Notes under the pieces: generated by a model
The model's input: only the letters and a program-made list of their open reading frames with translations
What the model was told of the DNA's origin: nothing
The model's database searches: none
Position numbers and translations under genes: made by a program
Assembly (NCBI GenBank): GCA_965645245.1
Contig: OZ287086.1
Location: forward strand, 124,001-188,000
DNA: 64,000 nt
Direction of reading: 5' to 3'
DNA from: Massalongia carnosa
Lineage: Eukaryota
Shown here: piece by piece, positions 1-64,000 of the stretch
How the letters are laid out: each line of letters opens with the position of its first letter
Numbering within the stretch: position 1 is the stretch's first letter

Positions 1-428
1 CTCTAGTAATTGGTAACCTTTCACGTTTCTCGGCTTCACCGTTCTTTCGCTTTATGCCAGTAAGGATGCGATCTAACACCGGGTGATGAAATACGTCGAG
101 ATTACCGAGGCCCATATCTATCTGGCATGATCTTATGCCCGTCAAGTAGCTCTTAATAGTTTTTGGTTGCAGGCGTCGTTCACCCAACGCTGCGATCCAC
201 GAAGACAGCGTCCGGATGTTGGCTGGAAATGGTGGCGCGTTGAGGTTTACCCTACAGTAAAGAACGTATCCCTTTCTTGCCGTTGTGTATAAAGATCTTG
301 TCTTAGTGGCCAGGCCCCACCAGAGGTATCGTGCTGCGATTTCGTCTAGAGGTACCTCACTGTACCAAGATGGGGGTGGATCGCGTCCTATATTGCTGAG
401 GGTAGAGCCTGAAACTGAGGGATTTTGT
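1..428 (-). CDS. Tyrosine recombinase, N-terminal part (partial, no start ATG)
   Basis: Hand translation: ...RYLWWGLATKTRSLYTTARKGY...FPANIRTLSSWIAAL...IKSYLTGIRSCQIDMG...RERLPITR. This is homologous to the YR at 40367-41530 (LVWHGHSADTRKGY...SYLAGLRSYHVD...RRLPISK). The frame is open to position 1. Confidence 0.85.
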
Positions 429-2004
429 CAGCCAGTTTCTTCAAAAGTCCTCTAGACAAGAGATCAGCAATATAATTTTCTTTGGATGATATCCATCGCG
501 CTTCTATCTGGATATCATGTAATGCAGCTAGCATTGTAATTGCCCGCAGGGCATGCATTGCTTGGCCTCGTATAGAGGTTTTATTCACTCCTTTCGTGAC
601 AGCGTAGCTATCACAATAGAGGATTAAATGACTACCCTTGCATATAGGTAGCCACTTTTTCATAGCTTGAAGAATTGCTGTCATTTCTTTGACGTTGATA
701 TGCTTTGCCCTAAGGCGCGTAGTAAAGCGTGTGCTAAAAGCCTGCCGGGCTGCTTGTATATTATGCAAATTTTGATCCTCGCTGAGGATAAAGCCGCCCA
801 TACCATATGAGCCGGACGCATCTGTCCATATTCTCATAGTATGTCTAGTACAGTTGAGCAGATGTATGCCATTCCATTTAGGTAGGAAATGATGCCACCA
901 TAGAAGATCAGCCCTCATGTCCTTGTTAAGATGGATTAGTTTAGAGGTTACGCTTGCCGTAGCATTGAAAAGACGGCGTAGAAAGGCTCTTCCTGGTTTT
1001 ACCACTCTGGCTGCAAAGCATAAGAATCCTAGAAGAGAGTCGAGTTCCTTCCTGGGTATGGCTTTTTTATTCAAAGCTGCCGATACTAGGGTCTTTGCTT
1101 TTAGTAACTTTTCGGAAGGCAAGCGTGCTTCCATGAGCGCGGTATCGATTTCAATGCCGAGGAAATCGCAAGTCGTTCCAGTTCTGTTCTTTTCGAGCTT
1201 GATTTTCATGCCAAGATCTTTACAAATGTTGTGGAAAACTTGATCAAACTTTTCAGCATCTGGTCCGGTGCTGACTATTATTAAAAAATCATCCAAGTAA
1301 TGAATAGCGTCTTTCCAACCACAGTTGTACAATATCCAGTTGATACCCTTCGCGAACAGATCAAAAAGGAACGGCGACGTTCTCAGCCCAAAGGGTAAGT
1401 ATTTATCCATCCAAAAGGAATCCTGCCACTTGAAACCTAGTAACCACCAATCGCTTTTTGCTACTGGTATGTGGCGAAAAGCGTCCGCAAAGTCTCTTTT
1501 AATAAGAATACACCCTGGCCCGCGTTGCTCAATCAACCTAATGGCTTCGTCGAAGCTGGTATATTCCAGGGAGCCCCAGTCTTCCGGTATGTGGTCGTTG
1601 ACTGAGCTACTCTCCGGATACGATAGATGATGGATTCGCCGCCAACCACCGTTAGCCTTTGGTACAAGGCCTAATGGGGAACATATAAAGCAAGAAGGAA
1701 TGTTGTTGACTTTCTCCAACCGATTACTAGCTATTTGTTCTTCGAGGTCATTGGTAAGAACTTCCGGTGCCTCATTTGCAGAGGCAAGATTATCGCTAAT
1801 AATGAGTTGATGTGGTCCTGTATAACCAACTTTGGCACCGTAGGTGATGATATCGATAATTGTTTGTGTGTAAGTGCGATCCGGGTGATTGGCCAAATGT
1901 TTCTCCCAGCCTTCTTTCTTCAATGGGCCCGGTGGGATCTTTGTTAGATTGTCCGTCAAGGTGTATGGAAAGGACTCCGCGATGGATAAGAATGGGGCGG
2001 TTAG
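388..2004 (-). CDS. Reverse transcriptase-RNase H (pol) of element A
   Basis: SPLGLVPK..GGWRRIHHLS, DFADAFR, LPFGLRTSP, YLDDF; RNase H WTDASG...E...CDS...NYIADLLSR. The frame is open from the codon right after the gag stop. Confidence 0.92.
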   Translation of the reverse strand, partial: LTAPFLSIAESFPYTLTDNLTKIPPGPLKKEGWEKHLANHPDRTYTQTIIDIITYGAKVGYTGPHQLIISDNLASANEAPEVLTNDLEEQIASNRLEKVNNIPSCFICSPLGLVPKANGGWRRIHHLSYPESSSVNDHIPEDWGSLEYTSFDEAIRLIEQRGPGCILIKRDFADAFRHIPVAKSDWWLLGFKWQDSFWMDKYLPFGLRTSPFLFDLFAKGINWILYNCGWKDAIHYLDDFLIIVSTGPDAEKFDQVFHNICKDLGMKIKLEKNRTGTTCDFLGIEIDTALMEARLPSEKLLKAKTLVSAALNKKAIPRKELDSLLGFLCFAARVVKPGRAFLRRLFNATASVTSKLIHLNKDMRADLLWWHHFLPKWNGIHLLNCTRHTMRIWTDASGSYGMGGFILSEDQNLHNIQAARQAFSTRFTTRLRAKHINVKEMTAILQAMKKWLPICKGSHLILYCDSYAVTKGVNKTSIRGQAMHALRAITMLAALHDIQIEARWISSKENYIADLLSRGLLKKLADKIPQFQALPSAI

Positions 2005-3159
2005 TCATTGCCTTGATGGGAGAGGCATCGAATTTGGGTTAGAGGGTTGATTTTTTCCATTTGTACAGTCCATCGCCCGATGTTGCTTTCCACATTTCTC
2101 ACACACATGTTGGAATCTACAATATACGGGACAGTCTTTGCCATAGTTGTATTTCTTACAGATAATCTTTTCGCCTGAGGTTTTGAAAGCCGTAGAATTA
2201 TCGTCCGGTTTTGCAAAGTAAGCGGACGGTTTCCGCACAAGATGCCTTTCCAAGGAATGGTCCATTTCTTTCCATCCATCCGGGTTGTCAATCCCGCGAA
2301 AGGCTCGAGATTTGTGGAAATTCAAATGAAAGATGCGAACCGAGTCCCAGGTGTAGAAGGCGTATAATGATAGAAGATGGTCCTGATAAGCCATGAAGGC
2401 TCTCATCAGGTTTATCTGGAGACCGGGGTGTGCAAAGTGTAGTAGTATCATCCAATATACCCCGAGACATCGTATCAAATGAACTATCCCTTTGATATCT
2501 TTTAAGGAGCCATCTTCTTCTCTCGTGGCGATTTCCAGACCTTCTCCGAGTTTGACGTATCTAGAGTTGGTTTGAACTCCGTCGATGTCGGTACATAGCT
2601 TGGTAATGTTGATTGGGTCAAACGTATTCTCGGAGATTTGCTTTATCCATATGGGCTTGATAGTGGGATATTCGTTCATAAGAGAAACAAAACGAGGATC
2701 CATACCTTCTGTATACAATGAGTTTGGTCGATGCGGTGGAAATGATGTCGGAAATAATAGGGAAGGCTGTTGAGCTGAGGCTACTGGCCCAGGGACCACG
2801 TCTCGGGCACGTGCTTGTTGGGTTTCGATATCCCGCCTAAGACTTACTCTTTCTCTTTCCTCGGCTTCCCTGCGGGACATTTCGCGTTGTGCTCTAAGTT
2901 CAATAATGTCATCAGGGGTGCGAGAACGGGTTTCCGGTATAACAGGCCCTTGTGAGGAGGAATTAAACGCTGAAGATGGAAGAGGGGAAGGTTGAGGATG
3001 GCTTTGAAGGGTTGCCGTGCTGTCTTGTGAGTCGGGTACTTCGACGTCTGGGTTGGAGTTGGCTAGATTTGCCCTAGCTCTAGTTCTAGTACGGGCTAGA
3101 GTGCTGCCTTGTGTGCGGGAGGTAGGCTTGGTGATTCTGTTGGAGATGCGGGTGGCCAT
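2005..3159 (-). CDS. Gag-like ORF1 of element A
   Basis: ATG at 3159 (MATR). Disordered and coiled-coil N-terminus, helical core, C-terminal CKKYNYGKDC...C...H..C..C...H zinc finger as in DIRS-type gag. Confidence 0.85.
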   Translation of the reverse strand: MATRISNRITKPTSRTQGSTLARTRTRARANLANSNPDVEVPDSQDSTATLQSHPQPSPLPSSAFNSSSQGPVIPETRSRTPDDIIELRAQREMSRREAEERERVSLRRDIETQQARARDVVPGPVASAQQPSLLFPTSFPPHRPNSLYTEGMDPRFVSLMNEYPTIKPIWIKQISENTFDPINITKLCTDIDGVQTNSRYVKLGEGLEIATREEDGSLKDIKGIVHLIRCLGVYWMILLHFAHPGLQINLMRAFMAYQDHLLSLYAFYTWDSVRIFHLNFHKSRAFRGIDNPDGWKEMDHSLERHLVRKPSAYFAKPDDNSTAFKTSGEKIICKKYNYGKDCPVYCRFQHVCEKCGKQHRAMDCTNGKNQPSNPNSMPLPSRQ

Positions 3160-3586
3160 TTTTGGAGGAGAGGGATTTGAATAGAGTAAATTTAAGTGTA
3201 GTGGTTGTATAAATTTGAATTGGGTGAAAAGAAAACGTTGCAAACAGTGCTATCAAAATGCTATGCTTTTTGATTGTCTTGAGATGTGAGATGATGAGGG
3301 ATACCGTCTGGGACCTCCTCTTTATATATCTTCTTCCTATTCTCCTTGTCCTACTCTACCATCCCAGTATGCCCCATGAACGCGGCCCATAGCAAGGCAT
3401 ACACAAATCCGAAACCTAACTGTCGTCCGAAGGATCGATGCGGTGCTAAGATCTCTATGCCGTGCTGAGACATCCTTATGGTGCTGAGACATCTATGCCG
3501 TCCGAGAGATCCATGCGGTGCCGAAATCAAAGCGGGAGCTGTCTCGATTAACGACGCACTAGCTCTCAGCATAGCCGAACTAGATA

Positions 3587-4520
3587 GGAGTCGATTTTCG
3601 GGGAAGATCTCCAATAAAGATGGTCAAATGCAACGCTCGGTAATTGACGGGGCGCACTTGCTGCCGATAGACGGAGAAATACGTTCCTTTACCAATCGGC
3701 TCGCTATCACTCCACGATCGAATGGAGCGCGGCTTGAGCCCCAGACGCTGCAACCAGGCGCTAAATCCGCCGTATGTCAGCCCGAGTAGATTCGGGACAG
3801 ACCCCATCTGGCAGACCCCTCGTAAAGTTCTACTGCTTATTAGGACTAGCTTAAGCCTCACCCTCACACTAAATTAATAGTCCATCTACTAATGCAACGT
3901 CCCCCCGCAAGCTTCATATACCCAGTCACTTGCAACATTACTTATTGCTGTAAACATCACACGTAGCTAGCCTCGGATTATTTGATGAGGGGTAATCATC
4001 CCATATACGCTGCGGGAGAGGGAGGGGTGGAGCCGGAAGAGAATAAGGAAGAGGATAAGGAGGAGGTATGGAGGATGTTTCGCAATGAGTTTTCAGAGTT
4101 GAGGTCATCGCAATGAGTGTATATAATAGTAATGAAATATTAGAGTGTAATAGGTGTGACTTTTTCATACAGTCAATCTGGATATAACGACTTATCAGCT
4201 AGGTATATGTTGCATTAGTAGATGGACTATTAATTTAGTGTGAGGGTGAGGCTTAAGCTAGTCCTAATAAGCAGTAGAACTTTACGAGGGGTCTGCCAGA
4301 TGGGGTCTGTCCCGAATCTACTCGGGCTGACATACGGCGGATTTAGCGCCTGGTTGCAGCGTCTGGGGCTCAAGCCGCGCTCCATTCGATCGTGGAGTGA
4401 TAGCGAGCCGATTGGTAAAGGAACGTATTTCTCCGTCTATCGGCAGCAAGTGCGCCCCGTCAATTACCGAGCGTTGCATTTGACCATCTTTATTGGAGAT
4501 CTTCCCCGAATATCGACTCC
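3587..4520. mobile_element. Non-autonomous foldback/MITE-like DNA element with ~310-bp terminal inverted repeats
   Basis: 3587-3898 is the near-perfect reverse complement of 4209-4520. Flanked by TA on both sides (3585-3586, 4521-4522). ~310-bp core with no transposase. Confidence 0.85.
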
Positions 4521-7500
4521 TATGTCGCCTTTAAGCGGATGTTTGTTCGCAACCAAGCCTCGCAGGAGATTGACGATCAAGGACAGTTGTACGCCATCTG
4601 CCGGGAGATTCAGGCACTCATCCACCCCGCGCTCCGTGAGCATGAGAGTATCGTGAAGCTGCAAGCGATCGTTTGGGAGAACAGGTTTGGCGCAGGGTAT
4701 GAGAGCGGAATGCCAATGTGGCCGACGCTTGTGCTAGAATATTGCGAGACGACTTTGGCCGATCATCAGACAAACAACCCTCCAATCGATGCCACGGTCA
4801 AAAGCATCATCGGATCAAAGATAGGAAGCGGCTTGGATGCTCTGCATTCCGCGGGGATCTTTCACGGTGACCTGAAAACCGAAAACGTTTTACTCAACAT
4901 TGGGGATGGAGGATCGTTGGAGCCAAAGCTTGCTGACTTTGGTTGTTCGGCGATAATCGAGAATGGTGATGGCAAGAAGAAATATTGGATTGGTGGAACA
5001 TCCATGTGGCGCGCCCCAGAGGTAGTCATCTACTCTACTGTAGGGGTTTTGAGTTTAATCTGACGTTTTCGAGGCGGCCAGTGCCCAGACTATTTCGAAG
5101 ATGTCGATGCAATTGCCGCAACCGACTGGTATTCCTTGGACTGCTGTTGTAGCGCCTCTCGATAGATGGCAGAAACCCAATGGATGAATTAGAAATCATA
5201 CCGACGGAATGGTCTCAGGAAGAAAGACTGTTAGCGATGCAGTTTCTGAAAGAGACCGATTGTCTTTCCGCTCTCCTTGGTGACAGCACTGCGCCAGACA
5301 ACTTATTGCCCCTTAGTCGTTTACTAGCGAGCCTTTTGCTGAAAGACCCCATAAAAAGGCTAGAGGCTATAGAAAAATCCGCACTCGAGGTTGTACCGTT
5401 CCTATCGCAAAATGCCCGTATGATTCGAGACCGCGAATCGGATCTCGAATCAGATCCTATCAAGCTGGTTATCGCTTAGATATGCGTAAGCTATCTAGCT
5501 TATTTGTTAGGTAGGTTTACGTTCTAAAAGAGACTGGTTTTGGATTTGATAAATTGATCTGTTTATTTAGGATGGTTGTTGATGATAGAAATCATCTCTA
5601 GCTAAATATCTATTTTATCTTATCCCATCACCTTTTGTGCGTACTCAGTAGCCAGCCATTCACTAAGTGCAACACTTGCTAACCGAGTGACACTTCTATT
5701 AGTGGTGATATTGGTAGGCCACCTACCAATTAGTGTGGTCTAATCGGTTAACAGATCCTGTCCGTCTGCAATCACAGAACGAATATTTAAACGTTATCGA
5801 GCAACTATCAAGTCACCATCGTAGCAGCAATTCGGAATCGTCAGGGGAAGATAAGGAAGAGCCGGATCTTCTAAATATCTTTTCCTTCTTCTCAACTACA
5901 ACTTCGAAAAGTGTAGTTGTAGTTCCCAACTTCGTGAGTGACCTCATTCTTTAATGTATGTTATGGTAACCTTTTTAAAAACTAAAAACGTGGTCTCATT
6001 GTCTCCTTATGATTGGCAATTTTGACGCTTAAAATAGATACCTCTTTACCATGGGGCGTGAACATTCGCTCAATTCAGCCACGCGTTCTCGATTAACTCA
6101 GGAACTCCTAACAATATACGAAGATGACAACGGAACTGAACATCTTCACCAGTGCCTCGAGTGCAATTCTTTGAGTAAAATAGACATGGATCCGCATCGA
6201 TTGACGCCTGACGCTTTGATTAAGGAGTTATAGTAATGTAGCGAAAGTTTGAAACACACTTGCTTAACACAGCCATCACAACCCAATTCAGCACTTATCA
6301 AGTCAGCAGTTCCACGAGCTCTACATAATCTTACTTCATCCAAAGTCGTTCATCGAAAGGGTGAGGCGGCTTACCAACTCTTTTTGACCACTATCTCAGG
6401 ATTCGGCATCAAGAGAGATATTGCTCGTGCTTTTAAGTTCCTCGAAGATGCTGCCATGTCCGGAAGTCATTACTGCTGTGTTTGGCTCTGCCGACACTCG
6501 TTTATAAATCGAGATATTTCCCCTCAAATACCTTTTCGAAAATGGCTGGCAATAACTGTGTTTTTTGCAGCTGGCATTCCATCCGAGGCTTACCTCGCCT
6601 TAGCAGAATTAGATCCCATCTTAGCCAGAACATTAGCTGTGGCGAGAAGTAAAGCCTACAACGGCTCTACGGCAAGCTTTGTAAACACGAAATTCAACGC
6701 CGTTTGCGATTTGTATGAGACGACCTCGGATCTGTCAATGCAACTTTCCCCGATGGCTGATGGATCACCTGCAAGACAGGACGAGTTTTTTTAAAACACG
6801 TTATTGCATTTAACCGCTGGATCGGAAAACTCCAACACATCAGTCCTGGAATACTGCACTTCCGTCCTGAAAATCGACAAGAACGTGCGGAACGCCGATG
6901 GAGTGACACCGTTGCTCATGGCTTGTCGTGCTGGGAGGGAGGAGAAGATTCTGGCACTGCTGCACCTTAACGTAGATGTCGATTTGGTTTATGCTGGCGG
7001 TAAAACTCCGCTGCACTGGCTTGGCTTATTGCCGGACCCTACACGAGTATTGGAAGAATTCCTCCTACGCGGTGCCGATATCAATGCGCAAGTAACTCAA
7101 GAAAGGGCGCTACCAAGTTTTCTTGGCGGGTTGAAAAGTTTCTATGTGAAAGGGCCTCCTCTCAACTGGGCAATGGCTATGGGAAATCAGTTATGACTTT
7201 ATGGAGTGATCTACGAATACTGAATAATTATGCCAAACCCGAAGAACAAGAGAGGGCTCCGTTCCGTGATTGGGCTGAAGTCAATTCTTTTTATCAATAC
7301 CTTGTCTCAGAGGCTGTGTCTGAGTGTCGGGGAGAAATCCTAGAAATTATACTGAACGGTCTCAGCAAGAGCATGGCGACTATAAAAGACGCAGATCCAA
7401 GCAGCCTTAAGCACGCAAAACTTCCGCTCTCACATCCAGCTTGGGTCGAACATCGCCTAGTTCACGAAGCTGCAGTCAGGGGTGATCCTGAAATTTTACA

Positions 7501-8290
7501 CATCGTTCTCGACTACGGGGGTGACGCAACCAGTATGGACGGGTTTCAACGGAGCACCTTACATCTATTATCAGTTTTCTCGAATAACGCGGAGTCAGCC
7601 GGTAACCTTCTCGACCACGGTGCTCATTCTCTCCTGGACCACAGGACTGAGATGGATGGCATGACTGCATTTATGACGGCAGTGGCTAACTGTAATTTCA
7701 TAGTTGCAGATCGTCTTCTTCGCAAAACCCCTAACACCGAGCGCCAGACTTTACTCTCAAGCCGTCCGGCAGGCATGGCCTTTGCAGAGCTATCGTTGTT
7801 CGGCCACCTTATCGCTTGGTCGACGACTGTGGGCGAGAAGCCGGTAGAGTACCTCTGCAGCTTGCCAGAAATCCGAGAGACCCCGGATTTGCTCTTTATC
7901 GTAGACGAGACCAACAAATACTCCGCCCTTATGATGGCCTGCGGTATAAAGTCCGGTGGAGGCATACTCGACACGGAACTATTTGCTTGTTCTCGAAGGA
8001 GAAGGACCATCAATCTGTTGGTGCGCCAATTTCCCAAACAGCACCATATCGACAGTAGAGATAATCACGGCAACACTGCACTTCATCTTGCAGCCTTTTT
8101 AGGAAGCAAAGACACGGCAACTGCGCTTCTGGAAGCCGGCGCAAACCCGAATCTTCTCAACTCCTCAGGAGCCAGCCCCTTGGATGTTTCTTTGTCTCTG
8201 ATCCCTCATACCTCTGGGGAAATCGGGCTTCAAAGAAATTTTTGGTGGAGTGTTTTGAAGCTGGAAGAAACGATATTTGCATGCAGTTGA
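4521..8290 (+). pseudogene. Protein kinase + SEL1-like + ankyrin-repeat protein (disrupted)
   Basis: YVAFKR (subdomain II), CREIQAL, LVLEYCE, HGDLKTENVLL, KLADFG, GT..WRAPE, DWYS, KDPIKR; SEL1-like GEAAYQL...GFGIKRDIARAFKFLEDAA; ankyrins GVTPLLMAC, GKTPLHWL, GNTALHLAA. Disrupted by stops, frameshifts, a solo LTR and the 5' foldback element. Confidence 0.85.
5458..5753. mobile_element. Solo LTR (degenerate)
   Basis: TSD GATCC at 5453-5457 and 5754-5758. Termini TATCAA...TTAACA (TGTCAA...TTGACA after G>A changes). Removing it restores the reading frame ESDP|VRLQSQNEYL. Confidence 0.8.
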
Positions 8291-8584
8291 GGAGTAAAAG
8301 TGCAACGCATGCACTTCCTCTGGCAGTGAAGAATGCCTGGGCTACGCACTTACCTTATCCCTGGGTTCGAAAAATGCAAACATTGTTCTCGTGAAAGTGC
8401 CTTGCAAGCCAAACCGAACAGATTGTTGAAATGAATTAATCACTTGATGCATGTACGAGTATTTTTGAAGAGAATAATTTCGATTATTGTCTATCGTGGG
8501 TGTTTTATGAACATCTATCAACTAAACTACCCTTAGTCTATTCTGGTCAAGCAGTCAATCAATTACCTAACCTTGTCTATTAGA

Positions 8585-10464
8585 TTAACGTTTTAGTATA
8601 ACAGCAACACTGATAATCTTACGCAAAACATCTACCAAGCTTGTACACAACGTCAAAAAAAAAGAAGCTTGGGGGAAGCCTTCTGCCTCAAACTCACTCA
8701 TACGAGTACCCTGCCCTACCGAGTCGTGTTCAATGACTCGATCCGTCAAACAAGTTTCGACCACTTCTTGATATATTTTGCCACATCTGAACCCAAGGCT
8801 TTCTGCACACAAGATTAAGCGGTTTTGCCAGACTTGTGGCTTTCTTGAGTCCCTGTATTTATCTGGCTGGGCCCCAATCAAACTCCAGTTACCAATCTCG
8901 AGAAGCACAACTCCGAGCGCTTAGATGTCGTACTGTTTGCGGAATCGCGGTGAGGACGGAGAAGTATCAGACGGCCACAAGGACGGGTGGCGGTAATCGT
9001 TGCTGCTTCGGTCCAAAGGATTCTCCAGCGAGGGTGTGGTAGGGCGGTCAGGACGCGAGAAGTCGAAACCTAGCAGGAATGGGTGGGATGGATCGAGGTC
9101 TGAGGATGATGAAGAATAAGTCGGTGACAGGCTGAAAAGAACATTTGATGAACTGACTGCTTTGTGAAGCCAATCAGACGCATGAAGCTGAAGAATGATA
9201 TTACAGAGAGCCGTAGCAATCTGGAACCGATCACCCAGGAACGGAGGCGTCGTTGTGCCATTTATGTACTCATGGAGAGAGTAAGGGCGAGACGATATTG
9301 ATGTTGGCAATGCAGTGTTTGATGGTTGGGGTAGTCTTGACATAGCTAGAGGCCTAAACAGAAGACCGTATCTCTCAATAGACTTTTCTGCAAGATACTT
9401 CGTGTCTTTGAAGTGACCAATGCATCTGAGAAGCCCGAAATCGGCTGATCTCTCCGAGCTAAGTACCACAGCAAGCGTCTTGATGCGCGATCGTATAGTT
9501 TCCATGTCATTGAAATTTAATGATCGGTCCACATATCTCCATTCCAGAATCGCGGGTTCATTGCTTCCATCCGCCCTTGCGACTGAGGCAATGAATCTAT
9601 TCTGGCCGGCTTTCTTGGTATCTCTAGACTTGAAACTCACCAAATCCGTCACACTGGTTGACGGTAGCAGGAGTTCATTTGCAAAGGATGGACTCGACTC
9701 GTTCACCACTGCGGTTAAGGCAGCTCGCCTCAGATCTGCGCATGAAGCGAGCAACTCCATTGTTTTGTTCCGTTTCGCGTTGTTCTTCACTTCTGACAGC
9801 GTTGCCTGATCCAAAATCCCCGGAAGCACCACAGATGGTAAACCCTTTGCCAGCGCAATCCACATGATTGCGGGCAACGCAATCCACATGTTTGCGGGCA
9901 ACGCAATCCACAGGCTCTAATTCAGCAGTCGCAAGTCTTCAACAAGTCTCCTAAGCTTGACGCTGTCGCTCAGTGCCCAACGGAGCTTTCCTAGCCGCGA
10001 TGTTGAGACGACGATCGAACGTTCCATCGTCGGCCGTTTGACTTCCGCAATATTCAACGCGGCACAGCTGCGTATATCGTCCAGACTCAGATCCTGAAGC
10101 CCAATCATAGGATCTGGGGTTGAATCCTTACCAGCCTCGCAAATTCTGACCCCGTACCCAAAAATATTACGTCGATGTCGTCCAATAACAATTTGATAGC
10201 GTCGAGACGCGCAACAACGAATTTCTGCGTCTCGTACGATTCTCTCAATAGCAATTGGCACCCCTGCGCCTGAGAAATCCCAAGATGTCTGCCCCAGAGT
10301 TGCAGCCTCCGTCTCTCAACTTCAAGATGCACACCTAGTAGATGTGCGTCTTTGCCGATGTCATTTGCAGAGCGGATGAAAAAATCATACGCTCTATTGC
10401 AGGTCTGGAACAGAGAGAGCAGGCTCGCAAGACCTATTCCTCCGATGATGAGTTCCACCGGCAT
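8585..10464 (-). pseudogene. HeLo (prion-inhibition/HET-S N-terminal) domain + pseudokinase, MLKL-like architecture
   Basis: N-terminus MPVELIIGGIGLASLLSLFQTC...LEVERRRLQLWG...KLRWALSD..KLRRLVEDL is HeLo-like. C-terminus LHASDWLHKAVSSSNVLF, PFLLGFDFSR, YRHP, YDI*ALGVVLLEIG is a kinase fold. One frameshift (~10165) and two in-frame stops (9917, 8921). Confidence 0.8.
9853..9912. repeat. 24-bp tandem repeat (~2.5 copies) encoding (L/M)WIALPA(N/I)
   Basis: GCAATCCACATG(A/T)TTGCGGGCAAC repeated directly. Confidence 0.9.
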
Positions 10465-13400
10465 TGTGAGCCAGAGAATACTATGAAAGAAGAAAGTGAA
10501 GTCACAAATAATCAAATAATCATCCACTTCTCCTTCTGACGAGTACGCTACTTTCGATTATCAACAAGCGGTATTATTTCTGGCTAGTTCATGTGACCTC
10601 GTATTGCTTCTGTTTCTAAGGTTGGCGGAAACACAGCGATCTGCACCTCGCTGGCGCCGTCACTCTCGCCGGCGCCTCTACCTAGCGCCCCCTTTCGGGC
10701 CTTGGTGCAGATCGCGGTGGATGCTCCCTCTACCTCTGCGGCTGAGACCTGGAGTGGGTGGGCGGGTCAAAAACTACTATGCAGTGCTACCTCCGAATCC
10801 AAGATGATGAGGAGATGTAGGACTGCTTTTGACCTCTATATAGCCTCCATCTCCCCTGTCATCCATCCTTCCCTATCTGATCCCCCGTCGTTATCCGAAC
10901 CAGCCAAAACCGAAGAGGTCCGGATTTTGCATTACCTGTTGTCCCCGTCATGCGTGGAGAACCGCTGGTAACCGATCCGCTGGTAGCCGAATAGCATCGG
11001 TCCCGTACTAGCTCTCGCCATAGACGAACTAGTTAGCTGCGATTAGTTTACGATAATGCTTCTACACTACCATATCTTTATAACGTTACCTAATAGTTAC
11101 GGTTGTATCATTATGTAACGTTGGGTAATGTTTTCTATCAATGTTTTACCACCATGAGGGGATAACGTTACATAATGATGAGTAGCATAATTGGGTAACC
11201 ATTACCCAACAATCGGGTAACCATTACATCATTTAACGTATAATGATGACTCATGATGCATTAAAACTTAGTTTGGAACATGCGACTCAATATTACATGC
11301 TCACTGGCGCCGCCGCCAAATCTGAATCCTGAATTAAAATCGAAGAAAAAACTTGTATTTAATCTGTCTCGAGGATATCTAATGATTAGACTTTCTCATA
11401 TAGACAACGATACCCAGATCACATTATCTTCATATGTAAAACCTGTACAGTCTATGTCTGCCCGGCTCTTCCCGCCTTCCTTTCTTTAAGCTCAGTCCGA
11501 CCGATCAAGAAACAACAGTCCAGTGGATCAATTCCAAGCCTAGAAAAACTTAACTCGCCTTATTCGGTAGAATTATCGTTATCTTCATCCTCTGCCAGCG
11601 GTGTTGTATTATTCGAATCTAAAGCAGTATCGAGATTGGGATTTTGATCTAAAGTTAAGCCGTCACTTAGAGACGCAAGACCATACTCTAATACGTCAGG
11701 GGTATAAAAGTCCCTGTTTAAATTAGTTCATGAAGAAACTTTACCACAGAAAGATAAGAGTTATTCAGTTTGACGTACCAGTCTGCGTCTATATTCATCA
11801 AATTCTTATCAACCCGGAACCAGAAACTTCCTTCTTTCTTTTCCCTCTGCTCAAGAACAACATATCTCTATCATTCATTGATATTAGCTTTTGCAATAAA
11901 CAAGATGCAAGATAATAATATGAAGGGAAGCCTACCCAACAAGCTGCTACTTCCCACAAAGACATGTCATTGTCCAAATGTTTGGTCTCCGAGTCCACTT
12001 CTGACCTTAGGCATTCGGCAAAATCCGCAAGAGGTTTATCGACAATATCTTGACACTTGAGGAGTCGTTCCTTTAGTTTAGCCTTTTCCTCTATGCGGAT
12101 TTTCCCCACTAAAGCGACAGCATTGTCTGGAAGTATTAGATCGGAAGGAAAATAACCTCGTAATGAGGTCTTAACTATAGTATTAGCTATGGAATACCAA
12201 ACGAGCCTAATCATAACGTACTAATACTTGCTTGGGATCGCTCCATGTGCTTTCTTTGTATCGTTCCAAAGTTAAGCGTCGGCGTATTATGGGTCTGATT
12301 ATCTGCAAACATGAGCCACAAGTATTATACTGAAAGATTACACAAACCGCCCGTAGCTCTGTGGCATATTTTGTAGGTTTGGCTTCCTTTTCAATCCCTG
12401 TGATCTCCTTCCTATTTTGCAACTGAAGCTTGTATATAGATGCTAGTTGGTACCCCGTGGAACTCTAATATGTATCATTAAAAAGCATGTGCTAAATAAA
12501 ACATGAAAAATTAAACGTGGTGCGATTACATATTAAGAGAGGGAACAAGTTCATGCCATACCTTGATAAAAGTTTCTGTAGCACGTCGACCTAGATAGAA
12601 ATCTAATAGGGACTATGTACGAAAACTAGTAATATGAAGAAAGAAAGCTATATATAGATCGCCGCTTAATAAACACTCATACCCGTGCTAAGCCTACTGC
12701 AGGTTTTCATTACCATCGTTGAACTGTTTATACCACGAGTATTGATAATGTCACTACAGGCAGTGCTAGATCTGTTTTCGGTTAGATAAGGTAAATAGCC
12801 CTACGTCATGTGTAGCCTGATCTTAGAGCGGTGTAATCCGTTACATAATTAGAATTTTCTTTTTATTTAAAGATAAGAATTCAAGTTTTATTCAAACAAT
12901 ATGCAAGTACGTCGCGTAATGGTTGGGTTTTTCGTCACAAAATTGCTTTTTCGTCTTCGAATTTGAAACGGGGAGACCTTCTCCCAGCAGGCATTCACTA
13001 CTGGAAGATAGGATCCACAGGGGCTACACAACGTGATGGTCACAATAGAGGTATAAATAGGTTGGGTCGGGTCAAAGGGTAGACTAAATGCTACCCTTTT
13101 AAAGTGCTTGATCATTGATCTATATAGGATAGGACAATCCATAACCTAAGCTCTTCTTCCATACCTTGCCCATACTACCTGGTATTTTCGGACTCCGAAA
13201 TACTTCGGACACCAAAAGACACGGGTAGATAAGACTAGGCAGGTGAGCTAGGGGAGGTGAGGCGAGGCGAGGGGATAATTCGTGTACTACGAAAACACCT
13301 CCATAATAAGTTAAGTCCCCACACTATGCCTAACTGGGTTAGGCGGGACCTTATTGTCTTGGTGGTTGTTTTGGCTGTACGTATCCCACATAGCTACATA

Positions 13401-14615
13401 GGCCAGTCTTACGTTCAACGAACGCATACTAGGCCTACCCTATTACATCTAGCCCCTATCGAAAGTGCTAAGACAGCCACAACAACTACAAACAGCTATT
13501 CCGCAGCCGCCACCAGAGGTCAAGCCTCCGAGGCCCCCCCGATTCCCCGCCGCACCAAGCCAATCACTTCTTCAAAAAAAACCGAACCCTTACCACAAGA
13601 AGTTCGTCAGGCCAGAGCAATGACCGTAGTCATTTCCAGCGCAAGCGACAAGGAAAAAATAAAGAACATGTCCACAAAAGATCTCGTGGAGACACTACAA
13701 GCAGAAACGGAGGGGATTCGGGGAGTATCGCGACTCATCAGCGGAGATCTCAAAATTCACACGGAATCACTAGAAGTCAAAAAGACTCTTCAAGAAAAGT
13801 CGGAATGGACCCGAAAAATAGCCGACTCAGCGGCGATTAAGACACGGACATACTCGGTCAGAGTAAATAGTGTCAAGATGGAACACATCAAAACCGCCAA
13901 CCAATCGCAGGCCATAGGGTACCTGCAGACCGCTAACGTTCGCCTGTACCCGGACCTGCAGATAAAGAAAATAGCCTGGTCCACTAGGGCTATAAGGGAA
14001 AAGAAGGCGTTCTCCACGGTACATATAGAAGTCGCCACCGCCGAAACGGCTAATCGGGTCATAGCCGAGGGTATCATAATCGACTATGAACTCAAAGACT
14101 GTGAAAGATTCACAAAGGGATGCACCATGACGCAATGTTTTAATTATCACAATTATAGTTATATAGGTCGATCATTTATCAACCCCACCGCCTGCGGTCA
14201 CTGTGCTGGGGCTCACCTAGCACTGAAGGCAACATGGAAAAAACAGGTAGATATCGAAGATGTGCTGCATGCAGTGAAAAGGGACACGAAGCCTGGTCAA
14301 CATCCTGCGATATCAGGAAAGTCGAAAAACGCAAAGCAGAGAGGGCCATGCAAAAACGGGTCCTATTCTACACAGTAGTCGCCCCCGTACCGGCCCCGTT
14401 CAGGTTCAAGAGCGAAAACATCAACCCGGTCCTTGGCAGCACAAATAGCAACAAGAGGAAAACCGCACCCCCCTCCGATACCCCCCCGAATACCCCATGA
14501 ACGGGAACATCCTGGCTGACACTGTAATACGGATGGCGCTAGAGGGATACGTGATCGCCTACGGCGGTTGCGGGATTAACTAGCATGAGCCAAGCCGTAG
14601 TACTTAGTCGCATAG

Positions 14616-17600
14616 TGTCAAACCTGAATGTGGTCGATTCTCATCGCCGATCCTCGACCCCCTGTCGCGGCAGATGCCGCTAAGCTACGCCATTTCTTCC
14701 ACACCTTTACCCCTCAATTTGCCGGGGTTAATATCGTTGCTGCCATGACCCCTTTTCCCTTCTATATAGGTAGCTAGATGTGGGCATTTCCCACATACAG
14801 AACACAGCCTTTTTCATCCTTCCTGAATTCATGTGAAAGGTTGACAGTTATGAGCCCGGGTTAGCTGAATTTTTCGCTGCCTCCGTCTTAACTTTAGTTA
14901 TTGGTAAGCTGATTTATCGCTGCCTTCATCGACCCCGAAATATCCTAGGCAGGCTGAGTATCGCCGCCGGAATTATCGTATCTCTCATGGAGCATCGCAG
15001 AGTTGATTTATTCCTCGTGCTTCTGTTTTCCTTTGCCTTTTTGGTCGTTTCCCTGTTTTTCCCATCTGTCTCCATCTTTGGTCGGTTATCCCAAATGGAA
15101 GACTACTCGTCGGGATCGTCTCGGAAACTCATCGTCTCGGCTCTGACGCCTAGGACCTACAATTCCTGGTTGTCGGAAATCAAGGGTATCGCAGTACGAT
15201 CTCAGGTATGGGAGTACGTCGATCCGGAAGGATCAGAATCGGAACCTACCATTCCCAAATTTCCCAAATTCAGTGATTACGTCAAAGTCGTCCCGGTTAA
15301 TACGCCTGGCACTGACTCTACCAATATCCCTACGCCTGCTATTGTCGCTTCTCAAGGTTCTTCTCAAGGGACAGTTCTCGGCGATTTAAATGGCCCGCCG
15401 GTCCTGATTCCCGAACCATGTTCTCGGTATGCCGATCTCTCGGAATCACAGAAGGAGTCGTACAATGCAGATGAACGGTCACATCGAGGGCTTCAGGCAG
15501 ATGCCAGGGCCGCAGCCATGGGAATTGAGAAGGTTCATACGGTCATCCTAGAGTCGGCTAAAGATTATGTCGCCAGGAATGTCAGATCATCCTCGGTTCG
15601 AGAAATTCTTCAGCCCCTGGCCCATAAATTCAAAAAGAGTCCGGACGAAGTTCAAAGGCAGATCGATCGCCAATACGACGAGTTGAGAAATTCTCACCCG
15701 GTGAAAGGGAAGATCGAATCTTGGATCTGCCAATGGGAAACGCTGAGGGAAGAAATCGTTGCTTTGAAAGTTGAACCCATCTATAGTGAGTATATCTACA
15801 CTCAGCACTTTCTGAAAGCCGCTCGGATATGGGCACCATTCTTTTGCGACACCTGGATCAAGATACGAAATGTATCAGGTCGTCCCCTTAAATTCTTCGA
15901 GGCCGCCAATGAGTATCGGACCGAGATAGAAGAAAATGCAATCAGCACTGGTCGTCGTCAGCAGCTCTCGGCGAATTCCGCTTCTCTGCAAGGACAGTCT
16001 TCTTCCGATCAGGGAAATTCCACTTCTGACGATAGCAAGTACGGCAATAGCGAATGCCTTTGCGGCGAAACTCACTCCTGGAAAAGATGCCCTTATTTGA
16101 CAGTCGAGTCTAGAATCTCGGGATGGAAATTCAATAAGGAGATACGCGACCACATCCGACAAAAAATCGGGTCCAATTCCAAGCTTTATTGGTATGTCAA
16201 ACGCGCCGCTACATCCGACATTCTCAACGGCATCTCCGAGCCTGATGAACCTTTGAAACCTCGATATCGAGGAAGAGGTGGAGGTCGAGGGGGTCGCGGA
16301 GATGGAGGTCGTGGCCGAGGCAATGGCAATGCTCCCGCCGAGCTCCCTGTTGTCGAGAATGCTCCAGTCTCTTTTGGAAATACTATCTCGGATCGCGACA
16401 ATCTGCTTCATCTCAGCGTCTCCTACGACTCGGGATGCTCCAATCATCTGACCTGGGACAAATCCCGGTTTATTGACGAAATCATCCCGGCATACGAATG
16501 GGTCTCGACTCCCGACGGAGATCTCCTTATTGAAGGTTTTGGGACAATGTTGGTGAATGGGACACTAAAAGGGAAGAATCAGCCTCTGCATTTTCGACAC
16601 ACAGCATACGTTCCCGACTCATCGGTGACTTTGATTTCGGTCAGCAAGCTGAAAAAGGATGGATTTCTGTGGAACATGCATACGGACACGGTCGAGAAGA
16701 AGGGTATTTCAATCTTCGAATTGGAAGAGCATTTCGGTCTCTACACTGCCGAGTATCGTCCCGTTGGCCACGCTGGTGCTTTCGCAAATTTCGTCGGTTC
16801 CCGAGTCTCGGCAGATGCAATCCCAAAAGGCACGCCATGGAAATTTCATCTCCGCCTAGGACATTGCCAACCGGAAGTCATTAACCAGTTGTCGAATCAG
16901 AAGATGATTGAGATTTCAAGAGGTAACAGTGGTCAAGATGCTCCAAAGACAGTGAAATGTGAGACGTGCGCATTGTCAAAAATGCATACACTAGTATCAA
17001 GGGTCTCGGCTACTAAAGCCACTAAACCATTCCAGCGTCTTCATTTTGACCTCATTATTTTGAAAAGGACTGCTTTCGATGGGACCACCTGCGTCGCTCA
17101 TTTTCAGGATGATTTCACCTCGTTTCATTGGGTCTTCCCCCTGCAAGATCATAAGCAGGAGACACTACTTAGGATTGTCAAGCATGTCATAAATCGGTGC
17201 GATCGACTCGGAGCCGAATTCGGTCTTTTCGTTCAGACCTTTCGAATGGATCAGGAAACGTCGGTTGGAGACGTCATTCAGGACTTCGTCAAGGAACAGG
17301 GAATCGCGTTTGAATGGTCCGCAAAGCATACTAAGGAGCAGAATGGGTCGGCTGAGAGGGCAGGAAGCCTTTTGACTCAGAAGGCTAGATGCATTCGCAT
17401 CGGCGCCGATTTGCCAGAAGATCTGTATCCCGAGTGCTATCTCGCTGCTGGACACTTGCTAAATAGGACGCCGACAAAAGGACTAGATTGGAAATCGCCT
17501 CACATCTCCCTGCACCGAGCCCTGAAGAAGCCATACAATTCCGAAATTGGTCATCTCAAGGTCTTTGGGTGCAAGGCATATCCCCTTTTGAAAGGTAAAG

Positions 17601-20447
17601 ATGCCCCGCCAAAAAGTGAGAAACTAGCCCCTCGAGCATTTGTTGGCTATCTGGTCGGATACGATTCTACAAACATTTATCGAGTCTGGAATCCCGAGAC
17701 CTGGTCGGTCAGCGGATATAGAGATGTTATCTTTGATGAGGATCAAACCTTCTCCACATACGTCAAAAAGGATCTGATTCCCGAAGAGAAGGTGGCCGAG
17801 TTTGTAGAGCTGGAAGTTTTCGATGCTGCTCCCTACATTGTTGATTTGGCAGAAAATGAGGAGCAATGGCTGGCGACATCTGTGCGCAATCGGTCATTTG
17901 CTGATCCTTCTTCGTCGGTTGAAAATTCGTCCGCACTGGATGTGCCCGCGTCGTTGACTGCGAAAGACGTCCCTATCATGCCGAGACATTCACCGAGTCA
18001 GCAGCATCTTCCGACTCCCGAAAGCACTCCGCCTCCATTGACTTCAGCACCTGCACCTACATCTTCTTCGTCAACATCTCGCGACAAACGGGTGGTAAAA
18101 GACAGTCTTCCGAGTAGCATAGATCTACCGACTGATCTGCCAGAAACCGGCCGGACGCCTCTCGGCATTGCCGAATCTTTTGGCACCGGTCCCAGTAGGA
18201 ATATCGGATCTGCCAAATTGGATGTCAGCAATATCGTCGAAGGAAAACGAGTCAGAAAACCGAAGCAGAAATTCGCAAATCTTGCAGCACCTCTCGGCAT
18301 CAGACCACTCGGCATCGCTTCGGAACCACTAGGGAATACAAACTCGAGATTGGATGACGGGATGAAGGAAGTTTATTTGGCATTTGCAGTGACCACTAGG
18401 TCGACCAGATTGCATAGGGACAGCCTGCCGCCGCCGCCGAAGCAGTGGCGAGGTATGCTTCGACATCCCCATGCAGAAGGATTTCGCAAAGCAGCCGAAT
18501 TTGAATATCAGACTCTTCTCAGAATGGACACCTTCGTCGTCATTCCCAAAACTTCCAATCAGAAGCCGCTTCCACTAATGTGGGTCTTTACATACAAGTT
18601 CGACCCGGATGGCTTTCTAGTAAAATACAAGGCACGCCTGGTAGTCCGAGGGGATTTGGAAGAAGTCTCGGCGGAAGATGTATACGCCTCTACGCTGGCA
18701 ATTAAGATCTTCAGGTGCCTCATGGCCCTGACGTCTGCTTTCGGACTCAGGACAAGGCAGTTTGACGCGATCAATGCCTTCCTAAATGCCAAAGCCGATA
18801 GGGTCATCCACGTGTACATGCCAGATGGTTTCGTCATCGAGGGGAAATGCTTGCTCCTGGTCCGGGCTTTGTACGGGCTTCGAAAATCGCCTCTACTATG
18901 GCTACGAGAATTTTCCAAAGCACTCACCTCATTGGACATGCAGCAGATCCCTGGCGAGCCCTGCCTTTTTACCGACTACTCTGGCATCATCCTCTTTTTC
19001 TATGTGGATGACATAGTCATCATCTTTCCGGAAAGTAGAGCTGCAGACGTAGATCTGCTGATTCAGAAGTTGAATGCTCGATTTGAATTACGCGACATGG
19101 GCCAATTGAGCTTCTTTCTCGGTGTACGGATTGTTCGAAATGCTGGCGACATTTATCTTTGTCAAGACTCCTACATGGACAAGTTGGCAATTGAATACGA
19201 GATAGACACGTCTAAATCTCCGTCATCCCCGCTACCGTCAGACTTCATCGCATTCACCTCTGCCTCGGCAGCTAGCCCAGACTCGGACTCGCCTCGGTCA
19301 GTCGACCAATCCCTGAGGCAGGAATATCGTAAAAAGGTAGGATCGATCTGCTATCCCGCGAATATCACTCGGCCGGACGTTGCCAAAGCTGCCTCCAAAT
19401 TGGCAGAGCATCTCACCTGTCCCGGTCTGGAGCATCTAGACGCGGCAAATCACTGCCTGCAATATCTACACGCGACTAAGTATCTGGCGATAAAATACTC
19501 ACCCTCGGGAGGTGGCGAGCTTACCGTGCAGTCTCCGGATGATGATCAGCTCTCGGCAAAGCATGTCTTCGAAAACACTGCCGATGCCAGCTTTGCAAAT
19601 AGTCCCGAGCGACGCAGCTACGAGGGTTTCACATTCAAGCTGTATGGCGGCATGATCGACTGGGCTGCCAGGAAGCAGGCGACCGTCTCAACTTCGACGA
19701 CAGAGGCAGAATTGCTTGCCCTTCTCCATGCCGGCAAGGCATGCATCTGGTGGATTAATTTCTTTGGCAAGCTGGGATTCGACTACGACCATTCGGTCAA
19801 AATCTACAATGATAACATGCAGACCATCCGCATTCTGACGTCGGAACAGCCCAAAGTTACCACCAAACTTCTGCATGTAGACATCGCTCAGTTGTGGTTG
19901 AGACAGAGCGTTCAATTTGGTCATCTCAATGTGGGTTATCTACAGACCAACCGGATGACGGCAGATGGTCTCACCAAGCCCTTGCCTCCGCAAAAGCATC
20001 GTTCCTTTCTGGAAATGCTAGGCCTTATTGATATCAAGTGTCTGATTTAGGAATGGGGCAGGCGGGAGTGAACCGGGCGGAATTCCTCTCGGCGGGCAGA
20101 AATTTCTTTTCACTGGCATCTCATTTTGATTTTGCAAGAATTGCACCTTTTTCTCGAATGGGAATTGCTTCATGTTTTCTTCTTTTGGTCAGGATGCTTC
20201 GCATCCTGGGGGGGTGTGTCAAACCTGAATGTGGTCGATTCTCATCGCCGATCCTCGACCCCCTGTCGCGGCAGATGCCGCTAAGCTACGCCATTTCTTC
20301 CACACCTTTACCCCTCAATTTGCCGGGGTTAATATCGTTGCTGCCATGACCCCTTTTCCCTTCTATATAGGTAGCTAGATGTGGGCATTTCCCACATACA
20401 GAACACAGCCTTTTTCATCCTTCCTGAATTCATGTGAAAGGTTGACA
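14616..20447 (+). mobile_element. Intact Ty1/Copia LTR retrotransposon
   Basis: 231-bp LTRs 14616-14846 and 20217-20447 appear identical (TGTCA...TGACA). TSD CATAG. PBS GTTATGAGCCC at 14847. G-run PPT before the 3' LTR. Confidence 0.97.
14987..20050 (+). CDS. Copia gag-pol polyprotein (possible real start at ATG 15095)
   Basis: Uninterrupted 1687 aa: CLCGETH...C knuckle, protease YDSGCSNH, HLRLGH..CETC, integrase D,D,E, RT YVDD, RNase H ADASF...ADGLTK, in Copia order. Confidence 0.96.
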   Translation: MEHRRVDLFLVLLFSFAFLVVSLFFPSVSIFGRLSQMEDYSSGSSRKLIVSALTPRTYNSWLSEIKGIAVRSQVWEYVDPEGSESEPTIPKFPKFSDYVKVVPVNTPGTDSTNIPTPAIVASQGSSQGTVLGDLNGPPVLIPEPCSRYADLSESQKESYNADERSHRGLQADARAAAMGIEKVHTVILESAKDYVARNVRSSSVREILQPLAHKFKKSPDEVQRQIDRQYDELRNSHPVKGKIESWICQWETLREEIVALKVEPIYSEYIYTQHFLKAARIWAPFFCDTWIKIRNVSGRPLKFFEAANEYRTEIEENAISTGRRQQLSANSASLQGQSSSDQGNSTSDDSKYGNSECLCGETHSWKRCPYLTVESRISGWKFNKEIRDHIRQKIGSNSKLYWYVKRAATSDILNGISEPDEPLKPRYRGRGGGRGGRGDGGRGRGNGNAPAELPVVENAPVSFGNTISDRDNLLHLSVSYDSGCSNHLTWDKSRFIDEIIPAYEWVSTPDGDLLIEGFGTMLVNGTLKGKNQPLHFRHTAYVPDSSVTLISVSKLKKDGFLWNMHTDTVEKKGISIFELEEHFGLYTAEYRPVGHAGAFANFVGSRVSADAIPKGTPWKFHLRLGHCQPEVINQLSNQKMIEISRGNSGQDAPKTVKCETCALSKMHTLVSRVSATKATKPFQRLHFDLIILKRTAFDGTTCVAHFQDDFTSFHWVFPLQDHKQETLLRIVKHVINRCDRLGAEFGLFVQTFRMDQETSVGDVIQDFVKEQGIAFEWSAKHTKEQNGSAERAGSLLTQKARCIRIGADLPEDLYPECYLAAGHLLNRTPTKGLDWKSPHISLHRALKKPYNSEIGHLKVFGCKAYPLLKGKDAPPKSEKLAPRAFVGYLVGYDSTNIYRVWNPETWSVSGYRDVIFDEDQTFSTYVKKDLIPEEKVAEFVELEVFDAAPYIVDLAENEEQWLATSVRNRSFADPSSSVENSSALDVPASLTAKDVPIMPRHSPSQQHLPTPESTPPPLTSAPAPTSSSSTSRDKRVVKDSLPSSIDLPTDLPETGRTPLGIAESFGTGPSRNIGSAKLDVSNIVEGKRVRKPKQKFANLAAPLGIRPLGIASEPLGNTNSRLDDGMKEVYLAFAVTTRSTRLHRDSLPPPPKQWRGMLRHPHAEGFRKAAEFEYQTLLRMDTFVVIPKTSNQKPLPLMWVFTYKFDPDGFLVKYKARLVVRGDLEEVSAEDVYASTLAIKIFRCLMALTSAFGLRTRQFDAINAFLNAKADRVIHVYMPDGFVIEGKCLLLVRALYGLRKSPLLWLREFSKALTSLDMQQIPGEPCLFTDYSGIILFFYVDDIVIIFPESRAADVDLLIQKLNARFELRDMGQLSFFLGVRIVRNAGDIYLCQDSYMDKLAIEYEIDTSKSPSSPLPSDFIAFTSASAASPDSDSPRSVDQSLRQEYRKKVGSICYPANITRPDVAKAASKLAEHLTCPGLEHLDAANHCLQYLHATKYLAIKYSPSGGGELTVQSPDDDQLSAKHVFENTADASFANSPERRSYEGFTFKLYGGMIDWAARKQATVSTSTTEAELLALLHAGKACIWWINFFGKLGFDYDHSVKIYNDNMQTIRILTSEQPKVTTKLLHVDIAQLWLRQSVQFGHLNVGYLQTNRMTADGLTKPLPPQKHRSFLEMLGLIDIKCLI

Positions 20448-20890
20448 CATAGCCGTCGAGGCTGACACGACGCCACCTTGCTACACAACTCCGAATTAGT
20501 TATTACTACGTTCTAGACTGCTTACAGATCAAACACCTGTCGAGGCCGTGGTGGTGGTAGATTGCCATAGAGTAAGGCGAACTCCTGTGGAGACTAGCCG
20601 TGAACTCTATATGGAATATACTGGCCTACTCGGAGCTACTCGATCTCTTGATGGATCAAAAGTTGTAGCAGGAGGCACGGCTAGCTGGACGCAGCTTGAG
20701 CTCGGCCTCCCCGGTGTAAACCTCAGCTTTAACCTTTATTGCTACGTTGGTAGTGATGTCGGCTGAATGAACATACATGACCTTGCGGTCTAGACCTTGT
20801 GTCTAGAGGCAGGTCCGCAGTGTAGATAGAGATTCAGTCGGAGGTAACCTTCCATCGCTACGTTGGTAGTGGTGACGGCGAAATGAAGCT

Positions 20891-21130
20891 TGTCAACCTT
20901 TCTGACCAATCACATGGATTCAGAAAGGATGAAAAGACTGTATTCTGTATGTGGGAAATGCCCACATCTAGCTACCTATATAGAAGGGAAAAGGGGTCAT
21001 GGCGGCAACGATATCAACCCCGGCAAATTGAGGGGTAAAGGTGGGAAAGAAATGGCGTAGTCTTAGCGGCATCTGCCGCGACAGGGGGACGAGGATCGGC
21101 GATGAGAATCGACCGCATTCAGGTTTGACA
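20891..21130 (-). mobile_element. Solo LTR of the same Copia family, inverted and diverged
   Basis: Reverse complement matches 14616-14846 with substitutions and a small indel. TSD AAGCT at 20886-20890 and 21131-21135. Confidence 0.92.
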
Positions 21131-22077
21131 AAGCTACATAGCCTCGGCGTCTAGACTTTATGTTTAGAGGCAGGCTAGCAATGTAGCGAGAGATCTAGCC
21201 GGAGGTAGAAGTGTTCTACCTTGCAAGGGAAGGTCTAGAAGGCTGCTCGAGGCTGACTAGATGATCCAGCGAACGCCGAGTTCGTAGATGGATCCTGAGG
21301 GATAGTTGGATGTAAGGCGATAAGGTCAGAAGTGGGTTGCAAGGATCCTAATGTTCCAAGGCTCCCAAGGCTATAGGCTTGGGTGAGTAGGATAAATACC
21401 AGATCGAATCCTGTAGTATTCGTTAGCAATTAGTCTTTATTCTATAAACAACCTACGTTTGGGTCTCGGACGAGATCGCTTGATCTGAGCACTTCCACAT
21501 CCATTAGTTCTTTGGATTACGTGTACTCTCGGAGACCAGCACGTAGTAGCTATCTTCTACCTCTCACGCTGAGCATTTCCCCTTTCGAGATCAGTGTCGC
21601 TCGTGATTAGCTTACAGGTCTCGTAGCCCATTACAGACACGGGCATCATGAATCAAGAAAACATGACAAAGGCCCTTGTAAAACCAGTTGTAGGTAGACC
21701 CCCACTCAGACCCCGAGCTGTATCTACTGCCCCGGCGATAATCAGAGCAAACAACACCACCAACGACCCCTCGACCTCCCAGGCCGAAGTAATGGACGTC
21801 CTATGAGGGACACGAAATCTCTCTCCATATTGCAGTACAATGTCAGAAATGACAGAGTAAGTACAATGTTACCCCACTTAGCCGATCCTAACACTCAAGA
21901 CTATGAAATTATCGCAATTTAGGAACCCTGGCGCAATCCATCTATTCCTACCACGTTAAGCTCTCATCAAAGTGGGTTTCATTTATTGTATCGCGCAAAT
22001 AGAGACACCAGAGTGTGTTTTTACATAAATGATACTATTGACCCTGATAGCTGGGAAGTAGAGTATCCGTCGGCCGA

Positions 22078-22525
22078 TGTCATGAAATCGAACCAACCCG
22101 ATCCAGAATCAATCCCGCAGATGAATCTGACTAAGCTCCCGTTCCTCTATTCAGCTTAGTCAGAATCTCATTAACTAAATCGAGTTTAGACCCCTCTCAA
22201 CGGCTTCAGGTCAAAGCTGTACCATCACCATCAAAGCGTACCAACGACAGGAGAACCTCATCTCCACCTTTTATCGTCAAACACCTCGTCAAACCTTCGT
22301 GCCGTACGTCTCCTAATAGGGGGAGATGAACACTGATCGAATCTTCATGCAAAGGGGTTCGAGACAAATATAAAAGGAAGGACAAGTTAATTAGATAGTT
22401 GACTCCTTGTCCGACGTCTTGTATAGCAATCCATCACCTAGCTATAGCCTTATTAATAAAGACATCTTGATCACCCAATCCAATTCCTAGGAACATTAGT
22501 TCAATCCCCTGCCCAGTCCTTGACA
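22078..22525. mobile_element. Solo LTR in the LINE 1 endonuclease region
   Basis: TGTCA...TGACA termini, TSD GCCGA; LINE coding sequence resumes after it. Confidence 0.9.
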
Positions 22526-22883
22526 GCCGACATTTGCACCCTAAAAATTCGTATGAAAATTGGAAACACATCAGACGTGATCTACATCCATAATGTGTAT
22601 AATCCCTCTCCTAATTCCTATTCTTCTATAGACAGTCCGTCCACGCTAGCAACAGTGAAACGCCAATTAATTGCAGAGACAAAACACATTTTACTGGGCG
22701 ACTTCAACCTACATCATCCATTGTGGAATCATTCGTCGAGGCCTACTCAATATGGGGAATCGGAACAATTACTGAACATAATTGAAGAGGCAAATATATC
22801 ACTAACAATTCCAAAAGGCACCATTACATGGGAGGCTAGACAATCGTCTAGCACAATCTATCTTGTATTCATGTCAGAAGAAT

Positions 22884-23157
22884 TGTTGAATATCCAATTC
22901 CTACCAGCACAATGAACACCTATCAGTACGATGAACATAGCACCTACGGCTGCCCTAGATGGACAGATCATCTACGGAAACTGTAGATGCCGCATTAGGC
23001 TTAGTCCTAAGATAAGATAAGATCACCTCGCTTAGAAGGGGGTGACCAGTAATAGGAAAAGATTGCTGCCTAGCAACTCTTCATCCTTAACATCACGGTC
23101 ATACATACCTTTATTATTACATAGCCATATAGCAATAGTCATAAACCTATTTCAACA
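22884..23157. mobile_element. Solo LTR in LINE 1 (same family as 56900-64000)
   Basis: TGTTGAA...TTCAACA termini, TSD AGAAT. Confidence 0.92.
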
Positions 23158-24449
23158 AGAATTAACGGATAGACTAGAACATTGCATGTCAAGACCGGAA
23201 CTCAATCAGTCGTCCGATTACATTCCGATCTCCACCCGAATTGCGCTGAACAGTAAGGTTCAAACAATCAGAGAACGCAGGGCCTGGAAACTGACGAACA
23301 TGAGAAAACTGAGAGAAGCGGAAAAGAGGGCGCCCTCCCGAAGACCCCCCGATCACCCGCCGAAATCGATGCTTACATCGTGTCAATTCAAAGATTTCTT
23401 CAAGAAGTGATAGAAACCTCTGTACCATGGGCTAGACCCAGTAAGTACGCCAAACCCTTTTGGAATGATAAATGCAGTGTGATCACGAAAGAAACTCGTA
23501 GGCTCAGACGTGTCTGGTCCAATTCCAGAGACATTTCTCATTGGAAAATATACACAAAATCCAATCACAGAAAACAAAAAATTCATTCAAAAGGCTAAAA
23601 GACTATCGTTCCGCAAGGAAATAGAAAAAGCCACCGAATCTACTGGTCTCTGGCGATTAGCCAAATGGGCGAAAGACAAAAGTGACCAGACAAGAGAAAT
23701 TCCCAAAATGCCCAATCTCGTTCGAGACGACCAAGTAGCAGAGACGTTCGAGGAGAAATCAGACATGCTAAAACAGAAAATTTTCTACCCGCCCCTCCGG
23801 CCGACCTCAGTGACATAAAGGGTTCATTTTACCCCAGCCCGCCATAATGTCAAATGATCATAACCAAACTAGAGGTGATGGAAGCTATACGCCAACTCAA
23901 GCCCGATACGGCCCCGGGTCCGGACGGAATAGCCAACAGAATTGTAAAGGAATGCTCGGAAAAGCTAGTCGAATTACTCACCCCACTGTTTCAATCATGT
24001 ATAGAACAAGCATATCATCCTCGTGCATTTAAAACCGCCAAAACAATTACGCTCAAGAAAACAGGCAAGGATCACTATTCGGCCTCGAACGCCTATCGAC
24101 CCATAGCACTCTTAAACACGCTTGGAAAAGTAATGGAATCTATCATGTCACAAAAAATAACCCATCTAGCGGAAACCCACCGACTCCTGCCCGACACCCG
24201 GATGGGCGCGAGACGAGGAAGATCAACCGAATCTGCACTAGAATTGTTGACTGAACAAATTCATACAGTATAGGGCCAAGGCACAGACAAAGTAGCCACA
24301 TTATTAAGCATGGACGTAGCAGGAGCCTATGACACAGTGACATATCGAAGACTAATTCACAATCTTCGCAAAAGGAAAATCCTAAAATGGATTCACTGAC
24401 TAGGTGAACAGTTTTCTGAATGAAAGAAGCACTACCCTGGCGATTTACA

Positions 24450-24750
24450 TGTCGCGGGGTGACAAAGCACATACCACGTCGGAACGGGAAGAACTAGTCT
24501 TCCGGAGATGCTAAGAACAGTCATGAGGTAATGGCATTGCGGAAGTACATGCCGAATGCATGACGAAGTCAACATGGTAATCAGGGCAGACAACGTCCGA
24601 AGGTGGACTAGCTTAATTATCAGGAGTAATAGGCATGTCTTTTCGTTCTACTGTTTCTTTTCTCTTTGTCGAACGTCTTATCCATTTAGCTAGACAATCA
24701 AGTCTCACGTTTGCACAACCTAAATTACTACACGCCCTCGCACCGTGACA
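24450..24750. mobile_element. Solo LTR in the LINE 1 RT region
   Basis: TGTCGCGG...CCGTGACA termini, TSD TTACA. Confidence 0.9.
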
Positions 24751-26409
24751 TTACAGCCGAGTCACGGGCATATTCGATGTAAAAACCGGAATCCCACAAG
24801 GCTCCCCCATTTCTCCTATTCTTTATCTATTCTACAATGCAGACCTACTAGACATATATGAAAGACTAGGCAGCAACACGAGTGCTCTAGGCTTCGTAGA
24901 TGACATCAATTTGCTAGCATACGGAAAAAGCACCGAAGAAAATGGCAAGACGCTAGAGGTAATTTACAAAAAATATGAAAAATAGGCAAGTCGACATGGT
25001 TCAGTCTTCCCTCTAAAGAAATACGAAATGATATATCTTTCAAGAAATTCGAAGAAATTCAACATGTTTACTCTTATTCAAATAGGAAATAACTTCATAA
25101 AACCAAAGACAGATATCAGAATTCTAGGACATCAAATCGATTCAAAATTGAAATGGGGTGCTCACACAAGGAAAATCCAGGAAAAAATGACAAAACAATC
25201 CAGGGCATTGACAAAAATATCCACCTCTACATGGGGCGCCACTCTTCTAAAGGCACGCCAGGTTTACACCGCCGTAGTCCGGCCGGCCATGACGTACGGC
25301 TCCACTATTTAGCACATGCCAAAAGAAATTCAAAAGTCAAACGTTATCTCAAATAAACTGGCTGTTATACCAAAAAAATGTCTAAGAAACATAGCCGGAG
25401 CCTTCAAAGTAACGCCCATAGCTGTACTAGAAGTAGAGACATTTATAGCCTCAATTGACATACATTTAGATCAACTACAGGCCCAGACCAGACAACGCCT
25501 GTGTCGAATTGGCCAAAAGAGTTTCATTACAAATTTATGTAACAAAATAGCCAATATACTTCGAGGTCGGGCAGGACGCGAGATGGCCCCAGTCATCACT
25601 CCAGGAACGCTGAAATACGCCTGGGCCAAGAGAATCACATCGGAGGCACATAGCCCTCCAACACGATACTAAATCTACTATAGGCCGAATCCCCCCCGAA
25701 TCTCGCCCGAGAAATGGGGGAGGCACGCGCCGCTCATAACAAAATAACTTCTCAAATAAAAAAACGACACACAGTTACATGGCAGGCCTCGTGGAGATCA
25801 TATCAGGAACGCATACCCGTTTCCACCCCGGCATAATTAGGTTGACTCTCCAAAAAACGCATCAAACTGCACGAAACTCTAGCCAAAGCGGAGAGCGCGC
25901 TAGCGATTCAGATACGCTCAGAAAAGATAGGCCTAGTCGCCTTCCTATATAGACACCGAGTCCCAGACGTCTCGTCCCCAAACTGCTCATGTGGCTGGCA
26001 CAAACAGACTGCAAAACATGCGATCATGTTTTGCAAACTTAACGACAACAGAAGAACTCTGTTAAATACGATAGGCATACACAACTATCGATTAATCACT
26101 GAGTCATCTAAAGCAATGAAATTAGTCACAAAGTGACTAATGAAGAAAGGTTTGTTGTCACAATTTTCGCTGACAGCACAGGATCTATACTGCTAACAGT
26201 AGGCATGCTTTGTTTTATTTTTCGTACTTGTCGTAGGTCAAAGGTTGTTTCATGGAACACACGGCTGGGACCCGGAGGGTCCTCGGCCGCACACAGGATT
26301 GCATAGTTTTGTTCCTCAAAAGGTTTTCCATGTACTATAAAACTAGATAGACTCACCCGCATGAGCTGGCCTTCGGCCGGTACCACATTGGAATAAGAAT
26401 AATCATTAT

Positions 26410-26820
26410 CATAATCTTGTATTTAAATCTTTTCTTTCTTATGATTTCTTATCTTTTTTTTATTTCTATTCTTTAACTTCTTTAAATTTTTTTTAATAAA
26501 ATATTCTTTGTTTTTTAATATTTATTCCAATTCTTATTTTTTCTGATTTTTTCTTCACTTTATTTTGTTTCATATTTTTAACTTTACTGTTCTTCTTGAT
26601 TTATTCTTTTTTCAATTCAATTCGAATTTGTTTTCTATTTCTATGATTTCTATTGATTTTTCTCGTTTTTTTCTCGTATTCTTTATTCTTGTCTTCATTT
26701 TCTTCAGATTTTTTAATACAATTTTTACGTCTTTTTCCCGTTATTTTTTTGAATTATTCGAAACTGTTAAATTATAATCGATTTAAATGATTTCTTGTTT
26801 TTGTCTCGCTCTTTATAATG
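26410..26820. other. Very AT-rich, T-skewed low-complexity tract
   Basis: Almost G-free on the + strand; lies between the two LINE 3' ends. Confidence 0.75.
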
Positions 26821-26829
26821 ATGATTGAT

Positions 26830-29800
26830 TCTTGTACCGATCTGATACCGGCCGAAGGCCGGCCCATGCGGGCTATCTACTTATTCTTACAGGGAAATCC
26901 TTTTAAAGGGATAAAAACCATGCAGACTGCGCCATTATCCCAAACGTGTTCCGTTTCTGAACTGCATTCTTCGCTCGATATTATGTGAAATCCTTGACAA
27001 AATGAGAGTTATCACTCGTGCAACAGTTGCGATGCTAGTGAAAACTGGGTCAGCAAAATTTGCTTTTATTATCCATGTGGTTAGTTTTTTCAACATTTTC
27101 GACGAGCTCATGATCGTTCGATAGTTGTTGGTGCCTATTTGTTTTAGCACTTCGTATCTGCCGTCGATTAGCCTGCAATGTAGAATAATATGTTTTGGCT
27201 GTCTACTTCTGCCATCCGCACGAGCAGGCCGGGGTCATAACGCCCGGTACCCGCCGATTGAGTAAGAAGTTTGCCAAGCCTATTTTTTCTGTGCGGATTT
27301 GCGTGGTTAGCGCGCTTTCCGCTTTCATCAGGTTGTTGTGAATCTTCAGTCTCGTCCTACTGAGAGATCCCAACTGTGCCTCTGTTGGGCGGGGAATGCG
27401 GTTCTGGTACATCTTCTATTTGGAGTCCCAGCGATCCTTGATGCGTTCTGTGGTGGCCTTTGTATGTTTCTCTATGGTATGGCGTGTCGTGGTGCATTTT
27501 TCGAGGTGCGCCGGGTCGGGTGTGGACCAGGGCGGAGGCGATGGGGGCATTGTGACTGGTGCCTCGTTATTCAACATTTTGCTGGGCCATTCGTATTTCA
27601 ACTCTCCTGGGGTGAGGTGTTGCGTTCTTTTGCGTCCTGCCTTACCCCGTAGCTTGTTCGCTATTGTGTTACAGGCTTTTGAAATCAGTTTCGCCTGCCC
27701 TGCGGCCCGGAGACGATACCTTGATTTTATCTGTAGATTGTCCAGATGCAACTCCATGGGGGCGATGAACGTTTCCGCTTCGAGAACTTCGACGGGTGTT
27801 GCCTTGAACGCCTCTGTCACGGTGCGTAAGCATTTGTTCTGCATGACGCTGAGTTTGAACGTCGTGGCCTTGTTTTTCTTGATTTCCCTGGGTGTGTGCC
27901 ACACGGTGCTTCCATAAGTCATTGCCGGGCGAACGACGGCGTTGTAAACCTGCCGGGCCTTCGCGAAAGAAGCTCCCCAGGTGGATGTCGATATTTTTGT
28001 GAGCGCCAGCGACTGCGACGTCATCTTTTCCTGTGTTTTCCGTATGTGGGCTCCCCATTTCAATTTGGTGTCGATTTGGAGGCCAAGAACTCGTATGTCC
28101 GTTTTCGGTTCTATTAGGTTGTTTTCTATTTGGATAGTAGCTGACATGTCGAATTTCTTTATATTTCTGGACAAATGAATGAGCTCATACTTATCCGATG
28201 TAAATACGGACCCGTGGCGTGCCGCCCATAGTTCGCATTTTCTGTGAATTCTTTCGAGGGTTCTGCAGTTTTCTTCCGTGCTTTTGCCGTATGCCAACAC
28301 ATTTACGTCGTATACAAATCCTAGCGCGCTCGTGTTTGTGCTGGTTCTCTCGCATATCTCTAAAAGTTCCGCATTGTAGAACAGGTGGAGAATAGGGGAA
28401 ATGGGTGAGCCTTGAGGAATGCCCGTGCGCACCGCGAACTCCTCGGTTACTCGCCGGTTTATCGTTAGCGTGGTTCTTCTTTCCTTCAGAAAGCTTGCCG
28501 TCCAGTCTGTGATCCATTTCGGGATTTTCCTTTTTCGCAGATTGTGTATCAGCCTGCGATGAGACACTGTGTCGAATGCGCCTGCTACATCCATGCTGAG
28601 GAGAGTTGCCACCTTGTTGTGCCTTGTCCCCATACAGTGTGTACCTGTTCGGTGAGGAGTTCGAGCGCAGACTCGGTAGATCGGCCACGCCGAGCACCCA
28701 TTTGTGTGTCCGGCAGGAGCCGGTGCTGTTCCGCTATATGGGTGATCTTCCTTGCGATGACTGCTTCTAATACCTTACCTAATGTGTTCAGTAAAGCTAT
28801 GGGTCTGTATGCCTTTGTACTGGTATTGTCTTTCTTTCCCGGTTTCTGAGCGCGATCGAGTTTGCTCTTTTGAACTCGCGTGGATGATACGCATGCGTGA
28901 CGCAAGCCTGAAATAAAGGGGTTAGCAGCTCTGCTAGCTTTGTGGAGCATGCCTTGAGAATTCTGTTGGTGATCCCGTCAGTGCCCGGAGCCTTGTCGGA
29001 CTTAAGACGTTGTATGTTTTCGATCACTTCGTCATTTGTGATTGTCATGGGGCAATCCACGGCGGTGGGGTAGAACGACCCAGGTATGTCGCTCAAGTCG
29101 GCCGGCGGGGGGGGGGGAAAGAATTTGGCTTTCAGCATTTCCGCTTTTTCTTCGAACGTCTCCGCTGTTTGCCCTTCGTACCTCAATGGCGGCATTTTCG
29201 GTATCTCGCGGGGCTTCTGACTCCTGTCTTTTGCCCATCTTGCTAGCTTCCATATGCCCAACGGCGACTCGGTGGCTTTGCTTATCTCTTTGCGAAATGA
29301 GAGCGTTTTTGCTTTTTGGATTATCTTTTGCTTCTTGTCGTTGGACTTCATATATGCCTTCCAGTCGTCTAAGTGGCGCGATGACGACCAGAAGCGGCGC
29401 AATTTGCGAGTCTCGCGGGTGGCGCGGTTGCATTCTTCGTTCCAAAAGGGTTTCGCATATTCGCTGGGTCTGGCCCAGGGGACGGAGGCGGTTATGATTT
29501 TCTGCAGGAATTCTTGAATTGTCTGAGCGTACTGATCTATTTCTGCGGTTGAGCGGGGGTGGATTACGGGCGGGGCGTTGCTTTCAGCCTCCCTCAATTT
29601 CTCCATGTTCAGCAGCTTCCATGCTCTGCGCTTTAGATTCGTTAGCTGTTCACTCCCGAGAAGAATGCGAGTGGATATCGGAATGTGATCAGAGGATTGA
29701 ATCATTTCCGGTCTTGACATGAAGTGTTCCAGTCTTTCCGCCAGAAATTCCGACATGAATACTAGATCTATAGTGCTAAAAGAGTTCCGGGCCTCCCACG

Positions 29801-30680
29801 TGACGGTTCCTTTGGGCAGCGTCAGTGAGAGGTCAAATTCTTCTACTATATTCAGTAACTGATCTGCGGCTGCGTGTTGTGTTGGCCTTGTGATTCCATT
29901 CCAAAAGGGGTGGTGAAGAGTGAAGTCGCCGAGAAGAACGTGCTGTGCGTCTGTGGCAAGCTGCTGGCGTACGACGGGGAGTGTGGACGGGCTGTCTGTG
30001 GATGAATAAGAGGACGGGGACGGGTTGTACACGTTATGAATGTGCAGCACTTTCGTAACCCCATCGGTATATACGTTCAATTTCAACGTGCATAGATCTG
30101 CGGTAGGACTTCCCAGCTTTCCGGGTCTATTTTCTCGTTAACGTAAAAATATACGCGTGTGTCACCGCCGGGACGATACAGAAGGTGAAATCCGCTTTGA
30201 TGTGAGCTGAGCGTTGTGGGAGCGTGCGTGCTCCGCCGCGGTTCCTGTATTGCTATAACATCGTAGTCCTGCGTGTTTAAATCTGCCAAAAGGGGAATCA
30301 TTGTGCTTACTCGATCAATTCTGACGTTGTACTGTAGTATGTTAATGGAGTTTGTGTCCTTCATAAATCTCCTTCTTCCATTACGGCCGTTGCCGGGGCG
30401 GTGGGGTGGTCCGATTCTGGGTCGGCGGGGGAGGGAGATGTTTCAAGGGTCGGCGGGGGGGGGGCAGGATCCGTGCGGGACGGGGCGGGTGTTGCTGCGG
30501 TTGGTGTGTTTGGTGGTCTGCCAAGAGTGGGCTTTGCCATCGCTCTTTGCATGTTCATGGGTTTCATGATCTCCGTGTCCTTCCATGATATGCCCGCTAC
30601 GCGGCTGGGACCTGTCGAGGAGACTTCTTGGGAACCCGCTGGGGCGGTTTTCCTTTTCTTGCTTGTGACGACCATGCGTG
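26830..30680 (-). mobile_element. Tad1-like LINE 2 (5'-truncated, frameshifted)
   Basis: ORF1 tail 30361-30675 overlaps the ORF2 ATG (ATGA). ORF2 pieces 30083-30364, 28797-30086, 28585-28950, 27416-28633 and 27203-27412 carry APE and RT motifs. Same clade as LINE 1. Confidence 0.92.
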
Positions 30681-30811
30681 GTGCGGACGGCAGGACCTAC
30701 AGCGAACATAGCAGGAGTCCCAGTTATAGTAGAATAGAGCTTGGTCTGCGGACTAAGTATTGTGCCTTTTGGTCGGGAAGGACAGGTGGCGCAATGGTAG
30801 AAATCTATTCA

Positions 30812-33699
30812 CTATCTCGCTTCGTCACAGTTCTCGAATCCCTCAACGTGGTCGTTGTTGCTCATCGAATTCCCACGACTCTGATGAATCCTTTGGGAAA
30901 CTGCTTGCCACATTTTCATGACCTTCGTCCAATTCGATTTCTCTTCTTCTCTCCTGCATGTCGTGACATCGCTGACATAACTCTTCATCCTTTTCACATT
31001 ACTCGCGGTCTCGACGTTCATCCATATATTCATCCAATATGACTCGTTGACATTCGTTCTGTTCCGTCGCCATGATAAACCGTTTCATGGTCTGCCTCGA
31101 CTCGCTTTCCGAAAATATCTCGCTCGGTGGCTGCGCCTCCGGCCGAATCATGATGAACACTTCGCTGATGTCGCCGTCTCGTCCCGCTCGTCCGCTTTCT
31201 TGCGCATATTCTTCCATGCTGCGCGGAACATCCATGTGAACAATCATTCGAATGTCCGATAAATCAATCCCCAACCCAAACGCGCTGGTTGCCACCACCA
31301 CCCGACATGTCCCCTGAATCAACCCCTGAAATATCTCGTCTTTGTCCGCCGCATGATGATGATATGCTCCGCAATTCAATGCCTGCGCCAATCGCTGCAC
31401 TGTCGACACCGTGTTGGCGTACACAATCATCTTTCCGCTCGCCCGGCTCTGCAATATGTCCGTCAAAAATTGATTTTGTTGCCGGCTGCCGTTCATCCCA
31501 CGCACGATGCGATAACGAATGTTGGCTCGACTCGTGGCGCTGCGAAACATTCGCAACTCGTCTCGTACGAATCCCATCCGACGACACAATTCCATCTCCT
31601 GCCGGGGCGGCAACGTCGCCGTCAACAATATCATCTGCGTTTCTGCCCCAATTAATCGCCCTAATTGCTGCAACTGCGGTCGGAAATGCCATTGATCGGT
31701 CAATGTTACATGACATTCGTCAATTACAATCCGTTCCAACTGCTGCATGGCTCGTAATCGGTTGATGTATGTCTGAAAATCCCCCGTCACCGCCGATTCC
31801 GGCGTGACCAACACCAACGACGCCGCCTCCGGTGGTCGACGAATGCTCCACTCTGCGCACGTGATTCACATGCCTTCGCACCGTCGCCGCATGTCTTGCC
31901 GCAATACGATCAATGGCAACACCACTACGCTCACCCCCCCGTGCCCGCATGACGCCGGCAACATGAATGTGATGCTCTTGCCGCCCCCGGTAGGCATCAC
32001 CGCGATCACGGGGCTTTCGCCGGCCATGATCGCCTCACTCGTGACCCTTTGCACCCCGCGGAACTGACTGCCGGCCCCCATCAATCGCCCCAATTGCTTT
32101 TGAACGTCCACTCCACGCAACCGTTTCCATCGATGCATACGGATCTCGTGATTCTCTCCTTCCCATACCGTCCTGCGTTTTTTTCCATGTTCCGACGACT
32201 CGTGCGTCGCCATGGCCGATGCAAATTCTAAAATCGGTGCCATTCCTGACTGCTTTCGCGAAACCGCTGTCGCTTGCTGGCCACCTCCCCACTGGCCTCC
32301 ATAATGCCTCGTGCATATATCATGCCCGCCACGTGCGATCCATGCCCCGCCTACACGTCCGCGATGTCGTCCGACCCATCGTCCGCCATCTCCTCGTTTT
32401 CCGTGTCGGCATTAAACGACAAACCCCCACGCATGTACTGGTCACTTACATCATCAATCCCTGCTCCACGAATATGTTGCCTTGCTCTCCTCGCGCCGTG
32501 TTGCTGTGCCGACAACTCAACATTTCGGGACCTCGTCCGGGCTGCACGCCGCTCATGTGCATCAACACCAACAACTTCTCGCGAAATTCCATCACCTGCG
32601 CCATGTACGTCTCGATTCCCTTTCGATCTCATTGCATTTCTGCTCTCGGCTGAACGAATCGTCGTTTCACCTCCTCATGATTCCATGTTCGATTGAACAA
32701 CCACCATTCCCCATCCACTGCGAACTCATGCCGCTCGTCCTGCATAAAATTCCATCCTAGAGTGTTTTCGCTGAAGTTGTCTCGTAATGCATTCCACTCG
32801 ATGCTGAGCACCGCTCCTAATTGGGAAACAAACAATAAGTCCTCCATCATCATGCGTCGAGTTTCGGTGACCAGTCCATGAATCATGCTGCGGAGTTGCC
32901 GCATGCTGAATTGAATGTTTTTGTACACAATCTGATCCCCAATCCAATCAATATGACCTGCACTGGTGGTGTTGTAATGAATCTTCAACCCGTACGTGCG
33001 TAAATCCAACATCCATTACATGGGACTGTGACTGCCCTGAATCATAAATCGATTCATCATGTCTCGAACTCGTCCCAAACATCCCTTGTCTTCGGTCGCG
33101 AACCCCTCGTGTTCCGACTCGTCTTCCTCCTCGTCGCTGTCACGGTTCTCGCTCAACTACTCCCTCATCTGTGACGCTGAACCCGGTATTTCTGCTCGTT
33201 CCTCCTCGTCGCTATTCTCCCATGCATGCTGCACCACCATCATTCGTGCCAACTTGATCATCCGTCACAATATGGGTGGGTATCGATCGGATCCTAACCA
33301 TCGATCCTCGTCCACTCCCAACACCGCCAACGCGTTCACCAATGGGCTGTCGTATTCGGTGCGTGTGATGCGTTGATCCAACAACGCAACGCAAAAACCC
33401 AAACACAATTCAACAACCCGACTCAATCCGACGTCTTCATGGATGGGGCGGTCTGTCTCTTCAACATCTGGGATTTCCACCGCTGACGATGTTGATTCGA
33501 CTTCCTCATTTTCTTCCTCGGCTCTTTCAATGACGGTGGAAAATCCTCTCCATGCTCGTTTCTGGGCTGGGGTGAATCGATATGGCGGGCTACTCTCGCT
33601 GCCTTGGGGCCGCGCACGGGCAAAAAACATCAACACCTGCTTCCATGGCCGACTGTGATCTTGGATGGATTGGTTGTCCATATATGGTTGTAACGGCGC
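30812..33699 (-). pseudogene. Telomere-linked-type RecQ helicase, fragmented and 5'-truncated
   Basis: VMPTGGGKS, IVIDECH, LLTATL, VATSAFGLGID, YAQESGRAGRDG. Upstream PWKQVLMFFAR, YDSPLVNALAVLG and MLDLRTYGLKIHYNT segments are typical of fungal TLH-like proteins. Several frameshifts. Confidence 0.85.
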
Positions 33700-36600
33700 G
33701 AGATGCTTAGGGACAGTCCCCCCCCGACCGTCCCCCCCCTTGTGTAAATCTTTACTAGTAAACAGCCATTTTACTACTCATCCAGGGTGCGTACAAGCTA
33801 GCAGTTACACTACGTATTAATAATGTTGCTGTTACTGACTAAGTGTATTTAACACCTACAAATCTATCTATTGCGATGACTTCAACTCCAAAAACTCGTC
33901 AGCCAATTGCGATACATCATCTTTTCTAGGCTTCTTGGTTTTAGCCACCTTTCTCGCTTGAGCCCTAGCCTTTTTGACTGATTTCTCGACTCTTTGCTGA
34001 GATTCTAACTCCAACTGAGCCTTTGATTTCTTCGCCACACCCCGAGACCTTCGCGTTGTTGCAGAGGAAGTAGGGAGAATTTGACTGGCGCGCACGTTTT
34101 GGCTAAGACTACAAAGAGATGGAGCCGGCGCTGCCTGAGGTAGGGCTTTTTGACTATGCTTGGCAAGCACATCGTCAATATCTTCGAGCGAATCCGACGA
34201 GGCTTCTGATGTAAGAATAACATCATTATCGTCATCCGAAGGAAGTTTAGGACCCATAGAACGACCGAGAATGGGCCGAGTGCTTATATACTGCATCTCG
34301 TCATCGTCGTCGGAGATGATAGGCGCGTTTTCCATTCTCTCCATAACTAAGTTTTCTCCTAAACCTATTGTACCCAATAGAATATTAGCCGACCCGGGCG
34401 CAATAACTTTGCAACATCGTGAGTTTTACCTTCTGTTTCACCTTCAACCTCATCGTCGCCCCCAGCACGCAATCTATTATATCTAAGCCTCCTCCCTTGT
34501 TCAATAGAGTCCCTTCGCCTAGTACGTCGCTGTTCAGTTTCTCTAGCCTCAGCTGCCTCGCGACCAGTGTAGGCACGTCGACGACTCCCTCCTTTCTTAT
34601 ACAGGAGGTTTTCTTTGGGCCGAATTCCGTCGGGGAATGTGGTGGGGATGAGAGGTCTTACCAGCTCCTTCTTTTGCCATTTCTTATTGAACTTTTCAAT
34701 GATGTGAGCATGCTCGCGAGCGTACTCCTCCCTTCGATGAGAATCTTCTATTGATTGATGCAGGTCAATAGATTGATATGCTACAGAATGTAGCAAATCA
34801 AGGCCCCCGCGGCGAAGTCTATCCTCACCCAACACGCCTTCCTCGAGCTCGACCTCATCCTTATCCGCCTCAATCTCTCCCGTCCCTTCGACCTCATCGA
34901 CGATCTTTTCAACCTCGGGCTCCGAGCCGCGAGCGAGATCGAAGGTCATTTGCCAAGAGACCGCATAAGGTGGGCCATCAAAAAACCAGCGGGGGTGGAT
35001 GAGGGAAACGGGAATTGGGACCGAGTCGATGATGCATTTATACAACCAGCACTTGCATGGGAGACCGTACCTCAGAGGCAATTCACAATCATAAACACAG
35101 CTTCCACCATCAGGGACAATAGAAAGGATTCGTTCAGCTAATGATTTGGCGGCATCGAGTTCTCTTGAAACAAGGCCAATGGCATGATGCGTAACTTTCC
35201 CAATGAGTAGCGTAAAAGCATTTCTATCTATCTATCTAGGATTGCGTATTCGCTGTTGATTGCACAAAATCTCCTGATCTAATTGTTAAATCCGCACCTC
35301 ATCACAAATTTTCTGCACCGATTGTCTTATAGGAGTGTTTCTATTGGTCACATTTTTAACCAATGGATGCAGACCTTCTGAACGCTGTGTGCTGTGTGCG
35401 CCTAAATTAGGGAGTTTAGTAGTATATGCATGCACGAATTGAATTTCTTGACGTTGATAGAAATTCATGAGATAATCCTGCGAAAGAGGTAGCGTTAGCA
35501 GTAGCCCTAACTCGCTTGAAATTTAATTTGATATATCACTACTAACCTTTTCTGCGGGATGAAGTTCATTTAGCAACTTTTTTCGTCTCTCATCCAACTC
35601 ATCAATAGTGGGGGATTTTATATAATCCCAAATCAGAGTCTCCAGCTTTTTGCGCACTTCTTGGGGATATTTTCCTGCCTTGATCAATCGTTTTTTTATT
35701 GCCTCGGCCGCATGCCACGTGCACAGCTGCAAAACGCATCTCTCCTCGCCCGCTTTCTTCGTTGATTGGTTTAGATTTTCGGCGACCTCTCTTGCAATGG
35801 TCAATGCAGAATCGAGATCAATTGCCGGAGCTTTAGCTTTTCTTTGCATGGCTACAGTCAACCCAGCTGCAAAATCCCCGAAAATCACCCCAGGCCCGGG
35901 GCAATCATCATGAAAAATCAACTCTTTCATACATTCAAAAATAAAAGTGAAACATTCGGCCGATTCGGAAGTTATATAGCAATAAGCGATGGGAAACGAA
36001 AGGTCGGTGTTAGTGATTCCAACCAAAACGGATAAAGGCAAGTTCAATTTATTAGTATTGAACGTTGCATCCGTTTCTAATAAAAACCCACCCACGAAAC
36101 GTTGAGCCAGCCTAATTTGCTCTGCATTGCAAAAAAAATTGTTCTATCACCCGTCTCTCACGCACATTATTCTTAACAATATATTTTTCCTTACACCGTA
36201 CATGAAAGCCCCTGTCTTTCAACGAGCCCAAGGCAAAAAGAAGCTCTTCTTCAGGCGTGTGAGCTCCCTCCGAATGAGCGAGATTATAATAATCGCTCCT
36301 TGACAGACGGTCCTTGGATTCCTAATATTCTCGCTGCTTGGCCATATTGGGTTGACGATGCACGGAGACTCTTCCCTTGATCTGGGGCATCTGTTCGATC
36401 AGGGTCCCTACTATGATGTTCTCTGAATGCAAAGGGATCAGTGGCCATCTCATGCTTGGCTCGGAGTTAGTGACTATTAGTCTCCATGCATTGTCTTTGT
36501 TTTTTTTGAGACGGAGGCGATAAGGGCACTCATTGAACGAAACTTTGGTATTGGCTCGCACCCGGTCTTCCTCCTCTACTTTTCTAGTGTTTCTAACTCT

Positions 36601-37065
36601 TTTGTGGTGGCGTGTGCAGTCTAATACGATTAAATGGTTTTTCTTATCGTGAGTTTCCGTGACCAACGCGAAGCCTTGGGTGAAGGCATAGTCTTGAAGA
36701 CGAGCCTTTGCCTCCTCCCAAGACGAAAATAACTCATTCTCTTGCGGAGGGAGGAGGTGAGGTGGGGGTAGATGGGCAATGGCATGTTGCTTCCGTGCAT
36801 CCAAAGAAGTGGGATCGAACTCCATCGCGATGAGGAGTAGTAAAATATATAATATGAGGTATAGCATAAGTGGAAGGGGAGATTCAGGGAGGGCAAAGGG
36901 TTAGGACAAGGGCAAGGGCAAATGGTAAGTGAGGGTGAGGGTGAGGGTATGTTTTATCAGACCGAGTAGGGTAATTATTGGATGAGCAGTAAAATGGCGG
37001 TTTACTAGTAAAGATTTACACAGGGGGGGGGGGACGGTCGGGGGGGAACTGTCCCTAAGTATCTC
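33700..37065 (-). mobile_element. Mutator-like (MULE) DNA transposon
   Basis: ~86-bp imperfect TIRs at 33700-33784 and 36979-37065 (GAGATGCTTAGGGACAG / CTGTCCCTAAGTATCTC). No TSD seen. Confidence 0.9.
33868..36825 (-). pseudogene. MULE transposase (FAR1-like N-terminus, DDE, SWIM)
   Basis: LQDYAFTQGF...C..H...CPYRL; ETDATFNTN, GDFAAGL, LQLCTWH; HSTQRSEGLH; RYGLPCKCW. Probable intron ~35478-35546; frameshifts. Confidence 0.85.
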
Positions 37066-37703
37066 GCCGAGCTTCCCCCAGCAAGTCCTGAGAGCTTCTC
37101 CCACTTGCCCACCTGCATCGCCTGTTCTAGATTTGCAGATGTGGAGTTGGCTTTTGACGAGGCTAAAAAGCTAACCAAGTCAGTTTAGGAGCTTGTCCAT
37201 TTGAGATCCCGTTTGGGTCCAACCTGCATTTAGTGATAGATGTGTGGTAGATGTACAGGTCTTATGTGAACGACTAAGATATGTTCAGCCTTGAACACTA
37301 TGCCTTTTATTAAGTAGAAAGATACGCCTCGACTTCCATCAAACTCAATCATGACATAACCCGAGTCTTTCAATAACGGCTGACAAGATGCAACAATTTA
37401 ATGTCCAGCAATGTTCGGAGCGCTATAAGGTAAGATATCATGTCATCGTATATCACAAAGCGGATTAGTCATCATAACATTCAAGTCGTATTTGCGAGTG
37501 TTTTTTAAATCATTTGAGTTTCGTTTCGCTAGATAGTCTGGTACGAAAAAGATGTTTTTCCTCATCACAAAAACTTCAAGGATTCATAATGTCGGCTCAG
37601 TAAAGAAATAGTTGGGAATTAAACATGTAAAGGGCGCCTGACTTCGTTTTATCTCGTTGCATTTCCGCCAAGCCTCGCACAACTTCTAGCTTTTATTGAT
37701 ATC

Positions 37704-39728
37704 ATGTCGCAGCCTCTCGACACAACACGAGACCAATTTCGTTTGGTCACGATCTTGCCTCTTGGCCCAAATATATCCGATTCAGCACCAGTAGAATGTC
37801 ATCTGATGGCATTCTCTCTGACTGACGAGTTCTTAACGCCAGCGTACAGGCAATACTTGATCGATAAGGATGCGCCTGGAGCGTGGAACAATTCCCAAAT
37901 TTCTTCAGAGCTACCTCGTCATAAGGATGACCTTGACGATTGGATCCACGTTGCGCATCCTGATGACAATGCGACAACCTTTCTACCAGAATTTCGCTAC
38001 GAATGGGGGGACTACCTGGCTCTCAGCTATACATGGGGTGACCCAACTAACGTCCGCGAGATTCTTGTCAATGGCCAGTCGCTGATAATTACGCAGAATC
38101 TTGAGGCCTGTCTCAGAGCACTTCGGAGAAAGCATTACGTCAAAAATGGATGGAGGTTCTGGATTGATGCCATCTGCATCAACCAAAAGGACATTGTTGA
38201 GCGCGCAGGTCAAGTCAAAAGAATGCGTGAGATCTACACAAAAGCGTGGACGCCAATTATTTGGATCGGAGAGGAGACAGAGGATAGCCATGTTGCATTA
38301 GACCTTATAATAACACTTGCCAGCGAATACACGTCACGAGATGGGGTGAATCGATTGACAAAAACTCTCCACCAGAATCCACAGCACTTCGGCAGTGGTC
38401 GTTGGCGTGCCTTGAACGATATTGTGTGCCGCCGGTACTGGAGGAGGCTTTGGGTCCTCCAAGAAGCTACTCTAGGTCGAAACTCTAGTCCTGTACTTTG
38501 CGGCAACAGAACGCTCCCCTGGGTTCATTTCGCCGGTGCCTTCAATTTGATTTGCAATACGGATGAGGTCATCAATACGTTCATCACCAACGAACTCAAA
38601 AGCGCTTCTCGTCCCCTCGATCTCGTAATATGGTCTAATTTGAATAAGGTTATTGAGATCCAGGCTTTTCAAAAGTTACGCTTGGAGGGTGGGCGACCAA
38701 ACCTATTCCGCTTGCTATATTTCAGTCGTACTGCCCTATCTACTGATCCACGTGACAAGATCTACGGTCTCTTGGCTCTGATGGACGATTCATTAGCTAG
38801 TCTAATCAAACCGGACTACACTGAGACAGTAGAAAATGTATACCGTTCTTTTACACTCGACGCGATGAAGGCGACCGGATCTCTCGATATGATAAGACAC
38901 AGCATACCCAATACGGACTCCGCGCTTCCATCCTGGGTGCCGGACTGGGCCATTGAACGTGAGAGCACAGTCCTGACAATTAACGACAATGCCTTTGCCA
39001 CCAGTGGATCATCTCTTGCTTCAGTTCAAGCTTTGGCAGACCCCCAGTCAATCTCATGCAAAGGCTTTATTATAGACCGCTTTGATGGCATGGGCTGCCG
39101 GTGGACATGCGGTTGGTCTCCCGACTCAGTAGTCCCGAGCAAAGTTAGATCAAACCCCTACAATACCTTCGAGAAGATTCGTGAAGCGATCTGGAAGTCT
39201 ATGGTGGCGTGCCATCGCCTCCCCAGCGAATATTTAGGGTTAGATGCCGATTATGGCTCGCTGTTGGCAACACCGGTTCTGGCTACGGCAATCTTATCAG
39301 AACACAGCCCGATCAAGGACCTTGTAGGCAGTAACGTATTTGACTGGTGTGTAAAATTCCTGAAAGGCAACGCAGATTTCCATGTAGCAGGAAGGCGCAT
39401 GGAAGAATACTTCTGGAAGGACGTTGAGCCAGAGAAGATCGATGTCGTGCACCTGAGAGACGCACTGATGCAGAGAGATAGGGTAAACTTGGGAAGGAGA
39501 CTAGTCACCACGGAGAGAGGGCATGTTGGTATGGCACTTGAGACTGTGGAGAGAACTGACGTTGTGGCGGTGTTGCTGGGATGTAGCACACCCATGGTGC
39601 TAAGGCAATTCCAAGGAGATTCTGGATGCCTTAAATGGAAAGTCGTGGGAGAATGTTATTTGCATGGAATTATGAATGGAGAAGCTATGGAGTGGGGGTT
39701 GAAGACCCAGGATATTGTGTTGTGTTGA
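37704..39728 (+). CDS. HET-domain (het-6-like) heterokaryon incompatibility protein
   Basis: Intact 674 aa: YLALSYTWG, WIDAICINQ, ERAGQVKRMREIY, YWRRLWVLQE, TDPRDKIYGLL, LPSWVPDW, VVGECYLHGIMNGE. Confidence 0.93.
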   Translation: MSQPLDTTRDQFRLVTILPLGPNISDSAPVECHLMAFSLTDEFLTPAYRQYLIDKDAPGAWNNSQISSELPRHKDDLDDWIHVAHPDDNATTFLPEFRYEWGDYLALSYTWGDPTNVREILVNGQSLIITQNLEACLRALRRKHYVKNGWRFWIDAICINQKDIVERAGQVKRMREIYTKAWTPIIWIGEETEDSHVALDLIITLASEYTSRDGVNRLTKTLHQNPQHFGSGRWRALNDIVCRRYWRRLWVLQEATLGRNSSPVLCGNRTLPWVHFAGAFNLICNTDEVINTFITNELKSASRPLDLVIWSNLNKVIEIQAFQKLRLEGGRPNLFRLLYFSRTALSTDPRDKIYGLLALMDDSLASLIKPDYTETVENVYRSFTLDAMKATGSLDMIRHSIPNTDSALPSWVPDWAIERESTVLTINDNAFATSGSSLASVQALADPQSISCKGFIIDRFDGMGCRWTCGWSPDSVVPSKVRSNPYNTFEKIREAIWKSMVACHRLPSEYLGLDADYGSLLATPVLATAILSEHSPIKDLVGSNVFDWCVKFLKGNADFHVAGRRMEEYFWKDVEPEKIDVVHLRDALMQRDRVNLGRRLVTTERGHVGMALETVERTDVVAVLLGCSTPMVLRQFQGDSGCLKWKVVGECYLHGIMNGEAMEWGLKTQDIVLC

Positions 39729-40366
39729 CGGTTCTCACATCTATGCTGAATTAAATACTCATCGTCTAGATCAGTCTATATGCTGCGCTGCTGTTGAGGT
39801 AGCCCATGGAGGCTACCAGATGATGCTCTCCCAATCAGTTGCTTCAAACATCGAGATGTCAAAAATCAACCCCGATCTTACTTCCATTAGGTTTGCTTGA
39901 TTCTTTCGCTTTTGCCAGAAACCACTATAAGTAGTTCGTAAAAGCATCTGTAATCGCTATGAAAATAGAAAGATCTAGCATGCAGATCTGGTGAGAAGCT
40001 TGAATCGAGCAAAGATAGAGCAACATTTTTTCTCCTACGTTCGCACTTGAATTCTACTGCATACATAATCTCAAATTATCTACATCATCGGGAAATCGGG
40101 AGATGACTAATAGATCTTGATGATCTATGACCCTTATCGGTGCCGTTACCTTCGCTTGCGCTGGTGGGGGCTTTTAATTGGATGAATTGATTTGAATGCT
40201 TGAATTTGATTGGGCATGGGAACGACACAGGTCAGCCCGGGCAGGCCTAGGCACGTGACTCGGGGTCGGTGCTGAGGTGAGAACCTCATCTTCTAGGCCC
40301 GAGGCGTCTGCTGACGCTCAACGATCCGATAGATGATGCCCGACGGCAGTGCCCGACGGCGATGAT

Positions 40367-41530
40367 CTAGATGGAGGTGCCCGGCGGCGCTCCGGATCGA
40401 TGCCCTGGTTGACCTGTACGCCCAATGGAATGCCCAATTGAGTAGGGGTAGGAGTTTGTAGGATTCGTCTCGGCGACGACAGCACGTGGGACTGCCAGAG
40501 GGATGCCTTTTTGAAAACTGAGGTTCAAATTGAATAGTGAGGCCTGGGACGTCTGAAAGTATAGCTGAAACGCGTTTGATGACCATCTTCCGAGTCTCTG
40601 AATACTCTCGTCCAGCATCCCGTGGTCGGCGGCGTGTTGTGCTGCTCCTTTTCTGAAGCTGTGTCCCGAGTATGCCGATTCGTTGATGCCGGCGGCTATC
40701 AGTCTCTTTTTCAGGGATGCTCTGACGGAGGCTCTGGTGAATGCGGTGCCGAGACGAAAAAGCGGGGATGTAGATGGCTGAGGATCATTTCTGAAAAGAC
40801 GCCGTAGTGCTGTCACGGGGCAAGTGCTCTCATTGGTCGCTGCCAGCACTATCTGAACTCCTGAGTGATTTGTGTCTGTTTTGCTTCTTTTGAGACGTAA
40901 TGTCGCGTATTGATCGTTCTCGGCGAATGAGATGTCACCTCGTGTAGGTTTCAATCTCTGAAAAGATGTCTTCTTACGATCGGCGACAGTGTCGGTGATT
41001 TCCCCGAGTCTGAGGAACCCTGCCCATGCAACTTTGAATGTCGCGTCGATGTTGAGGTCTTCGGCCGAATGAGCGGGAATACTGGTGATTTTTGTCAGTA
41101 ATTCTTTTGAAATGGGTAGGCGTCTTCTTTTTGTCTGAGAAAAGATCCTTTTTCCCCCTTTCAGCATCAATTGAAGTCTCGGCCCCTCGAATGGGGTGAG
41201 GCCGTATCCTCGGTCTACATGGTATGATCTGAGGCCGGCGAGGTAGCTCGCTGCCGTCTCTGGTTTTATCTTTCCCTGCTTGGGTGTGCCGCCCCCGTAT
41301 AGTCGACCGGCTAGCCATTCCTCGAGGGACTCGGTTGTTGCAGGCCACGACGTGCGTCCCGTCGTCGCGCAGAATGCCTCGTATGAGTCGATCGCCGTCC
41401 CGTACCCTTTTCTCGTGTCCGCCGAGTGTCCGTGCCAGACGAGGCGTTTTACCAGGGCTGACCCTGGTGTGGAGGATAGGTAGGTGGAGGGAGGTTCATC
41501 GAATTGTATGGGTTCTGCCAATGAGGGCAA
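40367..41530 (-). CDS. Tyrosine recombinase of element B (no early ATG)
   Basis: FLRLGEI, LKRSKTD, CPV, GHSFRKG, GRWSSNAFQLY give the R-K-H-R-W-Y catalytic set. Confidence 0.93.
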   Translation of the reverse strand: MPSLAEPIQFDEPPSTYLSSTPGSALVKRLVWHGHSADTRKGYGTAIDSYEAFCATTGRTSWPATTESLEEWLAGRLYGGGTPKQGKIKPETAASYLAGLRSYHVDRGYGLTPFEGPRLQLMLKGGKRIFSQTKRRRLPISKELLTKITSIPAHSAEDLNIDATFKVAWAGFLRLGEITDTVADRKKTSFQRLKPTRGDISFAENDQYATLRLKRSKTDTNHSGVQIVLAATNESTCPVTALRRLFRNDPQPSTSPLFRLGTAFTRASVRASLKKRLIAAGINESAYSGHSFRKGAAQHAADHGMLDESIQRLGRWSSNAFQLYFQTSQASLFNLNLSFQKGIPLAVPRAVVAETNPTNSYPYSIGHSIGRTGQPGHRSGAPPGTSI

Positions 41531-43194
41531 AAGTTAGCCAATCTTTCATCATCAAAACGTGACAGGGCATCTGCTAGTCCATTGGAAGTGCCACTGATCC
41601 ATTGACAACGTAGTACGATGTCCCACTTTGCAGCTATGGACAGTATTTCTCGTAGAGGCGCGTTGGCCGGTCCCTTGAGGGTTAGATTCGTGAATCCTGT
41701 GTATGCTGTGTTGCTGTCGGTAAAGACAAGGATCTGTCGATGTCGCCATGTCGGCGCCCATTTCTGAAGGATTAGAGGGATAGCCTCGACTTCTCGGACG
41801 TTTATGCTCGGTGATTCTTCCTGATTGACTAGGACTCGGGCCCTACATGCGTTTTTTTGATTCACGAGCTCGTTGTCTTGTTGAAAATAGCCTCCGAGAC
41901 CCGTGAGGCATGCATCCGTATGCACCTTGATCGTGTCTCGTGTTGACGTCTCGAAGAAGACAATACCGTTGAAGTCCACTAAAAGTTTGTTCCACTAGAT
42001 GAGATCCTGTCTGACCCATGTGGGAATTCTTCTTTTGACCCGACGATGACTGCCCGAGGGAAATGAGGCTATAAAATTCCAGAATAATCGTAAGAAGACT
42101 CGGCCCAATTTGACTGCCTGTGCGCAGAAGCTTAGGAAGCCCGCTATTGACTGCATGTCGCCGAGGCTGATTGTCGTCTCGTTTAGTGCCTTTGTAGTGA
42201 TGATTCTCGCTTTTTCCAGCTTGTCCGCTGGCAGACGAATAAGACTGTTGATGGTGTCGACCTCGAGTCCGAAGACTGTCGCTGTCGTTCCCTCGGCGTC
42301 TTTTGAGTCGTTTCTCGGGATGCCGAGAATGTCGGTGAGAATGTTGTAGGCTTTTGTTTCTTGGTGCAATCGTTCTGACGATGTCTCGGATGGGAAAATT
42401 GCAACGAAGTCGTCTAGATAGTGATGTAATCTCCATTGTAGAAAGGATTCCAAAATCCAATGAAAGCCTTCCGCAAAAAGATTGAAGATGAACGGGGCCG
42501 TCGACAGTCCGAACGAAAGGCATGTCTCGGTGTAGAATTCGTCATTCCATCCGAAACCCAGAAGCCATTGATAATGAGGTGCGACGGGAACGTTTCGAAA
42601 GGCGTCTTTGACGTCTCTTTTCACTATGACAGCACCTTTGCCCTCTGACAGAATCAATTGAATAATGTCGTCGAGTCTGGCGTATTGTAATTTGGATGCC
42701 TCTTCTGGAATGTTGTCGTTGACTGATGTTTGATTGGGATGAGACAGATGATGAATGCGTCGTCATCCTCCGTCATGTTTCGGGACCAAGCCGAGGGGGG
42801 AGGCCACAAATGGCTGACTCGGGGCGGCTATTCGTCTGACTCGGCCCTTCCTGAGGTCCTCTTGAAGCTTATTCTCGATCGTTTCCGGGTCCTCATTCGC
42901 TGATGTCAGATTTTTTTCGATCCGAAGGATGTCTGTGGGGCCTTCGTATCCGATTTGTACTCCGAAACGAAGGATCATGGGCAGATGGACTCGGAGGGGG
43001 CCCGGATACTCTTGAAGTAGGGTTGCCCATGCGGACGGTACGAGGGGAGATGGGCTGTCTTTCAAACGCTGACGAGATGCGTCTACGAGTTGAAACGAAG
43101 GGATTGTATTTGGTCTGATTGGTGCAGGTAAGCAGGGATGGGACGTCATGAATTCAGCTATTGAAGCTATTCTACTGCCTCCTGCACCAACCCC
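41449..43194 (-). pseudogene. RT-RNase H (pol) of element B, one frame with two Trp>stop lesions
   Basis: ORFs 42763-43149, 41995-42657 and 41449-41979 share one frame. Stops at GG*RRIHHLS and DLI*WNK. YLDDF, HTDAC, NGLADALSR. Confidence 0.9.
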
Positions 43195-44232
43195 CTATTT
43201 CTTCGTTGGGCATGTCTTCTGGCCATGCCCAGCCGCGCCGCACGATTTGCATTTGTGCTGTCGGTAGCACGACGGCCAGGTGCAGGTGCCGCTGTTGTAC
43301 TTGTCGCAGATTCCCCCCGCTGCCTTCTCGGCCCTCTCGGCCCTGTCTCCTCTCGGGGTCGGTCGTCGGGACGGCGGGGATCGTGAGCGGCGACGGCGTA
43401 GGACTGTGAGGGGGGTGCAGAATCGAGCTTGGACTTCGTCGGGCATTTTCCATTGGGATGCGTCGGATGGCTGAGACGCGATGATGTGGGTGTGGGTTTC
43501 GATGGCGAGGGGGAGGACTGCTTCCTGCCACTCGTACACCTTGGCCAGCGTGAGGATTTTTCCGTGGAATGCCGACATGGTGGCGTGAAGCTGTTGACTC
43601 GATTTCCCGAAAAGACTGACCATGATCGAGGTGTAGTTGATGAAGCTCTCGGTCCAGACGTCATGAACTGTCTTTCCGAAATCTTTGTAGGTCCCGGATG
43701 CCTTTCTCAACCTCAAGGCGCCGTCTTCGATGCCGATGCGGTCTTGATCCTTGTATGACTCGTATTGCATGCCGTGCATGTGTCGGAGGCGGGAGAGGTT
43801 GATGGCTTTGAATTTATTTGAAAAGATCTTGATGATCTCGTCCTGTGGTAGGCCGGCGAAACGGGGTGCTATACTTCTTACTTCGAGAGGGATCTCACCT
43901 AGGTCCTCGTCGTCATCGCCGACGACACGACTCGGCTTGCCAGCAGGAATGACGGCCGCTATTCGGGCGTCAGATTCTCGGCGCATGCAGTCGATTTCTA
44001 GCTGCATTTTTTCCACCTCCTTCTCGGCGACCAATGCCTTGGACTCGGCAATTCTAGCCTCAGCCTCGGCCGCCTTCGCTTCCGCCTCGGCTTTCTTCTT
44101 TTGCAGGGCGAAGATTTGATTGGATTGGGCCTGCGTCAATCCGACAATCTCCTGGGGGTCGGGGACTATGTCGTCCATCAAGGTGCTTTGGGAACGGGTG
44201 TTCGTCATTGGGAGGTAGGGGCACCGAGACAA
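43195..44232 (-). CDS. Gag-like ORF1 of element B
   Basis: Coiled-coil N-terminus, core homologous to gag A, C-terminal CDKYNSGTC...C...H.C..C....H finger. Confidence 0.85.
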   Translation of the reverse strand: MSRCPYLPMTNTRSQSTLMDDIVPDPQEIVGLTQAQSNQIFALQKKKAEAEAKAAEAEARIAESKALVAEKEVEKMQLEIDCMRRESDARIAAVIPAGKPSRVVGDDDEDLGEIPLEVRSIAPRFAGLPQDEIIKIFSNKFKAINLSRLRHMHGMQYESYKDQDRIGIEDGALRLRKASGTYKDFGKTVHDVWTESFINYTSIMVSLFGKSSQQLHATMSAFHGKILTLAKVYEWQEAVLPLAIETHTHIIASQPSDASQWKMPDEVQARFCTPLTVLRRRRSRSPPSRRPTPRGDRAERAEKAAGGICDKYNSGTCTWPSCYRQHKCKSCGAAGHGQKTCPTKK

Positions 44233-44337
44233 CGTGAGGTCGACGACGAGTCAGTGAGATTGGAAAAGCAGCAAGCACTGACAGCGAGGTAGGGGCACCG
44301 AGACAACGTGGGGTCGACGACGAGTCAGTGAGATGGA
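44212..44337. repeat. ~52-bp direct repeat (2 copies, 74-bp period) at the start of gag B
   Basis: GAGGTAGGGGCACCGAGACAACGTG(A/G)GGTCGACGACGAGTCAGTGAGAT at 44212 and 44286. Confidence 0.9.
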
Positions 44338-44894
44338 TGAGGCCGAGTGAGAAGAAGTGAATGAGGAAAGAATTTTCAGAGGGTGATTCTTAATTTACTT
44401 TGACTCAGGGGCCTCACGTGACATAGAACCATCTCATCTTTTCTGCAGGCTTCTTGTGTTTCGCTTGTTCGAGCCACTTTTTTTTCTGTCTTCGATAACC
44501 GCAGCAGTTTAGAAGACATGAGTTTGTAATGTGATTATAAGGAAAATTGGTTGCAAGTTTACGAAGTGAGAGTCATTTGAAACGAGCTTGATTAAGGCCC
44601 CGTTTGTGTACAGCGTAGATAGCCCGCTTCCTCCGGTAATTTTCGACGTTACACCATACACTTTTGGTGGTGTTTTGTCCGCCATGCCGGCATTTTTGGA
44701 CCAATTGTACGATTCTACTCTTGAGGCCGTTTTTTTGGGCCATTGCCTCCTACGCAGAGGATTAATAACGATATACAGTTCAATTCAAGGAATCGGCGCA
44801 ATGCGTCAAGTCTCTACGGCGAGTAATGGATGGAGCAACTGCTCGATCAGCGCCATACGAATCGATCTACGACAACCTTCGCATGGATCGCGAG

Positions 44895-45530
44895 ACGACA
44901 TCTTTGCTGTCTCTACGTTCGACCTACAGTTCAGCTACGTTCTTGCTGGATGGGAGGGCTCTGCGCATGATGCGCTAGTCCTTAAGGATGCCGTCTCCTA
45001 TCATGGATTGAGGCTCCCTCCAGGGAAGTACCTCCTTGCGGACGCTGGATACTCTAATACGGAGCACACCTTGGTGCCGTTTCGGGGCACGAGGTATCAT
45101 CTCAAGGAGCAGAGGCTGGCTGGAGAAAGGTAAGATCTACAGTCTATATGGATGGTGCTAATGGTCTATAGGGCCAATCGTCCAAGGAGCTGTTCAATCT
45201 CCGCCACTCCTTTCTCCACAACGTCGTCGAACGGATCTTTGGGATCTTTAAGAGGAGGTTGAAGATTCTACGGAGCGCGCCTGAGTACCCAATACGGTCT
45301 CAGGTTCACCTAATCTACGCTCTAACCGCAATACACAACTATATACGGAGGAAGCTGGGCAGGAGGCGCTGGAGACTGGGCTGGGTGCGGAGGAGCTTGA
45401 CCTTGGCGCACACGAGGGTCAAGAGGCTACAAGAGAAGGATCTATGTCAACAAGGATGGGCAGACTACGGGATGAAATGGCAGAGAGGATGGGGGACTAC
45501 GTGGATGTGGTGTTTGCGGGGGAGGATTAG
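44895..45530 (+). pseudogene. PIF/Harbinger DDE transposase, C-terminal fragment
   Basis: VLAGWEGSAHD, YLLADAGY, YHLKE, intron 45130-45171, ELFNLRHS..HNVVERIFGIFKRR, IHNYIR. Confidence 0.85.
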
Positions 45531-46794
45531 GATATATTATAGATCTATAGAAGTTATTGAAGTCATCATAGCCTTTATAATGACCTTTTTGTCTTCCGCG
45601 CTCTTGAGACTTTTAAAAAACAGTTGCGTTATTGAGTACACTGGGAATGGCCTCACGGAGGCGAAAAAGGAGGATATGACTTTATCAGGCTATGCGGCGA
45701 CAAATGCCATCTACGGCGTATCCAAACGCGGACTAAATTCTTGATTATGCAAGCTAGTTAACTTAAAGTAAAAGGCAACATTACGCGAAAAAAAACTCAG
45801 TCTCACCCCGATCCTCGCTTAGAGACTGTCAACCTGCGAGGAGAATACTATGGTTAGGTTAATATCGTTTTTTGCCTAACTAACTAGTTGTTGATCAATG
45901 AATGCAAACTTACTTCTTTAATGGAAAAGATCCCTTATCGCAATGCTCTTCTCTCCGCTTGATTCATATGTTTTCTGTGCTTTTACTATTCTGCTATGTT
46001 TCCTCTTTCCTTCTAAGATCATTAACTCTGTGAGATGCATATGTCAATATCTCTCTGATACTGAAGAACTAATATTGATAACTGTGAAGTTCACATACTT
46101 CTCCGCTTCTCCAGGATTTTTCTTGTAACTGACTTTCCTGTCTTTGCATTTAGTGTCGATTCCTTGAACTCTCATAATGCTAATCCGAGTTTTCATGTTC
46201 CGCGATGACAATATCTAATCTACGTTAGATAAAGACATTGAAGACAATCTTTTTCTTTCACTCGAAGTTCTCTGGAATGTTTCAATGCGAAAAAGCTAAC
46301 AATCTTCCAGAAGAATCGGCTGGAATTCAAGCAGATCGAATGATAAAAAGCACTGCTAGCTTGCTACATTGATATCTCTCAGTCACAAGCTCCTCCCTTT
46401 CTTCAGATAGTATCTCGCTCCGCGCATAATTCTCCTCAAAAGAAAACAGAAGACTCTCCTGAAAAGCAGCTTCATATGAAGCAACGCCGAAAGAAATCAT
46501 GGCTGAGGGAGGACTTGATATCAGGAAGGGTTTCGTGGCTACCTCCAGTAGTCGTATGACATTCTCGTGAGATTTTCTTAATGCCTTCAGCGACTTGTCG
46601 TTAACATTACTCTTCTCCTCATTATTCAACAACCACTGCAACGTTTTCTCGTAACCTTTCCTCAGTGCCTACAGCAAGCTGTCGTTTACGTTCGCCCCTT
46701 TATCCAACAACCACTGTACCATCTTCTTATAACGTTCCGATGATGCCGCCTCTATCGCGCTATAATTAAAGGTGTATCCTCTTTCCAATCAACG

Positions 46795-49700
46795 CTAAAT
46801 CAGCATCTTGTGATCTTCCAACAATGTTGTCTCCAGCACCTTGTCGTTAAATTCCGCCCCGTTATCCAACAACAATTGCACCACCCCGTCGTGACCACTC
46901 GATGCTGCATCCTGCAGCGCACTGTCGCTGACTTTCGCTCCGTTATTTATCAAGAGCTGCACCACCTTCTCGTGACCACTTATGCATGCCTTCTGCAGCG
47001 CGCTGTCGTTAACTTCCGCCCCGTTATTTATCAACAATTGTATCACCTCCTCGTGACCTTCAAATGATGCCGCCTGCAGTGCATTGCCATATTCTCCGCC
47101 TTGCACGTTGACGTTCGCCCCGCTGTCCAACAACCACTGCACCACCTTCTCGAAACCTATCCAAGATGCCGCCTGCAGCGCATTGCCATACTTTCCGCCT
47201 TGCGCGTTAACGTTCGCCCTCTTATTCAACAATAATTGCACTATCTTTTCATGACCTTTCGATGATGCCGCCTGCAGCGCATTGCCATGCAATCCGCCTT
47301 GCGCGTTAACGTCGGCCCCGTTATTTATCAACAACTGCACCACCCTCTCATGACCTTTCAATGATGCCGCCTGCAGCGCATTGCCATGCTTTCCGCCTTG
47401 CGCGTTAACGTTTGCCCTCTTATTCAACAACAATTGCATCACCTTCTCGTGACCTGTCAATGATGCCGCCTGCAGCGCATTGCCATGCAATCCGCCTTGC
47501 GCGTTAACGTCGGCCCCGTTATTTATCAACAACTGCACCACCCTCTCATGACCATTCAATGATGCCGCCTGCAGCGCATTGTCATACTTTCCGCCTTGCG
47601 CGTTAACGTCGGCCCCGTTATTTATCAACAACTGCACCACCCTCTCATGACCTTCCCATGATGCCGCCTGCAGCGCATTGCCATGATGTCCGCCTTGCGC
47701 GTTAACGTCGGCCCCGTTATTTATCAACAACTGCACCACCCTCTCATGACCACTCAATGATGCTGCCTGCAGCGTATGGCCATACTTTCCGCCTTGCGCG
47801 TGAACGTCTGCCCCCTTATTCAACAACAACTGCACCACTTCCTCGTGACCATTCAATGATGCTGCCTGCAGCGCATTGCCATGATGTCCGCCTTGCGCGT
47901 GAACGTCTGCCCCCTTATTCAATAACAACTGCACCACCTCCTCGTGACCATTCAATGATGCTGCCTGCAGCGCATTGCCGAACTTTCCGCCTTGCGCGTT
48001 AACGTTCGCCCTCTTATTCAACAACAATTGCATCACCTTCTCGTGACCATTCAATGATGCCGCCTGCAGCGCATTGCCATGCAATCCGCCTTGCGCGTTA
48101 ACGTCGGCCCCGTTATTTATCAACAACTGCACCACCCTCTCATGACCTTTCAATGATGCCGCCTGCAGCGCATTGCCATGCTCTCCGCCTTGCGCGTTAA
48201 CGTCCGCTCCTTTTTTCAACAGAATCATGATAATAGAAAGATGACCGTTAACAGCTGCAATCTGTAGCAATGATATATCTTCTTTATTACGTGTCTCTAC
48301 ATCGAAAACCGCCGTTTCCCACCAATCGGATAGGATTTTATTGAACCCAAACGCCGATACTGCCAGCAAAGTCGATGAAGATGGACTGAGCAGATCATAA
48401 ACTGTATAGACCAGAGTACCATATAAACCGTATATATTAAAAATGTCTCCATAGTGTATATCATTACCTATCGTTTCACACCAACTCTTATATGCAGGGC
48501 CACTTTCGTTATGGGATCCAAGGAATTGCTTTAAAATTATCGATAAACGAGAATCAATACTTTCTTCCCCGTGGTTTTGTACGTGATCTGCCCAAAAAAT
48601 TCTTGCATAACGAACAATGTCGTTCAATACTTTGTTTCCGTCTTGCGACTCTGTATCCCGTTTTTGTTGAATCGGGTCATTCAACAAAGACAGACATACT
48701 TTCGCTATGAGAGCATTCGCATCATGAGAACTCCAGTGTTTTTCCAAATACTCCTGGACAGATAAGTGGGAAAATCGACAAATATTTGAATCCACAACAA
48801 TTAGGTTCTGACAAGCGTCGAGAACAAAATCGATGTCGATATCCACAGCGTCAACGACGTCCGTGTTGGGATCTTGACAAACCGCAGCGACTAGTGCTGC
48901 CGGCGATAAGGGTTTCGCGGAACACATGATCCATTGGAATGTACGGTTGGCAATATCGGGCGCACTTCCACCTTGAGTCTGAATTCTTCGATATATTTCA
49001 TCATATGTCGCGGCGAGATCCTTGGGGAGTTTGCCTAGTCGCTCTTCAATATCGCTTTTACGGGGGGGAAGTTGATGTAGTTGAATAATCTGAAGTGATG
49101 CCCACTGAAACCTATTCTAATCTTAGAGGGAGATCAACATAGCGGCCGAGATTTATAGAAACTTACATTCCGTCGCTTTTGCTCACTAACGTCTCGGAGA
49201 TAAGCTCTCTAAGTTCGGAACTTATTTTGCAGTACCACCCCGGTTTATCGGTGATCTTGTCGTCGACAAACTTTGCTATGTCTTTCTCATTATCCGTTGC
49301 TTTGATTTCCATGTTTGGTCCACGATTAAGTCGGTGTTTGATATCTAGATCTGGCCGGCTGGAGATGAAAACTTTTACCAAGTTAGAAGACTTGCCGCTG
49401 ACCAAGTTGTTCAACATTTCCATGAAAGAGGCTCTCATTTCCTTGTTGCACTCATCCAAAGCGTCCACAACTAACGTGATTTGTGGATAAATTTCCGTCA
49501 GCTGAAGAAGAAGATCGAAACTTTCCTCAATCTTGAGCCCTCCTGAGGCAAAGCCATTTCTTTGTGCTATTTCATACTTTTGAACGACTGGACGCTGAAT
49601 CGTGTTAATGCTTTCGACCCCTGACAGTTGTCGGACAAAGCTGCTCATTATTAGGGATGGGTCTCGACGATTAGACTGATTGCGATCGCAATAAAAGTAG

Positions 49701-51042
49701 GCCAGCGCTTCGTCATTCGATTGCTGAGTAAAAGTTGTAATCAGGTCATCGACGACTGTCGACACGAGTTTAGTTTTGCCAGCGCCAGCTGATGGACACA
49801 GTCAGTAAGGATGCTAGACATGGCATACAGACTTACGCATTCCGTGCAGCCATAATATTGTCGATGCGCTAGAAGCACGCCATTCTACATATCGTTCATG
49901 ATCCAGCAACCACTTTCCTGTTCCGTTTGTCCATCCTTTGCGAGCAACATAGTGGACTTCCTCGTATGGAATGTCGGATACCCAAGAAAGTATTTTATTT
50001 CGCTTGTCCACTTCATACCCATCGCTCAAAGCACCCACTCGGTCATCGACACGCAAGATTGGAATTTTCAAATCTTCTAGCAAGCTCTCAAGCTTCGTAT
50101 TTGTTTCCCGATCTTGTATGCGATCTAAATTTCTTGCCTCCGTAACTACTTGCGCTTCTAAGTCTTTACAAGTCTCGACAAACCCAAGAACTTCCGGGCT
50201 TAACGAACTTCCCAGGGTTCGAGAAACAAAGCTTCGATCGTACAACTGCTTCGAACTGGCCAAGAATCTTAATATAGCGCTATACAAAGCTACCAATGCC
50301 GTTTGCAGGTTCGCCGTGGCCGGTGTGACCGGTTCGAATGGCTTAGGACGAAGGTAAAGAAGCTCATATATAGTGCACCGATTAATAAGTTGCGTCACCT
50401 TCTCTCCGCCAATAAGTAAAGCTGCCATCAACTCGCTTTCTCCTACAGCAATCTTCTCCAGAGTCAGGTCTTTTCAATTCATGTCAAAGAAGGATCCATT
50501 CTTACCTGAAGCAAAAACCTGACTCCCGCCCATGGCAACGCAGCATGAAAAGGATCAAAAGTTACCACGACGTCTCCAATTTCCTTGAATTTGTTAAGTC
50601 CAAAGATGATTTTCTCTGCTAAATCGCGAAGGATTATCGCTTGACCTTGAAGATTGAATTTCCATCGTTTCTTGAGGCATTGTTCTCGCTTCTGCTGAAC
50701 AACATCGCGTAACTGTTCCACGATCTCTAGTTTCGGATCCAGGTTGATCTGTTGAATTGCCTCTTTCTCCTTCGACGACAGTTTCTGCAGTGCAAAGTTC
50801 CAAAGATTATTCTGAACATCCTTATCTTGCGCACCTGCTGAGGAAGATGCTTTGATCGGTTTCGCCTCTTCAGTTGAATTCGGAGCAGATCTAGATTTCG
50901 GATTCACCTTGAAAGCTGACGTCGAAATAGAGTCAGAATCAGCAGAGTCATGTTTTGCCTTACGAGCCTTGTAACTAATCGAGGGCTCAGCATTTTCTTC
51001 CAATGGCTCCCATTTTCTTTTACCCGCAGGGCTTCCCATCAT
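46795..51042 (-). CDS. Fungal NLR: helical N-terminal domain + NACHT + ankyrin repeats (4 exons)
   Basis: Predicted introns 50505-50453, ~49836-49790 and ~49166-49112 give a continuous frame: AALPWAGVRFLLQ|IAV, WLHGM|PGAGKT (Walker A), VVDALDEC (Walker B), GM|FQWA, RFSHLSVQEYL, then ~15 ankyrin repeats. Confidence 0.9.
47010..48200 (-). repeat. 99-bp tandem ankyrin array with high internal conservation
   Basis: About 12 near-identical xxGNALQAASxxGHExVVQLLxNxGADVNAQGG units. Confidence 0.95.
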
Positions 51043-52686
51043 ATCCTGCTCTAGTAATGATAATAGTAGATTGACTAATATAATATAGGGCTTTGCCTAG
51101 CAACAGTGGAGTCAAGAAATGGATGCTGAGCTGTAATGATGATCAAGAGAGTGTTGAGAAAGATGGGCGCAGCCTGCTTCTTGCTTAGCAATGATTGGTT
51201 CGGCACATCATGCATTGGAGCGCATCTGGGTGGCGGAGTCAAGACACATCATCGCCAATGAAATCCGAGGCATGCCCGTCATCGTTGGTCAATCAGATAA
51301 GGCTATATGTTGTTGCACGTAAGAGACCGTCTTACAAGTAATAAGACACAGCGATCCATCAAGTTCATAAAAACCTACTAATTATTCAATCTCTCCGAGT
51401 ACGTATAGCGAGGTTCTAACGCTGCTCGTCCGAAGAGCCGACTTTGTCGAATACGATGCCCATAGATCCATTCTTCTATGAGCACTAACTTAAGCATTCG
51501 CCCAACTCTGTATCACAACTTTCTCGTCTTGTGCGCAAAAGCGCAACATCAACAGAATGGATTCTGTTTTTAGAATTAACTGATTTCTATGATGACATAC
51601 ATAGCACTCTCCGCAATCGCCGAAGCGCTGCAGGTTTTTCCGAATGGTTCGAGTCGTGACAGCAGAATTACTGCCTCTTTCTTTGGCATTGTACTTGTTA
51701 TCACAATCGTCCGTGCGCTGTACAGTCTCTTGAGCTTCTCATCCATTATTCCGTGATGACGAAAGGTGTCATGGAATTACCTCGCACCCTCCCACGTTTC
51801 CTGATCGGGTTAGTATTTACCAGGCTCTCTTGCCGTGAAACCTGCCCTGCATGTTGAATGGAACCGTGGCCCGTTATTCCGAACTATCCTGAAACCTCAC
51901 CCCATGTGTTCAGACGTTCTTCCGCTGCCTTCAGTGCACTCCCAAACTCCTATATCCCGAATCCAATCTCAACGTCTCCACTATCTATGAAATATAAATT
52001 CACTTTGTAGGTATAGTAGCATGATTGTCATTGAAGGTAATTATCTATGTGGGCTATTTGTCTGCTTTATATAGCAGTCACAAAACAGTCACATCTAGGA
52101 GCCCTGACGATCAGACCTTGTCCCCCTGACGGTCAGACCTTGTTTCCCATATCTGCTTTTTTCTTTTTTAGGCACATTGCAAGGCACCTCCCGAACTGCC
52201 TGTTAGGCACCTCCTATAGATGCCTGGCAGGCACCCGTGGGACTCACGATGGATGCCTATATTAGTGGTCGTCTGACCATCTACCCGATGGTAGCCTTAC
52301 CATTTAACACTCCCATTCAGCCATCTTTGAGACTATTCGGGAATTAATTTCCTCTTTGAGCTTAGCTCATGCCAAGCATTGCAAAGGGTTTAGCGGCCAG
52401 TAGCTTCGTAAGCCCATCTGCCACATCTTTGGTTCTTTAACACCCAGCGACCGGTGATCACCTTTCGATCAGTCGGTGCCCTTTCTAGTGTCCAAGTTTC
52501 ATTCTCCACTAGCGATTGATACTCGGTCTCCATGGCCTTTCTCCATTGATCCCAGTGGGGTGAGGACATAGCCTCTTTCAGTGTCAAAGGATCAGCGAGG
52601 CCCTCATTGTCCTCGCCTCCTGCCAGGGTTGTTAGCACCCGCACCATGTGCTCATGGGATTTCAGGACCTGGTTTGAACTGAATAC

Positions 52687-53100
52687 GGTGTTGATGCTGG
52701 GACGAATGTTCTCCAGTGCTCTTTGACTGGGGACCCTTATTCGTCCAGATCTTCGAGGTTCGATGGGCTGGCGAGGAATGTCCTCCACTTCATCGGAGTC
52801 ACTCCCCCCCCCATTCTCCTCGTCGGTGTTGATGCTGGGACGGATGTTCTCCAGTGTTCTTTGACTCGGGACCCTTATTCGTCCAGATCTTCGAGGTTCG
52901 ATGGGCTGGCGAGGAATGTCCTCCACTTTATCGGAGTCACTCTCCCCCCCATTCTCCTCTTCGGTGTTGATGCTGGGACGGATATTCTCCAGTGTTCTTT
53001 GACTGGGGACCCTTATTCGTCCAGATCTTCGAGGTTCGATGGGCTGGCGAGGAATGTCCTCCACTTCATCGGAGTCACTCTCCCCCCCATTCTCCTCTTC
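52687..53100 (-). repeat. 138-bp tandem repeat x3 in the integrase-RT linker
   Basis: 46-aa unit EEENGGESDSDEVEDIPRQPIEPRRSGRIRVPSQRTLENIRPSINT x3. Confidence 0.95.
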
Positions 53101-55938
53101 TCGGCCTCCCCCCGAAGCATTTACTCCCATTGGATGTAGCACTATCCGTGGTGCTGGTGGGGCCGTTTCATTTTGAAATTCCGAACTTCTCGATATTTCA
53201 GAGCTCGGAGTTTTCGGAGACAACGAAGATGGCGGATTATGACTTTTGTTTTCATCAACAAAATCATCTGGGTCATCAAACAAAGCATCATCGTCTCCCT
53301 CCCATGGAATGTCGGCTAGGTCCCAGGCCTTTTTGTCCTTGGAATCATATATATTGCCTTCGTCGACGGTGATATCGCGACAAACATGGACTTTTCCAGT
53401 GAGAGGATCGTAAATTCGATACTGATTGTTTCCTTCATACCCAACAAATATCCCCTGCCAGGACCTATCGTCCAGCTTCTTGCGCTTCTCTTTTGGGATA
53501 TGTACCCACATCCTAGCCCCGACCGTTCTCATGTGGCCGAGGAAGGGTTTCGCATTATTCATGCGTTCATATGGAGTGACCTCGTCAACCCCGGGACTTC
53601 TATTCTTGATGTACCCGGCCATCTTCAGGACCTCCCCCCAAAGGGACTTTGGGAGCTTTTTAGCCTTCATCATGGACCGAGTGGGGACCATGAGGGTATA
53701 ATTTTGCCTTTCGGCCTTCCCATTCTGTTCTGGCACATTTGGTGCCCGGGCCTCCCACTGGATGCCTTCACTCTTTAGGAATTCCTGGAAGTCACCACTG
53801 GTGTACTCCCCTCCTCCATCAGCTCGGAGTCTCTTTATTTTCTTTCCCGATTGATTTTCTATCCATGTCTTGAACTGCTTAAAACATTCGAAGGTTTGAC
53901 CCTTTGTTTTCAGCAGGTAGATCCACACTATCCCGGAGAAGTCGTCTCATCGTAGCATAAAAACGTTCACCGAACCTTGTCAGTGGAAATGGTCCCCCTA
54001 AGTCGCTATGCACTATTCCGAGAAATTCTGTTGCTCGGGTTCGTGGTGTGCGATTTATTTTCCGCTGTTGTCTTCCCATCATGCATGAGCCGCATACTTC
54101 TTCTGGTATGGGTCTTCGATGGTGACTCCATTGGCTAAATGATTTAATTTTAGGAGGTTTGGGTAGCTGAGATGGCCGAGTCGTTCGTGCCATGTTTGGA
54201 TAGGGGCCTTTGTACCGTTTGTGGTGGTGAGGGCCCGTGCTTCGGTAGGGCTAATAGTGGTTGTCTGCAAAATATACTGATTATTTATTGTTTTGGCCAG
54301 TCCAACCACCTTTCCTTTATGCACCAGTTGAGCGGGCTTGTCATCCGCCATCAGGTACGTTGATATGCCCTTTTTGCCGAGTTTTATTGTGCTGATGAGG
54401 TTGATTTTTAGGTCGGGGGCGAAAAGGACGTTGGTTAAAATGAGGTCCGTTACACCTCCATTTCCATTATCCAGTGATACGAGTAGAGAGCCTTTCCCCT
54501 CTGTCGATAACACCTCTCCGGAACCTGTTTCTAAACAGCTATTTTCGCTCCGAAAAGTCCCTTCTTGAAAGAGATCTTTATTGCATATAATGTGCGCGGT
54601 GGCACCGGAGTCGATCAATAGATCGTGGGCATTCTTGGGGCCTCGGTACAGAGTTGCCATACAAATAAGCGGTGTTTCCTGGGTTCTTTTCCCGGACCAT
54701 TCCCTTATTGTACAAATTATTTGGAGTTTCGAGGTTTCATTACCTGCTTTGTCTTCGCAAACGCGTTCCAGGTGGCCGGTCTTACCACATTTCCTACATG
54801 TGGCGTTGCTATGCCTGCATTTCCCGGAGTGGTTATAACCACAATATTTACATTTGCTCTTACCCTCTTCAGTGGGGTTCTTATTCTTCTTTGCCTTCAG
54901 CATGTTAGCTTATGGCAACAGGGTCCTAGCGCATGCGAGCTTCTTCGTCCTCCAGGTTCTTCAGTAGTCCATCCAGCGCAGGGAATTTATCCTCCCGCCG
55001 GGCCTGTTCGTTCAGGATGGTCAGGTAGGTGCTGAATGAACTACCGAGTCCGTTGAGAAGCTTGAGCACCACTATTTGCTCGACAGAGAGGGAAATGTCG
55101 GTGATCTCAGCCTTGATATCTTTGACCAGGCTACCGTACTCCTCAATGGTCTTGCACTTTTCATAACTGATCTCCTCTAGCCGGTTGAAGGTGCTCCATT
55201 TAGCACTCCAGTTCTTCGATGTATAACGGGTCTTCAAATGCTCCCAGAGGTTCTTGAGATTCCAGATCTCACCGTTGGCTAGGTCCCTCATCGACAAGAA
55301 CTCTTGCTGCACGCCGTCAGTGCACATCTTGCCTATCTTTCCTACTACTCTTCTTTGCTTTTCCTCGAACTCCAGTCGTTCAAGGTTCCGTTCATCCCGC
55401 TTATCGAGCTGATCCGGTGTTTCTTCCAGAGACTTCGTCATCATCAGAACTCTTTGATGGAAAGGGAATCTCTCGAGGTATTTTCCGGGCCCCAGTAACA
55501 TAACTCCAAAGTTCCGCTTCCTGCAGGGCGAAGGCCATGTCTCTGGACCATGTCTCTGGACCATTTCTTATAGTTCCCGCTCCCCATCAGTTTGGGGAAC
55601 GTGTATAGGCTCTCCCCTTTAGCCATGATGCTACAAGGAAGACGAAATGAGGAATAGGGCAGTGACCCTGTGGAATGGACTGATGCTTTGACTTTGGCGC
55701 GGACGGAGGTAGGGAATATATATAGTATAGAATGGAGTAGATGGAGGGATGGAGGTAAGTTGGTTGACAATCAATGTGGAGGCTTTTCAGACATAGCAGA
55801 AGTAAGCCGGGCTCATAACCTATGAAATATAAATTCACTTTGTAGGTATAGTAGCATGATTGTCATTGAAGGTAATTATCTATGTGGGCTATTTGTCTGC
55901 TTTATATAGCGGTCACAAAACAGTCACATCTAGGAGCC

Positions 55939-56136
55939 CTGACGGTCAGACCTTGTCCCCCTGACGGTCAGACCTTGTCCCCCTGACGGTCAGACCTTGT
56001 CCCCCTGACGGTCAGACCTTGTCCCCCTGACGGTCAGACCTTGTCCCCCTGACGGTCAGACCTTGTCCCCCTGACGGTCAGACCTTGTCCCCCTGACGGT
56101 CAGACCTTGTCCTCCTGACGGTCAGACCTTGTCTCC
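55939..56136. repeat. 22-bp minisatellite x9 in the 5' LTR
   Basis: CTGACGGTCAGACCTTGTCCCC x9; only 2 copies in the other LTR. Confidence 0.95.
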
Positions 56137-57301
56137 CATATCTGCTTTTTTCTTTTTTAGGCACATTGCAAGGCACCTCCCGAACTGCCTGTTAGGCACC
56201 TCCTATAGATGCCTGGCAGGCACCCGTGGGACTCACGATGGATGCCTATATTAGTGGTCGTCTGACCATCTAACCGATGGTAGCCTTACCATTTAACACT
56301 ATCCAAGCCTACGACTGGGATTGCCCAGCAGAGAGAGATTGCTTCGGCATGGAGAAAGGCGGAACAGGTCAAAGCGATCATGGTTAGGAAATTAGAACAG
56401 GAATAGAGATGAGGGCAAGTCAAGAATAGGGGAGTTGGAAGCCATGGCTATAAAACCTATGTGGTTTCTCATGTGTTTGGAGCTCTTCATCGGACGTCTT
56501 GTGTACTATCCCTAGACCTAGCTTTCTAATAGTAACTCTTGCATATCTCCCTATCTGGACCTTGTCCGTGACAAAAGGGGATCTGGTCCTAACTTTGCGC
56601 CAAGGAACCCAAGCTTCAGAAAAACTTACCTCCACATCCGCTAACCCCTACATTTTGATTTATACATACATAACTCAATACAACTTTTTAATTGACATCT
56701 AAATCGATGATATCATCTCAGACTAGCGAATGAGTCTCAATTTGATTCAACAACTCATCATGCTCATCGATGCTGATCAAAATTGATCACAATTGAAGAA
56801 CAACAACAAATCAGACGCGTCTCAATTTCAGGGAATATTTCACATACGAGATATTTGCAAACAAGTAAAACAATTCGCGCTCGATAATTCAAAGAAAAAT
56901 GTTGAATATCCAAATCCTACCAGCACAATGAACACCTATCTGTTACAGCGCCGCTGTATAAGGCTGATTATTACTAAGCCTGATGACTCAGCGGTGCTGA
57001 ACACAGTCATACTATAGTCAGGTCAAGCGATGACTAATGGGACGGGACAGAAGGTCAGTTGGCATAGTTGGCGGAGTACTGAAGAAACTCGACCTCGACT
57101 ATTCCCGCTGATCTATATAATGTGGTGTGAGGCCCACCTAGATAGATCATCTTACAATTTAACTACTAATTTGTTCTACTCTTAACCCACTACACTACTC
57201 CTAGTCCAGAGTCACTCTCACATATTGTAAGATCCATTCCGACGAGTGGTCCAGTGGGAACTCTACCATATCCTGTCGTCTCGACGACATTTATCCTCTA
57301 A

Positions 57302-58667
57302 TATGCCCTCTTACACTCTCCGAAGTCGCTCCGTAGGCGACCCACCATCGGAGTATGAACTGGAGCCAGAGGCTCAATATCCTGGCATTGGAATCGTGGT
57401 AGACAGTCAGATGGACACCGGGCCAGACACCGGCACGGCGTCGGCTCTAACAAACCCAAGCCTAAGCATTCCTTCTCCTGAAGTAACGTTAACCAAGGAG
57501 CAGATGCAAGCTCGTATAGATACCATCATGGCAAAGAAAGCTGAGGCTCACCTCAGCCGACAGCTTGCCATCATGGAGCAAGAAGAGCAGGACGGTTTTC
57601 CTCTCGCTAATACCGCTCTAATAACGTTGTCTCACCGGGGCCGCAGCAGCGGGTTGCCGTCCTGCGAAGAGATACTCGAGAAGAAGCTAGAGAACAATCG
57701 AAAGGTTGAGGCTCGGCTGAACGTCATCAAGGTAGATCTGTACACAGCTGACACGTATGCTAAATGTGTCATCTTTATAGCCCAGTGTCTCCAGGCTTTT
57801 CAGCAAAAGCCTGCAACATATGATACGGCCAAGGGACAGATCCTTTTCGCCAAAGCCTTCAAGCGAGGAGACGTCGTTATGAAGTGGCAGACCCACGAGG
57901 AAGCGGTAGGTCTCGATAATATTACCTGGGAAACATACGTTACCTGGTTGAGAGACGATGTATGGCCGCTACACCTCCGAATTTATGACGGATTCTTGAA
58001 GTACCGCTCAGTGCGACAACGGGAAGGACAAACCGTCGCCCAGCTGATCGCGTACATCAGGAGCATAGAAGACATCCTACCCCCAAAAGAGTCATCCATG
58101 AGAATGAACACACTCCTAGGAGCTCTGAAGCCTACCCTCCGGGAAGAAATAATCAAGCACAATTCTTCGGTAACCACCCGGGAACTCCTTGAACCCTTTG
58201 CTCAGAAGCTCGAGGCCATTGACAACAACTATAACCGTACCAAGGCGAATGGCCGAAAAGAGGCACCATCGCGACCCACACGGGATAGCGACGCCACATC
58301 TGGATGGAACGTCTGGAAATCGGACTCGGGGAATGATTACCGATCTGGCTTTCATCAAACCCCTACTCATGACAAGAGGAACAAGGACGGTTTCCATCAA
58401 GGTCAGCGTCGCAAAAGGTCCGTATCTTCCCGTCGCACATATAACGAGGGAGGAAAGTATAATCGACACGGATCAAACGGTAAGGAGCCTATGAGGTCCT
58501 TCAATCGTGACAGGACAGATCCGGGCCGTCAGCGGGAACGCCGTGGCAATAATGGTAACAACGACAGTACCATCAAGTGCTATAACTGCGGCGATTACGG
58601 CCACATGGCAAAGACTTGTCTCAAACCCAATAATCCAAAGATGGAGGGAAACGGCAGGGGCCAGTAG
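57302..58667 (+). CDS. Gypsy gag
   Basis: Open frame with [10 protein letters not shown] (MHR-like) and [14 protein letters not shown] knuckle. Confidence 0.88.
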
Positions 58668-61600
58668 ACATCGCAACCCTTCTATTGACCCGTTCTGCTA
58701 GGGGGCAAAATGTCAGCCACATAGTGACGCCGGTTACTATGATATGCGGTAAGTTCAAGTTGACGGTAAGAGGTCTCATAGATTGTGGTGCAACTTTGAA
58801 CTTTATCACCCAGATCCTAATTAAGAGGTTGGGTTGTGAGCCTGGCGTTGATCTCCCGCATGGGGTTCGGACCATTGACGGTACTGCGCTCAGGACCTAT
58901 CAACTTCATACTTTGTACGCCAAAGTTGTGGACTCGATAGAGAATGAGCGTGTTACCAAGGCGGACTTCATCGCAGCAGACTTCGCTGGATTCGATGTTA
59001 TTCTGGGCCTACCATGGCTAATACGGGAAGATCCCGAGATAGCATGGGGTCAGCGGAAGTGGTGGTTTCGGCTAGGGCCTGCGTCGCCACCGTTCCCACT
59101 TCCACCGTTGCAAAAAATACAGGTTCATAAACCCACGCATTTGCCACCGGTACCTGGAAGTCATTTAATGAATGGACCCACGCTACCTAAAGGGCGGTAC
59201 AAGCTCGTGAGGCAAAGAGCCTTGGCAAAAAGAAGAAAGCAACTGCCCATACCTGCTCCGCTTAGGAGCCGTAGAAGTTCAGTCGGACGCTCTGTGAGTC
59301 CAGAGAAGAAGTCAGCGACATCGATCGTTGCAAAGAATGTACAGTTGTCATCGGAGTCTTCTTTCGTGAACCCGAATAATGTACATGAGACCAAGAGAAG
59401 TCTTACTTCGGAAGATATCTTCATGAGTTCTTCTACTAGGAAAGAACCGTATAATGCGCGTGACGAACCCGTATCTATAAACATAGCATTACTTAGTGCA
59501 GAGGAGTTTGATGAATGTATCACAGAAGTTGGTGCTTATCTCTTTGCCATCGAAGTAACGGATGTGACCCGTGATAGTCCCGTACTCGGTGCGACCGTTG
59601 AAGTCATTCTTCGTGAGGAGTGTCAAGACTTCCTCGATGTCTTTTCTGAAGAGAAAGCAAACAAGCTTCCCGCTCATGCATCTCATGATCATGCAATAGA
59701 AACGGAAGGTAGTCAACCCCGGTACGGGCCTATCTATCCTCTTTCCATTGTAGAATTAGAGGTCTTGAGAAAGTACATAGACGAGCACCTCGCGAAAGGC
59801 TTCATCACCCCATCCGTATCTCCAGCGGGAGCACCCATACTCTTTGTAAAGAAGAGCGATGGAGAGTTGCGTTTATGCGTAGACTATCGAGGACTAAACT
59901 CCATCACCATTAAGAATCGACATCCTCTGCCTTTAATCGCAGAAGTATTAGATCGACTGGTGGGAGCAAAGTTCTTTACAAAGATAGACCTGCGTGCCGC
60001 ATACAATCTGATACGTATCCGGGCAGGTGACGAATGGAAGACGGCGTTTAGAACCCGTTATGGACACTTCGAATATAAGGACATGTCATTCGGACTAGCA
60101 AATGCCCCAGCGACATTTCAAGCATATATTAATAACTCGCTGCGCGAGTTTCTTGATCTGTTCGCAATTGCATTCCTAGATGATATTCTCATCTTCTCGG
60201 AGACGTTCGATGAAAATGTGGAACACGTACGAAAAGTACTCGGGAGGCTGCGGGAGTTCAAACTCTTCGCGAAGCTATCGAAGTGCGAGTTCCATGTGTT
60301 AGAAACCCTGTTCCTTGGGTTCTAAGTTAGTAGGCGCGGATGGAATTTCTATGGACCCCAGCCGCGTCGAGACTATTCGGAGCTGGCCTGAACCGGGAAC
60401 ACATAGAGACGTGCAGGTCTTTTTAGGCTTTGCCAATTTCTATCGCAGATTCATTGAGGCGTTTGCCCGCATAGTATCCGCACTCTCCGATCTGTTGAAA
60501 GGAAGTACAAAAGGAAAATTTACAACCGAATTTATCCTAACAGAAGAGGGTCGAAAGGCCTTTCACCGTCTAAAGCCGGCGTTTATGACGGCACCCATGC
60601 TTCGTCATTTCGATCCCAGTCTGAAGATAAGGATTGAAACGGACGCATCGGGATTTGCTGTCTCTGCGATCATTACTCAATTAAATCCAGAGACAGGACA
60701 ATGGCATCCTATTGCATACTGGTCTAGGAAAATGACTGATCCTGAGAGAAATTATGGCATCGGCGAAGCCGAAATGCTGCCATCGTAGGAGCGTGCCGGC
60801 AGTGGAGACACTACGTAGAAGGCGCGGCTCATCCTATTGAAGTCATTACCGACCATGCAAACTTGAGAAATTTTCTTACTAGCAAAAATCTCAATAGAAG
60901 AGAGGCTAGGTGGTGGGAGAGACTCTCCGGCCTAGATCTTCAAATAACGTTAATATACCGCCCGGGGAAACTCAATCCTGCGGATGCGCCCTCCCGACGG
61001 AGCGACTACGCCCCTCTCGGTAAGGCGGAGACGCTTCTGGCCACGCTGTCAGGAAGCAGTCAAACAATCATTTCTTAATACAGGGGGAGGAGCCTTGCTG
61101 ACCGCAACAAGCAGGCCCCATCCTAAGCCCGGCATCGTATCGGAGGAACTGCTTAGGAACGGTGCTCAAACACCGTGGGATATATCCCGAAGCGCATTTG
61201 CCTCGTTAGTTCCGAAGGAAGGATCTTCTGTGCCTTCTGCGGGCACTACACGGAGTCCTTCCGAACTCACAACGAGAAGAGATTCCAGTCTTAAGGGAGA
61301 AAATTCCACTACCCTGACTGATCTTCGCGAGCCCGCCGAGGAAGCGTGGTCGTTCCAGCTCGCGGACGTTGCAGGACCGCAGACCCTGGTGTCAAAAGAT
61401 ACTGTGAAAGAAGTAACTCAGTATGAAACGGCCTATGCTGTGCCCTCTTTAGAATTGCGCACCGTTTTACAAATCTTACAGGAGGCTGATCACCTTGTGC
61501 AGGAAAAACGGCCCCTCACCGCACAGTCGGAGTTGTGGGAGCGTGAGGACAGAGAGAGTACGGACGATACAGTGGTAAGAAGAGACTCTGTGCAAAGCAA

Positions 61601-63067
61601 CACATCGCCGGCCCAGCTCAGGCAACCCGAAGGTGCAGAGACGGCTAGGCAAAAATATGTTAACTCCATGACCAAAAGAAAGTGGCATATGGATGGAGAA
61701 CTCTTATGTTATAATGAGAAATGGTATGTTCCTGCTGGTCTTTTGAGAAGACGCTTACTTGAACGTAATCATGACGATCCCTTTGCGGGCCATTTCGGAT
61801 TCGATAGAACTCTTGACTTGATAAGAAGAAAGTATTATTGGCCAGGTATGTACAAAGACGTAAAGCATTATGTCGAGACATGCGCAAAATGTCATCGGGC
61901 AAAAGCCGTAAGGCACAAGCCCTGGGGACAATAATCTTCCCTTCCCCTTCCTAGAGCCCCATTCAGTGATATGACAATGGACTTTATCACCGATCTTCCG
62001 CCCAGCATGCGGAGAGGCCTCGTATCAGACTCGATACTTGTGGCCGTCGATCGTTATACAAAGTTCGCCATTTATATTCCCTCAAGAATGGACTGGTCAG
62101 CCGAAATAATGGCCGATGCTGTGTTTGACCTAGTCTATGGTCAGCATGGAATGCCTGAGAATTAGGTCACTGACAGAGGCAGTCTGTTTACCTCTCATTT
62201 CTGGGAAACTTTTTGCGCACACCTGTCGATACTGTGCCGCTACAGCAGCGCGTTTCACCCGCAAACTGACGGGCAGACAGAAAGACAAAATCAGACCTTG
62301 GAACAATATCTTCGTACTTTATCAATTATCAGCAAGATGACTGGGCACAATGGTTAATTGTTGCTGCATTTGCTTACAATAATAGCGTTCACACGACTAC
62401 CGGGGTGAGTCCATTCTTCGCCGCCTATGGCCGTCATCCCAGATGGGAAGAAGAAATCAAGGACGTAAATACAGACATCCCGGCGGCCAGGGTGCGGGCA
62501 GAGGGACTCACAGAGATGAGACGCATGCTCGAAGCAAGATGGAAATCCATCATGGAGAAACAAGCCAAGAATTATGACAAAAAACATGTCCCTCACAACT
62601 TCAGCAAAGGAGAAAAGGTATGGTTGAATGGAAAGAACATCCGCACCATTAGACCTTCCAAGAAGTTGGACTTCAAATTCTTTGGACCTTGTGAAATCAT
62701 AGAACCCATAGGTAAGCAGGCGTACAGGCTCCGGCTTCCCACCACAGCGAAAGGCATACATGATGTTTTTCATGTGTCTCTATTGGAACCTTATAAGGTA
62801 TCCGCCGATAGAGAAGAGCCTCAGCCGCCGCCAATGGAAGTTGACGGCGAAGAACAATGGGAAATAGAAGATGTACTAGACAGCCGCTTCTATTATGGGA
62901 AAATACAATACTTAGTAAAGTGGTTGGGTTACCCAGATACGGATAACCAGTGGCTACCGGCCGGGGAAATGGAGGGAGCAAGAGAATTGACCTCGTCGTT
63001 TCATGAGAGGTATCCAAATAAACCACCAAGTGGTGGGCCACCCAAGAAACGACGACGACTCAACTAA
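58646..63067 (+). pseudogene. Gypsy pol (PR, RT, RNase H, integrase, chromodomain), disrupted
   Basis: [32 protein letters not shown]...GH...C..C, MDFI, EQWEIEDVLDSR...YLVKWLGY...NQW, C-terminal PKKRRR. Frameshifts and stops. Confidence 0.92.
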
Positions 63068-64000
63068 GATGGAGACTCACTTCAAGTCACAATCAATCCA
63101 GCTTAAAGCGAGCAATGATGGAAAGTAAGATTGTTGATGTTACTTGGAAGAAGATTCTACGGGGAAGCGGGGTAACAACACTTGTACGTCTGGCGCGAAA
63201 TGGCGCACAGTCCGGCTCAAAAAAGCGGAGTTGTTACGAGAGTTAGGATTTAAGTCTTCCAAGAGTGAGGTTATTCCCAACTCGCGATAATGCGGCTCCT
63301 GAGGACAGTAGCCCTAAGGGGAGGCCTATTGTTACAGCGCCGCCGTATAAGGCTGATTATTACTAAGCCTGATGACTCAGTGGTGCTGAGTGGTAGTATA
63401 AAGACCAGATGGTCTGCACCTTCCAAGGCTGGCACCTTCCTATTTTAGTTAGTTAGCTTAGACTAGTGCTGGTAAAACCAGGCCTTTTGGCCTGGGAAAA
63501 ATATCATCTGCTTTCTACCTTCAGAACGCTTTTCGGGTCCATAGCTTTTCTTGCTGAACACAGTCATACTATAGTCAGGTCAAGCGATGACTAATGGGAC
63601 GGGACAGAAGGTCAGTTGGCATAGTTGGCAGAGTACTGAAGAAACTCGACCTCGACTATTCCCACTGATCTATATAATGTGGTGTGAGGCCCACCTAGAT
63701 AGATCATCTTACAATTTAACTACTAATTTGTTCTACTCTTAACCCACTACACTACTCCTAGTCCAGAGCCACTCTCATACTATCAGTACGATGAACAAAG
63801 CACCTACGGCTGCCCTAGATGGACAGATCATCTACGGAAACCGTAGATGCCGCAATAGGCTTAGTCCCAAGATAAGATAAGATCACCTCGATTAGAAGGG
63901 GGTGACCAGTAATAGGAAAAGATTGCTGCCTAGCAACTCTTCATCCTTAACATCTCGGTCATACATACCTTTATTATTACATAGCCATATAGCCATAGTC

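Follow-up and report, generated by a model that had tools for sequence, protein, structure and literature searches.

Two neighbouring pseudogenes in the window (the whole 64,000-nucleotide stretch of Massalongia carnosa DNA analysed here) are taken, with moderate confidence, to be the dead, rearranged remains of one copy of a two-gene module, conserved in ascomycetes, that would be an analogue of the vertebrate RIPK3-MLKL pair. One gene (K) codes for a kinase with ankyrin repeats behind it and the other (H) for a HeLo domain followed by a pseudokinase. The locus itself is a relic, and its value is that it led to intact pairs in relatives.

A preliminary description of this DNA had reported two tail-to-tail genes, kinase-ankyrin and HeLo-kinase-like, and this layout was borne out by Pfam matches, by a family HMM and by the positions of the stop codons (Table 1). 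The stop of K lies at 8288-8290 (+) and the natural stop of H at 8619-8621 (-), so that the gap, previously put at about 300 bp, measures 328 nt. The start was misplaced at 4521, as K begins near 4300, approximately 220 nt farther upstream, and its glycine loop is found at ~4411-4440. Both genes had been called pseudogenised, and at least nine lesions were identified in K and four in H, along with an in-frame 24-nt duplication in the latter. The window copies of K and H cannot work in this genome.

Table 1. Coordinates of the K-H locus and of its flanking elements in the window.
Feature	Position	Strand	Remarks
Gypsy element	391-3249		flank of the pair
Inverted copy of K 5' end	3584..3898	-	314/315 nt of 4209-4523; spacer 310 nt
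K	4300..8290	+	pseudogene; non-RD (HGD) kinase, then ankyrin repeats
K kinase core	4411..5021	+	glycine loop in frame 1; VAFK, HGD, DFG and APE in frame 3; frameshift near 4505 between them
Insertion in K	5451..5751	+	301 nt; joint 5450>5752 in contigs of runs X2 and X3
Probable intron of K	5934..6037	+	104 nt, GTGAGT ... TAG
K ankyrin region	6795..8290	+	two reading frames, frameshift near 7190; from Pfam Ank families and translations
K/H spacer	8291..8618	.	328 nt between convergent stops
H	8619..10464	-	pseudogene; MLKL-like, HeLo and DUF7580 pseudokinase
Kinase-like (DUF7580) domain of H	8619..9600	-	TAA at 8921-8923; 1-nt deletion near 8654
Tandem repeat in H	9854..9912	-	24-nt unit, 2.5 copies; WIALPANM / WIALPAIM / WIAL
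HeLo domain of H	9920..10464	-	split by 1-nt deletion near 10160; ends at TAG 9917-9919
Copia element	14837-20047		flank of the pair

The kinase of K was identified as Pkinase in ORF 4419-5063 (+) (E 6.5e-22, Pfam), and the four motifs VAFK, HGDLKTEN, DFG and APE can all be read in this ORF, as first described. The glycine loop (IGKGTYFSVY) sits in another frame than these motifs, so this copy of K is dead; two relatives (P0008 and P0010) cross the same kinase-core stretch unbroken in tblastn. The full set of motifs associated with catalytic competence (glycine loop, VAxK, catalytic-loop Asp, DFG and APE) is present in the sequence. HGD, DFG and APE are common to all kinases of the K family, that of the window included, and K240, D260, the HGD aspartate and APE are invariant in 25/25 aligned members. 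Downstream of the kinase, Ank_2 was found in ORFs 6795-7196 (+) (E 1.8e-7) and 7004-8290 (+) (E 2.8e-16). K is homologous to fungal kinase-ankyrin proteins of ~1100-1400 aa, which match 4327-8242 in shifting frames (tblastn). Among 29 such relatives, chosen from at least 150, 18 possess both Pkinase and Ank, and the kinase-ankyrin gene of locus L078 is a single ORF of 1420 aa. The SEL1-like repeats that had also been assigned to K are not established, since Sel1 (PF08238) scored 17.7 bits (E 0.0056) against a cut-off of 30.7; Sel1 was found in none of the 29 relatives checked at E up to 1e-5. K showed no specific affinity to RIPKs, none of which appeared in the top 60 when 2522 solved sequences were compared, and its nearest solved kinases were generic (JAK, IRAK4, Roco4, LRRK2 and DLK).

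Further lesions of K are spread along the gene. Besides the frameshift near 4505, its 5' part carries TGA at 5061, a frameshift near 5127 and TAG at 5150, and its 3' part a 2-nt deletion at 6040, stops at 6231-6236, TAA at 6792 and the frameshift near 7190. The two nucleotides (CC) missing at 6040, just past the probable intron, are carried by all four runs, and the frame of K is broken there by their loss.

H is intronless and collinear with an intact relative of 632 aa (P0174), residues 2-632 of which match 10458-8622 in three frames (tblastn). Its HeLo domain was recognised in ORF 10105-10557 (-) (E 5.6e-13, Pfam). The lesions can be compared with other sequences: the site of the deletion near 10160 is in frame in run X4, runs X2-X4 carry an extra A behind 8654, and the TAG at 9917-9919 is an E in all five cluster members on other contigs. 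The 24-nt repeat is one unit above relatives. In the kinase-like domain, WLHK replaces the HRD loop and GFDF replaces DFG. For the C-terminus of H, the window ORFs gave no Pfam family at E up to 0.01, the copy being split by a stop; DUF7580 (PF24476, gathering cut-off 27 bits) scored 31.6 bits in P0001 (96% identical), 35.6 in P0005 and 47.2 in P0006. An HMM of the H family matched the window ORF at E 3.4e-78.

That a HeLo domain is fused to a degenerate kinase fold, as originally proposed, was confirmed by the DUF7580 match of P0001, the family HMM, the matching of MLKL by the family profile and a structural model of P0174. The model (pLDDT 71.8, pTM 0.72) predicts a helical bundle, linker helices and a kinase fold, with N-terminal helices at 5-103 and 155-187. 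Foldseek matched it to at least 500 kinase entries; the MLKL structures 6bwk, 4btf and 4m67 were among these, and the MLKL pseudokinase ranked 12 and full-length mouse MLKL 15. When a profile of 28 members of the H family was compared with solved structures, the top match was HET-S/s (3.9e-15), the next ten distinct matches were all MLKL (2e-10 to 6.5e-9), and LIMK1 and IRAK4 trailed these at ~7e-8. MLKL is thus the first match among kinases, with modest E-values and over 127 profile positions only. In the alignment, the H family and MLKL share GFE and an Asp-less catalytic loop (LH..SS..L). WLHK does not vary among the 28 sequences and GF[DE][FY]S is conserved in them; in mouse and human MLKL the aligned counterparts of these motifs are LH..SS and GFE. 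The MLKL-like build first suggested for H, a HeLo domain followed by helices and a catalytically dead kinase fold, is supported, with MLKL as the best kinase-like solved match.

The genomic context of H was surveyed at 80 loci encoding relatives, all of which were on metagenome contigs rather than annotated genomes. The window H falls inside clade A (FastTree support 93; also with IQ-TREE), which comprises 27 loci, 18 of them with any upstream flank. At 17 of these 18 an opposite-strand match to the K family (HGD) was found 95-1083 nt upstream of H, measured from ORF to ORF, a proportion that became 14/15 after near-identical loci were merged. The synteny test, which could have refuted the pairing, did not do so. 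Pkinase followed by Ank was detected upstream in eight clade A loci (Pfam), and in three the contig ends after the kinase. Most of the K-family partners are intact, as is H, a single ORF of 518-657 aa, in L002, L005, L007, L018, L031 and L078. All 17 pairs are divergent (head to head), with an ATG-to-ATG spacer of 195-416 nt in five of the seven loci measured. The tail-to-tail order seen in the window, which had been presented as the layout of the module, is therefore not the arrangement conserved in relatives. Exceptions and variants also occur. In L047, 4.3 kb of upstream sequence are without K, and in L001, the nearest relative of H with context, there is a K N-lobe fragment alone upstream and an in-frame stop in H. 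In clade B1 a different type of kinase-ankyrin gene lies divergently upstream in 7/13 loci, and in clade B outside B1 no K-family match was found in 27 loci with at least 1.4 kb of upstream sequence. Other H clades adjoin patatin genes instead of kinases. The NACHT domain is absent from K and from the partner genes of H relatives (Pfam), and its absence from K is the basis on which the pathway, as first proposed, might be independent of NLRs and of amyloids.

Transposons abound in the window, which contains HET and NLR genes as well, and for this reason unrelated death-related genes could meet here. A chance adjacency of two functionally unlinked families would fit such a region of transposons and immune-type genes, as well as the atypical orientation in the window. 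This is nevertheless very improbable given the relatives, where 18 K-family ORF matches were counted in 39,987 bp of proximal upstream sequence versus one in 164,413 bp elsewhere at the same loci, with constant orientation. Kinase-ankyrin partners moreover recur in two separate H clades, and subclades of H and K mirror each other.

The trees of H and K agree in part. The K subclades (L007,(L078,L031,L043)) and (L019,L026,L015-17) mirror those of H, and distances in the two families are correlated (Mantel r = 0.39, p = 0.005, 11 pairs). The congruence asked about in the preliminary description was recovered for these subclades. The window K lies outside the K subclade predicted by the H tree. 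It clusters with seven database kinases without genomic context, outside any partner subclade, and the window row of the distance comparison was uninformative (rho -0.22, p 0.52). This placement would be expected if both genes belong to the families of the module and these two copies were never partners, a reading that we consider rather unlikely. They could be the inner survivors of two modules (H1<- ->K1 H2<- ->K2), or a K brought beside an unrelated H by a transposon-driven rearrangement. The convergent order fits the junction of two tandem divergent pairs, and H is multi-copy in close relatives, with overlapping but different ORFs on one contig (for example P0001/P0164 and P0158/P0166). 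The pair is also flanked by the gypsy and copia elements and by an inverted duplication of the K 5' end (3584-4523). The inverted copy contains ~90 nt upstream of the K ATG and the first ~75 codons; P0008 matches both of its arms (tblastn), and in runs X2-X4 loose ends at 4209 read the first part of the spacer between the arms in reverse complement. Against this, the missing partners have left no trace, as neither a K remnant upstream of H nor an H remnant upstream of K was found in the window at E up to 10. An AU test does not reject the K grouping expected from co-inheritance (p 0.25), and runs X2-X4 cover the K/H spacer, though among the contigs listed none bridges both genes.

The proposal that the locus represents a kinase-MLKL-like module is retained for the build of H, the conserved kinase-ankyrin neighbour and, partially, the agreement of the trees; the tail-to-tail layout, an affinity to RIPK and the SEL1 repeats are not supported. 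In intact relatives, K and H diverge from a short intergenic region that they share. In the mechanism that we envisage, the membrane-attacking HeLo bundle of H would be restrained by its own C-terminal pseudokinase. The repeat-bearing kinase K would sense a cue, then engage and phosphorylate the pseudokinase of the neighbouring H. Phosphorylated H would in turn free its HeLo domain to permeabilise the membrane, and the module would act as a fungal analogue of RIPK3-MLKL. The action of K on H, phosphorylation as its means and cell death as its outcome are inferred.

The conserved adjacency and the small intergenic distances point to a link between K and H and say nothing on its direction. K might instead hold H in check in the manner of a guard or antitoxin, form a heterodimeric scaffold with it without phosphotransfer, or share a stress-responsive bidirectional promoter. 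An NLR-paired plant MLKL, according to the portion available of that report, is auto-active once its kinase active site is perturbed (bioRxiv 10.64898/2026.08.07.743466), and some H clades have patatin neighbours. Such alternatives to the K-H relationship are nonetheless unlikely. The full catalytic motif set is kept in 25/25 K-family members, which argues that catalysis has a role in K, and H is expected to be a substrate or switch because its own catalytic Asp has been lost throughout the family (WLHK invariant).

Fungal HeLo and HELL executioners are switched on by NLRs via amyloid templating. The K-H pair shares with HET-S/NWD2 and the NLR-amyloid clusters a HeLo executioner adjoining a presumed repeat-bearing activator, and two- and three-gene clusters of this sort are described in fungi in the accessible parts of PMC10197012 and PMC12881547. 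It differs in that the neighbour is a kinase lacking NACHT/NB-ARC and in that a pseudokinase takes the place of the prion-forming domain at the C-terminus of H. H has the same architecture as fungal HeLo/HELL kinase or pseudokinase proteins (PF14479 and PF24476 DUF7580), and many ascomycete clusters in the atlas combine HeLo with DUF7580. For these proteins the portions of the literature seen name no partner gene. The H of the window differs from them in being a pseudogene. The HeLo-kinase fusion is in print; the K-H gene pair was not found in the literature search. The term 'DUF7580' was likewise not found in the literature searched.

Similarity to vertebrate RIPK3-MLKL lies in H, with its N-terminal helical killer domain, linker helices and Asp-less pseudokinase with GFE for DFG, and in the catalytically intact kinase that is its conserved companion. 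Unlike in vertebrates, this companion is tied to H by gene adjacency and not by a RHIM amyloid. K also departs from RIPK3 in its ankyrin repeats, its non-RD (HGD) type and the absence of a specific RIPK likeness, and phosphorylation by it is presumed. By sequence, the N-terminus of H matches fungal HeLo/HET-S, not the MLKL 4HB. Fungal gasdermin pore-former genes adjoin genes for an enzyme that carries WD40, TPR or ANK repeats, as set out in the available part of PMC12881547. The gasdermin and protease-repeat pairs thus resemble K-H in placing a pore-former beside a repeat-fused enzyme, but here the enzyme is a kinase, the executioner is MLKL-like and the presumed activation is phosphorylation rather than cleavage. 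This parallel points to a general design in which a repeat-fused enzyme is encoded beside a pore-former. In wheat, R3NLR/R3AK places an MLKL-type executioner in a genomically paired receptor system; plant MLKLs resemble H as executioners but have an NLR as partner, and have been proposed to be convergent with animal MLKLs, so far as the accessible text of both reports goes (bioRxiv 10.64898/2026.08.07.743466; bioRxiv 10.1101/681015).

Control of the pseudokinase-fused HeLo/HELL subset is not addressed in the portions of the literature consulted, and the conserved divergent kinase-ankyrin neighbour is a concrete candidate activator of HeLo-pseudokinase proteins that is simple to test. Tentatively, ascomycetes may possess a widespread, undescribed necroptosis-like module in which an ankyrin-bearing non-RD sensor kinase phosphorylates, and so activates, an MLKL-homologous HeLo-pseudokinase whose gene lies head to head with its own. 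If this is true, fungi would be a third kingdom with kinase- or receptor-coupled MLKL systems, and should the GFE pseudokinases of fungi and animals have a common origin, kinase-controlled killing of the MLKL type would be older than the divergence of these two lineages.

K also carries a 301-nt insertion, of which a second copy was not found within the window. It is missing from the X2 and X3 contigs and the surrounding word depth is several-fold raised, and on these grounds it is probably a dispersed repeat.

Both genes were found to be pseudogenised, as had been claimed, and to be tail-to-tail neighbours. The kinase-ankyrin pseudogene (K) ends with a stop codon at 8288-8290; the HeLo pseudogene (H) has its natural stop at 8619-8621, which leaves 328 nt between the genes, close to the ~300 bp given in the preliminary description. 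ORF 4419-5063 (+) of K matches the Pfam protein kinase domain (E 6.5e-22) and holds all four of the motifs previously reported (VAFK, HGDLKTEN, DFG and APE), while ORFs 6795-7196 and 7004-8290 (+) match Pfam ankyrin repeats; kinase-ankyrin relatives align to K across 4327-8242. The start of K had been placed too late: an ATG is present near 4300, and IGKGTYFSVY, the glycine loop, falls before the start given (4521), at ~4411-4440, in a different frame from ORF 4419-5063. The SEL1 repeats ascribed to K are not established, as the Sel1 score of 17.7 bits is below the Pfam cut-off of 30.7. The HeLo domain of H was recovered (ORF 10105-10557 (-), Pfam HeLo, E 5.6e-13). H is intronless, with tblastn of P0174, an intact 632-aa relative, spanning 10458-8622, and the stretch 8585-10315 (-) is a single frame throughout with two stops inside.

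At least nine disabling lesions were identified in K, and four disabling lesions plus one in-frame change in H (see table). The K frameshift near 4505 and the TGA at 5061 are common to relatives, and the database relative P0007 ends at the latter site too. An intron past APE was ruled out, the stretch being collinear with the relative P0011 and merely holding this TGA. Intact or in-frame sites in related sequencing runs (X1-X4) or relatives indicate that several other lesions of K and H are private to this genome. The four runs span the entire K-H stretch at 95-99% identity; the X2 contigs reach 8416 on the K side and begin at 8432 on the H side, and none among the contigs listed bridges both. 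RIP was rejected as the cause of decay, since transitions between the window and X1 are balanced (A>G 29, T>C 29, C>T 29, G>A 27) and the residues lost at the two H stops are E and Y rather than Q or W.

Features of the K and H pseudogenes and other genes of the window, and groups of metagenome loci (L numbers) by upstream neighbour of the H relative
Feature	Position or loci	Strand	Comparison
K frameshift between glycine loop and VAFK	near 4505	+	K relatives P0008 and P0010 uninterrupted there
K stop TGA	5061	+	
K frameshift within DWYSL/GLLL stretch	near 5127	+	
K stop TAG	5150	+	TGG in X2
K insertion, 301 nt	5451-5751	+	skipped in X2 and X3 contigs
K probable intron, GTGAGT...TAG	5934-6037	+	
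K 2-nt deletion directly past probable intron	6040	+	
K stops	6231-6236	+	
K stop TAA	6792	+	G in 4/4 runs
K frameshift	near 7190	+	
H 1-nt deletion in HeLo	near 10160	-	in frame in X4
H stop TAG	9917-9919	-	E in 5/5 cluster members from other contigs covering the site
H extra 24-nt tandem unit, frame kept	9854-9912	-	
H stop TAA	8921-8923	-	Y in 9/9 other cluster members covering the site
H 1-nt deletion, final 14 codons derailed	near 8654	-	extra A in X2-X4
Copia-type polyprotein ORF	14837-20047	+	
HET-domain gene	37623-39725	+	
NLR-type gene	46798-51096	-	
Clade A loci with divergent K	L001, L002, L005, L007, L015-17, L018, L019, L026, L031, L032, L039, L043/45, L056, L078		
Clade B1 loci with divergent kinase	L022, L024, L035, L051, L054, L073, L075		
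Clade B loci with patatin-like neighbour	L025, L028, L033, L042, L044, L046, L052, L057, L065, L067		

The insertion in K is AT-rich and lies within a high-depth stretch; this depth and its absence from the X2 and X3 contigs make a small dispersed repeat probable, and no second copy was found within the window. A 315-nt inverted repeat (3584-3898 versus 4209-4523, 314/315 identical, spacer 310 nt) copies the 5' end of K, comprising ~90 nt before the ATG and ~75 codons with the glycine loop. Its right arm ends ~15-20 nt beyond the first K frameshift, which is thus inside both arms. Word depth is raised several-fold over 4000-4441 in X1, X2 and X4.

The combination of HeLo with the kinase-like DUF7580 (PF24476) is found in near and far relatives of H, some with weak Pkinase matches, and in many ascomycete clusters of the ESM Atlas. 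A model of P0174, built from a 28-sequence alignment (pLDDT 71.8, pTM 0.72), consists of an N-terminal helical bundle and a kinase fold, with more helices at 190-246. Its Foldseek matches in the PDB are all kinases, among which the human MLKL pseudokinase ranks 12th and full-length mouse MLKL 15th. When the H-family sequence profile was compared with solved structures, the top matches were the HeLo domains of HET-S/s (3.9e-15), followed by ten distinct sequences that are all MLKL (2e-10 to 6.5e-9), with LIMK1 and IRAK4 trailing at ~7e-8. By these profile matches, the MLKLs are the closest solved kinase-like relatives of H. In the profile alignment, LH..WLHK..S.N.LF and GFE.S of the H family pair with LH..LH(R/GK)..SS..L and GFEL of mouse and human MLKL; WLHK is invariant across the family and the catalytic aspartate is absent. 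From the fold and profile matches, H is MLKL-like in architecture, whether through common descent or convergence.

An exhaustive protein search with the kinase ORF of K returned 9851 proteins at E <=0.001, and 29 relatives were chosen from the best 150, comprising the nearest short ones and long ones. An N-terminal Pkinase followed by ankyrin repeats was found in 18 of these 29 (726-1485 aa), two of the 18 having an added ZZ finger. All K-family members, including window K, have HGD instead of HRD, together with DFG and APE. In plants and animals, non-RD kinases have been implicated in innate-immune signalling. The RIPK-like identity proposed for K was not borne out: the nearest solved kinases of its profile are generic TKL-like ones (JAK, IRAK4, Roco4, LRRK2, DLK), with no RIPK among the best 60, so that "RIPK-like" can serve only as an analogy. 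A word-based search with the middle piece of K against longer proteins gave no match. The C-terminal tails vary within the kinase-ankyrin family, with a terminal ZZ zinc finger in P0061 and P0084 and a WW domain at the end of the partner kinase of L043 (5003-7864 (-)).

Metagenome contigs were then scanned with the H alignment, which gave 126 confirmed matches; the best 80 of these were taken as loci. In a FastTree tree of 85 H sequences two groups were resolved, clade A with 32 rows (support 93; 27 loci plus window H, P0166, P0174, P0005 and P0177) and clade B with 53. IQ-TREE (LG+G4, 55 non-redundant rows) agreed, splitting the rows 22 versus 33 with an SH-aLRT of 99, the 22 being 21 clade A rows and L069. 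Upstream flank was available for 18 of the 27 clade A loci, the remaining nine beginning within or at the H gene. Using a K-family HMM against six-frame ORFs of all loci, a divergent K-family ORF was found upstream of H in 17 of these 18, at a gap of 95-1083 nt, L047 being the only one in which it is absent; with near-identical loci merged, the count is 14/15. Pkinase followed by ankyrin repeats was identified by Pfam in eight clade A loci (L002, L015, L018, L026, L031, L043, L056, L078), the kinase of L078 being a single 1420-aa ORF, and in L005, L007 and L019 the contig stops past the kinase. As a control, K-family ORFs at E <=1e-10 in clade A number 18 in 39,987 bp of proximal upstream sequence versus 1 in 164,413 bp elsewhere, this sole match being an HRD kinase-TPR gene of L001. 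In clade B outside B1, 0/27 loci with >=1.4 kb upstream show a divergent K-family match. The paired H genes are mostly intact single ORFs. The ATG-to-ATG gap (first ATG per ORF) was measured in seven loci: five fall at 195-416 nt, and the remaining values are 868 and 1244 nt. The synteny elsewhere that the proposed partnership called for is thus present, and the H and K families are conserved neighbours. We conclude that the kinase-ankyrin/MLKL-like gene pair is conserved and that the window locus is a relic pointing to it.

Congruence of the H and K trees was found in part. The K-tree partner groups (L007,(L078,L031,L043/45)) and (L019,L026,L015-17) mirror H subclades, and a Mantel test on 11 H-K pairs gave r = 0.39, p = 0.005, but window K lies outside these groups.

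Other neighbours were also recorded among the loci. In clade B1, a different kinase type lies upstream on the opposite strand in 7/13 loci; it matches Pfam Pkinase at ~1e-25 to 1e-33 and carries an N-terminal extension. L022 and L035 have ankyrin repeats after this kinase, and L035 has a GGACT domain as well. In part of clade B (10 loci) a patatin-like phospholipase gene lies upstream, on the strand opposite to the HeLo-DUF7580 gene, as another death-related neighbour of such genes; Zn2Cys6 genes adjoin seven clade B loci. The sole further tail-to-tail kinase in the 80 loci (best 80 of 126) is that of L080 (5222-6385 (-)), which lies 161 nt downstream of H and convergent with it; being a stand-alone kinase of ~390 aa, it was ruled out as a kinase-ankyrin gene.

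The window pair departs from the conserved pair in its orientation, as the conserved pairs are head to head without exception whereas the window pair is tail to tail. No second K or H remnant was found on the expected sides within the window. In the K tree window K groups with seven database kinases (support 99), its row in the H-K distance comparison is saturated, and an AU test did not reject the K grouping predicted by co-inheritance (p 0.25), a result that speaks of compatibility only. A cognate K-H pair that was later rearranged would fit this arrangement; so would a history in which two modules stood in tandem and only the inner K and H survived, and several H copies per contig occur in close relatives. 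The closest context-bearing relative of window H is L001, whose H (9959-11830 (+)) has an in-frame stop and, upstream, nothing more of the K family than an N-lobe fragment (9075-9482 (-), E 1e-15). Its downstream kinase-TPR gene (13052-15127 (+)), on the same strand as H, was ruled out as a partner, being an HRD kinase outside the K family. The K fragment and the in-frame stop of L001 suggest that decay of the module is under way in this sublineage.

The basis for a mechanism is the linkage and orientation of the two genes, their intactness in relatives, the fact that K is catalytically complete, and the fact that H is MLKL-like and catalytically dead. K would sense a cue via its repeats and then phosphorylate or engage the pseudokinase of H, whereby the HeLo domain would be freed. 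The same linkage data fit a K that is inhibitory toward H, or one that acts as a scaffold for it. Taken together, the observation of the pair is confirmed, and its interpretation as a kinase activating an MLKL-like executioner is partly supported. The HeLo-kinase fusion is already in print. A kinase neighbour of fungal MLKL-like genes is not described in the accessible portions of PMC10197012, PMC9815663, PMC8778642, bioRxiv 10.1101/681015 and 10.64898/2026.08.07.743466. Among freely accessible main texts, no occurrence of "DUF7580" was found, nor was a kinase-ankyrin/MLKL-like gene pair found described at title and abstract level.

The surroundings of K and H are transposon-rich, with gypsy, copia, LINE, MULE and DDE elements, and remnants of gypsy, LINE, MULE and DDE type occupy most of the window. 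The copia-type polyprotein (RVT_2, SH3_retrovirus, Pol_BBD) is an unbroken ORF of 1737 aa, and the element may therefore have remained active. Flanked by transposon remnants is a HET-domain gene with an open 701-aa ORF (E 2.6e-28). The NLR-type gene lies in several frames, pieces of DUF7708 and NPHP3_N-NACHT preceding a highly regular ankyrin array (773-aa ORF, Ank_4 E 6.8e-92), and is probably a further broken immune-type gene.

Follow-up and report, generated by a model that had tools for sequence, protein, structure and literature searches.

The fungal Ngaro-like tyrosine-recombinase (YR) retrotransposons are among the described systems close to the locus reported here. In the available passages of Muszewska et al. 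(2013, PMC3783388) and of PMC13465315, these elements have the same gene order as our locus (gag, reverse transcriptase (RT)-RNase H, YR), and their YR frame is likewise shifted against pol and overlaps it. The excerpted text of PMC3783388 describes the YR ORF only as in frame or frameshifted, with no mechanism for its expression, and such ORFs are noted only as "frameshifted or overlapping" in the accessible parts of PMC3783388 and PMC6681497. The splicing discussed in the available portion of PMC7192593 concerns artificial marker introns. In the literature that we covered, from which early Ngaro/DIRS papers such as Goodwin and Poulter (2004, Mol Biol Evol) were absent, we found no account of a YR mRNA made by splicing.

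A conserved splice joining Gag to YR would answer how a YR frame that overlaps pol, and that often lacks a start codon, is translated in a large fungal family. Here we describe two elements from one contig, A and B, which together with their relatives very probably express their genes in two ways: as Gag and Gag-Pol from unspliced RNA, and as a fusion of the Gag N-terminus to the recombinase, Gag(N)-YR, from spliced RNA.

Layout and classification of element B

The window analyzed was a stretch of 64,000 nt from Massalongia carnosa (assembly GCA_965645245.1, contig OZ287086.1, positions 124,001-188,000 of the forward strand), and all element coordinates are read on its minus strand (Table 1). 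Element B was compared with contigs from four public runs (X1, X2, X5 and X6; Logan contigs, molecule type unrecorded), in which depth was far higher within the element than in its flanks. Its pol carries two private stops, TGA 42765-42763 and TAG 41997-41995, both of which become a TGG codon by the base read in all four runs; an in-frame stop between gag and pol occurs throughout the family. One X2 contig omits 59 nt in the 5' repeats (joint 44213 to 44273). The window also contains a HET-domain gene. Genes of this type are typical of filamentous ascomycetes. Fungal Ngaro elements are found mostly in Mucoromycota and Basidiomycota, according to the available text of PMC13465315.

Among Pfam families, the pol of element B matched RVT_1 (E 1.1e-12) and also RT_RNaseH (E 9.6e-07), each past its cut-off. 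No integrase, protease or methyltransferase family was matched in a Pfam search of the element; the score of its YR against Phage_integrase (E 2.8e-4, 21.1 bits) fell under the curated cut-off of 27.1. The same YR yielded 335 homologues, and residues R175, K218, H291-x-x-R294, W317 and Y325 were invariant in an alignment of 26 sequences; they include the HxxR motif, an Arg and a Lys of the catalytic region, and the Tyr. Like YR retrotransposons of the order DIRS in its broad sense, element B combines RT and RNase H with a YR rather than a DDE integrase, and it has no protease. Its YR frame opens within the last RNase H codons and, as in Ngaro, no methyltransferase lies between. A repeat search of the element did not establish split direct repeats (A1 ... 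B1 A2 B2) and found no long terminal repeat, and no long direct or inverted repeat at its termini; only the 49-nt pair in the 5' region and short similar stretches near both ends were present. A DIRS1-like identity, which calls for inverted terminal repeats, an internal complementary region and a methyltransferase, was rejected: a methyltransferase is missing, and the sole inverted match is 20 nt long at 85% identity. Head-to-tail tandem copies occur at three related loci (L019, L025 and L051). The family appears to consist of Ngaro-like YR retrotransposons, residing in soil-metagenome contigs that look fungal.

Table 1. Features of elements A and B in the 64,000-nt window
Feature	Positions	Strand	Remarks
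Element A	1-3250	-	YR truncated by window start
Element A, proposed exon 1	2706..3159	-	gag ATG 3159-3157 to split GGT codon
Element A, candidate branch point and acceptors	409..431	-	CTGAC 431-427; two CAGs in phase 1, with ends at 415 and 409
Element A, predicted start of YR exon	2..414	-	truncated by window start
Element B, multi-copy YR retrotransposon, about 4.3 kb	40124..44437	-	contigs of the four public runs depart from the window sequence near both ends
Element B, two 49-nt direct repeats, 74 nt apart	44212..44334	-	5' untranslated region
Element B, gag ORF	43195..44208	-	ATG 44208-44206; stop TAG 43197-43195, pol next in same frame
Element B, pol (RT, RNase H)	41449..43194	-	same frame as gag; Pfam matches
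Element B, YR ORF from opening stop to end	41533..40367	-	388 codons
Element B, proposed exon 1, coding part	43899..44208	-	gag ATG to split GGT codon; 103 residues plus one base
Element B, predicted 5' splice site GTGAGA	43893..43898	-	intron start 43898; homologous phase-1 donors in relatives
Element B, proposed intron, 2384 nt	41515..43898	-	contains gag core, gag stop and whole pol (RT, RNase H)
Element B, candidate branch-point motif CTAAC	41533..41537	-	branch A 41534; TAA inside (41536-41534) is the stop opening the YR frame
Element B, predicted 3' splice site CAG	41515..41517	-	phase 1; family-wide phase-1 acceptor
Element B, proposed exon 2, YR coding part	40367..41514	-	382 codons; stop 40369-40367

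Candidate splice signals in elements A and B and across the family

A first-pass annotation of the window had called the YR frame of element B devoid of ATG for more than 100 codons, and its first Met is indeed residue 123. Every coordinate that it gave proved correct on the sequence. The frame opens behind a stop contained in GCTAAC (41538-41533), and a YR codon begins with the G of the CAG that follows (41515); the predicted intron is therefore in phase 1. In gag, the exon that precedes the candidate donor CTAG/GTGAGA has its last base at 43899, where a GGT codon begins, also phase 1, and an in-silico join of 43899 to 41514 reproduced the in-frame junction ...EDL-EPIQFDEP... that had been proposed. 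The divergent element A, which had been said to share these signals, has the phase-1 donor GAAG/GTATGG (exon end 2706), and its branch-point motif is likewise followed by CAGs in phase 1.

Taken alone, element B is weak evidence of splicing, because four GTRAG donor-like and four branch-point-plus-YAG acceptor-like sites fall within its 4.36 kb. An intron of about 2.4 kb is also long by fungal standards, which counts against a splice, and the joint 43899 to 41514 was not found in the contigs of X1, X2, X5 and X6, whose molecule type is unrecorded. As the measure of its model, the first-pass annotation had proposed that G/GT in gag and CTRAC-n-YAG where RNase H ends should be conserved more strongly than constraint on the amino acids would explain. 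We compared elements A and B with 80 related metagenomic loci, and the outcome was positive. An acceptor was defined as CTRAY with YAG 8-32 nt later, inside a 120-nt window ahead of the conserved YR N-terminus, and a donor as GT[AG][AT]G inside a window of 165 nt around the homologue of position 43899.

A phase-1 acceptor was present in 63 of 66 elements, a count that overstates independence because related elements share ancestry, and in 28 of 28 lineages, the fairer unit (clusters at 70% YR identity; n=28 for the acceptor and 15-16 for the donor). With the other phases as internal controls, the same windows held a phase-0 acceptor in 7 elements and a phase-2 acceptor in 23, and chance would give about 7.6 per phase, as calculated from the background over 360 kb of sense strand (2.86 CTRAY..YAG per kb; 0.95 GTRAG per kb). 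Phase-1 donors occurred in 24 of 26 elements, with two in phase 0 and none in phase 2. One of the two misses was a decayed copy (L043, GAT AAG) and the other (L017) has a phase-1 CAG/GTACGC at the same site. Conservation of the splice signals in the family is far above background.

Codon usage at these sites bears on what maintains them. In the clade in which YR and pol overlap (40 elements), CTRAY was retained in 40/40, and the codon before Asn/Asp was GCT in 31, ACT in 8 and TCT in 1, so that its third base, which supplies the T of CTRAY, was T in 40/40 while the residue varied among A, T and S. Neighboring four-fold sites in this clade vary freely (Ser TCA 14, TCC 9, TCG 8, TCT 8; Pro CCT 18, CCA 15, CCC 7). 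The Gln codon was CAG in 37/40; clades without the overlap have CAA at this position, and CTRAY is absent there. An acceptor is nonetheless present where YR and the pol C-terminus do not overlap: it lies ~330 nt past the pol stop in L006 and L010, reads TACTAAC-TCTTGCAG in one such clade, and is kept in the L030 clade and in L001 and L003, which have pol-to-YR frame relations of +1 and 0. At the donor, the 16 lineage representatives had G at +1 (16), T at +2 (16), R at +3 (16), A at +4 (14) and G at +5 (16). The split codon was GGT in 22 elements, AGT in 2 and CGT in 1, and the next codon GAG in 17, AAG in 6, ATG in 1 and ACG in 1; GT.AG is therefore retained though the residues vary (G/S/R, then E/K/M/T). 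That both signals persist at synonymous positions even where the amino acids differ indicates selection on the donor and acceptor bases.

These patterns can be set against recoding at the end of pol, such as a programmed -1 ribosomal frameshift, which would yield a Gag-Pol-YR polyprotein and make the splice-like motifs by-products of overlapping coding. YR does overlap pol in the -1 frame in most lineages (overlap in 46 elements), and the CAG is a boundary at which pol conservation ends and beyond which YR conservation begins, a coincidence that recoding would fit. Some protein-library relatives, including P0065 and P0279, even carry RNase H and YR in one frame, and the splice is therefore not the sole design among YR retroelements. 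However, a canonical X_XXY_YYZ heptamer occurs in the overlap of only 3/46 elements, away from the conserved spot, and frameshifting is therefore rejected as a general mechanism. Recoding also leaves unexplained the conserved phase-1 donor in gag, the fixed synonymous T through which the YR frame gains a stop immediately upstream, and the acceptor of clades in which the frame relation is 0 or +1 or in which a gap of 230-330 nt with stops intervenes. We regard it as extremely improbable.

It also seems decidedly unlikely that YR is made from its own subgenomic transcript, driven by a promoter inside RNase H, or through internal ribosome entry. Its start would then be an NTG codon four codons before the CAG; part of the lineages have ATG there, the rest GTG, TTG or CTG. 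Gene callers begin nearly all YR ORFs at this codon, and it is ATG in L008, L009, L011, L012, L041 and L032; yet its TG is forced by a conserved pol Cys codon (TGY), the ATG is unconserved (TTG in element B), and clades without YR/pol overlap lack this NTG codon. A separate start would also leave unexplained the gag donor, the agreement of the phases, and P0180 and P0235, two fused ORFs described below.

Joined Gag(N)-YR frames and a model of expression

The predicted introns of relatives are 2291-2691 nt long. Both sites occur in one copy in 19 elements, and the frame joined in silico was open in all 14 that are undecayed. It ran from ATG into at least 302 YR codons in ten (element B, L001, L005, L007, L009, L018, L026, L030, L038 and L058); in L008 and L012 it was open with the ATG absent, and in L020 and L027 the exon-1 frame runs to the 5' end of the contig. 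The joined frame of element A is truncated by the window start, and stops lie throughout the decayed copies L024, L046, L066, L072 and L073, which have both sites. The exon-1 peptide of element B was modeled as one long helix (residues 26-86, pLDDT blocks 80-96) with disordered tails (AlphaFold2, single sequence).

Contiguous Gag(N)-YR ORFs also exist in public assemblies (molecule type unrecorded), in three forms: P0180, P0235/P0283 and P0021. P0180 (324 aa, contig of 2222 nt) joins a helical acidic N-terminus to YR, and its 90% identity to the unspliced ORF P0079 begins precisely at the Gly codon of the predicted acceptor. P0235 and P0283 (513 aa each, contigs of 3850 and 28229 nt) have an N-terminus homologous to exon 1 of element A gag (E 6e-07), in a match that stops 4 nt short of that element's donor; their YR part is 48% identical to the YR of element A, from the DPPxSWY motif on in the case of P0235, whose junction is not placeable to the residue. 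In P0021 (11-kb contig), a Gag N-terminus ending ...DEDDIL is joined to YR ~40 codons further in, off the canonical acceptor. The joined form therefore appears to exist as nucleic acid, though the fused ORFs could be deletion derivatives or assembly chimeras. Further searches for spliced forms with residues 1-66 of P0021 matched only P0021 itself, and those with residues 1-82 of L018 gag matched 18 proteins, all plain Gag. None of the 12 loci that lack an RNase H match ahead of YR is a spliced form; in one of them, L021, an internal deletion reaches from RT into YR.

Together, the family-wide signals, the synonymous sites, the open joined frames and the contiguous joined ORFs make it highly probable that an intron of ~2.4 kb fuses the gag N-terminus to YR, as the first-pass annotation had suggested. 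In the model that we favor, full-length RNA would be translated into Gag and, by readthrough of the in-frame gag stop, Gag-Pol. A fraction of the RNA would be spliced, presumably by the spliceosome in vivo, from the phase-1 donor G/GTRAG, just past the long helix and acidic tail with which Gag begins, to the phase-1 acceptor at the very start of the YR frame (CTRAY, a short pyrimidine-rich stretch, YAG). This splice would take out ~2.3-2.7 kb comprising the core and stop of gag together with RT and RNase H. Translation would pass from the gag AUG directly into YR, and the resulting Gag(N)-YR fusion would be about 400-570 residues long (485 for element B). Such a frame would explain how a YR without an AUG of its own is translated.

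We infer that the fusion is the active recombinase and that the helix shared with Gag may bring YR into the particle. A fuller version of this proposal, which we advance only tentatively, is that Gag(N)-YR is the normal active YR, that its helix co-assembles with Gag so that YR is packaged with RNA and cDNA, the role played by Gag-Pol for retroviral integrase, and that the spliced RNA, which keeps both element ends, is at times reverse-transcribed and seeds short non-autonomous gagN-YR elements such as P0283. The splice sites might instead be real while active YR has another source; the spliced RNA could then be a by-product with a regulatory effect, reducing genomic RNA, the result of a splice imposed by the host, or a parasite of the full element that is itself non-autonomous. 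The joined forms on the 28-kb (P0283) and 11-kb (P0021) contigs suggest that copying back into DNA can occur, as this reading would have it. It is very unlikely, however, given a joined frame that stays open all the way from the gag ATG across YR in every undecayed element with both sites, a YR with no conserved start codon of its own, and signals held by selection at synonymous sites in 28 lineages.

If Gag(N)-YR is made as proposed, it offers a testable model for delivery of the recombinase to the particle. Annotation pipelines that call ORFs blind to introns would mis-start these recombinases, and the paired conserved splice signals would serve as a simple diagnostic for the family.

The proposed splice compared with splicing in other retroelements

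The family carries, on its sense strand, the conserved 5' splice site, branch point and 3' splice site expected in the sequence of a retroelement with a spliced mRNA. Foamy viruses express pol from a spliced mRNA, and copia-type elements reportedly produce a spliced gag-only RNA, a finding said to be that of Oberlin and colleagues in 2017. The splice proposed here would resemble both in setting a protein ratio or in expressing a downstream enzyme apart from Gag. It differs in that those splices are not known to fuse a Gag domain to an integration enzyme or to involve a YR element.

Spliced RNA of human L1 is reportedly copied back into the genome as spliced integrated retrotransposed elements (SpIREs). 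P0283 and P0021 may, in the same way, be copies of spliced RNA. Splicing of L1 is regarded as harmful to L1, whereas the splice signals of the YR family appear to be under purifying selection.

In avian leukosis/sarcoma retroviruses, env is expressed from a spliced mRNA whose donor lies within gag; env borrows the gag AUG and first codons, and the intron removes gag and pol. The proposed splice would likewise put one primary transcript to two uses through a donor inside gag, with removal of gag and pol. Unlike the few codons borrowed by env, the part taken from Gag here would be a whole domain of ~60-220 residues (long helix plus acidic tail), and the downstream gene is not an envelope gene but the recombinase that inserts the element, in a fungal host. 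If the model is correct, splicing of the retroviral, subgenomic kind also arose in a third class of retrotransposons.

Layout and Predicted Splice Signals of Elements B and A

Element B lies in a region where read-contig depth from four public runs (X1, X2, X5 and X6) is far higher than in the flanks. Its tyrosine recombinase (YR) frame overlaps the last 85 bases of pol and has its first Met at residue 123. The first-pass annotation had proposed that this frame, which lacks an ATG start, is expressed by splicing from a donor in gag, giving a Gag(N)-YR fusion. The signals on which it relied were found again when the coordinates were re-read: the TAA that opens the frame lies within GCTAAC, the last base of the acceptor CAG falls at the first position of a YR codon, and joining the gag donor to this acceptor in silico keeps the frame. 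The divergent element A likewise carries the corresponding signals. Taken alone, the signals of B are weak; its 4.36 kb hold four GTRAG sites and four branch-point-plus-YAG sites.

Coordinates of features in the window (a slash marks the predicted exon end)
Feature	Position	Strand	Detail
Element B, 4.3-kb repeat	~40124-44437	minus	ends where contigs of the four public runs depart from the window
B Gag-like ORF	ATG at 44208, stop TAG 43197-43195	minus	in frame with pol
B gag donor, exon end	43899	minus	CTAG/GTGAGA; first base of GGT codon
B pol	43194 to 41449	minus	same frame as gag; Pfam RVT_1 (E 1.1e-12), RT_RNaseH (E 9.6e-07)
B pol, private stops	TGA 42765-42763, TAG 41997-41995	minus	TGG codon in 4/4 runs
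B pol, missing GAG	41826	minus	present in 4/4 runs
B GCTAAC	41538-41533	minus
B acceptor CAG, end	41515	minus
B YR frame	41533..40367	minus	-1 frame relative to pol
B 5' region, 49-nt repeat	44212-44334
Element A, divergent	1-3250	minus	YR truncated by window start
A gag donor, exon end	2706	minus	GAAG/GTATGG; phase 1
A gag/pol stop	2005-2007	minus
A CTGAC	431-427	minus
A acceptor CAGs, ends	415 and 409	minus	phase 1
HET-domain protein gene	37623-39728	plus	PF06985 (E 2.6e-28)
PIF/Harbinger-type transposase, broken	44570-45744	plus	Pfam DDE_Tnp_4 (E 8.1e-07); two frames
Ankyrin-repeat protein gene, long	46798-49116	minus

Two further in-frame stops and a three-base loss in pol distinguish this copy of B from the four public runs. 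RT/RNase H cannot be made from it, but the nonsense changes in pol leave its joined GagN-YR frame intact.

Copies of B also differ in structure. A contig from run X2 omits 59 nt of the 49-nt repeat region (joint 44213 to 44273), and the number of these repeats appears to differ among copies. An X2 joint of 40424 to 44262 leads from the 5' region directly to the 3' end of the YR, skipping 3837 nt that lack GT..AG ends; this contig is a B copy minus nearly all coding sequence. The broken transposase adjoins the 5' end of B, and the HET-domain and ankyrin-repeat genes on its two flanks belong to the host. Filamentous ascomycetes typically have this pairing in their gene sets for non-self recognition.

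Conservation of Acceptor and Donor among Relatives

A protein search returned 335 homologues of the B YR, and an alignment of 26 of these was used to scan metagenome contigs. The resulting 80 loci share 35-54% YR identity with B, and many carry RNase H and gag upstream; at a 70% YR identity cut-off they fall, with A and B, into 28 lineages. We sought CTRAY followed 8-32 nt later by YAG in the 120 nt before the conserved YR N-terminus of 66 elements. The motif occurred in phase 1 in 63, compared with 7 in phase 0 and 23 in phase 2 (internal controls) and with about 7.6 expected per phase from a background of 2.86 sites per kb. Conserved RNase H codons for LADALS account for most of the phase-2 excess. 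The phase-1 acceptor occurs in every one of the 28 lineages and is missing from three elements: L021 has an internal deletion, L044 is decayed and frame-shifted, and L056 has TAA in place of TAG. The deletion in L021 (positions 2300-2400) fuses RT, at about residue 171, directly to YR, at about residue 30.

Codon usage was counted in the 40 elements with overlap between the acceptor and the C-terminus of pol (...A[ND]xCPHWQ). The codon supplying the T of CTRAY (GCT 31, ACT 8, TCT 1) ends in T in all 40 although the encoded residue varies, and the Gln codon supplying AG is CAG in 37 (CAA, TAG and TAA once each). Choice is broader at the Ser codon eight codons upstream (TCA 14, TCC 9, TCG 8, TCT 8) and at the Pro codon of CPHWQ (CCT 18, CCA 15, CCC 7). 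The CAG is also a boundary, where pol conservation ends and downstream of which YR conservation starts.

The donor motif GT[AG][AT]G, scored in a 165-nt window around the site homologous to 43899, was present in phase 1 in 24 of 26 elements, in phase 0 in two and in phase 2 in none. One miss is the decayed L043 (GAT AAG); the other, L017, has CAG/GTACGC at the same place and in phase 1. The split codon is GGT in 22 cases, AGT in 2 and CGT in 1, and the next is GAG in 17, AAG in 6, and ATG and ACG in one each; the bases are thus preserved through changes of residue (G/S/R, then E/K/M/T). Among 16 lineage representatives, position -1 is G in 13, +1 G in 16, +2 T in 16, +3 a purine in 16, +4 A in 14 and +5 G in 16, with +6 free. 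The site always lies just past the helical, acidic N-terminal part of Gag, a few residues upstream of its conserved core. Conservation of G/GT in gag and CTRAC-n-YAG beyond amino-acid constraint, to which the first-pass annotation had looked, is thus borne out: at both signals bases are held while residues change.

The acceptor is independent of pol. Four groups in which YR and the pol C-terminus do not overlap have it too, in phase 1: L006 and L010, where it lies about 330 nt past the pol stop; a clade with TACTAAC-TCTTGCAG and a pol-YR gap of about 250 nt; L001 and L003, with pol-to-YR frame relations of +1 and 0; and the L030 clade. At the position in pol that holds the signals of the overlap clade, these groups have CAA in place of CAG and no CTRAY. 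A -1 frameshift or other recoding from the end of pol would match the frame relation of most lineages, but is extremely unlikely as the source of YR: just 3 of 46 elements have a canonical slippery heptamer within the overlap, clades with other frame relations or gaps could not be served, and the gag donor would go unexplained. Initiation at an NTG codon four codons before the CAG, from a subgenomic transcript or by internal ribosome entry, is also very unlikely; its TG is dictated by a Cys codon of pol, and there is no conserved ATG at this position.

Several relatives are rearranged or decayed. Tandem 24-nt repeats lie between pol and YR in L050 (3560-3700) and L060 (2530-2670); in members of the same clade (L043, L046, L052, L066, L074), the C-terminal segment of RNase H is repeated about 250 nt further downstream, before YR. 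AT-rich loci with many TAA/TAG stops (L024, L029, L039, L043-L046, L050, L052, L056, L060, L065, L066, L068, L072-L077, L079) come from a few metagenomes, look like products of repeat-induced point mutation, and often retain recognisable splice motifs. L019, L025 and L051 are head-to-tail tandem copies, the next gag following YR by about 500-600 nt, as is typical when an element inserts into an existing copy by recombination.

Joined Frames and Contiguous Gag-YR ORFs

Both sites occur in a single copy in 19 elements. The in-silico joined frame is open in all 14 that are undecayed; the other five have stops everywhere. Ten joined frames begin at an ATG and take in 302 or more YR codons, those of L008 and L012 have no ATG, the exon-1 frames of L020 and L027 extend to the contig's 5' end, and that of element A is cut by the window. 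Exon 1 spans 57-219 codons from the first ATG, exon 2 302-382 codons, and the intron 2291-2691 nt. These open frames, and the fact that no YR start codon is conserved, are difficult to reconcile with a non-coding role for the spliced RNA.

Three contiguous ORFs in which YR follows a Gag N-terminus were recovered from public data by a profile search against 1.84 billion representative proteins and by the initial B YR search. Starting exactly at the Gly codon after the predicted acceptor, P0180 (324 aa, 2222-nt contig) shares 90% identity with P0079, an unspliced ORF; upstream, P0079 has intron-side residues and P0180 a helical stretch ending in an acidic run. P0235/P0283 (513 aa; contigs of 3850 and 28229 nt) has an N-terminus homologous to element A gag exon 1 (E 6e-07), the local match ending 4 nt before the A donor, followed by a YR 48% identical to that of A. 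In P0021 (375 aa, 11-kb contig) the Gag N-terminus ends where the B donor lies and YR begins about 40 codons further in, which would fit a downstream alternative AG of the same phase. Known from their ORFs, all three may be RNA-derived, retro-copied or deleted copies. Contigs of the four public runs, whose molecule type is not on record, contained no donor-acceptor junction. From the sequence evidence, we infer that the sites are used in vivo.

Gag Products and Relation to Known Systems

The B exon-1 peptide is predicted to form one long helix (residues 26-86, pLDDT blocks 80-96), which might bring YR to Gag particles. A single in-frame stop separates gag from pol in B, A, L001, L009, L018-L021, L025, L026, L030 and L038. 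In many relatives this stop is followed by CAA TTA, CAA TCC or CAG CTA; the context is TAG GGG in B and TGA CTA in A. Stop-CAR-YYA is the readthrough context of tobacco mosaic virus type, and Gag-Pol is probably made by programmed readthrough.

In other relatives (P0065, P0279, P0232, P0187) a single frame runs through RNase H and YR, or the gene model is very long (1222-1593 aa), and the splice design may therefore be confined to part of the wider group. On the YR ORF, a fungal survey states that it can be either in frame or frameshifted, and no more (PMC3783388). The full-text literature covered yielded no account of YR mRNA splicing in DIRS or Ngaro elements; the founding Ngaro paper lies outside that coverage and may hold an earlier mention. 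Judged from sequence, subgenomic splicing in a tyrosine-recombinase retrotransposon, with a Gag domain fused to the recombinase, would be a new variant. A close analogue is the env mRNA of avian retroviruses, in which the donor likewise lies inside gag.
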